From the NCBI GenBank assembly GCA_040954595.2, contig CM082579.2, positions 10,095,625 through 10,159,624 of the forward strand: a stretch of DNA of 64,000 nt. Direction: 5' to 3'. The position numbers and the translations under genes are program-made. The notes beneath the pieces are model-generated. The model was not told where the DNA came from. It saw only the letters and a program-made list of their open reading frames with translations, and did no database searches. Shown here piece by piece: positions 1 to 64,000 of this stretch (positions within the stretch are counted from its first letter, which is position 1; each line of letters opens with the position of its first letter). Source of the stretch: Balanoglossus misakiensis. Lineage: Eukaryota > Animalia > Hemichordata.

Positions 1-527
1 CCATTCAAACTGGCCAATGAAGCACTGACAGCAAAGTGGGTACAACTATAGACATCCGGAATTGGACGTAAATCTCGACCATCTGAAGAAACTTCCCCTG
101 ACGAATAAATTTCCGCGTGAAAACGAAAGATGGAGAATATACTAAACTTGACGCTGTGGTACATCTTTATCAAACACGTTCGGCTCGGTGTCCGCGACGA
201 AAAAAAACTAACTCGTACGGTAAAATTAATCTGCAGGAAAACTCAGGGCAGGAACACTCTGGGCATCTCTTCCTTGAAGTTCGGGAGCGAACATCTACAA
301 CTTGAGATGGAAAATATATGGACTGTTGTTCCGTTCTCGCTCGCCGAAGACAGAAAACCTGTCCTGGTCTTGTCCCATGCCCCATTCCCACCGCTGGCTG
401 CGCTACAATGGTGTAAACAGATGACGTCAAAGTGATATCGATCCGCACTGTGATTCGGCTTCGGCATATAGCCGATGCCTGTGCAAATAGTACGATTTTC
501 GTCGAAACGGGATTTGCGGACCTCGGT

Positions 528-605
528 CTTACAACGTCAGTGAGTTGTCCACCTTTTACCCAGAATGCAATAATTATAATGTGATTTGACCCCCTAGCGC
601 GAAGT
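528..605 (-). mobile_element. Internal fragment of the same MITE family as 63093-63588, in reverse orientation
   Basis: tcttac..cagtgagttgtccacctttt..ccagaatgcaat..gatttgaccccctagcgcgaagt matches the reverse complement of ~63173-63240. Confidence 0.65.
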
Positions 606-1343
606 ACAAATTACAGGTAGCCAGAATAATGGGCAATGGTTACGACAAGTCATTACGATGAGGGTGGACGAGAATGCAAACTGTGTATAAAAATGTTCAA
701 ATAGTTGTATACTCTAGGCCCGAGGGGCTGGTGACATTTCATGTTTACCGTGAAAGAGACTAATCTCTTCAGAAGACGGCAAATTTTCCAGTACAATTGT
801 GCCATTGTTGTATTACTGAGTAAGGTGGATAGGGTCACGGCGGTTCGTTTGCCTATTTTGACCGCAACTGACTCCTCATCAAGACTTCGCCTTAAAGAGC
901 GAAAATTTTCACGAAAACACATGTAGACATACTAGGAAAGGAACAATGCGCAAACAGGAATGAATGGTGACCTATGACATGAATCGATGAACAACAAAAC
1001 GTCCACTTTGGTCCTGCACTAAATGTATGCTGTTGGTGTGCGCTGCGTGGGTTTCACTTGAAATCAGTACACAATGCTTTAGGATATCGAGTGTCTACAA
1101 AGACCTATTAATACTCCCAATACACCAACACTACAGTACAACAGCACGGCGCGGCGTATCCATATATTGTGCCTTTTGTGTACAATGTCTATAGGCCTAT
1201 GCCATTGTACAGACACAATATATTTAAATATCAATGCTTCGGGAAGCGAATGAGGAACAAACTTGACAAAAAGCAATATTTGAGAATTTGGGGCAGTTGA
1301 CAATTGATTGAAATCGTTTACGTACATCCTCATGGCCCTATAT

Positions 1344-1410
1344 CAATCTGATTAAAATCAGATGTATGGAACGGCGACGTGGTTTTTTTTTATGCTGTCG
1401 CCTTCTATTG
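1344..1410. mobile_element. Degenerate partial copy of the palindromic element at 59887-59996
   Basis: caatctgattaaaatcagatgtatggaacggcgacgt is nearly identical to the left arm at 59887. Confidence 0.7.
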
Positions 1411-2537
1411 ATTACTACGCAATGCACCAGACATAAAATATCACTGATTTAAAGTAGCGGCCCCTGTTTTATAAAGTTTATCATGGTCACTGTCTAAGTG
1501 GTCAGTGATCGATGTCCGTTGTTCCTTTGATATTTTGCGAGAATGCGTAAGATGGACAAAAGCGGGTGCGAACTCAGGCAGAACACTTCACGCTCGGAGT
1601 CATCTACCGGACCTGCCCAGCGCGTGACGAAGTATTCTATCAGTTAACGATGAAAAATGACATCCCAACTAACCCCTACAGAGTGTTTACTCAGACACGT
1701 GCCTCGCGTCTTGTCGTGTTCAGCAAGAGCGCACTAGCTCAGTTGACAACAGTGCCGTATCGACCGTTGAATCTTCAGAAACTAAACTGGGATGGGCCAT
1801 CGGAATTCACACTTGTCCTGGGATGTCATGGATTTTTGCTGCACCGCCCGCATAAAAATATGGAATCTGCCCACCATACGAACTTATTAGACTGGAGTGC
1901 CAATTTGATATGTCAACTCACTTTGACTTTCATCTTTTAAGATACATCATTGAAAAAAATATCAAAAGATGCATGCAATCCTTCTCCACTTTTGTTGCAT
2001 TTTCAGCCCCCCCCCCCCCCCTCCCCGCCGCAAGCCTGTATGTCTTTAACCATTGCTATCTGTTAAGAAGTTGACTAAGTTGGGACTTAATCAGTTCAGT
2101 TTTCCCCCAATAGCAATGTCAATTGTACCCACCTATTATGTGATAATATAAAGCTAAATACGAGTATTCCACCATGCTTTAAGATTTCGAACAAGAAACT
2201 AAACAAACACGGAACAAACATACTGAAAAATAGCCAAAAGCTACAACCACTAAACCGTTAGGTGGGCAAAACGTAAATTGGACCATGTTCACAAGTTATA
2301 AAAAATCGAGAATGCTGGACTATAATATTCTAAGCGAAATGTGTCTTTTAAAAAACACAAACAGAACTTCTTATCAACTTATCATGTGTGTCAAACAACT
2401 TCGTTTTAACACTTTTCTCTAGTACTGTGGAATATGTGTTGTCAAAGCAACAATCGAATTATGTCATATGTACAATGATTAAATGAACAATTGTGTAACA
2501 TTAATTATTTTAAATAATTATGAAATGAAAAACTCAC

Positions 2538-2601
2538 CGGGTGCCAGCGAGGCGACGATGAGACACAGCAACAACAAGACCACTAGCAATTTAGTGTTCA
2601 T
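2538..2601 (-). CDS. First coding exon (signal peptide) of an unidentified, probably secreted protein; downstream exons unresolved
   Basis: ATG at 2601 gives MNTKLLVVLLLLCLIVASLAP, a basic n-region plus hydrophobic h-region. It is followed by a phase-1 GTGAGT donor at 2537. TATAAA lies on the minus strand at 2715-2720. Confidence 0.6.
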
Positions 2602-2714
2602 GTTGAAATGAAAGTGGCTGTAGGTTTGGATGAACCCAGCAGGAGCTGTGTACTGGTGCTCCTTGCAGGTGCCGTCGCTTGCAGAAACTGACGTCGTGAA
2701 AGTGAGTTGAGTAA

Positions 2715-2720
2715 TTTATA
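2715..2720 (-). promoter_or_regulatory. Putative TATA box of the secreted-protein gene
   Basis: TATAAA on the minus strand, ~115 nt upstream of the signal-peptide ATG. Confidence 0.45.
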
Positions 2721-5700
2721 CGCGATTGCCCTTCACATTCTTTTCAACAATGGCCACGCTGTTATCAAACGGGGAAGTACAATTGCATTTCCGCGCGTAC
2801 CTGTTGCTTTTTTTGTGGCAAAAAAAACTAAATCAAAGATGATTAATGTGGTATTCTCACATTAATACATGAAGAAATTTTCATATCCAGTTGTCACAAC
2901 AAAATAAGACCTGGAATACGAAATTCAAATTAGTAGACTGGTTTCGATGACGTCATCTCTGAAAACGAATTTAAAGGAGTAGGCGTTTAACCGATGCCTG
3001 AACAGTCTGCTGTCATTCGGTGTTGAATGACGTTCGATGTGGAAAGTGGTGCAATTTGTGACACTATTTACGAGATTTGGTGGCAGTTTAATTATTTTTC
3101 GAATCTACTGATAAACAGTGAGCCTTATCGGCCTTGAGACATATCTCAGTAACTGGAGGCAAGTCCAATTAGTTCAAGGACCGCGAGTTAGCGTCGGAGT
3201 GTGCAGAGTTATGGCGTCAGCATTAAAAAAAATAAAAAGGGGACAGGGTACTGAATTAAAATCCTGTACACATAAACAAACTCTCTCGTTTTCATTAAAC
3301 GCTTCTGTTCTTTAGTAAACATTAGTTTAACCATGGTTACTCCACACCATTGGACTCATCAGAAGTGACCACAGTTTGTATGGACGACATTGCCATGGTA
3401 ACAGGTTATTTGTCACGAACAGGTGTTTATAGGGTAATTGACATAAGAATGCATAACCTGTTAAACCTATCGAGTAAAATCAACTACTACTAATCTCGCC
3501 GATCTATGAGAACCCATTCATTATTCACTTATTATGCGCATAGGCACGTAACACGTATGTCGAATGTGATAAGGTCTTATCTTGAAGCACTAACCACTCC
3601 AAACACCATAAACAAGAGATGGATGACGATAACACTATTTACCCTATTTCCACCCTACGACGGATTTTAAGGATGGTTTTCACAACCTACTAGCGGAAGT
3701 TTACTCATAAGTTCCTATGGGTGCTAGCGTGTTATCATGGAAGGATCACTCAACTTAGAGGACGTTGTTGGGCAAACTTTACAAAGTCCAATAACTGAAT
3801 ACAAGTGACCGCTGTTTTTTACTAACATAACGCATTTCACTGTGATTTGGAACTACCGACATTGTAGAGCACGTTTGGTTGACATAGCAACGATAAACAC
3901 CGCAGGGTTATCGGAGGTGAAACTGAAGTTTTAAAATGAACTACCGTTCTTTTATTGTCGAAATTTACGAGCGCACGACACCCAACAGTAAAACCTGAAG
4001 CTGGTTTCTTGATTTAAAACTTTCACCTGTTATTCGGGTGAAGCTATTCAGCCAAGTATTCTTGAAAGTTAATAACCATACCTGAATCGATAATGCCTTT
4101 GTTTGTATTCCTATTGTCGTGGGCTTAAATAGGAGGCTTACCGAGAAAACGGCTGGATGTGTGCCAAGAGTGAACAAGGGAAATTCCCGTGACATCATGT
4201 GACCAACTGGCTCAACATATATGGGGATTTTTCCTCTCAAACAATAATGCCAATTGTGCATGTGTGAGCCATTTAATAGCTCGCCATTGCATTGTGTATG
4301 CTATATTAGACACCAAGTGCAGATTTGATATCGATATGAAAATATATAAACAAAGACTGGCATGCACTGTTACAATAAACACGGGATTAAAGGTAGACGA
4401 TTGTCTTATGCGCATGTGCGTCATTTCATGTGTACAAACATTACTTCCAATCCAAATGTTCTGCAAATTTTGCGCTTGATGCATTCAAATTGTGGACTGC
4501 CCCTGCTCCTTTCCATATCTCGCGCACGATCTCCGACACTGACAACGGTCTCCGCCATCTTGCCTGGTGTTAGGACAGTACATTGCCTTATGGCATTGAC
4601 TGTATACAATTTTCGTAGCCAGAGTCTCTGGTTGGGCACATGCGCATATTGTCGTTGTCTTTTGGGGAATGGAGTCAGTTTATCTTGTATTGTGACAGCA
4701 CATTTCAGACAGAAACCAACACGATCTTGAATCTAAAGGATTTTTTTTACGATACTCACGAACATTTCAATTATATGTATATGTTTATATATTGTCCAGG
4801 TGACCTTAGAGTTCGTGGTATTACCACTATCTTTACCGTACGTTCGGCTATTTTTCAGTATTTCTGTTCTTCGTGATTTTTTTTGTTTTCAGAATGATAT
4901 CGGGCAAATTCATGGACTTGCTAACACGAATCGGTTTCAACAAGTGTTTGTTGGTCGATATCTAAACGACAAGCAAACACTTGTTGAAACCGATTCGTAT
5001 TTTTTTCAACGCATCTATCTACTTAACCGGATGTGTGTGTGTGGGTCCGGGTCATAATGGTCAGTAAATTAGGTCGAAGTACAACACCCCCACAGTTGGC
5101 CAGAATGAATAGCGTCTACTGAAGGAAAGTGACGGTGTGGTCATGCGTTATGGTATCTATGGTAACCTTTAGACAAGTATACAGGAAAACAAAAATTCAC
5201 CCCGTCTTAAAGATAATACGAATGTTGTAACTTATAAGGGTACTGTATGGGAAGTATATGCGAGAAAACCGTGTTGTCCTGATGTACTATCGGGTAATAT
5301 CATTTAATAGACATAATTAAAAGCATATCCAAGATTATATAAAGCTTAAAAGATTACAGCTCATGGGGCTTTAACGGCCACGTAGGAGTCTGGGACTAGA
5401 TTCTCCCAGGCCCCCGCTGAATAGTCAAATACCCTATTCATCTGACTGAACAAAGCGAAGCTCAACCCAGCTTGGCATATTTTCCTGTCGTCGACAAAAT
5501 CTGTATTCTGCTTGGGTCAGCACAGACGTACGTGTGGACGTGAGAACCAGACCAATGTAGCGATTACATTAGGGGTTATGAGAGGGTAATGTCTCGGACA
5601 TGCGCAGTGCTTAATTCAAAATGGTCAATGGAGAGACAATCATTGGAATTTTGAATGATCTCATCGATTCCTTTGCTTGGTGTCATGGCGACGTAAACGA

Positions 5701-7526
5701 AATTGACCAATTGAAAAATACCCGGATGAAGAAGTATCTTAAAATATAAGCATGTAGCTGCATGGTGCCACAACAAGTAGACCAACTGTGTTTTCAGCAT
5801 TGGCATATCCGATTTCAAACCCCCTAAACAAATATTTTCAATTAAAGGGGGTTTTCAAGCATGAATAAACAAAACACTACCGATGGCGGGACAACAATAC
5901 TTTAAGAGAAACGGTTTCGAGGTCACGAATTTAAAACCAGATCGATGATTTGCTTACATGTACATCGCACACCGCTTGGCATTCACCAATTGACAGAACC
6001 AACAGAACCTGCATCACTAAATTCTGGCGATTTTTCACCATGTGTGTCTCCAAATCTGTACCAATGGCTCCATAGGGGGGGGGGGGTATCAAAAATTCAA
6101 TGCGGTTAAAAAATCGAGGTTTTGGAAACAACCCAAGACGGTTTGAATTTCGAGCTGTTCATATTTACCACCGGAAACTTCGGATTCTTACAGCATGCAA
6201 CATTAACAAATTCTCGTGGTGTCGTTAGAGCAAAAAAAAGTCTGATGCGAAGGCAACAGGCAAATTCAAGGAAACTAATCGCCTTAGGGACACTCAACTC
6301 TTACTTTGGTATAGGTTAAACCCTGGACAATTCACATTCCAAAGTACACACTCCATACTTTTCCGTTATTTCACCAAATATTGATGTCAAAAATCGACCT
6401 TTGTGGTAAATGAGGTCAACAGTCGTAAGCATTGTGAAAGCCAGTCATACGTAGCGCCACCATACTACAGACTTGGGCGAGAGAAAAACGGACCGAGGAC
6501 AGTAGAGGTGTCGCCTGCCGACGGACCCAGAACTCAATGAATTTAAATCAGCACACGGACGGAGTTTTTTTTCTGGATTTTGCGACGAAAATATACGTTC
6601 CCTTGAACATCTATGACAACTTTCCAGTGTTCTCCGCGGTGCTAATGTAGGCTAGCCTGGATCTGCAGCACAATTCGAATGTAAACAAGTTTGCATCCAG
6701 ATCTTCAGTTTACTGTCTTTTTCATATCGAGCAGGGTAATGATAAAATGTTTTGAACCAAAAACAAGACAATACAGGCTTAAAGATGTTGATATGCGTTA
6801 TATTTTGACGGTGAACACATTGTTTCTCTCGCTGTTATAACACAATATAATTCATAAATTATGCCCTAGTTTTGTTTATGTTTATTGTATGTCCCCTAAA
6901 AGTGGTTATAATTGTCACTAATCTACAGTACTGGTTATAAAGGTTTATGATCTCTCCGTACCCCACAAAGTTTTATTGATCATTACAATATTTTGGCATT
7001 TAGCATATACTGTTTGTGCCTAAAAATTGCCTCACGCAATTCATAAGGACGATGTTGATACAATTCACCCGGATATATAAGAAATTATGTACACATTCGC
7101 AAAGTCGCGATGTTTACGCGAATACATGCATGGTCTGTGCAAATTGTCCCATCAGATGTCCTTGTGTTGTCGGAATATGTCAAGTGTCGACAAAAACTAC
7201 AATGTGGAAATATGCAAAAACATATTGAACAGAATATAATTTTAAATCATATGAAATATCAAGGTTAATAAATAGTCATTTGTCCATAGTTTTATCGAAA
7301 TTAGATGACATCTGAAAATATACATTATGTTCTCAATGTATCACTCTATTCTGATGCTCGGCGTGGAGGTTTTGTTTCAAAATGTATTTTGGGGGATTTC
7401 GTTTATCTGCAGGTTGAGGTCAACTATTTACAAAGAGGGATCATGCATAGGCTGCTTGTGTTTGTGTTTATATGCACAGTCAATCAGTGGCTATAGTCTG
7501 TTAGGAGCCGAGTATCCCACGTTTAA

Positions 7527-10500
7527 TCACAGTCTTGTAAAATAATCATCCTCGTTTAGATTCATCACAAAGCCGTTGTTCACTCCATTCGTCAGAGGGT
7601 GCGTGTCTTGGCGCTGGTGTTTTGTCTTGCTTCCCGCCAGGCTGTGCGCGTATCCGCACAACGCGCCCACGACGATCATGAAGAGCACCAGGAGGGCTAT
7701 AATCACCCCCACCAACGCTTGCACCAGCGTTTCCATCTGCTGCTCCGTCATTTCCAAACCGAACCCCTCCCCGAACAACGGACTCTCCGAGCTCTCAACG
7801 CTGTCCGTGGCGACTTCTTCTAGCAGAGGCACGTAGCGGTTCCAGAACGAGGCTCCTTGGTGGCGCAGGTTGGACCGAACACCTGGGCAAATGTCTAGTT
7901 CCAGGTACATCTGTTCATCAAAGGTGAACTCGGGCCACTCCATCGAGACATCCGCGTGTCCTACGTTAGGATTCCTGTAAAATATCATACATTTTTGTCA
8001 GTCTTTGGAAATATTTACATCTACAATATTTTTTCCGCGTGAAGTTCTCTTCTGGTTTGCTATACTATACTGCGTATAGGCTACATTGTTTGTGTTTGAA
8101 CTGCACATTTTTGCATAGGATTCTCCTACATCCTCATCTATGCACATCATTCAGATTTTTTGTTATGAAGCCTTTTAACAATCAAGTTGCCCGGCACCCA
8201 TGACGACAAAATTTACCTATGACTTGTGACAGGTTTAAATAGGTGGTAAAATTATATGATGCCTGAATAGGAACGATAATTGTAATTATTCAAGTGATAT
8301 CTCGTCCAATAATTTTGGCTGGTCAACATAGCATATTAGTAGTCGAAAAATTCGCAAACTACATATTTGATAGTAATGATTAAAGACGTACCCTGCTTTG
8401 ATGAAATTCGATATGTACTTCATCATGACCTGTGATAGACGTCGTTCCTGGTCGTTGAAAGAAGTCATGGTTTGATGGTTTGACATTTGGAATGGCTCCC
8501 CTAAAATAAGTTTGACGTCATCGCCTCGTGAGGCACCCACCCATTCAGGGAACGTGGAAAAAGACGGCCTCTGTGTGTAGTGATACAGGTACACACTCCC
8601 GCCGACTGACGTGTGCATATTTGCTGTCGCGACGGTGGGGGCGTACATCATGAAATCGTCAGTCATGTCCAATAGTCGCTTGGTCAGTTCGCGCGCATCA
8701 TTCTCGTCGGCTGCAGTTAAATACTCCCGCTCGATTGCTGCTGCCACCAAGTCCGCGTTTCCGAACAGATACGATTCCAGGATGTTGTCTATGGCGTCGA
8801 GGAAATCTTGCCGAGAGCCGACTTCGTGACTGAGCACTGTCTTGGCCATCTCGCTATTTGTGGCGCCGAGGATCATGTCCATTGGCTCATAGCCTCCGGT
8901 GAGCATCATCTCATACGGGTCGTGGCTCAACACATCGCCATCTACAACAACCATGGGTGTAAAGGCGTGATGAGAGCTCATCGCAACGTCTCTGATTCTG
9001 TCAACGCTGAGCTCACGTAGACATCGCACCAACCGATTGTTGTCGCTACCCTCGCAATGCACTTGACGAATAAACCGCTCGGCACCGTGGCGGGCGCTAT
9101 CTTTGCGATAGCGCATGTCGGTCATTGGGCTCAGGGAAGATCCACTCAGACAGACAACGCGGCGGAAGAGATCCTTAGAAAGACGTGACGTCATGAGGTA
9201 CTGTACTGCCCATGCGCCCGAGCTGAACCCAGCCAAGGTCACTTTATCGGGATTGCCACCGAAGTTTCCGATGTCGCCCCTCACCCACTCAAGAACGTGT
9301 AGGATGTCGCGCAGCCCGTAGTTGCCCGACAACGTGTCATTCTCTGTGGACAGAAAACCGAGTACTCCGAGGCGATAATTGAACGTGACAACAACCACGT
9401 CGCCGAATGCGGCGAGGGCGTCACCGGAGAGATGCGACGCGTCGCCCATGACGAGGTCGGACCCCTCCACGATGACCATCACCGGCAGCCAATCATCACT
9501 CGAACGCTGCTGTCCCTGGGGCGTATATACATTGAGATAGAGGCAGTCTTCGCTGGAGTTTGGCCTGCCGTGCTGCAGACAGGCGGGTTTGTGTCGAGTG
9601 GCGTTCAGCTGCCCCGTCCACGGCTCGGGGGATTCCGGACTCCGGAAGCGCATCGATCCCAGCGGCGGTTTTGCATACGGGATACCGAGAAACACGTCCA
9701 CGCTCCTACCACCTGTTGCTTGGTGTGATTGGACGGTGAAGCCGGCTACATCCCCGTATGTTGTTTCCACTCTCGGCACCGTTTCCATAACGACGGGGTC
9801 GCCTCGCGTTAGAAACGGTGGTGCCATCGCGTCGGGACACTCGTTTTCGGGGGCGCTGATGCTTGGGATGAAAGTAGTCCAGAACGCCACTGTGTCTACA
9901 CCTGGTTTCGATCTTGTAGACAAATCATCGTTATGTATTTGAAGATATTGTTGACTCTCTGTGGTAAACTTCGGCCAGTATATTAAACCTTCGCTGCTGT
10001 TCCCGTTGTTTGGATCCCTGTGGCGAAACAAAACGATTTCTTAACATTATCACAATATTTATGTATAAGTTACAAATGAATCCTATGTATGTATGTAAAA
10101 AAGATTAGCTGGAGAATTGGTAATCACTTGAAGACTTGAACGGCGTATTGAGTTGCATATATCGGTTTATACCACCGACACACATTGCAAGCTTGGCAAA
10201 CCTTACAGAAAAGTCTAGAACAGCTTAGATCTTGGTCAGGTCAAATAGCCTTTGTCGTTATGCTATAACAATATACGTTCATCGAACCGTATAGATACAT
10301 ATATTGTCTTTTTCCAAATAACCTCTCCGACGAAGACACCTTGCGAAGAATTCTAAATTAGCCAACAAACTGATTTGGAAGACTGTTGTATTTTTGTTCT
10401 GAAAAGACTTATCTTAATTAATAATTTTGTAGGTTTTTCACCAATAACGGATTAACGTGAAATAGTATGATTATAACGAGCGGAATCCACTCACGACAAT

Positions 10501-12249
10501 TGAATTTATGATACATGCTATAAAATTTGCGTAATGCAGGTATTTCAGTCAATAAACTGGCCTAATTTGCTCTGAACGTTCGATTAATAACAATAATCCA
10601 TCATAATCCAGAATTGCTGTCTCAAAATGTGCAATACCTTTACCACAGAGATAAACCACTTTGGGGTAATTCTGGTATCATTGACATGCTGACAACTAAG
10701 TGTTGTTGTTTGGAGTACAAACAGCCGTGTGTTACCGTTGTTTGGATTGCAATGGTCACTGCGATGGGGTGCGTGTAAATAGTGGAAGGTGCCACACTTA
10801 CCCCGTCTTGGCAAAATTGCTCCAATACGCGAACATGCTTCGGCTTGAAGTGTTCACCTGCTGCCAAAGATTTGCATATTCGTCACCGCGTCCACCTGTC
10901 CGCGTGAGTTGATCGTGCGGCGAGGCGGCAAAGTTGTACAGATAGGTCGATTTATTTCCGTCGTCTTGGTTTGCGCAGCGATGGGCCAGAGTTAACGCTG
11001 GAACTGTAACCTGTCTGTCGCTGATCATTTTGGCAGCTTCTGCCAGACGAGCCGCTGCGTCATCGACATTTTGCCAGTTCGTGTATTGGTATCTGAGTGC
11101 ATTGGCTACCGTGTGTTGACTTGTCGCATAGGAGTCGGCTACCAGTTGTACGATTGTTTCGAAGTTGTCGGAGGACAATCCCGCCGACATGTTCAAATTA
11201 TGAGACTGCGCAGCAATAAGCGGTAGTAGAGACGTACTCACGTCCTCCGTGCCTATAATCGCGTTATATTTCTGCAAGTTTCCGTGCTCCATCATTGAAC
11301 GAAGCGTGCTCGGTACAACATCTCTATCTAGCGTCATGATATACGGCGGAGAGAATATATCTGACGGTTGAACTTGACCTTGGGCTTCAATCAACGCATC
11401 GACCGACACCGTTCTCAAGCACCCCAGCATGCGTTCGTTGTCGGGAGGCGCGTCCGTCGGCGACGAGCAATTCACAAGCGCGGCGAGCGCCCGGGCGTTG
11501 TCGGTCGCTTGGCGGGGTTCTGTGGGCTCCCAGAAAACGGCGCTTTGAACAATCGCCCGGTGAAATAACCCGGTACTGGCGGGTGAAAACAAATGGTAAA
11601 GAATGCTTAATCCCCCTGTCGACTCACCACTGAGCGTGACGCGGTTTGGGTCTCCGTTGAAGCGCCCGATGTTATCCCGGATCCAGTGCAGGGCTAGCTG
11701 CTGATCGCGGAGACCGTTATTCCCCGTTGCGAGTCCGTCCCCGGTCGCGAGGAAACCCAGCGCGCCCAGTCTGTAATTGATCGTTACCACGATCACCTGT
11801 CCAGTCACTGCCAGCGGAGTCCCGTCGTACGCTCCGCTTTGGCCGTGCAGCAACAGGCCTCCATGTATCCATACGATCACGGCCAATTTATTGCTCGGGG
11901 TTGCCGTCTCGGGCACGTATATATTCAGCATGAGGCAATCCTCATCGATGAGAGTATTCGGCAGCGATTCCCGACTAATCTCGGACATGTCTTGCGGACA
12001 CCACGGACCGAATTCCGTTGCATTGTAGCTGCTCTGCGGATTTGCGTAAGGCCTGGGCGGGTTAAATCTCAGCTGACCGACAGGGGCTTCGGCATAACGA
12101 ATTCCCCTGTAAACGTCCACAGAAACTCCTTGGAATATTGCCGTACTGCCTCGCACCAAACCAATGGTGGTGTTGACGAGAGGATCGGCTCCGAGTGCGA
12201 CTGCCAGAGTCGCTGTAAAGAGGGCTGCCGAAACTAACACCACCGACAT
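7527..12249 (-). CDS. Type I membrane protein with two tandem type-B carboxylesterase/cholinesterase-like domains, probably catalytically inactive (~1173 aa)
   Basis: Coding exons are 12249-10802, 10017-8392 and 7974-7527. Both introns are GT-AG and phase 2, and the total is 3522 nt in frame. Signal peptide MSVVLVSAALFTATLAVALG. Family motifs occur twice: GIRYA/GIPYA, EDCLMLNIY/EDCLYLNVY, NYRLG..GFL, GESTGG/GFSSGA, WSNFAKTG-DPN/ISNFIKAG-NPN. TM segment LVGVIIALLVLFMIVVGALCGY; C-terminus DDYFTRL. Confidence 0.92.
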
Positions 12250-12528
12250 AGTGTTATGTGGTCAGATGGAAAGGCTGTCACAGGCGTAAGATAATTGTCA
12301 TTGTGAATTAATTGGAATCTGGTCGAACTACTGAAGTGACAACGCTGAAAAACCGTCTTTGCGATTTTCGATCCTACCTATCCAGAAGAGAGACTAGGTT
12401 ACGTGCATGCACTTGATGCAACCCTGCACTGTCACTGACTGATGACGGCGACAATGTCGTTGATCCGGCACGGGGGATGCGTCGTACGTTGAAATTGGGT
12501 GTCAACTTCTGGGGAGGCTAGGCTTTCA

Positions 12529-12535
12529 CTTATAA
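12529..12535 (-). promoter_or_regulatory. Possible TATA element of the tandem esterase gene, with a probable short 5'UTR intron at ~12377-12275
   Basis: TTATAAG on the minus strand ~280 nt upstream of the ATG. AG|GTAGG donor at 12377 and CAG acceptor ending at 12275. Confidence 0.35.
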
Positions 12536-13753
12536 CGGCGGCCACTTTCCTGCAAATTTACAATTCAAATACACCTTGTTCAGACAATTGCGAACAATAG
12601 ATTTGCGTAAGAATTAATTGTTCGCATTTGCAACAAGCGAAGAAGAATGCGAGGCCTGTGGGCTCAGGTTCTGTACATGTCTGATTTCTTTGTATCCACT
12701 GAGTATACGCGTTTGTTGTTTCACATTTTTTTTCCGCACGCGGTATTTGGACAACGGCGTTGAAAAACAGAAAGGGCGTCGCTTTGAATTCAATGGGGCT
12801 ATATTTAAATGAGACCAATGACACGGCCATGTGCAATCCGCTCGCAGAAGAAGACACTTCAGAGAAAATAAACCTGAAATTGTTGTCAAAGTTGACTTTC
12901 ATTTGCACCACAGACAAAAGTAAATAATGTGTGGTACGATGTTGTCTCCCCTCTTCAATTTCTTTATTTTCAAGACACATTCTGTTGAGTGTATGTCAAG
13001 TCAATCGAAGAAAAATCAGATGCTCGATCATTACCTTTGCTGATTCTTGGCTGTTCTGTTCTACGATGCACGCTAAATCTGAGAACAAAATAACCAATGA
13101 TCAGCAAGGGTAAATCAATTCTACGTCGGATTTTGTATTGACTATTGGCAGCGGGTCGCATCACAGGTACTCGAGTATCTATGGTCGCATACGACGTTTG
13201 ACCACCGGTTTTCATGACAATCGCCTTTCAGCTGAAAATCCTAACTCCGTCGATGATAACCTTGGAGATCGGCAGCAAAACCATACTTGGAAGTAAAACT
13301 GATACTGATGATCAGAAGAAAATATACACATTGAAACTTTAGTGAAGTGACAAAGTTGACAATCTGTTGGATTCAACGTGTACTCGGATGATTGACGTCA
13401 TGTCTCTCGTCCAAGGGTCTTTTAAAAACTAGTCTAACATTCTGGCATTCTTGAATCCAGCACTGGGTATGGCACGTTTTTTAACCGAGGCTGGGGTCTA
13501 CTATTGGAGTTGGTACATGTGGTTCACCAATCAAACATTGTCGTTGAGGGCGATGTTTCACTCAAAAGAATCACGAATGAGGTCCCGTTTTACAGTATAT
13601 CATCTTGCTTTGGGGATGTGAACGAGGGACTGCAGTAGATAGACAAAACAAAAAAATACTGAAAACATAGAAAAAAGTTACACACAAATACACACAGAAC
13701 AAAGAAAAAGGAACAGAAGATCAAAACAGGATCATTTTCTTCCGAATATCTGC

Positions 13754-13759
13754 TTTATT
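13754..13759 (-). terminator. Putative polyadenylation signal of the ARAP gene, implying a ~3.2 kb 3'UTR
   Basis: AATAAA on the minus strand, followed by T/GT-rich downstream sequence (13640-13730). It sits at the edge of the AT-rich, CpG-poor block that starts after the stop at 16972. Confidence 0.45.
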
Positions 13760-15754
13760 TTAACTAGAAACATATCTTCGTAGGACTTCTGTTAATGAAT
13801 ATAGATCATCTGAATACATGGCAAGAAATATAAGCTATGGAGGTCAGTAAATTACACTAATGATTAGAACATGAGTTAAATTTGAATCATAATTAGCTAT
13901 GTCTGCTTAAAATAAAAGACTGCTTTTTATACAACAGCTGTGCATAAATTTACATATCATTTAAATGTGATCCTTTTCTTCAGCTGAATAATACAGAAAA
14001 TATAAATTGTAACATTTCTTATTTTTAAAATAGTTAACATCAATAAGTGTTCATTTTCTGTTGACGATGCAAGGTAAATGTATTAATCCTATGAGCAGAT
14101 ATACAAATGCATTGTGGGATTTTTGCAAAATTAAACACACTCATGAGTCACGTATAAAAATGCAAATCTTTGATGACATCAGCTTCTACACCAATAGATA
14201 TTTAAGCAAAGTAATGATGATTTTTTTCACGGCCACGACTGTTTTGAAATCAATAAATTTAACGGCAGTTCTTTTATTTATCACTTTTAGCAGTTTTACC
14301 AGCTCTGAACGATCACTGCACTACGAAGAGCACCAAACAAATGCACTCGGATGCATAGTCTGGTACAGACTGCAAATCAAAATACACCAAAGCTCATCTA
14401 TTTTTAAGTGTGATCCCTTTTTTCAGAGTAGTCTTAATTTTGAATAATTAATCTGCAATGACTAGAAGATGGCAAAATCAATCAATTGAAATAAATGTTC
14501 CAGTCCTTCGAACATGTATAAAGAAACAAAACTGAAAGACACAAACTTGACTGAAAAAAATCGTTGCTGGTTAGATCTGGTGAAAAAAACATGAATCATG
14601 TACTCTCAGCAGACAACGTAAGAGAACAGGAATTATTTATAGTAATTTCTGACAGTTAATGGAAATGGTTTATTACATCTCTCTTTGCAGACATAAGACA
14701 TTGTATCTGCCCATCAGTTTCCACTCAAGCATGATTTGCATTGCATTTTCTTAACATCCACTGCACTGTATGTAATACAATTCAACAAATAATCCTACTG
14801 GGATAAATCTAATGTTATATGTGTTGGACTTCATTTTAGGTCCAACAACTCTGCAGCCACAGCCAGTTTAACAGACATCTGTCATTGTTTTTGTTTTGGA
14901 AGCTGGAAGTGTCACTTAAAAATCAACGGCTGCCATCAGCAAATTAGCAATATGTGAAAACTACAGATGTTAAAAGTGTTGCAAATTTATGGCACTTCTA
15001 TTAATGGTACTAATCTAAAAGTCTGCATGGCTACCTGTCTGTGTCAATCCGCATGTTCGATACACATGACAAACCTAAATATCATTAGGCCACACTAAAA
15101 TAAAAAGCTAAAATGGTATGACTGTGACAAAAAATTGCATAATTTCTGAATGATTTTTATAAGCAATTCTGATCACATTATCGAAGGCAGTGAGTACTAG
15201 ATAAAGTGACACATCCATTTTTAAACATAATTCACAAAATAACAATGAAACAAAGCTTTGGCCTGTAAAATGTTATCTTCTTTTTTGTAGCAATTCTGAG
15301 ATGATTTTGTTTAAATGCAAATTGCAGAATAAAATTTTTAGTCACGCTGGTAAGATATTAGCAATATGCATCTATGTATATTTTAAAATGTTTAGCACCA
15401 ATTACATATAATTAACGGACAAACAAAAATATTACATGTACAACTTCTGTGGAAACCATTGTATAAATTCTGGATTCATTGATTGGTTGGTTTGGCACCA
15501 CAGGTTTTAGACCCTCACTGCCATTAAACTAAAATAGTCAAACCTTGGTAGAAACAACTATACTTTGTCACTCTAAGTCATGTATGACCCACAATGTTCT
15601 TGCACGAGTTACACTATCGCAACTTCTCTTTTCAAACAGTTGTTGTGGCCAGGAGTAAATATAATCCAATCACATGACTGTCAGTAGAGCAGGCATCATA
15701 CAGTTACTATTATGTACTTCTACAAACTTGGTTACAAAACCATCAATGCTATGG

Positions 15755-15948
15755 TTAAAGGTATACGGTCACCTATGGAAAAATAGCTATAGTTACCATG
15801 GCAAATTGAGATCTAGCCAATCACAGATTTTCAGTGGGTGGCACACGCGAAAAAAAAGAGCACCACCATATGTTCTTTACAACGCTCAAATATGCCATTT
15901 CAGCCATATATGGGCGTATGTAAATTGGAGGTGACTGTATACCTTTAA
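15755..15948. mobile_element. MITE with TTAA TSD and AGG...CCT termini (Kolobok-like), copy 1, in the putative ARAP 3'UTR
   Basis: TIRs ttaaaggtatacggtcacct / aggtgactgtatacctttaa. Two further copies are in the window. Confidence 0.8.
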
Positions 15949-16525
15949 TTTTGTTACAGCAAATGTCAACAAACTGTGTATTCTCACATTGGAATGCAGT
16001 GCAGTAAAATTGACAGATGTCAAAAAAATCCTATTCCAATTTCACTCATCTTAACAGTGTTACAAATTTCAACAAAGTTAAAATGGAAACCTATCTCTTG
16101 CAATGTTTCATTTCTTTCATTCGATATTGCTTTTAAAAAAAATCTGCATCAGAAGTATTAAAATGACCTGATTATCTCAGAGTTACTGTAAATACATAAA
16201 CAATACTTCTGTTTGACACAGACGTCAAGTAAAAAAACACCATTAATATACCCTTGTCAACAGATTGGCTATAAAAATATAAAAGGGCTGATCGGAATGC
16301 TATCAGGAAACGTTGCCATATGAAAATTTATCTCAGTATAATGAAGTCAAGAATATCATCAAAACTGGATGTTCTTCAAGAGCGTTCATACAATACAAGG
16401 AAAAGTCCGTCTATATACTTTGGCAAAGCCGTAAATACGCGAACAATGGACAATCTTTTTAATTCTGGGAATGTATATAGTCACTCACACTGGTTAACAT
16501 TCACAAACAGATCAGATCACATCTG

Positions 16526-16640
16526 ACCATATTTGGTCATAAACCCAGCCAGTATTACCATATTAGGTCATAAAACCAGCTAGTATTACCATATTTGGTC
16601 ATAAACCCAGCCAGTATTACCATATTAGGTCATAAAACCA
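16526..16640. repeat. 31-bp tandem repeat (~3.7 units) with alternating A/B variants
   Basis: accatatttggtcataaacccagccagtatt alternates with accatattaggtcataaaaccagctagtatt. Confidence 0.9.
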
Positions 16641-16971
16641 CCCTACATCTGAGAATGAGTTTACAAACACACCTGCCTCTGGCAGATTATTTGCAGACGA
16701 CCAAGTCAAAGACAACCATATAGAAAAATTGGACACTTTTTTCAAGCCATAATGTCCATTGGCAGATAATGTTACTTGTTTAAAATATGCATACGCTAAA
16801 AAAATGTATTACTCTTTCATGGAAGTACTGCTTGTTTCTTACATACAAAATATATACACTTTCCTTATTGGAACAGATTTGTTTACAATGTGACTGTCGT
16901 AATTATTCAATAACTTTATTAAAGCACATCCTCATCGTTAATACTGCCAGCAGTTTGTCACTTTTGCACTA

Positions 16972-19900
16972 TCAGTGTTTCTTCTTGCGCACTGAGTATT
17001 TTCTTGCTTTGCTGTGAAGCTCTGCAGCAAACGCCTCAAACCGATTCTTCCCCAGGGTGTCTCTGAGCGGCTGTGGGGACAAAATTGACACATCACTAAT
17101 TAAAAATCACTCGCGCCACACTCGGAGAAAGATGTGTGTACAGTCTACTCACATGAAATAACCCCCGGTATCTGTACTATGAATAAACAGCTTGGTGCAA
17201 TGCACTATTTCCTACACATTCTCTGCTTTTTTTTTAAATACAATTTTCTGGTCAGGTCAGCGTGTTTTAATTAATTGGTGTATCAGCTCATATACAGCAG
17301 CTGATATTGATACATGCGTGAAAAGACAAAAGGTAAGGTAAAGGCTGACACAGTACAGACAAGTCTACAATGACTCACGATTTGAGGACACCATATGGGG
17401 ATAGGATATACAACACTGCATTGGGATAAACATGAAGATCAACATACATGTGTGTGTGAGAGAAATACAAAATGTGGCGTGTGAATTTCACAGGGCGTGC
17501 TGATATATCCATGAAGATATATCAATGAATTTGATGTTCATGACATACATGAAAGGACATAGTCTTGACATGAATGTGAAATTGGACAAACTATGTGAGG
17601 ATAATGTGAGAAGGAAAAAAAAACAATATGTGCAATATACACACATGATTTGAGAATACACATATACATGTAGATGCATGATAAACATGTTCTCTGGTGG
17701 AATACAAGAATGGCTTACATGAACAGACATTATGGGAGGTTATGTATGTGAAAAGACTCAGACAGCTGCCACTTTAAGCATAGTTTTATTGATAATATAC
17801 ATCAATCTTTTCCTTATCCAATCCATTTTGAATTTGTGGAAGATTCCATAAAGTCAAACCATGAAAATAATGCACAAAGTGGCAGCTATTGGGGCTTCAA
17901 ACTACAGTACAGATTAATACACAGGCCATACAAGGGAGGTGACACACAAATAAACATGATACACAAGACAATCTTATACTCAAGATACAGAAAGACGGAA
18001 CATACATACAGGTATATGAATTGTGAAAATCAATGACAGAAAGGTTATCCACCTTTCACATGAACAAAACACAAAATGTTGGTTTAACGAAAATGCACAC
18101 AATGCAATGTACTCTAAGGCAGTGTACTCACAGATTTTAGTTTAGGGGTTCCGTCAGGGCTGAGAAACGGCACATTCAGCTGTAAGTGAAATGCATACAC
18201 ATGTTTTCATGCTGGGAATTATTTGGCATCTACTTCTACAAACTACGCACACAATATTAGTGAAAAACAAACCATTACACTCTGGTGAGAGACTACAAAA
18301 TAAATACCAATGTGATGAGACACCATATTCTACGGAACTTTCTAAAAGTTTCACTAGATTGTTTTGACATCACCGAGAATAGCTATCCCTGTTATCCACT
18401 TGACAGTCGGTACTTGCCATGACCGCTGTATGACCCTAAATCCTGAATTTTTCATTGGTATATATGTGGGTAATATAATAGTCAATTTGTCTTTCTATGT
18501 TAGCGGGAAATTGCACATTTCTGTTGCTGGCACTGAAGTCTGATATCACACTTATTTGACCCACTCATCGAAAACACCAGGTTGTAAGGTCATGCAGAGG
18601 TCAAGCGAATGACCATTCCTTCGTGTATCATCACATATGTTTACTTTCCCGAAATCGCCATGACTGCAGCAAGCGCAGCAGAATGGAAAATGAACTGCAC
18701 AGCCATTAACATGCGAAAAAAAACCATGGACATTTAGTGCAAAGCTTAACATTATCCTGTTAGGTTGGGTGTGGTCCGTTATATTGGGTTAGTATGTAAT
18801 TACCATAGTTCTATTTAATGTGTGGTTGTTTTATTTTTCAAACTTATCACTTGGGTCGGCCAAATACTTGCAGTAGCTGCTGTGCACTCTTACTCTTCCC
18901 AAGGACACCTAAAAGTGGAATCTTTCGCTACGGAGATCAAATCAAGAGTTGCATATATATAAGAACAGATCAACACGCACACACACACACACAGTTCGCA
19001 GGACGGCAAGAGGGCAAGGAAGAAAAAGAGCGACCCGCAAACCCTTGCATCCCCACTGTCCTATAGAATGGACTAGCCCAACCGCAGACAGAGAACAAGA
19101 ACAAAAAAAATGGTGTATAATGCATAGGGGTTGAAGGTAAATGTCATGAGATTCTTTGTAGGAATAAAGTTCAGTGTCATTTACTTTTTGGTGAAAAAAC
19201 CAGGCACATATCTGAAATATCTATCATATTCACAAAAGCAAGCAAGCAATAAACTGAGCACGCTTAGATACAGAAAGACTTCATTTTCTTCTGTTCGGAA
19301 GCATGGTTGTTCTGAAACAGTTATTTCTGCTTTGCTTACAATGATTTTTTTTACATACATGTACATAGTATCAGCCAAACAGGAAACTGTCATGGGACAT
19401 GGAGAGGACTTTTCAAGTATTTTGAAAGGGTACGCTGCACAAAATAGCTGAAATGCGCATTTTTTGGGAATGTCAGAGAAAATAGCCATGTAATCATGAT
19501 TGATGATATGCAGGCCCCATGAAATAATTGCAAGAAAAATCTACTGTAACCGAACTACTAAAGGATGATTTTGAATTATAGGATTTTATGCAAGATGTGC
19601 CAAGGGAAATTGGAAATAACGCTACTCACTACCAGACTACCCTACAACACAACATTATCAACCTTCACACCCCTATTTTAGCCATCTTTTGGAACATTCT
19701 TACTGTTCTCTGGGGAGGGCTTGGCCACTTTATGGGACTAAGGGGGAAAGGGTTTAGTTACAAAAAGAATACATCAGGATGTGCCTTACAAAGAATACAA
19801 AATGTACTGGCATTTATCATCGAAAATAAAATAAAAATTGGTTGTAAAGAATGTTACATTATAAAAAACAAATCCAGCAAAATATCATTCCTTAATGGCA

Positions 19901-22900
19901 AAACATTCTGAATTGTGCATTACAGAATTCCATTCATTCCACTCAGAGTCTATCAAACTTATAATGATACCTATTTTCAAAAATACTTAAAACTCTAGCA
20001 TACTATTAAAGTGTATCATACAAGATCCCAGAAATGGAATACTGCTTCACAGAGTAATAGAACTTTGAAACACATCGTTGAAACAACTCGTCTTATTTTT
20101 CCCATGACTTGGAAGTTAGACTTCAGATATTCTTGGATTATTTTGGCTTGTCTGAGTTATGGTTCCGGACAGGAACAATTGATGCACTTATCATATAAGT
20201 AATAAAATCAGTTGCTAAATATAAATGTACCATGACAAAATAATGATGCTTGTCTATGTTATCCTTTTTGATTGGAACAAAGACAAGACAAGACAAGACA
20301 GAAAGCAAGACAAGTTAGACTAGACCACACAACACAATATGTGTATCTATATCACCCCATCCTTCCTCCCGATCGAACACTGAGGAATGTTCCAAAGTCA
20401 GGCGATATAGGGGTGAGAGGCTCAACTGTAACTTACACTGTAGATGGGTTAAAATTCCTGGGAGGGCATTTTGAAAGAGACAGGATAGAAGTCAGTCTTA
20501 GTTCACAATAATCAGGGAATGTAAAGTATTAAGAGAATTGTAGCTTGATTATCTGTCATTAGGCAGGTAGCTGCTTTGTATGTGATTTCTCTATAGCAAT
20601 TTTGTGAGCACATTATCGATTTTTGTGTGCACATCACCACTTTTTGTGCGCACATCATCACTTTTGTGTGCACATCATCACTTTTTGTGTGCAATGCATG
20701 TGTAGGTAGTTTTACATTCACATTTGGTGTTTCCAAGTATACATCCCAAGTTTTTATGAACATTTTGCTTTGTTGTTTATGTGAAATGTTGCATTGAAAT
20801 GTGTAAACACCAAAGCGTAGGCATTTTATGAAGTGCACATTAGGCCAAGTATAAAATTGTGTGTTTCTTGTAATTTGACCAACTCTGGTTCAATGACCCC
20901 AAATACCTTTTCTCCACTTGAAAGGACATTCTGGGAGAGCGGGTTGAAATCAAACACTGACAGACAACAAGTGGCCAACTCTGTATACAGAAACAATTGT
21001 CACATTTTACCATGGACTGTAGTACTTACTTGAAGGGTTGGGTTGGTTCCTGGCTGATACTGGGCTACAGAACTTTCTGCCCCTTGTGACAATTCTCTCG
21101 CTGAAAATCCGTCAGGGTACTGAAATTGAATATGTTGAACACCAGTCTCAGTTGAAAAAAAACGCAGTCATGTATAAATTGTTGCAAGAAAAAAGCATTC
21201 AAAGAGTTTCTTTTTCACTGCGTTGATCGAAAATATCGATGGTCAGTACACTCCTTGTGAGTAGCTCAATCTGTTTGCATTGTAGCATCAATGTGATCTC
21301 ACCTTTGCCTTCAACAATGATCCAACCCAGTGACTCAGATCATAATCACTTTCCACACAGACAATCCTGGTGAAATCAAAGAAGTACAAATTAATAACTA
21401 CAGATATGTAGAAACAAGCAATCCACAAGATTAAAACGTTATTCAGATAGTGGTAATGAGGAATACATGGCTACAGATTTGACATGTGTGCCCTCATGTA
21501 GTGGATAATTTTCTTGAGTCACCAGTGAGTTTGTTGAGTCAGTGGCACGCCACATGGACTGAGGGCAAACTGCTATGCGATCACATCTTAAAAAAATATT
21601 ACTCTTTGACTAAATAATTTTTACAAAATGTGTCTTTTTACAAAAATCCTTCTAGCGGAAATAACATTGGGAGAAATGAGACAGTCTCACATAATGATTT
21701 CAAGCAATAAGCTGTATCCTGAATGACAAATCTCCTGACAAACTTACCTTGTTTTGTTATCATCTAATTTACATGTAAATGCATACCTGCAAACAGAAAA
21801 TGATGCCTTGTAAACTTTTTACAGATATTACCGATAACCTTAAGACAGTTAAACTATTAAGGGAGTTTCCATGTTCACAATGTGTGTCATAAATGTTCTT
21901 ATTAAAAGCAAACTAACTGAATCTTACTTGGTTGGCGGTGATTTCCTTTGGTCACCACCCGCATATATTTTCACATTGTCTAAGCACCACTCTCCCTCCG
22001 GCTTCCCCAGACCCTACAAAGTAACAATTACAGAACAGATTGAGAAATCATCCTCAGGAGACATATCTATCAACTGACACATTTATGGATATTTCATTTA
22101 CTGATGACATCACAATTCCTATTTCAGCCACAAACCGACTGATTATGTTGCACACGATGCTTGTGTCCAATTTGCTAGTCAATCAATTCTGGGCTATATG
22201 GTCATATTCTGAACTTAAACTGCAATTTGCGGAGTACATGTAGAGCACATTTGACATTCATAAAAAGCATGTTTCTTAGCTTTCCAGAAAAATATCATTG
22301 TCTCTGATATTACTCTGCTTATTTTTGTGTCAGAGTGTCACGGCAAATTCATTTCAACCAATTTAGTCAGTCTATTAACCAATACACATCGAACTCTGCA
22401 TTACCCTCATATCCTTGAAACATCGCAGGGTCTTGCCTTGTAACTCTAAATGCATCTTTTTAAAAGCTTTCTTGTCCGAGTTGATTTTTACAGTTCCAAA
22501 TGGAGAAATATCACCTGCTGCCTGCCACTGAAAAAAGGAAAGATTTATGCATATCAGTATTTCCACTTTATCAAACTAAGAATCCCACTCAAAAGGTGTC
22601 AACAAATAACCAACAAAACAAATTAACAATCAACATATAATTGTGTATAAAATTAATGCAAACTTTTCTTTAATGGTCAAAGTAAAATTGACAAAGTTAA
22701 AAACTGCTAATGACAGATTTTCACATTCTGATGGAGCTGTCACCACCAGAACTGTGTCTTCATCAAGTTCATGACAGTCCTGTATAAATGCAATGTTCAA
22801 TATTTGATAAATGTCATATTTTTTAATGACATTCACAGACAGATGGCACAGTCTTTGAGATTGGCTCCCAACACTTCATGAAGCCAAAGTAACTAAAGAT

Positions 22901-25900
22901 GTATAATGTCCACTACCTTGGGTAGCAGGTAATTTTCTTTGATACACAGAGAATTCTCAGCTCCTTTGTTGTCTTGGCTCCAACTCGCCTGTACCTGTAG
23001 CACATTCTCACTCCCATGCATGGGTCTCTCTGTAACGTATCAGACAACAGCATAGTAGTAGAAAAGAGAATTAGTCTAGTCATATTTACAGCATCATTGA
23101 AAATGCAGCTTTCCATCAAAAGAGCCGCCAGCACAGAGACATTAACAACAGTGTGTATTGCACATAAAATTGCCATAACATAAATGGAATTATGAAAACA
23201 TAATGACTAGGATTATGTCGATCCGATATTCACTGCATTTTAATTCATTTATTTATTCGATCATCTAACAGGCAATTGCTCAAATAATATGGGTAAGAAA
23301 TTTTGTCAGCCATGCTCTGTTTGCAGGGGCTGTTCAGCTTATTTCACCATTACAGTTTATTAGACATCTTAAATGTTATACATTTCATATAAAGTACAAA
23401 AAATAACTTAATTCCCTACCCTATTATTAGTGTTAAAACATTTAATGTTGACCACATGACATAGCTTTTCAGCCTATCACTATCACTTTGCGAAGTCATG
23501 CAACAGGTGCATAAGGGTTGCAGCCTATGAAATTACACCTCATAAAATGTGTAGGTCACCCCAGAAATGAAGTTGACGACAGCTGCGACATTAACAGCAC
23601 TTACCAACATCTCCTTTGCAGAGGACTTCAAATAATGCGTAGTTCTTAGATGAATCCAGGTTATTGTTGGAAATGGCTTTGTGAAGGAACTGATCAGCTG
23701 TTGCATCAGGTGATACCTGAAAGGCCATGCATGAAAGAGTATGGATTGAATCTGATTGGTTCAGATGTGTCAGGCGCCGCTTGAAAGGAAATGCAAGGGA
23801 CAGTGTTGTCAAATTTGATGTTATTTCGTTATTCTTTTCCGTGCAACAACTATACTACACATTCTTGTTCTACTTGCTAACACTTGTATACATGCAAAAT
23901 ATTAGCAAGTCAACCAACTACATGTATGTATACATGTAAAGTAAAATGTTTCAGTTGACAAGACTAAAACTCAATAGCCAACAAAGCTAGTTATCTGTAC
24001 ATACATAGGCTGTGATGACAAGCTGAATAAGTGTTGTGAATACACAGAACTACAACAAATGTTAAAAATATTATCAACAGTTGCCATTACTGTCACATTA
24101 GGATTTTAGTACGCCTATATACAAATACAACCACCAGAAAAAAGTATATGTACTCACCCTGACATTTAGTTCTGTACCTTCAAACATGGCCCCGATCAGA
24201 AAGCCAGTAGTTTGCTTTTGATGCTGTTGACAAAAGAAACACAAAGGAGAAAACATCAATAAAATGTTTAAGTTACTATTTATTAATAAATGAAATATTT
24301 CCTAAAACATTTGCAAAATATTTGATTCTCAACTAATATAAGAGAAGTTGCTAAGTTAAACCCAGGGATGTTGGCTGGAGTGAAAGAGTCTTCGTACGAC
24401 GAAATGTTATTTTATTTCTGTAACAGAAAGACAACGTTATCTCACCCCTGTTAAAATTTCAAATTTCTTCCACCACTCAGCTATATTCTGTTCCACTTGT
24501 TTTTGATATGCTGCATCTTCTTCACTGATATCAAACAACCAATTGTAGTATGTAATGATATCTCCTATGACAGCAATCTCCGAATTCGCATCCCCAAAGC
24601 CACTTGCATTGGCAGTCTGAGACATAATATGACATGAAATGAAATTAAAACTATGGTCAATTAGCACCACTGGTGTGTACCAAACTCTCCAAGCTACACA
24701 TGTTAGGCAGGTCCCAAGTCTTTCATGGTTCATTAAAGGGCCACTATCTGTGACGCGATACTTCTGGCTATTTTGTCAATATTTTTGTTTTGTGTATCAA
24801 TCACATTTTCAAGTTCTCCTCCCTTTTGTATAGACAGGTTTGATTACACAATTTACACTAAATAATGTGAACTTACAGTGGCACTAGACATTAGCGTTGG
24901 TCCCCACACAGCTGCCAGATTTCCTATCACCATTTTATTCTCACTGCTGTTTTCAGATACTCTGAAAAAAAGTGTTCCAAAACGTATTGCGACTTTCTGT
25001 GTATTTTCAATGCACAACTCGGCAAGGTCTGTCATGTCAATCTACAGCTTGGTGTAAATCTTGATGTTTTCAATGAACATGCAAGTCCCACACACTACAA
25101 AATGGCAAAGGCAGAGCAAAAAATAACTCATAAAATACTCACTGGTGAACACATTAGATCAAGGTACGTGTAATTGAAAATAAGAAGTTAGACAAGGGTA
25201 AAGACTCTATCTACCTTATTAAATGTCCAATGAGTTTCTTCAAAGTTTCCCTGTTGATTGGAGGCAGTTGATCCAAATAGTACTTGTACCACCTTAGCTT
25301 ACCATTGTGATCATCATATCCTGAACATTAACAAAAAATCTACATATTGGTATATCTCCCAATCAAACATCACTTTGATTGCGTTATATCTATGCAATAA
25401 AATCTGACCAATCTCTAAAAGCTAAGAACGCAAATGCTGACCAAACTCTGTAAACTTGTCGGCGTGCAACGAGTTTATTTCCTCAAGTACTTTTTCATCT
25501 CAGGTCTCATCTAACCCATAGCCAATTTACGTGAAAATTCTCTTTGACACAATAAAATTTTTCCATTTAACATGTACAGTCCTGATAGACAGAAATCTGG
25601 CTAAACTGCTCCAGACTTTCTATAGATATTGTTCGACAGGGAGCAAGCTAAAGCCTTCCAATATCCCATTCATTTAAAAATCAACTGACCAGCTATTTCA
25701 ATCCACTTGGGATACAGCGCTTTGGTCAACAATGGATCCGGCAAATTCCTGAAAAATCTCTTCAATGCATTGGCTACTTCATGGACTGGGTACTCATCCA
25801 AGTTCACTGCTCTGGCATTTGTGCTGAAGTCCTCCAGTAACTTTTTCACTTTGGAGTCTACTCCAGCCCGTCTGTAAATGCCTTCTTCACTGATGCCTGC

Positions 25901-28900
25901 AATGGGAACAATTTATTATTACTTACAACATTACCACCTATCAGTTTTATTAAGCAACATCTTTGTATGTACATAGAAGCCAATGGTATAACATGTTACT
26001 AAGTACACTCATTGTAAGTAACACTTAAAGTGAAAGACAAAACAAAGAAGCATTGCCACATGAAAAATTAGTTGCTGACCGAAAATTAAAAACATTTTTC
26101 ATTCTCTTTTCTTTCTTTCTTTAAAAAAATTGTAACAATTTCATTGGGTTCTTGTGAACTTATTTTGAAGACTTTCCAAATGACTTTACAATATATACAT
26201 GTCTTTTCAAACACTGACTTTGACATGAACTACCATTCGAAATTAGGGAGAACGCTTTGTGGGCTAATACACTTGGCCAGTATAGAATTAAAGTGCTGAA
26301 GTGCTTGAAGCACAAATATTCTGGGTACATGTGGTGGGTACATCATGAATTAGTGTGTAGTGCTCATGGAAATGATCAAGGATGATTAAAATCCTGGGGA
26401 AAATATGCTGTGATTCATCTATCAGTGCTTGTACACTTGCTGCAATCTCATATTCCTCCAAGCTCAGCTAAAATGAAAAACTCACCATGTACGGCGATGT
26501 AATCAATGCACATTGAAACTAGAATTGGTACATTCTCTGCTGTTAACTGCTGTTCATGTAGATTTCTACCACTTTTCTGTAGAATGAAAAGTTAAAAACT
26601 TATTAGAAACTGCGAGGGTTGGACATTGAATGGTGAAAAGTCTATTACAGCAATTCTGTATCCTGGTTCTGTCAATGTTTCTTTTATGCCAATGTTTTAT
26701 TTCACGGAATTGTCTTTGTGCGTATTACTTACCATTGACGCAGCTTTGATGGCAGCAAACCATTCCTCATTCTCCTGTTTTGTGTCACTATGGAAATACA
26801 ATGTCCTGTGAATACAGAAAGAGTAATAAGGGCATGTCGGGTTTTAAACACAGAGTCTGATATGAGCTAGTTTTCATTTATTTCTTGCCTGCCACACACA
26901 TGACGAGGTGCATAAAATAAAAGCATTTGCAAAATGCTAGAAGTTTACAGTTGTCTTGCAGAAGAATTTGATGAAACTTTGTGAGTAGTGGGTACTAAAG
27001 TGAACTCAGGAAACTGAGAAAATTGTCTGGTTTGCAGGAGTTTGTTTTTTGCAGGTTTCTCAAGTGTAGGTCTGGAAAGGTGTTGAGAATAGACAGGCTT
27101 TTCTTGTGGAAGAAATGCAGAGTATGATGAGTGGATCAACTCCATGAAACAGACTTTGATCAGCCGATAAAACTCACCTGCCCGGCATTACAACAGCACT
27201 GACATTACTTGCTCCCTCTGCTGTCATTTCACTTGTGACCTCAGTTTGGGCAGCTGCAATGTGGTGACACGAAAAAAAGGAATAATTAGTCTTTATCTTA
27301 AGAGTGAGTGAGTGAGTGAGTGAGTGAGTGAGTGAGTGAGTGAGTGAGTGAGTGAAAGGATGCATGGATGTGAGTGTGTGTAACTTATATGTTCACACAT
27401 ATGTGTGTACATAACACGTAACTACATGTATGTCTGTAATATGTATGCATGTATGTATGTATGTATGTATGTATGTATGTATGTATGTATGTATGTATGA
27501 ACATGTATGTATGTATGTATGTATGTATGTATGTATGTATGTATGTATGTATGTATGTATGTATGTATGTATGTATGTACATGTATGTATGTATGTATGT
27601 ACATGTATGTATGTATGTACATGTATGTATGTATGTATGTATGTATGTATGTATGTATGTATGTATTATGTATGTATGTATGTATGTACATGTATGTATG
27701 TACATGTATGTATGTATGTATGTATGTATGTATGTATGTATGTACATGTATGTATGTATGTATGTATGTATGTATGTATGTATGTATGTATTATGTATGT
27801 ATGTATGTATGTACATGTATGTATGTACATGTATGTATGTATGTATGTATGTATGTATGTATGTATGTATGTATGTATGTATGTATGTATGTATGTATGT
27901 ATGTATGTACATGTATGTATGTATGTATGTATGTATGTATGTATGTATGTATGTATTATGTATGTATGTATGTATGTACATGTATGTATGTATGTATGTA
28001 TGTATGTATGTATGAATGTATGTATGTATGTATGTATGTATGTATGTATGTATGTATGTATGTATGTATGTATGTATGTATGTATGTGCCTATGCTTGTA
28101 CTCACACATGTATATACATTACATATATACATACATACATGCATACACACACGCAAGCATACATATATATGTACTTATTATCTGAAACAAATACTCACAT
28201 AGGTTTATAAGTTTCCTGAGATCCAGGGTTTCCATAGCCATAAGTACAGCAGAGAAATACATGAACCATTTTCCTTTCAGGATGAACCAGGTTTTCTGCC
28301 AATGCTGAAAACAAAACAATGGTGGAATTTGTAGTTTGAGATTTTGGTAAACTAGATGACCTTAATATGAGATTTATGTAAATCAGATCATCTTAACTTT
28401 TTAGTCTGATTGCAATTTTTCTACACACTTATCTTTCAATGAAAACATGTGAACATCAAATTTGAAATTTAAAACAAAATATTAAAACCTGATGTATGCT
28501 ATTGAAATTGAACACAAAAAATTGCTCATATCATTGGAATCAAACAAAATTCAACCAAACATTGCTACATTACTTACACCAGCAGCACTTTCTTTCATGT
28601 ACAGAGTTCCAGCTCTGTCAAAATTCTGTGAAAAATAAAACAACATTCTGTATTCAGTAAAACTTTAAAAGTACAGAGACTGTTTTAATATAAATAATGG
28701 ACACTTTCACTTCATGTTTGATACAATACACCGTTTATGTTATTCTACATGTGGATATATAGTGAATCAACGTTCGACCACACACAAATTCCACCCCATT
28801 ACATTTCTGAAAACTAACCTCAAGATCGTCCCACACACAAGCTGGTGCTATACTCTGTAATAAGGCAAAAAATTTGCTCCATGAAATATGCTGAACATCA

Positions 28901-31900
28901 TATGGATATGTTACACATAAGGTTGAGACAAAAGCACCATAAATGTTGTCAGTATCAGAATACAATCATTTAAAACATATGATTCCAATATTTTGAAAGA
29001 CACCTCATTTTCTTTAGTTTCCATGACAACAAAGTATTCAAGAAATAATTCACACTACTTGACCAACCTTTGTAATTGTTTTGATCCACTGTCTTTGGTG
29101 GATCTGTCTGTCTGCACTGAACAAGTACGTTCTGCCAGTAATGGTACCAATTTCAAAACAATAACTATGCCTGGAAGAAGAAAACCAACAGTTTGTCAAA
29201 AAACGTGTATTTCAGATGATTATAGGAATATCTAAATGAAATTGATTTTGCTACAACTAAAGGATAATGGCATGGAAAACTTTGTTGCAATCAGTCCATA
29301 AAAAACTGTGTACCCATACAATTCTAGCTGTTTGCTGACTTACCCAAGCCTGATTGCAATATTTGGGTTGGTACATGATACACTAAGTATATCACGAGCT
29401 TCGATTGTATTTTTGGCAGCTGTTGCCTGTCAACAAAAAAATGCAAAAAACTAAAATTTGCCAAGAACCCACATGCACACAGGGTTGGCTGTTTCTTTCT
29501 CACTTTCAACAGTAGGTGGTGCCATACTCAAATGGCCAAATATTAAACTTTCATTTTGAGGGTGTTTATTTGACAAAAGCACCTGTACATGTAAGCTATA
29601 TATGTTGTTTGTATATGTAACAAAGCCTTGGGTATCAACATCCTGGTTATTCAGGCCAATTTCATGACCTTACACCCTGACTTTTTTTGGTAAGACATCA
29701 AACAACATTAAATGTTACATATAACATTCACCCTTTTGAAACAGACGAAATGTACTCAAAATGGTTAAAGGTATACAGTCACCTATGGAAAATTAGCTAT
29801 AGTTACCATGGCAAATTGAGATCTAAGAGCGCCACCATATGTTCTTTAGAACGCTCAAATACGCCATTTCAGCCATATATGGTCATATGTAAATTGGAAG
29901 GGACTCTATACCTTTAACTCACTCATACCAACAAAATGCCAGGATGTAAGGGTCACACACATGTAGTGGTCCTAAAAGCTACTTTTCTGGCAACCAACCA
30001 ATCACAGTTGCACAGCACCGAAGACATATGAACAAATGCCCTGATTTCTGCACATCGGCAATGACATCCGCGTGGGCGTTAGATAACATACCTTGTCATC
30101 AACATAGTAAGTAAAAGCACCATTTTCGAACTTGCACCATCTCTTCTGAAATTCTGTAAAAGTGCACACAGACAGAAATCCAGAAAACTACCTGTAATAC
30201 TTGTATTTGCAGAATCAGTAAAATTATTGCAAAAATGCAATTCCACAAATGCACGTTCATCAAAATGGTCATTACTGGCCCATGACAACTGAACATCTGG
30301 CCAGGAACCAATCAATGCACAGCGGTCTGATTCAACAGGTGTAAATTGTTAACATCAATCTGTTGATGCTAGGACAGATCAGAATGCATCTGTGCGCATG
30401 TGGTTCGAAGATTACAGTTTTTCCCCCATTGTTCAAAGTTACAATTCTGATGGTGAGAAAATTTTGAATGATCACAGTCCTGTCACCACATCACCACCCA
30501 TATGCCAGCAATGGTATAGCGCGATTGACATTCTAAAATCAAAATGACTGACATTCACTAGCATTGCTTACCTTTCCTTGTACTGCCTGTCTTGTATAGA
30601 AACCCTGTATAGTTGAGGTCGTGAGGATCTGATTGTCCATAGCCGACCGGTGGATTTTGGGGAGGTGTGTGTTGAGTTGTAGGTTCTACTTTTTGTTCTA
30701 CATTGGGACTGTCACTTGTGACGGAAGATGGAGTTGAAACTAGAAGGAAGAGGATTTATAAAAATGAAGGATTTCAATGATCTGATGAAGGGTAGTCTAT
30801 TTAGTGACACTGACTACAAGGGTAGTCCATAAAGTGGAGTTGACTACTAACAAGGCCATAATCAGAGATGAGTTTTGCTTTGTATATATCTTTTTCCCCT
30901 GTGACAAAAACTTGGAATTTTGGGGATAGTTTTCACCGCAACCTTGAAGATGTCGTCCTGTGCACAATAGGTTTCCCGATATTATTTTCATATTAAAATA
31001 ACAATAGACCTGTATGATTATATCACACCAATGATACATCTTTGTGATTAAGTTATATCATGCTTTTAAATTTTACACTATCCATGGCAAAAAAAAGACA
31101 CTTCTACAATAGGGTACTAACCTCCAGTGTTTTGGCTTAGAAATTCCTAAATTGGAGAAAAGAACACAGAAAGAAGGTTATTTTGCAGCTGCTATGGTTG
31201 AATTAGATTTATTCTCTGTGCAACTTAATACGTTTTAAAACTTTGTACAAAATCAGCCAACATCTCTAAGCAGGTTTAGTATTACCAATGATAAACCTGG
31301 TTGTAATGTTTCACAACTTGATGAATAGAAATCTTACCATGATCAGTGGTTGATTATTCTCCTTGGCAACTTCAATAGCTGAGAATAGAATATTTGATAA
31401 AATCCAATTAAAAATCCCATACACACCAGAAGAGCATTATGAGGGGAATACACTGGATATGTTAGAAATCAGCCAAAACTTGTCTGTGGTTATTCAAATT
31501 CCATAATTTTTGTCTGCTTGAAGTTCATCTGATGTTTCTTTTATAAATTACTGCATTATTAAGACTAAATCAGCACTGAGGCTCTTATATGTAAATTGGT
31601 TATCAGTATGGTACAATGTTGGCCTGAATAGTTGTTTATTTTTACAATATATTAAAATTGAAACTGAAGTATACATGTACATTCATTTATATGTATTCCC
31701 TTGTCTGTTACAACATTTACAAATCTTTCACTGTCTGTTACAAAAGCAGCTGAGCAAAGTGACTCCCCAAGTATGCATTTATTCAGCAGTGATACACAAT
31801 ACTATCAGTATAAGACAATAAATATTGTTGCAAATTACCATAGTACAGGATAATCTAAGAGAGGCTATTCCAAACGAATTTGGGTATACATGTATTGTGC

Positions 31901-34900
31901 AAGACACCATAAGTCATGAAGGCAAAAGATGTACATGTATGTATACTCCTTACCTGTTACACCTGTTTCATTTGAATTTGGCTGTAAATGGTAAAATAAA
32001 AGATAAAAAAATTATCATTCAAAGTTTAAGGACAGTTGATGCAAGTTTGATAAAAAATATCAATACAAAAAATGCTGTCATGACAGCCCTTGTGATAGGG
32101 GGCCATCGGCAACTGTCGGTGTAAAGGTAATATTTTGTAACTTAAAAGTGACATTTATGAGAGGGAACCTGGTATTTAATAACCAAGTCTCATTGATGGT
32201 ACATGCTTCTGTATTGTGTTACTCAGAATGGAAAGGGAGAGATGTCTACAATATATTGTGTGTACAAAGTTTTAAATCAAAGCTTTAACACATGCCAAGG
32301 TCACCAGTCTGCCAGAAGTTAATTGTTTCAAATGAGCAAATATGGAACAAACTACATGTACTGTATTATGAAAATCATTTAGGGAATAATGTACACCCCA
32401 AAGACCCATAATGGAGTACAATATGTGCTTGAGTCCATTATGGGTCTTTGGGGTGTACATTATATGAGGTTATTACGAAAATACCGCAAAGTATGCACGA
32501 GGACATTAGCGCTGAGTATCGCCCGACGCGTAGCGGAGGGCGATGCGCTGCGCTAATGTCCGAGTGCATACTTTGCGGTATTTTCGTAATAACCTTATTA
32601 TTATACATCTTACATCTCCGTTAGTTCTTGTGTTGCATGTTACTTGGCTTTCAAAACGCCCAAAATGCCGATACAATCGATCGAAAACCGCTCAGTTGAC
32701 TCAGTGAGCAGCCATCTTTCTTTTTTGTTTACGTGTGCGCACGTGCGTTGGAATGCGGGCGCCTTGAAACCGTTCGCATAACAGCGCATACCTGTACACG
32801 GTGAGTTTGGGGCGCCTTGAAACTAAGGCTTATTTAACGCGCGTTCCGTACGTACCGTTCCGTACGGCTTTTTATTGCACGCCAAAATCTATTGTTCTCG
32901 GCACTAGATGTATAATAATTCTTATTATTTTATAGTTTTGTCAATGCCAGTGAATTTGCAGACTTCAAAATGTAATAATGTACAGCTATGATGTCACAAA
33001 ATTCACTGGTATTGATAAAGCTATAATACAATAAAGAATATTGTATCATTGCTTCAGGCAGAAAAAACTAGTTGGCTGTTTTCCTGGCAAATGGCTGATT
33101 CATCTACCATGTATGTCAATGACATGACATCATGTACACAACATATTAAATGTGCTGTGCACTTCCTGGTTCTCAGAGGTCACTTGTAAGCATAGAATAT
33201 CAACATTCTTTAAATATCACTGATTCATATGCATGTGAGCTATATACCATAACTATGGAAATAGCATTGAGTAATTTCCACTCTCAAAACCTTGGAAAAT
33301 CACTTTATTGTAAAGTGATTTACTTAATACATAGTAATAGTTTTCAGCTTGACATTTTTAACGGTCACAACATTCATATTTATAATTATACTAAACTTGT
33401 TAATTTCATGGTTGTCCATTTCAATACACATCTATGTTGTGTATATGTATATATGCACTTAAGAGACCTTTGAGAAAGAAAGGGATGGGAGAGACAGAGA
33501 GACAAACAGAGAGTGATGGAGAGACAGACAGAGACAGCAGACATACAGATGCAGACGGAGAAAGACAGGCAGACAAATGAAGAGAGAGAATAAAGATATG
33601 AAAACTTACATCAGCTCCTGAGAATACCATATGTGCCACATCTAAGAGACAGTCATCGGATGTTGCCGCTGCGATCAACGCCTGAATAGTGGAGCGGAAA
33701 ACCCAAAACTGAAATTAGCTTTCACTTCTTGTCGCGACTGTCAAAACTTAAGATGGCCAAATGTCAACCTACTACTGAGCAAGTCAACCATGGTACAATA
33801 TCAAGTTGGATTCGACAGAAAGCTGTCAAAGACACAGTGATGAGGCTGACATGCTGTGTTTAATGGGTGACACATGCCATAGCTGTTCAGTTGGGCTGGT
33901 GTGTATCCTGTTGGTTGGTGACCTAGTTTCCTCTTTTAACGACACAAAAGGGTCGGAGTTCAGTCCCGCACAGATTTGGTGACCAAGTCCCACACACCAC
34001 AGACACATGGCACTCTTACATATCATTTTTCAGCTGTTATATTTATGCCAATACATATATGTAAGGGTTATGTTTGTTGAAATAAACTACAGAGGTGTCA
34101 AGAATATAGGAAGTTTTACATAGCACAAATGGAATTATTCATAACAATGATGTTTTTTAAAATTATTAATTGCAACTGATCCACTTATGTATCTGAGATT
34201 TGGCCATGACCAAGGAATATTCCAACCAAGATTTTTCGATGCAAAAGAGTCTTGGACAGGCAAATACAAGAAACAGTAATCTGGATTTGAAAATAACAGT
34301 TTTACCTCTTGTCAAAAGATAATTATTTGTCATATGTGACAGTCTTGATTTTAATACCACTCATTTGCTTGTGACATTAAAGAAAAGAGACCAACAAATA
34401 TAGCTGTTTACCATATATATAGATGTACTATTTATTTTATCTATTACTTTTTTAGCTTTGTAGATGTTTTTTAGTGTAATTGCCAGTTTTTGAAACTAAT
34501 TACTATGGACGGTTGTGTCTGAAATAAAGATTAATGATAATAATAGCATGCAACTAGACTATCTCAAGATCAATTTACTGCTGAAATTCGTATGTAACAA
34601 AATATATACAGTCTGAGTTAGTGATTCAGATTTGAAGGAAGAGGTCTGTGGCTTTGGCAGACTACTTGTTGGAGAAACTTCAAGCTAACATGTCATATAT
34701 ATTTTTTTCATGAATATTTATCAGCTCTGAGATGACCTTTCAACTTTGAGCAACTGACTGAACCTGCATGGTTTGGGAACAAAAGTAATTGATACACTTT
34801 GACCTGTGGCGACCCTGTGCGTCTAAATGAGAGAAAAATTATCGTTGTTGGGTTGGTGTTTGCATGGCAAATACATTAGCCATTTCTGATCTTTGTGGCT

Positions 34901-37000
34901 ATAAATGAAAATTTGGGAAGCATCATGTTAACAGAACAAAGAAATGTTCTTGGATTGCAATGAGCTGTATTATGGTTTTAAGGGTAAACCAGCACTCCAC
35001 AATGAAAATAACCATCAATGAACAGTTTGAGGTTCAAGCAAAGGTTTGTATGAATGAGACACAACATTGGCTAAACCATGAAGTGTTCGCACCACTGTTG
35101 GGTCAGTATTATAAATGAAACTAAAGGGCATGGAAGTGAGGTAACAGGAAGACCTTCCTCTACAGTTCATCACAGAGCATATTATTTCATGTATTAACTT
35201 CCTTAAACATGTAATATTTACACTAAAACAGGCAGTTTTTTGTGTAATAGTTTTCACATGCTGAAATAACCACAGATGTATAGTCAAGTGATTGTGCAGG
35301 AGAAATTTTGTGTCAGTAGAATTTTTCAGGATTGTTTTAATATTACTTGGGATTATTTCTTATTTATACAGCACAGAATATGGTCTGTCAGAATTAAAAG
35401 ATTATGATTCATGGCTGGAGTGAGTTTCTGACCTATTGCCTCGACTGTATAATTTCTACTGTATGAAGTGAATATTGCAGATTTTAATAAAACACAACAT
35501 CAATAATACAGGAACATTTTTCTTTGCAACATTGCAACAGCAAGCCATGTCAGACTGGGTGGGTGGGTGGGGGGGGGGGCATTTTTGGCAATGGGCCAGT
35601 CTCGATGAATGTAAAGCTATTTTTGGCTCCAAAACATAATTTTTATGTCTTTCACTTGTTTCGTGCCTCCCTTGGCTGTGAAATTGTATTCTTAGTTTTT
35701 ATAGTCAGACTGATTGACCTCACATGCACATGCTGTCTCTATACACCCATACGCCATTGTTATCAAAACTCCATTGTTTATGGTCTAAATCAAAACTTCA
35801 ATATTTACCTCATTCAGAGCATCAAATCCATCTCTCATAAGAATACCATGAGGCTTGAAAAGTTGCTTCTGCCGGTACTTTTTCTCGATGTAAATTCTCC
35901 GATGGTCCCTGGATTTTAATAACGAAGCACAATACAGCAATTGTGTAGTTCAGACTCAGTCAGGATCTGTACATATCTATTCTTATCAAACATTATTTTA
36001 AGGGTCAGTTAATGATTACAGGTGCTTGAAACATTTCTCTTTACCCATTTATTGACATTTCATTTATCATAGCAGGCAACACTATGCCTATAGGACTCAA
36101 CATAAATGCACACACACAACAATAATGGGATGACAAGTACAGGGAACTAACTAACAGCCATTTCAACAGTATGGCTATAATTGTGGTCTATGATTGAATA
36201 TTACTCAGTTACCAGTGACCTGCATGACTGCAAAATTTTAACAGGGTGGCTAATCTGCCTAATTTATGCATAAATTGTTGAAATAATACTGAAATTTCAT
36301 ACCATGATTAAAGTATCGCCAAGCCCTCCCTATTACTACCCTTGAGGTAGTGGCACCATGTGCATACATTTAAGTACCAGACAGCTACCACGCACTATGC
36401 ATGTATACTGAATAACAATAGTCTATAACATCACTTACTTCTCGGCTGTGGGTTTGATCTTGAATTCCGAACTGTTTGGTTTTCCTTCCCAAATTGAATT
36501 AAAATTTGAGTTTCCAATTTTCAGTAAAAGCTATAAGATATAAATGCAAACAAATGTCAGAACTTCAGTCAAATTTTACTCAAGAAAAAAAAAATTAATT
36601 CAGACATAATAAGGAATCGGGATACATGTATGGAGCGCCAAATAATTTTCATTACTTCAGCTAAATGGAATATTTGCAATAGGATTTCACATACCTGTTG
36701 CACAGTCTGGGCAAGGTCATCCATCCTCAGAGATCTGACCTTAGATATTTCTACACCTAAACCACGATGGTGCCCTATACATAGCAAAATACAAAAAAAT
36801 ATGTTTCAGGTTCAACCAGTAAATTCTCATTACAATTTATACTCTCACTTTAATTAACTCCATGGTTTATATTTCGTTTTGCTGAACATAGTTTTCTAAA
36901 ACAATGCATGCAAACATTTATGTCCTAGAGTAACATTCATACTCTTTTGTCGTGTGTTTAAACATGTCCTGATAATGACTCCTGCCTGGACAATGAGAGT

Positions 37001-37046
<46 letters not shown>

Positions 37047-40000
37047 CAAACAAACATACACAGCAGTCAGACAGAAACATAATGGAAACAGAGAGAGGAA
37101 GACACACAGACAAACAGACAGACAGCCTGACTAACAAACAAACAAACAAACACACAGCAGACAGACACACAAGACAGAAAGACCAAACTGCATGACCAGA
37201 ACCCGATTCTGACTGATGTTCTCATTGAGGTCTCCGGCTGATGAGGACAAGCCTGTCTTACCTGCACACTGTTTACAAAACACAACACAGAGATTGATTG
37301 ATGTCCAGTCTGGATCTGTGAAAAACAAGAGCAGCGAATCAACACAGGGTCAAAACAACCTTTCATGGATACTAATGCTTGATGATGTTTAACAAAGAAA
37401 TGGAAAAGAAGTCTATCTACACCATATAAAAAGTTCCATGCATGACAATATCCAAAATATATCCACTGAGTGACTACCAAAGGTACAGAATTCCTGCATC
37501 TTTTTCAAAATAATGCACACTATAGAGTACAATAATCTTTCCCTGAAATTGATAATCATAGTCAAGAGGTCAACATTTAATACTGTCAACTCATACTTAC
37601 TTTCAGCCCCACAGTCAGCACAGAATCTATTGCTTGGATTCTGCCGCACATACAGCAATGTCTACAAAATAAATCATCCATAATATGGAAGAACATTAGC
37701 ATTCAAGACAAAACACTCAGCACATAACATAATGATTGTCAATAGTGACCCGTGACCATATCGGTTGAATAGTATTTTATCTTTTTTTGTTCCAATATTC
37801 CTATGTCTATAATTTTTCATTCAATAAAATAAATCAATTACAATCAATTACAATGACAATTTAGCTCAATGAGATTCAAAGCGTATACAAAGAATAATTC
37901 AAGAATTATAGTTACTTTTGGATCTCCTAAGCCCTCTGCAATAGCTTCATTCATCGCCCGAGCCCAACTTTTCATTTCGTCATTGCTTTCAAATGTCAGC
38001 CTGTATAATAAGAGAAAATTTTCTCGATAAATTGGCATGTAGTAGTGATGGAAATGCAGTGATACAAATGGGTCATGACCTACTTAATATGTGAGCACGC
38101 GATCACGGTATAACTTACTAGTAATATAACACAAACTAAAATACCATCCATGAAATTCTATAGTACACATCATGTTAATCAAAATGAATGTCATCAATTT
38201 TTGCCACTCTTGCAAAACTACAAAGACTGCATTCCATTTTTCCGCACAATGAATGAACGTCATCAAACTCAGCTAAAAAAATTGAACTTGGATATGGAGA
38301 GCATGCAATGCATTGTGGAACTGCAAATACATATCATCACAAACTTCACTTCATTAATCAGTGTTTTTATTCTAGAAATCATGGTGCCTCAATACTCATA
38401 CAGAACAAAAAGGTTGTGTGTGAAAAATTAGAAACAGGGAGAGGATACTTACGTCTGTTGCTGGTATGCTGTCACCAGTGTAAGTTTTTTGTTCTGCGGA
38501 TCTTTTACTGTTGCTATCTTCATTTCTATTTCACTGATTGGAGAAGCACCTTTATAATCCTGTCAGAAAATGAAACAAATGTGCATATGTATATTTCAGC
38601 GAGACTTTTGTTAATTAAAGGTAATACAGTCACCTCGAATTTACATATGCCCATATATTGCTGAAATGGCGTATTTGAGCGTTCTAAAGAACATATGGTG
38701 GAGCTCTTTTTTTCATGTGTACACCCACTGAAAATCTGTGATTGGCCAGATCTCAATTTGCCATGGCAACTATAGCTAATTTTCCATTGGTGACCTCACT
38801 GTCATAGTTCATAATAAATCACAGGAATTGAGGTGACTGATTTTCTGTGGTTCCCACATACACCACTCCCATGTAATATATCATGACATTGTCTAACTAT
38901 ACTAACCTCTTGAGTTACATAGTAGCAAAGCACAGCTCCCTTTATTGCCATGTATCTACAAGTAAAAATATAACAATTAAAAACATTTCCAAAAATCACC
39001 CAGTATATCAGAAAAACAACATGATAATCATACCAGTCTCATTTGCCATGATTTCATTCTGATATGCAGTCATATTTGAAAATCAGTATTTGGTCTTCTG
39101 TCTCCATAAATCATATTTTCATGAACAAGATTTTCATTAGATGTGTTGCCATGACAACAGCAAAGACCAGTAGTTCTGAATCTGAGTGATAAATATTTAA
39201 ATATGTACATAGAAACAGTTGCCAATACCTTTTCTCACTGTCAATCTTCACAGGACCCTGTTTGGAAGCAAGAGATTTTCACTTCAGATATAACAAAATG
39301 TATGATTTGCATCAAAAAGTTAACTTCAAGAACATCAAAGATATCGGAAAAGATAGAGTAAGATGGATAATAAACACTTCATGCTTTCAGATCTCTATTA
39401 TTACTAAACATATAAACTGTAATTTGTAAAGGCATACATGTTGATGTTTTACAGATTTATTTTATTCTCAAGATTCATGACATAACCAAATCTGAAGCAA
39501 TATAGTAGCACAAAGGATAATAATATACTTACCTCCTTGTCAGGATTAAACATGTCTCCTCCCTCTGGAAAACCGCCCTCTGGTGGCTGTGAAAACAAAA
39601 TGCACAATCTTATTAATATCGTACTTCATTATGAAATATATCAAAATTCAACAACACCCACAATTTACAATGACAGCTTACAATCAATGTTATATCCTGG
39701 CAAATGTTCAAGCCAGTTTTGGTTGGGGGAGGTTAAAGAAAATCTTTGGAAGCAATGTGTAGAGTTTTCTTTTATTCTGAAACTTTCTGTTGAATCAGTA
39801 GTTCAGTTTTCATGTACAACTTTAACTGTACATAAATGTAGCTGTAACATTTGTACAAACTGTAACAATGAAACTGAGCATTTTGGAAAGTTGGTGCATT
39901 GATGGCTTTTGTGATATTCAATTTTGTGTAGCAGTCACAGGTATGGGGGAATAAAGATGCAAATTAAGCTTGACTGAGAAATGCAACTGACAAACAATTA

Positions 40001-43000
40001 ACTCACCCTGTAACGAATAATACCTTCCATCAACGTACTTCCCCACTTACTCATTTCGTCTGAAAAAGACAAAAAGGAACATTTTCAGTTATCCACTTGG
40101 ACTATACTGGTCTTTCCTGATAGACCATTTTCCGAACTCCACAAGACCCTGTGAGATCTCTCGCGCGGATAGGCAGTTTATGTGGTGGGACATTCTCATG
40201 TGACACAGGACAAACAGTGCATGGTCCATCATGTTAAACGACACAAAAGTTACTCTGCAACTTTTCTAGTTTCATACAAAGCTTGACAGGTATAACTTGG
40301 CTAACAACCCATCGCTATGGTAATTAACCAAGTATTGTGAGATTTCGAAGTGAGCGGAAAATCATTTATTTGGACAGCTCCCAAAACCCAAGACTGATAA
40401 AATGTGATCAGGCATTCAGAAGACAATAGCATAAAATCCAACACAATGTCTTACCATTGGTTTCAGCAGCAAATTCAAACTTTCTATTGCTTGTGAACAG
40501 GAAGAATCGGAATGGTTTATCCCCAGTCTGTGTTTCAGAAAAAACATACAAAGTGAGCTCATTCAATTGAGAACTCAATATATGAAATATTAGGTATGTT
40601 ATTCTGAAACAATTTATTTACCATTATTACATTATTCAAAACAAGAAACAGCACCTCTGTGAGTAAAACTACAAAGCAAAGTATAAAATACCATCATCAA
40701 AATAATTATGTTTTGGAATAGACGTAACAGAAGTACTTGTTTGTTAAACCAATCAAATTCTATTAAAATTGATAAGTTTTAAGGCAGATCCTAGCAATGT
40801 AATAAATTTGGTTTCAATAAACAGACTGGTATCAGAGAGTACTGAATTGTGTCTCAGATGTCAACTAACACAGACTTGGAGGTTCCTGATTCGAACTCAG
40901 TCTCAACTGACATGTAACATACATTCTAGATCAAGAGTATTGAAATCATTGAGGTTATACTGGAAAATAAATCAAACATGCGCTCAATCTGAATAAAAAG
41001 TGGTCTCAACATTGGCTTTATTCCACTCAGTGATCAACTTTCATTTTGTAAAATGTACTGTGTGTGTATGAGCTTTGTTACATATCTAACATGATGCCTT
41101 GGATCAGGAAGTTCAGTTTCAGACTTGTGAATGTTATGCACTGAGGAAACATTTCACAAAATAAGTAGCAAAGAAAACCTGTCACAGGTTTGATGAAATG
41201 AGATGATGCTTGACGACATCAAAGCATAAGACAATCACAGTTCCAAATGAAACTTTAGTTGAACAAATGCAGGGCAATTTCAAAGCCTGACATGTTACAC
41301 ACACACTGATTTTCATGGGATAAAAAAAGTAAATTTTCAAGTGATCAGACTGCAGAGTGTAGAAGGTATCTGGGAAAATTTTACGAGGCAACACATTTTC
41401 CTCAAGATGGAAAGTGATACAGTTACAGACAAAAGCGCCAAGACGCTAACCGTAACAATGAAAGAGAAGCCTGTATGCAGAAAATAAACATACCAGAGGA
41501 TGAAGAAAGGAATATGGATTTAGGGCTTCTTCAAGATAGGACAGATTTCCCTAGAAAGGTACCACAGTGAAGAAAAGCATGAAAAGAGCAAAAAGAGTAG
41601 TTTTTAATTAGCAGCAGTCAAATTGGCATAGCTTTGAACATGATTTAGAAAAAAAATATGATTTTTTAAAGTAAAATAGACATAATACATTATGTTGACA
41701 TAAGGTATATATCTACAAAACTAAAAGACAAACATTTTTCAGCAAGTACAGAAAAAATGTTTGTGGAAAACAAAAGAGATATGATAAACAAGTTGGATGA
41801 GATCAGTGTATCAGTGTCACTGTTATTTTAGCAGACGACTGTTTTATTTTCAGTATTTCCTCAGTATTAAGCAACCACAGCAGAAAAATGAGAAAACAAC
41901 AAGCAAACTGTGAAGTTCATGGACAGAGCATGACTTGTGTGTGATAACACTGACATGTTTAGTTGGCACTCTTTTCCTGTATAAGAAATTCTATCATCCC
42001 TAGTGAACAATGCCTGAAACCTTAGACAGTGTATACGGCAATCAATACGTGGAACAGAAAACCAACGTTAACAAAAGTCATCTTACAATGAGGAAAAAGT
42101 ATTACTTACTTTAACTGAAATTTCCACATTGCGCATACATCCAACTGGAATTATTCTCTTTGAGACTTTGTCCTAAAATAATGACGATGCAAAAATAAAT
42201 TGAAGATTTAAAAATTTTAATTAATATGTCAGATGGATGCATCGTACACAAACTAATGTAATCTACATACCCCTTTGTTGCCATAGTATCTCAGATCTTT
42301 TCCATTGTAAACAACCCATCTCTTCCTCCATCCTCGATTCCTCTGTTTTCTGTCAAGAAAATTCCAAAATAAATTGAGTTTCATGACGACAAGCAATGAC
42401 TTATGTTTCTTTCGAAATTAGGGTGTGGAAAACATGACAACATACATACAGTAAGGTAACCTCAAAAAGCCTCATAGAGCTCTTATGAAATTCCTACACA
42501 AATCTACTAATCTCACTGAAAAAATCTTTTTATTGGATTTGGATTGAAATCTACTATACCGCATTTGTATCTAGTAGCTGAATGTTTATATTTACATAGT
42601 ATACTCTAATGTCACAGCTTCTGAGTTACAAGTTTTCAAACTTTTTGGCATAAGTCTAGAAAGTGTGTATTCTGGTGATGATCAAGATTCTCCATGAGAA
42701 AATTAGAAATCTTACCCTCCCTGTTTGAATAGGTATCCCTCTTTTTGTGTTGGTCGTTCCTGTACAGAAAACATGAAAAATTTAAAATGCGGGAATTTTC
42801 AGAGAATGGATCACATTGCAATTTTTGCAAGTGATGTATTATTAAACAACAGAATATAAGACAGCTGGCCATTTGATTCATTGCATTCACTTCCGTAAAT
42901 CTTGCCAGTTTTGAAACTACAGTGAATTTCTTCTTGGGTAACCATTTTCTTAGTTACAACAGTCGTTTTCTTGCTCAACACAATAACAATTGTTCGGATG

Positions 43001-46000
43001 ATAACTTCTCAACTTCTTAAATTATGTGTAAGAAAAACTAGGGCCTTCGATAAAAATGTTTTTATGCGATCAGAAAATGCTGAATTTCAAATATGATAAG
43101 AAATACAATGCACTCTAACCAAGCATTTGCAAAGTTAGGCAGAACTATTCTTGTCTCCTAGCTTTATTCCCTGCATAAAGTAACAATACAAGGTTTTTGT
43201 GTCTGTGTTAATTTTATCAAAGCTGCCAGATAGAACACAAAATTCAGTTTCCTTGTGTGCAAACCAGTCATGACATTTGTGTTTACTTTGACACTCCAGT
43301 CAATAATCGGTGCAATGCATTGTATTTCCTTGATCAATGCCCCAGTGCCATACACCAACATTTTAGGTGTCTCGCCACTAAAAATGATACATTAAATAGG
43401 TACATGAACCATAAATGTACTTACACTTGGAGTATACACACTTGTTGTTGACATCCTTTTCATTTCATTTATCTGAAGAAAAAAATGTCCAAAACACTTA
43501 TCAATATATCCAAAGTGCAGCAGGTTTTAAAATCTTCACCTGGCCTACACTCAGCACTGTTTCAATCACATTTATTTATGTCTTCAAATCAGTATTATTT
43601 CCTGCACATGGCCCCCAACAAAATAACTCTTGGATTTGTTGTACTTACAACATCGTCAATGACAATCTCTATCGCCAAGTATCTTGCATCAAGCATGCAT
43701 GTACCAGTACACATGTTCACGATATTTTACATGCTATTTTGGCATTCTTCTGAGGCAAACATAAAATCTTCACTGACTTACGACAGGTGACCATACCAGG
43801 AAGTGACTGAGCTAGGGGTGTGTGTGTGTGTGTGTGTTTGTGCACAACAAATATACAGGTCACATGGTCACCAGTTCATGAGTCATTCACATGACATGTA
43901 CCTGCAAACATGGCAGTAAGATACAATGTACATTGTACACTGCCCTCTTGGAACATTTGATGTAGCACTACATGTTACTTGTTAAAAGCCACATTTCTCA
44001 TTGATGACATAATGGAAACTTTACTTAAAGGGGAAATACGGTCCAGCTGATTTCTACATACATTGGTAGTTTTGAGGTCACTCTTTCAGAAAAAAAACAT
44101 ATTCGTCATGTATAAGTCGCCAGATTAATATACCCAGTGTGAATCAATCACTGTAAATGATTTATGACAGGAGCGTTGAATTTTGATCATTAGTTGACTT
44201 ACCCGGACATTTGGTTTTTGTAATTCATCATAAACCATCGTCTCATCGCTGGTGTCACTGACATCGCTGTCGTATCCTCTCATAGAGTCACCAGCTTCCT
44301 CGCTCTCATCTTTCAGTGGCTCTAAGGATGACCAGTTGGAACAAGTGGAATCCCTAGGGCTTTCTGGCGTCAGATGCGGTAGCACTGCCGGCGGTCGAGC
44401 GGGCAAGTCCGGCACGGTCGGAGGCAGCACTGGTTTGGGTTGAGCCCTGACGGGCAAGGGCGGCACTTGGGGGGCCGGTCGGTGAGGCGGGCGCGCGTGT
44501 GCGTCCGGCTCTGTCAACTCGGAGTCCACTCTGGGCGGAGGCGGGGGTGCCATGCTGTCGAGGGTGTCCTCGACGCTCGGCCGGCCGAAAGTTCTAAAGC
44601 CGGGGGTCCTAACCCTGTGCGGCGCATCCTCCGTTCCGGTAGGTGGCGGCGGGGGCGGTGGGAAGTCCGGCGGCGGGCTGTGGAAGTGACCTCTCGGTGG
44701 TAAAGTGGGTCGATCATCCCCGTCGATTAAATTTGTCGTGTGGTAGGCTTCCGTGGGCGAGCCCGGTAAGATGACAGAGGGTTGCACTCTGCCGCGCGGT
44801 GAGATCTCGGGTGACAGATCAATCAGGTTAGAGACTCTTTTTCGTGCGTCAGCAAGTGCATTACTTCTTTGCCGCGGCCCATTAACCAAGACATCGTAAG
44901 CCATTTCATCGTTCCCTATATTTTTATCCGGTTTTTCCTTAATATTCTTTATTAGCTCATCATAGATGCCACCAGTCGCTTGCGTGCCAGAATACGGATC
45001 ACCAACATCGTCAATTTCTGGTAAACGCCTTGACTGTACGGGATCGAATGATGAGGACCTGTCGCCTGTGCGCCGCGGACCATCAGTGTCAGTACTGCCT
45101 TCTGCTGGTGGCTTTGCTGTTCCTGCGTCGGGTAATCTCAACTGGGGCTGCGGAGGTAAAAGGTTGGTTAGCGGGATACCTTCCATGCCTGGAATAGACC
45201 TCCTCACAGAATCTCTGTCTCTCAACGGCAGATGCATCGGCGGTCTGAGACTAATGTTCTGGGGCTGGGATAGAGAACCTACCGTCATATCGACATAGTC
45301 ATCGGAACTGCTGTTTGCGCTGTCATCTTCTCCGTCTCCTTCTTTCTGTACAGGTGTTGGGTGATCTGCAGCTTGTGGTGGGGGTAGCTCCGCGGGCATT
45401 GCAGGTGCGGAAGACAAGTTACTCGACCGTACAGGCGGGGGAGGTGGCGCTCTCGTTGGCATTCGACTGCCTGGGCTGGGGGGTGGTGGGAAATCCGGCT
45501 CTGCCACGTGTATACTCGACCTGGGAGCTGCACGCGGAGGTGGAGGGGCCGGAGCCTCTTTCCTCGGCCGCACAACACCAACGCTTTCGTTTGTTTTCGG
45601 TTCAGACGCCCGAGGGGGGAGACTGGGCTCAGGTACACCGGAAGACGCTGACCCTTGGCCAAAAGAGTCCTTGTCGCTTCCAGTGCTTTGCTGCTGGTGA
45701 TCTGACACAGGAACAGGCATTGGCGGCCTGGCGGAGATTGAGTTATCCTGTGGCTCGTTTGTTCGCGCGTCACCACTGGCGTCTCTAGGGATAGGTGGCG
45801 GCGGTCGGTCGCCCAGTCTTGGCAATGGAGGGGCGGGTGTTTGGGGTGGTAATGGTAATGGCGGCCTATCGTCTTGTCTTGGAACAGGCAGCGGTGAATG
45901 TGAAACGACTGTGTCTTCGCTGTGGTGTGGTGGCGGTGGTGGTGGAGGCAAGTCGTCGTGTTTCGGGGCGGGCGACTGGGTGCGAGAGCTCATCACAGTC

Positions 46001-46980
46001 TTCGGACTGCCGCGATGCGGTAATGGAGGCGTGCTGTCTTCTCTGGGAATGGGTGCAGGCAGGCGAACACCGAGCGGCGGAGCGACCGCGCCGACGGCGA
46101 CGATGGCGGATGACACTGGAGGCACGTCTTCGTGTCTGGGGACGGGCCGAGGGGGAAGGGAATCAGGCAGCTCCACGCCGATGCTGTCTCGCTCACCGGT
46201 TGAGAACCGGGAGTCTGTTGCCGACGAGTTCCTCTGCGGATCTCCGTGGTTAATGCGTCGCCTGGGCGGTTTCTTTGGTTTCGGTTTGCCGGCGGCGGCG
46301 GTGGGTCTCGGGGGAAGCACCGGCTTCTCGCCGTTCTCCACCGGTGGCGGTGGAGGTGGTGGTGGTAGTTTGTCCGGGACAGGTTTGCTTTGTGAGTCGA
46401 CAGTTCTGTCCGGTTTGCTCTCATCCTTGGCGACATCGAGATATTCCGGATCGTCGAACTTTGCGGCGTTCTGCGCGTCTGCTCGCTTGGGAGGCGGGGG
46501 CTGCGGCGGCGGGGCTGCTACAGTCCCCGGGGCAGTTTCAAAATACTCCCCCTCGTCAAACTCCGGATTTCTGGCGTCTCGGCCCGGCTGTTTCGGAGGC
46601 GGTTCAGGAGGAGGCGCAGACGGCAAGTCGTGGGCCAGCGAGACACCCTCACTCCGACTCCCTCCGTCAAGGACGCTGACCAGCGACTTCATCTTTCGTG
46701 GCAAATCCGGGGGAAGCTGGGGAGCCCTGTGTACGGCAGCAGGTCTCGGAATTTCAGCCGTCACATCAACTGGTGAGGAACGCTGTGGTGGCTGGGCAAC
46801 TTTCGGCAACCGCTGCAAGATCCGCGTCCGATGGCCCCTCTTGGTGATTCCTATTGTCAGCAGCAATTCTTCTGTAAGACGCTGCAGGTCTGCCAGCGAT
46901 GTAAATCCATTTTCATGTAAAAGTTCAGAGTATTGCCCCAATTGTATACTGTCCAGCCACTCCAACACAGACTCTTCCAT
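16972..46980 (-). CDS. ARAP: ARAP-family (centaurin-delta) Arf-GAP/Rho-GAP with SAM, ankyrin, RA and five PH domains; ~45 coding exons, ~2089 aa
   Basis: Phase-consistent GT-AG exon chain: 46980-44203, 43472-43425, 42759-42716, 42349-42271, 42172-42110, 40527-40455, 40059-40007, 39586-39533, 39257-39229, 38955-38907, 38559-38453, 38000-37916, 37661-37601, 37315-37262, 36774-36695, 36530-36439, 35908-35809, 33681-33610, 31981-31954, 31378-31338, 31146-31122, 30739-30572, 30153-30092, 29426-29344, 29170-29068, 28854-28819, 28625-28578, 28304-28199, 27253-27178, 26805-26733, 26576-26486, 25896-25690, 25320-25215, 24961-24877, 24616-24446, 24223-24158, 23716-23605, 23029-22917, 22527-22405, 22013-21928, 21786-21748, 21366-21303, 21119-21030, 18179-18132, 17070-16972. 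Motifs: SAM (VLEWLDSIQLGQY), PH (KEGYLFKQGG..WRKRW), ArfGAP CADC-x16-CKQC-x4-R, RhoGAP EGIYRRAG and NLAAVWGPTL, RA (YALFEV..ERPMH). The last two exons are the least certain. Confidence 0.92.
20600..20692. repeat. ~21-bp tandem repeat (~4.5 units)
   Basis: Repeated ttttgtgtgcacatcatcact-type units. Confidence 0.85.
24446..26576 (-). CDS. ARAP: ARAP RhoGAP domain exons (5 exons in this span)
   Basis: VPILVSMCIDYIAVHGISEEGIYRRAG (arginine finger present), VANALKRFFRNLPDPLL, LPPINRETLKKLIGHL, NKMVIGNLAAVWGPTL. Confidence 0.9.
27302..27355. repeat. (GAGT)n microsatellite
   Basis: Read directly from the sequence. Confidence 0.95.
27440..28087. repeat. Long (TATG)n microsatellite with TACATG and TATTATG interruptions
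   Basis: About 650 bp of TATG units inside an ARAP intron. It is the source of the spurious MYVC/HTYI ORFs. Confidence 0.97.
29765..29917. mobile_element. Kolobok-like TTAA MITE, copy 2 (internally deleted)
   Basis: Same TIRs and body as 15755-15948, missing ~40 bp after gagatcta. Confidence 0.8.
32387..33038. mobile_element. Cluster of long inverted-repeat (hairpin) elements, probably nested non-autonomous DNA elements
   Basis: Hairpins at 32387-32462, 32467-32595 and 32919-33038. A 13-bp inverted repeat ttattatacatct (32598-32610) / agatgtataataa (32906-32918) encloses a CpG-rich core. Confidence 0.75.
36439..37661 (-). CDS. ARAP: ARAP ArfGAP zinc-finger exons (4 exons in this span)
   Basis: Spliced sequence [47 protein letters not shown] has an intact CX2CX16CX2CX4R motif. 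Confidence 0.9.
37001..37180. repeat. (GACA)n / (AAAC)n simple-repeat region
   Basis: Read directly from the sequence. Confidence 0.85.
38615..38795. mobile_element. Kolobok-like TTAA MITE, copy 3 (reverse orientation, one end truncated)
   Basis: Reverse complement of the 15755-15948 body, starting ttaaaggtaatacagtcacctc. Confidence 0.8.
44203..46980 (-). CDS. ARAP: ARAP first coding exon: SAM domain plus an ~860-aa proline-rich disordered region
   Basis: The ORF track 44125-46980 reads through the CGG|GTAAGT donor at 44202. The acceptor is at 47017, 36 nt upstream of the ATG. Confidence 0.92.
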
Positions 46981-49900
46981 CTTTGATGGTTTTTTCCCCT
47001 CTTATAGGTTTCCTCTCTGGAATGAGAAACCAGTCATTAGCGATGACAGAGTGCCTGTGGGACAAGGCATATTTTGAGATCATGTCATAAATCTTCAAGG
47101 AATAGGTTGGGACCATCAACATGAAAAAATGGACTTTGAGAATTGGTGATGAAATGGTGATAAATATATATTGGGGATGTTTTCGCAGAAGGTGTGTTTT
47201 TATTGACCTTCAATGTAAAGTCTGGTCCGGGCATGCTGGTTGAAACAGTTGCAATGTAGGCTGGCATAGAACTGGTGTGGACTTTTCCATCGTTTTAAAA
47301 GTGGAAGACAGGAACTTATAATGGTGAAATACGAATTAAAATGACTCTATCAGTATGTGCAAGGGATATGCATAAAATGTATTGTGTATTTAATATCTGC
47401 CATGGGTGCAAAAAATAAACTCCAGAATCTGACATACCAGTATACTGTGTTTCACTGATCCTATCCTGGATAACGCCTAAGGTGAAGAAAGTCGCATTAC
47501 ATGGTGAATATCCGGGTCATACACTTCATTGCTTGTAACGTGACCTGTAAAAAATCAACAAAACGGTACCACGGCCAAGTTAGCATTATGAGTTTTAACT
47601 TTCTGAGGTCTAAGAGTAAATTTGTGAATAGAGAAATAACTACATGTATTATTAACCTCAACAAATTTCTCAGGCCAAAGGTCATAAGCATTATTAAAGT
47701 GTTGACTGTTAGTGTCTTGCAGTGTATGCACAGTAAGTTTACAGTAATATAGAAAATCAATATGTATACCTGAAAATGATAGAACAGCAAAGTGAAGCAG
47801 CTACCACTGTTACTCGGCAAAACAATTATGTAGGAATATTAAACTTAGCTGACAAAATATTCCAGTATGGCAATGAAGCACAGTACAGAATTTGTGTGGA
47901 AATTTTTGAACTTCAGATGTACCCTGTTACATTCCCATCTTTTTGAACTAAAACAATGTTACATATAACTGACTGAAACTTTGATACACTTTTCTACATG
48001 CAGAGTGAACTTTGGTCTCTCCACCCATAAACAAAGCAATGAGGTTGTGACTAGTCTTTTATTTTTCACTACTGTATTTCCTGGTTACTCATAAAGGACA
48101 AAAATCTGACAAGCTGTTTTTAACTGCACTAAAATGGCCTACAAAATTGGCACATCAATGGATTGAATTCTTATAAAGACTTAAGTATAATGCCTGTCCA
48201 TCTGGTCTGATCTGATTCATGATCTGAACTGACCAGTTCTGTCTGTTTGTCTGTCTGTCTGTCTGTGTCTGTCTGTCTGTCTCTCTCTATCTCTCTCTCT
48301 CGTGAATTAGTCTAGACATGTACATGTACACACACTACATGTACATGTACATGTATTGTAGTTTGTATGCATAATAATATTTGTATGCATATATCTACAT
48401 CTACAATGTACATACATGTAAAAAACAGTTTAGTTTTATATTCTTCTTTTAATAGAATAATACATGACTCTCCCTGTAAAGTTATCATTTATACTGCAAC
48501 AAGGAAGGTTTCCTGATATCTGTCAAAACTAAAATGTGAATAGCACAACCAGTCACAGTGTGACATAGAACTGTCAGCATAAGCATTTAGGAAAATCTGA
48601 TTTGAGATTATCCTTTTGAGGGTAGGGTACTACCCAGATGTTTTGCATGGTTTGTCATATTCCATACATGTACATGTAGCTGTGGATATGTAAACATTTT
48701 GAGAAAACACTGTTGCAATATTGTCATTTTCATATAATATACACAAAAGGTGCCAAAAACAAACTACTATGACATAAAGAAAACACTATGTCACTGTGCT
48801 TGGGTTTTTGGTAAAGCTGTTCAGATGTTTTCACCAAAGGAAAAATATTGCATAACATGAAGGGTGAACGAAAAGTGCTGACTCAGCATTCCCACAATAT
48901 TTTTGTCCCCAAATTCAAACATCGGATGTGAATACGGTACCCTGTTTTCTCTTTATTCTTGACATTTAAAATATATAAAGAAAATGAAAAGATCTTCAAT
49001 TTACAGGAGACCCCACCTTTAATGCTCTAGCTTGTGACTGCGTTCACATGGCAACAAGACCAAACTGAGCAGTCCATGCAGGAGTGGATGAAACTCTGAT
49101 TTATTTTTGAGGGGAATCTACAATACGTAAAATATGCCAATTTCATGGACTGTTCAGTCTGCACGGTCACCACTTTTGGTATAACATTGTACAGTACACA
49201 TTCTGTTCAAATTGAGAAGTAGAATGTTGAAAAAAAAATCATCAACTTCCTCAATAAAACTATTCATAATTGTGGGCGTTAGCCATATTGAAAAGCTGAC
49301 TGTCAATGACCACTTCAGAGATGTTTGGTACATGTATCTGGATTGTCACAACCACATGGATCAGGGTAGTCACTAGTGCATATTGTTATCACAAAAGTCA
49401 GCCTCGTGTCCAGATAAAAGTGAAACTGTGGAATCAAGTTGTCATGTTCCATTTTTATATCTAGTGTGTGGAACAGCCATTTTGTAAAACTTAAACTGAT
49501 CTGTCCAGACTCCTTACATGTATTTCACAATAATGCACAGTAATATTTTGCAAGGAAAAAAATCTTGGCCACAGGATCTACATGTACATTGTAATTAACT
49601 TGTGTTTGTGATATTTTACAAAAGGTGAAGTGAAAGTTTAAATGTAATAAAATTGACATGGGGTAAATTACATGTATGCCTGGATGTCTCTTCTTTACAT
49701 TCCATTCACCAACTTCTCTAGTAAACTGACACAAATTCTTCTCCCTACCATACTCAGCATACATATACCAGTTATAAAGTTATCTAGTTGTGAATAGTTT
49801 TGACACACCCTCAGGATCTCATTAAAGACTCTACAGTGAAAATTTCATACAAGGGATTGACACAGTTGGAACCAATTTTACTATTTTAGATGATATTGGT

Positions 49901-50403
49901 CATTATATTTAATAGTAAGTTCTTCTAGTAATTTTTTAATATTTATAACAATTTAGTTACTTAATTCAGTTAGGGTTAGGTACGCATACATGTATTACAT
50001 GTGTCAACCAGCACTAGTCCTATTTACACAAAACTATCTTGATTTCTTGAGCAAACATATCCACAATTTCACAGTTAGGACAGTGGACACTTTTGTCTCC
50101 ATAAAGAGGAGTGCTACTTGTACAATTTTGTACATATGTATTTGTTTTGAGGATTGCATACATGTAAGTCAATAGGAGAACAGAGTGGTTTAAATTTAAC
50201 CCATCACCTCTGAACCGTGACTGACTTCTACTTCCACCCTAGTCAAGAACCCCAGCTACCTGTAGAAAAAAAACCATAACAGTTCAGCATTCAACAGTGC
50301 AATCTACCGGTATTTGCTATCTATTTGAAAAAAAAAATGGTTCAATGTTACTGTACTAGAATGTGAGTATGAATTGTGTTAGTGCTGTGTTATCTATAAT
50401 TAT

Positions 50404-50709
50404 ATTATACCAGTATATTGATGGTGTAAATCACGCTATTTGATTGGTCGAGACACGACACGTGACCGTGATATATTAGCCATATACCACAGTCATATAT
50501 CATAGTCAAAGAAAATGCCTTTTTAAAATGTTTAATGCAAAGTTTCAATATACTGGCATAATATAATAGCAATAAAACACCCCAGTCATGGTATACCACT
50601 CGATTTTGACCAGTTCAACTCCATATACGCACTCGCTATCGCTCGTGCGTATATGTCGTGAACTGGTCAAAATCTCGTGGTATACCATGGCTGGGGGTGT
50701 TTTATTGCT
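50404..50709. mobile_element. Element made of a short IR-bounded segment plus a ~140-bp hairpin; same architecture as 32467-32918, mirrored
   Basis: IR attataccagtatattga (50404-50421) / tcaatatactggcataat (50545-50562). Hairpin 50568-50709 has the loop tcgctatcgctc. Confidence 0.7.
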
Positions 50710-53700
50710 TAAATGGCCAATATTTCTTTTTACTTCCTGGTATCAAGGTCTTTTTAATCACATGACTCACACAAGCAACGGACAGCATTGTTTGTACTCA
50801 AGATTTTTAGCTGGTTGACTAGGCCTTGCCTGTTGCATAATTTGCTAAAACTTCTCCCTATTTTCTGTTGATACTGCTAAATATTCCCTGACAATAATCA
50901 AATTATAATATTATTACATTTGATCTGTGACGTCCTGTGCACGAGGAAAATGTGGAATATAATTCTTCACAGATTCAAGTTGCCAATATGCTACCAGTGG
51001 TGATAACACAAAAACATTATGCAATTTTTATACTGAGAAACGGCTGTGCACAGTTACAGGAAGTTACATGTACGTGAAATTTGGGTGGATCAAACTTTTA
51101 GTGCACAACGAAATCATGACAAAGGATACAAGCAAAGATATGTGCAGACTATTTCTAGCTGTTTCCTTTGTTTCAACTGCGCCCAAGCAGGTCTCCCCTG
51201 CCTAGGGCAAAATCATTGGTCCCTTGCTGAACCATCAACCCACTCCTCATAAAGATGGTCTGTACACACATCGGGTGACTGTTACTAATCATGGCAGAAG
51301 GCTGGAAAGTCACTGCACATACAAATGCACATGATGTACATGTAATCACACAATAAAACTAAAGTAATGTAGAGACTGGAGGAATTATATCATTCATACA
51401 ACCATAGTATCTTAAAACTTCACACATCCCTATACTGTGAATTCATCATTCTGTCATAAATCAGATCTAGTCTACATGCATGTGGCCACCACTGATTGGG
51501 AGACCATGATGGCTGTCGATCAAATTTTAAAAACTTTCTTTACAAATGGACTTAAAAAAACTTCCATTTCTTTCACATAACCCTACGAATCATTGTGAAA
51601 TTCAACATTACATTAAGTTCTAGCTCATTTATTTCATTGAAACGTTTTTTTTTTTAAGTTTCAGAGGGAACACTGATGAACACTTATATGATCATTCAAC
51701 AACAGTTATAAATATTACAAAACAAACCTCCTGGTAAGCACACTCCATTCAACAATTCAGACAGTGTACAAAGTTGAAAACAGTTATTAATCATGCAATA
51801 TAATTTGGGAAATTTGATACATATATTTATGGCACAATGAAATACATTGTATTTTACAGCTGAGTACAAGTTTTGAAGTACATGAACTACTGTATGTAAT
51901 ACCGGTAAGTTGTTATGCAAATAATAAAAATAAATATCAAAATAAACAAAATACAAAGTTTTTGAACCTCAATATGCATTAATTAAGTGCAAAGAAATGA
52001 AACTGATGAACATTAAGTTTCCACCACATTACAATTATCTAAACAACAGCACACAACAGCTATAAAATGACATGTAAGGTCATACATGTATGATCTCAAA
52101 CCTGTCCATGTTTACATTAGTAATTCAGTTATGTTTGTGCCTACTAGATTTTAGGTCCATAAATAAGTCACATGACTCTCTCCCTTAAAAATATACGATC
52201 CATTTATAACTGACAATGTACTATATGATCTACTGGTATAAAGCATACATGTATACTTTGGTCCGCAGGTACATATACATTGACTGACCTGGAGAATTGA
52301 GAAGTACACAATGGAGCTAAGACCACAATATCATACTTATAATCTTCTTACTAGTAAGTCATGTAACATATCGAATACACATATTACATCAACTGAATAT
52401 GCTCATTTCCTTCTTCCGCTATCTTAACACTTGCCCACTTCTCTCTGATCAACTACATGCAGTTAAAAGTGAGGGTGTGTAAGTGCACCTCTTCACATTA
52501 TTCACATTGCACTGTACCACTCTACTGTGGAAACAATGAATAACACACACACACACTAGGAAATAGCTACTCAGAAAATTCCACACATTTAAGCCATTTC
52601 TTGCTTTATGACCTCTCTCAAGTCTTAATTGTCTTCTTCTTGCTGAGCCCAAAGCAGTGGATAGACTTACAAAGGGGAACATTTACATGTACCTCCTTGA
52701 TTGTACCCTGATCAGAACCACAGTCCCTCAAGAAAGGGACTGTGTCAGAATTTTGACCAAAAATGCCATGCCAAGGATGAGAGCCCATAGGGGTAAAATT
52801 ATCTGTAGCTGCATGAATACAATAAACCTCATGAATATTGAACAGCAATGAAATCTTTGCAGGAAAAACCTGTCAGTGGACTGTGGGACTAGTAAGTTTG
52901 CATTTATAGTATACCTGTTTGTGCAATAATATCACCAGAATAAATTTAAGTACAGAAACTAAACCAAGTTCTTAAATTGAACTTCTGCAAATTATAATGA
53001 CACCCCATTGCTTATTGACACCACTGTATTTCTTGTTTATTGATTATTTAATCATGATTGTATATAATCTAATTACCACACTTCAGATGAAGAACATTTT
53101 CCCAGGATCATTTTTCCCACCAAGATTAAATTATCATTCAAATGGGACACTCAATCATGTTCTACGTGCAAAAAAAAGATGTACCTTCTGAAATAACACA
53201 GATTTCTTACCTGTGTCTGACATTTTAAGTATTTTAATTTTTAGAATCTAACTTGTCGAAGTATAGTTGTTCTGGTGGTTCATCCTGATACATGTACATA
53301 CATGTATGTATGGATGTCTATCTACATATTCCATTGATACTGAGGCCTAAACTGATTTACAGTTATCATCTAAACCACATCTGAGAGTCAGTATGTATTG
53401 TGTGTCAAGCTCTGAACTGCTTTGTGTGGTTCCGCTTCCTGTCACTGTCAGTCGCATATTGAATTAAATCATGCAGGGTGAAAGTAAATGGTCAGCATTA
53501 CTGTATTGTAATGTCATGTAATTTGTAAATTTCGCCTTCAGGAGACAGTGTGCACATTGATGTTGTCATTTTTCAGTTCAAGCTGTTTTATCTACAACCC
53601 ACCGCTAGGCACCACAATATACGGTCATGGGCTATGGTTGAGAGGCAGGGTTGAGAGGGTTATAAACTACAACAGGAAGTACATGTAGTATCGAAACAGG

Positions 53701-53999
53701 CCCAGGCGGTCCACCATTTTGACCTACAACGCCTACTAAAGTAAAGAGCACACGGCAGTTGTGGTAAAATTGGGGGAAACTGCGAATGTATAAACGTCTG
53801 GGGACTATAAGATGGTTACACTGAATTGACAAGAACGTGTTACTTCTTTCGGCACAACAAGGACGTGTTATTATCAATGACGCGAATGGGGTACTGAGAT
53901 TGTTAAGTTTTGAGATCGATCAGACACGTTGGGCGTTTCAAGCACAACAAACAATCGAAGAGCACAGCCTATTTTACACCGACACCCCTTCACTGAAAT

Positions 54000-55200
54000 A
54001 TTGTCTGTACTTACAAAATATGGTCTGCGGTCTAATGTGGCTAATACCCCGTAATTTCGGTCAGTTGACGACGCAACAGCACGAGAATTCCCGTACAAGG
54101 ACCTGATCGACGATCAAGGAAGGGATTTCCTTGTGTATTCTTTATCGCCGTTCCCATAAACAATCACACTCCCACCGGCGAAATCTGTAAGATTAATTTC
54201 CTTCAACAATATGTTGTACGTTTTGATGCAGTGAGGAGGCATGAAATTTTGCACACAAGTCACTAGCTACAGGAAAATATTTTTAACTAAAGATTAAACC
54301 AAAATGGTAAACGTTTTCGACACATCAACAACCAAATATTGACCTTCTAATAGCCGTAAAGGTCGACCCCAATCACATGAATCACAGATACTACTATTTC
54401 CAAAATGGGGACTGCAGGTTCTTCGGACCATTTTTGCATAGTGTGCGTGCCACAGACGGGATATTACTAACGTACCGGTTTTCGCAACCTTAATTAGTGA
54501 TTTTAAAAACCCATATATGTTCATCATTAGTTATTCCGTCAAATAGTAAAAAGACTAAGTCCCCACCCACTGTCGAATCACCCCCACAAATGCATGGTAT
54601 GATCTCAATGGTCAACTCAATCCATCGCCAGTCAGTATCTACACAGATGGAATCGCGGTGGGAACATATCCTGGCGGTGCAATACTATAGTTTTCAGTAA
54701 AACACTGAAAAGTGGAATGTTCAGTTTTCTGTGTTTGTAATTTCAAGGTGCGTATTATCGATGAATGGATTTTTGAGTAGCTCTTTTTTACAATATCTCA
54801 CAAAGCTAGCAAATCTCCATCGCATCGACGATGAGATTGAGAAGAGCGAACGGTACGTGTCAAAATGAACAGAAGGAAATTATTTCAAACTAAATTGCAT
54901 TCCAAAGTTTCGCTCGAAATTAATATGGCCAAATAATTGTTGCCGACACGCACTTTCGGAAAATCCGATCGCGTAAATCGTTGAAAATGTGTCATTGACA
55001 TGTTCACGATTGTTGTTCATGGCCGACGCCATTTTGGTGGAGGTCAGAGGTTACTGGCAACGTACCAGCTGTTCGAGAAAAAGAGAAACCCTGGCACAGT
55101 CGGTGTCTGAGGCCGTGTAGTTATAATATGCTGTAGTCTTGTTTTACTTCATTTTTTTCTAACACATTTATTCATATTGCTTTGGTACTTATTTTTGAAT
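54000..55200. promoter_or_regulatory. Probable CpG-retaining bidirectional promoter region between ARAP (minus) and the zinc-finger gene (plus)
   Basis: CpG dinucleotides reappear here relative to the flanking introns. YY1-type CGCCATTTTG at 55027-55036. Polypyrimidine acceptor ending at 55216 for a ZF 5'UTR intron. Candidate minus-strand GTAAGT donor at 54014. Confidence 0.5.
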
Positions 55201-55350
55201 TTTGCTGTATCCCTAGGGCAACATGTCGTATCAATGGTAAAATGGTTGTTGAAAGAAGCAGCCATTGTTGGTGGTGGTACAAATCACAGGTGCAAGTGAA
55301 CTACCGGTAATGTAATGTAGCCAGAGACAGAGAGAAAACCAGAGGTGTAA

Positions 55351-57390
55351 ATGGAAGGTGATTCAGGCCAAATGGAAAACACCTTGACTCAAGAAGAAAT
55401 GTTGGTCAGCAACAGAACTTATGAAGTAGACGTTGACTGTGTGAAAACCAGAGAGGATATTCAGGCTGAGGGCCCGCAGAGTGATAATATAAACCTTGTG
55501 GCTGAAATTATGCACCTGAACGAACAAAGCAACCTTCCGAATATTGTCATTCAAAAAAGTGTCTTGGATTCCATTGTTGATTCTCATATGCAGGGCCATC
55601 CTGATCTGTCCGACGCCATTGGGACGAGTCCACAGGATGTTGAGATGTTCCATCTCGGTGTGTGCGAGTCTGAAGTTGTCATAGACCACACCGAAGTCGT
55701 TGACACTGACGCGAATCCCACCCAAGACGATGCTAATGATCTTGAACATGCCCTACATGATAAACAGAACGGGCACAGTAATTCTCCAGGCAAAACCAGT
55801 ACGTGTAGCTTTCAAAAGTCTGACGATTTCCACAGCAGTAGCGAAGAGTACGTCAAGGTGGAAGTTCTTCCAGAAACAGCATTTTCTTTTTATCCCGAAA
55901 ACAACCCCACTGATCAGCCCGTAAACGTCGCAGTCAACAGCAACTTTACATTCGACTTGGAAAATCAACACAAGAACGATGCGGCAACGGAACAAATTCA
56001 AGTTGGGAAGAAGAGGAGAAAGAGGAAAAGTTCCAGGAGCAAGAAACGGAGACATGGGAAACAAAGGATAACTGTGCGCATTAAAAGCAATTGTGTGGTT
56101 GATACAAACATTGGTTCAACTCAAAGAAAACATATCGACGAAGGGGAACAATGCAGCGGTGATAAAAGCAGTGGTGAAGAAGATACACCAAGCATTGGAG
56201 GCTACGCTATTCGCAAGGCTGACAGAAGGAGAGGCAGTGATTCAAAGAAAGCTCAGAAATGCAAAGATTGTGGCAGGAGCTATGACAAAAGCTACTTTGC
56301 GCAACACAAGAAAAAGTGCATCAAAGAGAAATTTCAATGCCCCACATGCGGGAAACATCTACTGACGGGTAAAATGTTACAGAGGCATGTGGTGTCGTGC
56401 GGCAAGGAGAAGTCCAAAGTGGAAGTCTACGACGAGGAATCCGAGGAGCCCGGGATGTTTCAGTGTCGAGTGTGCCCTTTCGTGACGACGGTGAGCGAGA
56501 TCTTCAACGGCCACCAGAAGACCCACTTTGTGGAGCGCTGCGAGAAACTCAGCAAGAAAATCTACACCTGCGACAAGTGCTCCTACACGTGCACGGTCGA
56601 GAAGGCGTTGATCGCGCACGCCAAGAGCGACTCCTGCGGGACGGCGCACACCATGGTCAGCTGCAAGATCTGCGGCAACGACTTCCGGGACACCGACGAC
56701 CTGGCCGCCCACATCCTGCTGCACCGGGTGGAGAACGGCTACATGTGCGACATCTGCGGCGCCGAGTTCTTCACCACGCAGAAGGTGATCCAGCACCGGC
56801 GCACGCACACCAACGAGCGGCCGTTCCGCTGCGACTTCTGCTCGTACTCCTGCAACCGGGAGGACAACCTGCAGACCCACGTCAAACGGAAGCACCGGTC
56901 CGAGATGGAGGAGACGACCCAGGCAGAGTCCAACAACGCAGGCGTGTGCAGAGCAGGCGCCCGCAACACGAAGAGTAGGGCCGCGAGGCAGGGAAAGAGA
57001 AACCAGAACGTTGCGGACCAAAAACGACTGCGAAAGAAGACAATCTCGCAGCTGACCGAGAGCTTCCAAGTCAACTCCGGCGGCAAGAACGGCGTTTACT
57101 GTGTGGATAGGCGAAGAAAACCGGTGAAACTCTCCAGACACCTCAGCTGTAAGATCTGCCAGATAGAGTTCACTTTTCTGGCCAAGAAAAACGAACACAT
57201 GGAAATGCACAAGAGCGGCGACAGGTACAAATGCGAGCTTTGCGACTTCAGAGTTTTGTCAATCAGCAAGTTGGTTGAACACATACGCATGCATACAGGC
57301 GAAAAACCAAATAAGTGTGAGTACTGTGACTACAGATGTGCTAAACGAGATAATTTATTGACCCATATGAAATTGAAACATTGTAAATGA
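55351..57390 (+). CDS. C2H2 zinc-finger protein (679 aa): acidic N-terminus, basic NLS, ~10 fingers (some atypical, C2HC)
   Basis: Single long ORF with CxxC...HxxxH fingers, linkers HTNERPF and HTGEKPN, and NLS KKRRKRKSSRSKKRR. Confidence 0.92.
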   Translation: MEGDSGQMENTLTQEEMLVSNRTYEVDVDCVKTREDIQAEGPQSDNINLVAEIMHLNEQSNLPNIVIQKSVLDSIVDSHMQGHPDLSDAIGTSPQDVEMFHLGVCESEVVIDHTEVVDTDANPTQDDANDLEHALHDKQNGHSNSPGKTSTCSFQKSDDFHSSSEEYVKVEVLPETAFSFYPENNPTDQPVNVAVNSNFTFDLENQHKNDAATEQIQVGKKRRKRKSSRSKKRRHGKQRITVRIKSNCVVDTNIGSTQRKHIDEGEQCSGDKSSGEEDTPSIGGYAIRKADRRRGSDSKKAQKCKDCGRSYDKSYFAQHKKKCIKEKFQCPTCGKHLLTGKMLQRHVVSCGKEKSKVEVYDEESEEPGMFQCRVCPFVTTVSEIFNGHQKTHFVERCEKLSKKIYTCDKCSYTCTVEKALIAHAKSDSCGTAHTMVSCKICGNDFRDTDDLAAHILLHRVENGYMCDICGAEFFTTQKVIQHRRTHTNERPFRCDFCSYSCNREDNLQTHVKRKHRSEMEETTQAESNNAGVCRAGARNTKSRAARQGKRNQNVADQKRLRKKTISQLTESFQVNSGGKNGVYCVDRRRKPVKLSRHLSCKICQIEFTFLAKKNEHMEMHKSGDRYKCELCDFRVLSISKLVEHIRMHTGEKPNKCEYCDYRCAKRDNLLTHMKLKHCK

Positions 57391-57622
57391 CGTAGAACTG
57401 GGGGTTTGGTGACAGAATTTTTGAATGCAATTGTCATTTCTAGGAATAATTGCCTAGCCAGAGCTCTTTGAACTGTGTATCTGATAGTGAATATCCTGTC
57501 AAAAAATTTAACATCTCTTTTGCATCCAAATGGCAAGGCGCTGTAATTTCTGGTGTGTTCCACCACTCAAGCTGCATGTTAAGTGGTAATAACTTAAGTT
57601 ATTAAAGGCAATTTGGTTTGTT

Positions 57623-57637
57623 TGATTGATTGCTTGC

Positions 57638-57719
<82 letters not shown>

Positions 57720-57720
57720 A
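57623..57720. repeat. (TGAT)n microsatellite
   Basis: Read directly from the sequence. Confidence 0.95.
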
Positions 57721-59430
57721 ATTAAATTGTTGATTCAAGTGAGGGTTATGAATTGTTTGTCTTTTATTATCAGATGATGAATTAATGCTGCATGATGTAG
57801 AAATTGAATAAATATCTGAAATGTATAGCAGTGGATTTGTGAGCTTGTCATAAGTAAACAGTATATTTCTTGATGTCATATTGACTTGGTGAAGAATTTG
57901 ATTTTCAGGCTGGATGAAATGGATGCCAAGTTGAAAGTTTTGAAGTGATCATTAATACAAGCCACGTTAACTACTTCTGCATACACACCTCAAACTAAGA
58001 AACATTCAGCTATGAAATACTTAACAGAAGATTTTGACATGTAGACACTGAAGATCTTTCAGACTGATACTTTTTTGCAAACAACTGGGTGGGTACTTTT
58101 CCATTGATGATTTCTGTGATCTTTTTGTGTTTTCAAACCTGCAATCGTAGTTCCCCTTTTTTGGAGAATAACGTTGAGAGATCACTTGAATTGTTTTTGC
58201 TTTTGTTAAACTGTTCACCCCTTGTAGAACACACACAGTTTCCTTGTGACCCCACATAGTTTTTGTCAGTCGGTAAGCTTTTCGGGAAGTTTCTTATCAC
58301 CATGCATATGAGAGTTTGGAAGAAACTTGCTGATGAAATCATGGGATATGTGGATAGTTGCATGAAATTTCCTTTTAATATTTGATTGGAAATGTAATAT
58401 GCAAAGTGCATGGCAATTGTTGTGATTGCTCACCGGGTGTGAATAATTTTTCAACATTTTTCATCAGCTGTAGTTCTGTTCAGTGTTAGTACACATACCT
58501 CGGTATTCTTTAGTATCAGTCACGTGATCTGGCCATGTGACCCATGGCGTTATCATTTCCAAATGACGGGCAAGCAATATTTCGGCATCCAGTAAAAGTG
58601 TTTCCGAGTACAATGTATGTTTTTACTTTAGAACTGCCAGACACGTAACATGTGTCAGGTATGGTGCCTCATCAGCCTCATAGCGTTTCATCTGCACAGT
58701 CCTTGACTCACCATGTTGCTGAAGTTGTCCGTCATCTGGAAATTTGAATGCTAACGTAACTGCGCCTGAGCACGTCTAACGTCATTTGATATCGAACAAT
58801 ATAAGGGTGCTCCAAATCTTTTGACTGATGTTCCCTTTGGTACCAAGGTTCCCAAATCGCATGCCAATATTCCTCAACCAGTGCAAGTGGCTGTTTGCCT
58901 CATCAGGTCATACACGCAAAAAATACCCGTACCACAGCTGCTCTGGTAATAATGTACCAGCATTCCCATACATGTATTCCCTTTGCTTTATCTGCTGTGC
59001 TACTCTTTCATGTTCTCTACTGTACAATTGAAGTATTGGTTGATATTGTGTAGCAAAGTTTGTATTGGATTGAGATGTTGAGAAACTTATTTATTATAAT
59101 ACCGGCATATTGTCAAATTTACGGTTGCTTTTGTAATTATTTATTTATCTGCTGTACATTCCTTACAGTGCTCGCTTCATTGAATTAAAAGAATAAAATA
59201 TTTATAGCTGGTGCAAACGCAAACAGTTGTGGTTTTGTGTTCTGCAGTACAGTACGCTTGGTCTCATGTTTATGTAAAGGGACATAGAACAGAGTGTGTG
59301 TCAAAATCTACACTGTGTGGCAACTAAACAGCACATTATCAGATGCAGACAGTTACCACTATCGAAAATGAACTTGTGCAACCTTCCATAACACATTATT
59401 TTTAGAGTTGTCAATGGAAGTCCTGATCAG

Positions 59431-59529
59431 TGGATGTAGCGCCACCAGTGGCAAAAATGATTTGTCTTCAATGGTACCCGACTCTGATGTTTGTTCCCAT
59501 TTCTGCCACTGGCGGCGCTGTGCATTCCA
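59431..59529. repeat. Imperfect inverted repeat, possibly a small MITE
   Basis: tggatgtagcgccaccagtggcaaaaatg pairs with catttctgccactggcggcgctgtgcattcca. Confidence 0.6.
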
Positions 59530-59886
59530 ATCCAGAGCCTAGCCAGCACTCCAATTTCAGTACACCACCACAGTTCGCCAGCCGACCGTGTATGTTAACT
59601 GATGCTAGAAGTAGCCAAGCCTGTCTTTAGTGGTCCTTTCCATATAGTGGCCACTAGGTTACGATCCCTGTGCAGTTTACATGTACATGGGCATTTATAG
59701 TACACAATGTATTTTCAACAAGAGCCTTGAGACGGTGCACTAATTTCTTGTTTGCATAAAACGCATTGAATAGTAACGTTAACTGAACGGACTTAAACAA
59801 TTCTCCATCGTTTCATTTTTTGTTTTTCCTGAAAACTGAATATACTAGTATACAATAAAGGGGATGTGGCGATTTGGGCTAATGTC

Positions 59887-59996
59887 CAATCTGATTAAAA
59901 TCAGATGTAGGGAACGGCGACGTCTTTTACTTACGCGGTACGGGTTTTTTATGCAAAAGACGTCACCGTTCCCTACATCTTATATTAATCAGATTG
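59887..59996. mobile_element. 110-bp palindromic MITE with a 9-bp TSD (Mutator-like TSD length)
   Basis: Arms caatctgattaaaatcagatgtagggaacggcgacgtctttt / aaaagacgtcaccgttccctacatcttatattaatcagattg. Direct repeat gctaatgtc at 59878-59886 and 59997-60005. Confidence 0.85.
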
Positions 59997-60265
59997 GCTA
60001 ATGTCGCACTTTGAGCAGTCTTTGATTCGTCACTGTCACAGCTGCTATGTCTCCCAACAAAGGCAAATTTCAATAAAACATCGCCGGCAAGAGACGAACA
60101 TTTCAATAAAAAGCATTGTCGGAAAATGCCTCTTTTCGGCTTAAATACATATTCTGTTTGTTAACTTAAATTTGTACACAAATCTGATGGGATCATATCT
60201 TTGATACCAGAGCAAAGACGGACTAAAACCTTTCTATAAACTTCGGACCATTTAAACGATATTTG

Positions 60266-60694
60266 ACGCTGGCTATCATTGTTTCGCCAACAACTCAGCA
60301 GACAGCGTTTGGTTTTTCGCTCTTGTTTTTTTCACCCTCCTCCGCCAACGTCAACCCCTTTGCTTTGCATAGGTTGGCGTTAGCGTTTTTGAGGCTCCCA
60401 ACCTATGTGCTTATATTCAGTGGTTTACTGACTCCATTTTTTTTGCGGAGCATGTCGTCCATTTTATTGATTTTGATGATACCAATTATGGCCACTTCTT
60501 GAATGGCGTGTCGGTCTGAATTGCGGTGGATGGCAACAGGCATATTTGATTTTCGACAGATTCTTGAGAGGTGGTTATTAAATCTCAGGCGGAATTCGGT
60601 CTTTGTACGTCCAAAAATATTATATGCCTCATCATGTGTCACGTGTCAGCGATGCGGAAAACAGTACATGTACATAGGAGAAACAAAGACCGAA
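60266..60694. mobile_element. Degenerate Penelope-like retroelement fragment (GIY-YIG endonuclease), internally inverted
   Basis: Plus strand 60616-60694 reads NIICLI../TCQRCGKQY(MY)IGETKTE. Minus strand from 60606 reads TKTEFRLRFNNHLSRICRKSNMPVAIHRNSDRH, the CCHH-type GIY-YIG pattern of Penelope elements. Confidence 0.75.
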
Positions 60695-61221
60695 GTAACA
60701 TCAATTACAACGACAGCTGCCACTGCCACAAAACATAAAATCAAGTATACACACAGGGCATGAGATCACTTTCAATACTTTCAATAGATTCAATTAATAG
60801 TTTTACCACCCTAATTTAATCCATGCGTTGTATCTGATTGAGTGATTATTGTCCTGGAATCTGGGGTTACGTTGACAATGTGAAATGTGATCCTTTACAA
60901 GATAGATGTGTTGAATCACAAAGTACTCTTGCAACAGGTTTCTGTTGCCTTTCAAAACCGAGATAAAAATGCGCTATGACCCCCATATGTTTGAACAATA
61001 ATCTAAATGTGGCAATAATGGATGTATTAAAACGCTTATCCCAGGTCAAAGTATCAACACCTGAAAGCTTTTCCTGCTTGACGCATCACCAGTTGTGACA
61101 GATACAATTACCAATTCAGCTGTCCCCAAGCTGTGTATCGCCACGATTAACATTCACGGATCAGAGCTGCAGTTCTTCACATTTTCATACATCATCAAAC
61201 AAAGAATCGCCTTCCTTTACG

Positions 61222-64000
61222 ATGAGAAAGAAAGCGTCTTATATCTTCACGGGTGTCTCTATTATTATAGTTGCCGTCTCAGTCATTCATTTAATTTATG
61301 GTAAGTTATAAAACCCTCCTGATCTGAGCAAACAAAATTCATGAAAATAAGCTCAAAAAGAGCGACTTTTTCCCTTTAAAGATGGGATTGTCTATAATGC
61401 CCTTTCTATCACAAACTTGGAAGAAGAAAAATGTAACGGGTCCCTCTAAACATTCTACTTAACAATTGGACCTCAATAGACTCTGTGAAAAAAATGTTTG
61501 TGTTTAAATAATGAATTTGTGGTTTTCTTTACAACTTCGGGTGACCTGTCAGGCATAGGGATCAAGCTAACAGAATTAGAAAATCGTGTCGGTGATGCTT
61601 TGGGTACCGTTCGTCATCAAGGTAAGAGCCTCGGCGTTATGCTTGACTCTGATCTCAGAGATAGAACCTCATGTTGGACAGATCTGTCGCGACCAGCCAC
61701 ACTTAGAGACCGTTCAGTTTTTACGGCTGGGGGCCCGGCAAAATCCAGGGGGTGGTCACTTAAATTTTGAAGTCCAATAGGGGGGGTCATCTTTTTTTAA
61801 AAAAACGTTTAGGGGGTCACATACTTTTGCCACCGAACTTTTGCTTTTGAGTCCACAAAATTGCACATTCGCGCCCTTTATTTTACAAAATTTTCTAGTG
61901 TGGGAGGGGGACACCCCCTCCCACACCTACCACACCGATGCGTACTTTGAGTGGAGTGGCAAAAGTAAAATTGGTTCTCCCCAATATTCAGTTAATTTGC
62001 TTTTGAGTTCATTAAAATGCAACTTTCAGCACCGTATTTTACAAATTTTTCTCGCGTGGGAGGGGGACACCCCATCCCACACCCATCCCCGCCACTTTTC
62101 TTGTTTTACCAATCCTACCAAGTATTGTATTGACTTGTCATTTTAATTTATTCACTATTCATTCTTTTTGCAACGATATTCTTTCATATACTTCAATTAC
62201 TTTAAGACATTTGTAATTAAGGTGTGGGAAGTCTCATTCCCTTTATTGCATACAAACTTGTACATAGGATCAAGACGGCGAATGTTTTCGGCGTGGGGGG
62301 GGGGGTCATCATATTTTTTGGCCAGTCAAAGGGGGGTCATCGTTTTTTTGGTCCTGGGTGAAGGGGGGGGGGGTCGGTCTGATTTTGAAAACCCATGACA
62401 CAAACTTGACGCCCCCCTCCCAGCCATAAAAACTGAACGGTCCCTTACGCTGGATTGCACTTGTTCGGAAAATATTCATTAAGACCCACCACAGTCTAAT
62501 AAGCCACTTGCAAGACCCCTATGTGACATTTACGGTACATCCTGGCATTTTGCGGTTGGTACAGTATGAGCTTGCCTCGAAATCTCTATCGTATAGGAGC
62601 ATTTTCAAACATTGCCTACCGTGTCGATTTAAAAGACATTTGCACGGCGGCGAAATTCGCCAGTTTTCTGAACACATGTCAAGTCTGCCAATTCAAATCT
62701 TATTATTTCATATCCACTTTTATTCAAAATCTTTTTGAGAGTACCCCCGCAGGTTCTGACTCCTAGGATTCCCGGCACATTTGACAAATTATTACATCTC
62801 TCACGTTACAGGAGTGCGTGATGATACTTGTGCTGTGTCGTTGTCGCCAAACCATACAAATCCAATCGTCGCGCTGGCTAGTTTCCCTGGGTCCGGAAAC
62901 ACGTGGATGAGAATCTTGATAGAAATGGCAACGGGTATATACACAGGGAATGTACATTCAAGTAAAATACTGTATACAGCCGGTAAGTTTTGCCAATTGG
63001 CCAGCGCCCTGCTTGTATAGTAACGTAATGTGAAAACAACATTCGGCGAAGTTGTGGACGGTTAAGATGAGAATAAAAGCCATGGCTCACAATACACCCT
63101 TTTCATAAGTCTAGCGCCCTCATGCAACCATAATGAAAGTGAGGCCAATTGTGGCTGCCTTAAATAGGTTTTCACTTTGCGCTAGGGGGTCAAATCCCAT
63201 TGCATTCTGGTCGAAAAGTCGACAACCCACTGTAGTAAGAGATAGAAGAAATGATGTACTGTATTTCATGACTTCCTTCGGTCAAACATGTCTGTCTTTG
63301 TAGTTACCATATTAAACTTTTTTCACATTTTGTTATTTTTTCTGTTAAAAAGTTTCAGAATGACCCATCATCACTTTAGCTTATGAACTCCTATTACTTA
63401 AACATGGCAAAAATCGGCCATCTTGAAATTTTGTCGACCATGTGAGATTTTTATCACCCACCTAGGTAGCCAAAAACCTATTTAAGGAAATCCCTTGATG
63501 TGATTGGTCAACTTTTCCCCATTGGCCTCGCTTCGAGTTAAAATTCATGATGGCTGTGTGAGGGCGCTACACTTATGAAAAGGGTGTATACAGGGAGTTT
63601 AAGTTCCAGAATGTGCTTTAATTTGTAGATGGTGTATTTGTTTGCTTCAGATCAGATGGACAATAACTCAAATAATTGACAGAGACAATGCCTTTTGGCG
63701 GAAGCAGATTTGCATTTGCCGTGGAAACAAATTAAATTATTGCACTAGGCCTATATTGATAGTCGATTTGCTGGCATTGTTATTGCCGTGAATCAGTCAT
63801 AAGCAAAAGCCCTACCCTATGCCGTTGCCAACCGTCCAACTGTATGAATCGATTTCAGGATTTATCGGTGAACTTGAAAACCCTACCCTTGGCACAACAT
63901 TGACAGTCAAAACACATGGTTGTCGAGGCGAAGACTACGAAGCTGCGATACTGCTTCTACGTGACCCATACAAGGCGCTTATGGCTGAATTTAATCGCGA
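61222..64000 (+). CDS. WSCD-family sulfotransferase (related to sialate O-sulfotransferase), type II membrane, no WSC domains; continues beyond the window
   Basis: Phase-1 exon chain: 61222-61300 ([26 protein letters not shown], signal anchor), 61553-61621 (stem), 62767-62982 ([27 protein letters not shown], 5'-PSB loop), 63859->64000 ([29 protein letters not shown], 3'-PB motif). Confidence 0.88.
61706..62444. mobile_element. PIF/Harbinger-like MITE (TTA TSD) in a sulfotransferase intron
   Basis: TIRs gagaccgttcagtttttacggctggg / cccagccataaaaactgaacggtccc with TTA on both sides. Contains repeated ggggggtcat and gtgggaggggga cacccc units. Confidence 0.8.
63093..63588. mobile_element. TA-flanked MITE (Tc1/mariner-like TSD) in a sulfotransferase intron
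   Basis: ~45-bp imperfect TIRs TA-cacccttttcataagtctagcgccctca / tgagggcgctacacttatgaaaagggtg-TA. Confidence 0.8.

What the first reader, a model, noticed from the sequence alone, without database searches (positions are those of the whole stretch)
7527..12249. Double-domain cholinesterase-like membrane protein in which both domains replace the catalytic His with Arg: candidate new adhesion/receptor class
Seen in sequence: signal peptide, two complete carboxylesterase-family domains, one TM helix and a ~40-aa tail. Both domains keep the nucleophile elbow (GESTGG, GFSSGA). The catalytic-His motif, normally G-x-x-H-G-D-[DE], reads TGGRGDEY in domain 1 (10882-10890) and GASRGDDV in domain 2 (8520-8528). 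Domain 1 also appears to lack the triad Glu (GTEDVST instead of GxxxxEG), and domain 2 has lost the HGG oxyanion hole (IVEGSDL). Established: known cholinesterase-like adhesion molecules (neuroligin, gliotactin, neurotactin, glutactin) have one esterase domain and typically lose the Ser. Inference: this is an independently derived pseudo-esterase with a doubled ectodomain that acts in adhesion or ligand binding, or has non-canonical Ser/Arg chemistry.
Basis: partly seen in the sequence, partly recalled or inferred. Interest (0 to 1): 0.85.

Follow-up and report, generated by a model that had tools for sequence, protein, structure and literature searches.

The report
Acorn-worm double pseudo-esterase membrane protein
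This gene encodes a predicted cell-surface protein with two esterase-like domains that both lack the catalytic histidine; it belongs to a wider family in acorn worms and echinoderms whose outer domain usually keeps its catalytic residues, so the two arginines are likely separate decay events rather than new chemistry, and the protein likely works as a non-enzymatic, scaffold-anchored surface protein.

Summary
An intact three-exon gene (minus strand, 12249-7527) gives 1173 aa: signal peptide, two COesterase domains, one TM helix and a ~41-aa tail. Arg454 and Arg980 stand at the catalytic-His position. Orthologues with the same layout occur in Ptychodera, Glandiceps, Saccoglossus and echinoderms, and similar layouts in Styela, sharks and Lingula. 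Domain 1 has His in 4 of 4 hemichordate orthologues, with a full triad in 3 of 4. Domain 2 lacks the triad in 4 of 4, with Gln or His at the His site. The two domains fall in separate old clades, and a hemichordate-only doubling is rejected (AU p=0.0017). The two Arg residues are therefore probably separate one-base changes (His to Arg, Gln to Arg), not a conserved Ser/Arg motif. The wider pattern is more interesting: a family built as enzyme domain(s), then a membrane-proximal pseudo-enzyme, a shared juxtamembrane motif and often a PDZ-type tail, with fully non-catalytic members in acorn worms and sea urchins. My searches found no paper describing it. Function is inferred, not shown. New variant of a known kind.

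The parts
10802..12249 (-). Exon 1: start codon, signal peptide and most of esterase domain 1
   Evidence: tblastn block ends at the junction
12187..12249 (-). Predicted signal peptide (aa 1-21)
   Evidence: hydropathy; first helix of the model; coordinates
9858..12180 (-). Domain 1 (aa 24-536, spans intron 1): outer carboxylesterase-type domain; His present in 4 of 4 hemichordate orthologues, triad lost here
11620..11622 (-). Ser210, nucleophile position of domain 1 (kept)
11236..11238 (-). Ser338 at the catalytic-acid column of domain 1 (Glu/Asp in orthologues)
10915..10917 (-). His445, not conserved; first residue of the only segment modelled below pLDDT 50 (445-452)
10888..10890 (-). Arg454 (CGC) at the catalytic-His column of domain 1, flanked by in-frame deletions of about 4 and 10 residues private to this gene
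10018..10801 (-). Intron 1, GT..AG, phase 2
8392..10017 (-). Exon 2: end of domain 1, linker and most of domain 2 in one open frame
7824..9773 (-). Domain 2 (aa 565-1075, spans intron 2): membrane-proximal pseudo-esterase, triad absent in 4 of 4 hemichordate orthologues
9222..9224 (-). Ser748 (AGC) at the nucleophile column of domain 2; Gly in most relatives, probably secondary
8526..8528 (-). Arg980 (CGA) at the His column of domain 2; Gln in Ptychodera and Glandiceps
7975..8391 (-). Intron 2, GT..AG, phase 2, same position within the domain as intron 1
7527..7974 (-). Exon 3: end of domain 2, stalk, TM helix, tail, stop
7731..7781 (-). Juxtamembrane motif shared with hemichordate, echinoderm and tunicate relatives, not with neuroligins
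7653..7724 (-). Transmembrane helix (about aa 1109-1132)
   Evidence: hydropathy 3.2
7530..7652 (-). Cytoplasmic tail of about 41 aa; last 16 residues identical to Ptychodera; ends in a class I PDZ-type motif (FTRL, 7541-7530)

Best explanation
The gene encodes a predicted single-pass membrane protein with two esterase-like domains that both lack the catalytic triad, and it likely works as a non-enzymatic cell-surface binding or adhesion protein that is likely held at the membrane by a PDZ scaffold. Shown by sequence and trees: it is the orthologue of a two-domain gene of acorn worms and echinoderms in which the outer domain normally keeps Ser-acid-His and the membrane-proximal domain does not. 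Inferred: the ancestral protein was a membrane-anchored ecto-esterase or lipase whose inner dead domain serves as folding aid and stalk, by analogy with the thyroglobulin ChEL domain. Inferred: in the lineage shared with Ptychodera the outer domain lost catalysis, by different lesions in the two species. Inferred: the two Arg residues are separate single-base changes at relaxed sites (CAC to CGC; CAA to CGA). Inferred and weakest: the -TRL end binds a NHERF-type scaffold at an apical epithelial surface.
For: His at the domain 1 site in 4 of 4 hemichordate orthologues, full triad in 3 of 4; Ptychodera has Tyr for Ser and no HGG. Last domain lacks the triad in 28 of 32 multi-domain TM proteins against 20 of 210 multi-domain non-TM proteins; first domain intact in 25 of 32; all domains dead in 7 of 32 (rows are related and query-biased). 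Hemichordate domain 1 clade 100/100 and domain 2 clade 100/98; domain 2 with echinoderm and Lingula last domains 98/92, and 99/94 after long branches were dropped. Hemichordate-only doubling rejected, p-AU 0.00165. Domain 2 is better conserved against Ptychodera than domain 1 (336 of 509 versus 273 of 510). The terminal 16 identical residues tie for the longest identical run in the protein, which points to selection on non-catalytic parts. Two private deletions flank Arg454. In the model (mean pLDDT 92), only 445-452 falls below 50 and a helix starts at 456, the canonical register. PDZ class I pattern in 16 of 28 family-type proteins, including 5 of 5 hemichordate orthologues counting this one, against 44 of 333 non-TM proteins. 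-TRL is the NHERF1-binding end of Npt2a (PMC13465602, passages).
Against: No expression, localisation or activity data. Orthologue codons were not available, so the mutation paths are inferred from residues. Most echinoderm members lack the PDZ pattern (2 of 13). Deep tree nodes are weak: the domain 1 group across phyla is 88/88 and 81/94; the shark last domain joins at 96/79 and 81/58; the Styela last domain groups elsewhere on a long branch. The stalk profile scores sharks only weakly (E 0.07-0.5) and Lingula not at all. Adhesion or ligand binding is an analogy, not a result.
Confidence: 0.65

Rival explanations
1. Domain 1 is simply decaying baggage, or this is a redundant copy or a null-like allele; any function rests on domain 2 and the tail, with no new binding role for domain 1.
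For: Lesions cluster around the domain 1 active site, two deletions are private to this gene, and the C-half of domain 1 is the least conserved folded part (129 of 293 against Ptychodera). Ptychodera has an intact single-domain TM relative on the same contig as the orthologue (P0262), which could cover the enzyme role.
Against: The 1173-codon frame and splice sites are intact, the N-half of domain 1 is 144 of 217 identical, the fold is modelled with confidence, and all-dead two-domain versions persist in three sea-urchin genera.
Confidence: 0.2
2. Domain 1 is still an esterase through a rewired triad, Ser210-His445-Asp336, placed by the loop deletion as in short-loop alpha/beta hydrolases (spacing recalled, not tested).
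For: Ser210 and HGG are kept; His445 lies five residues after the strand that ends at 440; an Asp stands three residues after Gly333.
Against: His445 is absent from 4 of 4 orthologues; that Asp is inherited and also present in orthologues with a normal triad; 445-452 is the least confident part of the model.
Confidence: 0.05
3. One reading: the paired Arg residues are a selected motif giving Ser/Arg chemistry or RGD-type adhesion.
For: Arg at this column is rare (4 of 668) and both domains keep a Ser. The protein has 4 RGD tripeptides; only 3 of 411 proteins had three or more.
Against: Neither Arg is conserved in the closest orthologue (His and Gln). Domain 2 lacks the oxyanion glycines and domain 1 lacks the acid. 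Two RGDs arise automatically from HGD and sit at the active-site position, which is buried in this fold (established knowledge, not measured here).
Confidence: 0.04
4. Two adjacent genes, or a sequence error, mimic a two-domain Arg/Arg protein.
For: Fused annotations of tandem esterase genes may be common among the long hits. Single-base errors cannot be excluded.
Against: One exon carries the end of domain 1, the linker and domain 2 in a single frame, with no second hydrophobic leader. Four orthologues of 1173-1186 aa are colinear over the full length. Errors would not explain the in-frame deletions or the lost acid.
Confidence: 0.03

Closest known systems
Uncharacterised two-domain hemichordate proteins (Ptychodera XP_070552581.1, Glandiceps LOC144438702 and LOC144438580, Saccoglossus LOC100375895)
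   Same: Length, domain order, dead domain 2, TM and PDZ-type end; 54% and 66% identity to the Ptychodera domains
   Different: Domain 1 keeps His in all four and a full triad in three; none has Arg at either site
Neuroligins and other cholinesterase-like adhesion molecules (gliotactin, neurotactin, glutactin)
   Same: [quoted passage not shown]
   Different: One domain, with Gly at the nucleophile and Glu and His kept; much longer tail; stalk motif not shared; sister grouping with domain 2 only 90/76 and 88/86
Thyroglobulin ChEL domain
   Same: Dead cholinesterase-like domain at the C-terminal end of a multi-domain ectoprotein, implicated in maturation and trafficking (PMC12992692, introduction; chaperone and dimerisation papers seen only as titles in its reference list)
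   Different: Secreted, with Tg repeats upstream; scores lower against domain 2 (202 bits); not in my trees
Multi-domain carboxylesterases of fish and amphioxus (ces2b type)
   Same: Tandem COesterase domains in one chain
   Different: Domains mostly keep the triad, no TM, ER-retention-type ends; separate clade
Multidomain carboxylesterase/cholinesterase proteins of invertebrate deuterostomes (Johnson and Moore 2012, PMID 22210164)
   Same: Cited for duplication and rearrangement of ChEL-domain genes in these animals. I recall that it mentions multi-carboxylesterase-domain and non-enzymatic proteins, so the Saccoglossus orthologue may be listed there
   Different: Paper not held and not read; whether it describes the active-plus-dead membrane family is unknown

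Membership tests
Type-B carboxylesterase/cholinesterase fold (PF00135) | Profile match above the curated cut-off in each domain | tested here: met
   362 and 427 bits against a cut-off of 27
Type-B carboxylesterase/cholinesterase fold (PF00135) | Cholinesterase-type fold | tested here: met
   Domain 1 model (aa 1-482) pLDDT 92, TM-score about 0.84 to AChE; domain 2 not modelled
Active serine carboxylesterase | Ser-Glu/Asp-His triad | tested here: not met
   Domain 1 S/S/R, domain 2 S/E/R
Active serine carboxylesterase | Oxyanion-hole glycines | tested here: inconclusive
   HGGL in domain 1, EGSD in domain 2
Active serine carboxylesterase | Measured hydrolysis | not testable with these tools
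   needs an assay
Neuroligin | Type I TM protein with C-terminal PDZ-binding motif | tested here: met
   TM and FTRL end; pattern match only
Neuroligin | Single ChE-like domain inside the neuroligin clade | tested here: not met
   Two domains; both outside the fish plus amphioxus neuroligin clade (100/99)
Neuroligin | Neurexin-binding surface | tested here: inconclusive
   The stretch I recall as the binding site is poorly conserved in the alignment, but one search did not confirm the residue list; binding itself is untested
Cholinesterase-like adhesion molecules (functional class) | Non-catalytic ChE ectodomain on a membrane protein | tested here: met
Cholinesterase-like adhesion molecules (functional class) | Demonstrated adhesion or ligand binding | not testable with these tools
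   needs cell assays
Ambulacrarian esterase plus pseudo-esterase membrane family (defined here) | Each domain groups with the matching domain of orthologues; shared juxtamembrane motif | tested here: met
   (domain 2 with echinoderms 98/92 and 99/94; domain 1 across phyla weaker)
Thyroglobulin | Tg repeats upstream of the ChEL domain | tested here: not met
   Pfam finds no Tg repeats in the three exon products

The most novel reading that the evidence does not exclude
This is a member of an undescribed, possibly bilaterian-old family of membrane proteins in which active esterase or lipase domains ride on a pseudo-esterase that is the sister lineage of neuroligins. The family has repeatedly lost all catalysis (acorn worms, sea urchins), so this gene is a living example of an enzyme turning into a two-domain adhesion or receptor protein.
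Probability: 0.2. Interest if true: 0.7.

Novelty: new variant of a known kind. Interest (0 to 1): 0.42.

Why it matters
Known cholinesterase-like adhesion proteins have one dead domain, and how they arose from enzymes is hard to trace. This family offers matched orthologues that differ in state: active plus dead (Saccoglossus, Glandiceps, sea stars) and dead plus dead (this gene, Ptychodera, sea urchins). That makes the enzyme-to-non-enzyme transition testable side by side, and it points to an overlooked candidate surface esterase in sharks and tunicates. The double Arg itself matters little.

Tried and rejected
No whole genome is held for this window, so paralogues elsewhere in the genome were not searched. 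tblastn with five queries found no other esterase copy inside the window. Sequencing runs: no RNA holder was listed. dN/dS was not possible without orthologue DNA. The first fold, on 8 sequences, was low-confidence (pLDDT 52) and was replaced by an 84-sequence fold. The tools return no coordinates, so residue distances were not measured. A homodimer job on domain 2 of the Ptychodera orthologue gave no answer (score 0.10, mark 0.32). The ESM Atlas search of stalk, TM and tail gave only hits under 0.9, the best being a neuroligin-named cluster at 0.86; a lead only. A PDB search with the shark protein ranked AChE and bile-salt lipase first and did not isolate its last domain. Literature: full-text searches returned 0 papers; one returned 1, 55 returned 4 and 63 returned 3. 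PMID 22210164 is not held. PMC3084293 did not contain the neuroligin residue numbers sought. Most subscription journals are outside the library, so absence from print is not established. Supplements of PMC12992692 were not read. Earlier scan findings: none by sequence or words. Rejected: RNA editing restoring His (it would need a G-to-A change; own knowledge); filing the gene as a neuroligin (the FastTree grouping was open in the quick tree and unstarred). Trees used 102, 52 and 34 chosen domains out of 911 domain hits, and searches dropped the catalytic-motif columns. No thyroglobulin, gliotactin or neurotactin was knowingly in the trees.
Full report
Observation. The region holds one minus-strand gene of three coding exons (12249-10802, 10017-8392, 7974-7527). 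Both introns are GT..AG and phase 2, and they lie at the same position in each domain. The joined frame gives 1173 aa with only the terminal stop. Pfam places a COesterase domain in exon 1 and in exon 2. In a profile alignment domain 1 reads Ser/Ser/Arg and domain 2 Ser/Glu/Arg at the three triad columns, and domain 2 has EGSD for HGGG. The register of Arg980 is confirmed by alignment to neuroligin. That of Arg454 is confirmed by alignment to orthologues and by a confident model in which a helix begins at 456 and only 445-452 falls below pLDDT 50 (TM-score about 0.84 to AChE). Arg at this column is rare: 4 of 668 near-complete domains, two of them in this protein.

One gene or two. Exon 2 carries the end of domain 1, the linker and most of domain 2 in one frame, with no second hydrophobic leader. 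Four hemichordate proteins of 1173-1186 aa are colinear with the model, and the tblastn blocks of the closest one break at the predicted junctions. A single transcript is therefore very likely, but not shown. The closest relative is from Ptychodera flava, so the window is probably from an acorn worm (inference).

Orthologues. Domain 1 has His in 4 of 4 hemichordate orthologues, and a full triad in the two Glandiceps proteins and in Saccoglossus. Ptychodera keeps His but has Tyr for the nucleophile and no HGG. Domain 2 lacks the triad in 4 of 4, with Gln, Gln, Gln and His at the His site and Ser, Lys, Lys and Gly at the nucleophile. The window's codons are CGC and CGA, each one transition from a His codon and a Gln codon respectively. 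The two Arg residues thus probably have different origins (inference; orthologue codons not seen). Arg454 is flanked by two in-frame deletions found in no orthologue. Gly is the nucleophile-column residue in 21 of 28 membrane-proximal dead domains, so Ser748 is probably secondary.

The wider family. Of 411 proteins (hits plus this one), 242 had two or more near-complete domains and 32 of these had a C-terminal TM helix with a tail. The last domain lacked the triad in 28 of 32, against 20 of 210 without TM. The first domain was intact in 25 of 32, and all domains were dead in 7 of 32: this protein, Ptychodera, four sea-urchin proteins and one from Lineus. These rows are related and were found with family queries, so the contrast is descriptive. 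The 28 include one Glandiceps protein and the Lineus protein, whose domains group elsewhere. With the catalytic-motif columns removed, the hemichordate domain 1 and domain 2 sets each form a clade (100/100, 100/98), and domain 2 groups with the last domains of echinoderms and Lingula (98/92). Without the long branches the ambulacrarian group stays at 99/94. Holding all hemichordate domains together is rejected (p-AU 0.00165; I named the group after seeing earlier trees). The shark last domain joins with weak support (96/79, 81/58), neuroligins next (90/76, 88/86), and the Styela last domain groups elsewhere. A profile of the 30 residues before the TM helix, trained on 13 ambulacrarian proteins, finds untrained echinoderm members and 4 of 4 Styela proteins (E 2e-7 to 9e-6). 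It finds sharks weakly and neuroligins not at all (E 5 or more). The family is thus well supported for Ambulacraria, plausible for deuterostomes and uncertain beyond. The middle domain of the shark proteins groups with bile-salt-activated lipase, which hints at a lipase or esterase role for active members.

Signs of selection without catalysis. Against Ptychodera, domain 2 is 336 of 509 identical and domain 1 is 273 of 510. The last 16 residues are identical, tying the longest identical run in the protein. The chain ends in FTRL, a class I PDZ-type pattern. It is seen in 16 of 28 family-type proteins, including all five hemichordate orthologues, the sharks, Styela and Lingula, but only 2 of 13 echinoderm ones; the background is 44 of 333 non-TM proteins. 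-TRL is the motif by which Npt2a binds NHERF1 for apical expression (PMC13465602, passages). Neuroligins also end in a PDZ-binding motif (PMC10084454, passages), so the motif does not by itself choose between epithelium and synapse.

How it most likely works. Shown: both triads are broken, the architecture is old, and the non-catalytic parts are conserved. Inferred: the ancestral protein was a membrane-anchored esterase standing on a pseudo-esterase that helps folding and spaces the enzyme from the membrane, as the ChEL domain aids thyroglobulin maturation (PMC12992692, abstract, introduction, part of the results and passages read). Inferred: this lineage lost the enzyme activity but kept the protein as a surface binding or adhesion molecule tied to a PDZ scaffold (0.65). 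Rivals: domain 1 is decaying baggage (0.2); a rewired Ser210-His445-Asp336 triad (0.05); selected Ser/Arg chemistry or RGD adhesion (0.04); two genes or an error (0.03).

Comparison and novelty. It works like a cholinesterase-like adhesion molecule in being a dead-esterase membrane protein with a PDZ-type end, but it fails neuroligin membership on domain number and clade. Multi-domain esterases are common in the databases. Rearranged ChEL genes in invertebrate deuterostomes are cited to Johnson and Moore 2012, which I could not read. Six of nine literature searches returned nothing; the other three listed eight papers, none on this family by title or abstract start. The library lacks most subscription journals. 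AChE residue numbers and the neurexin-binding stretch are recalled, not from a call. Verdict: observation confirmed, interpretation partly supported, new variant of a known kind, interest 0.42.

Noticed in passing
window 44125-47001, 37134-37349 and 25673-25912 (minus strand): SAM, weak ArfGAP and RhoGAP matches in order suggest an ARAP-type gene upstream on the same strand.
   Followed up: partly
window 55351-57390 (plus strand): 679-aa ORF with C2H2 zinc fingers.
   Followed up: partly
window about 27385-28200: Long imperfect tetranucleotide microsatellite that gives spurious ORFs on both strands.
   Followed up: no
P0012 and P0013 (Glandiceps, same contig): The two paralogues are identical over 212 of 212 residues in the first half of domain 2 but only 167 of 291 in the second half: gene conversion or an assembly or annotation artefact.
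   Followed up: no
P0019, P0020, P0023 (sharks): Three-domain TM proteins with a bile-salt-lipase-like middle domain, a dead last domain and a TKF/TKL end; no bony-vertebrate counterpart appeared among the 120 listed of 290 hits.
   Followed up: partly
P0119, P0238, P0241, P0367 (sea urchins): A separate fully non-catalytic branch of the family with a short tail ending KPV; one member has the dead last domain duplicated.
   Followed up: partly
window 12249-7527, protein positions 454, 554, 729, 980: Four RGD tripeptides; only 3 of 411 proteins had three or more. Two result from the Arg changes and one is shared with Ptychodera and Glandiceps.
   Followed up: partly
P0262, P0267, P0286, P0324, P0336: Single-domain TM esterases with intact triads carry the same or a similar juxtamembrane motif (strong for P0262, P0286, P0336; weak for P0267, P0324); P0262 lies on the same Ptychodera contig as the orthologue.
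   Followed up: partly
window 6977 (minus strand): AATAAA about 550 bases downstream of the stop codon, a candidate polyadenylation signal.
   Followed up: no
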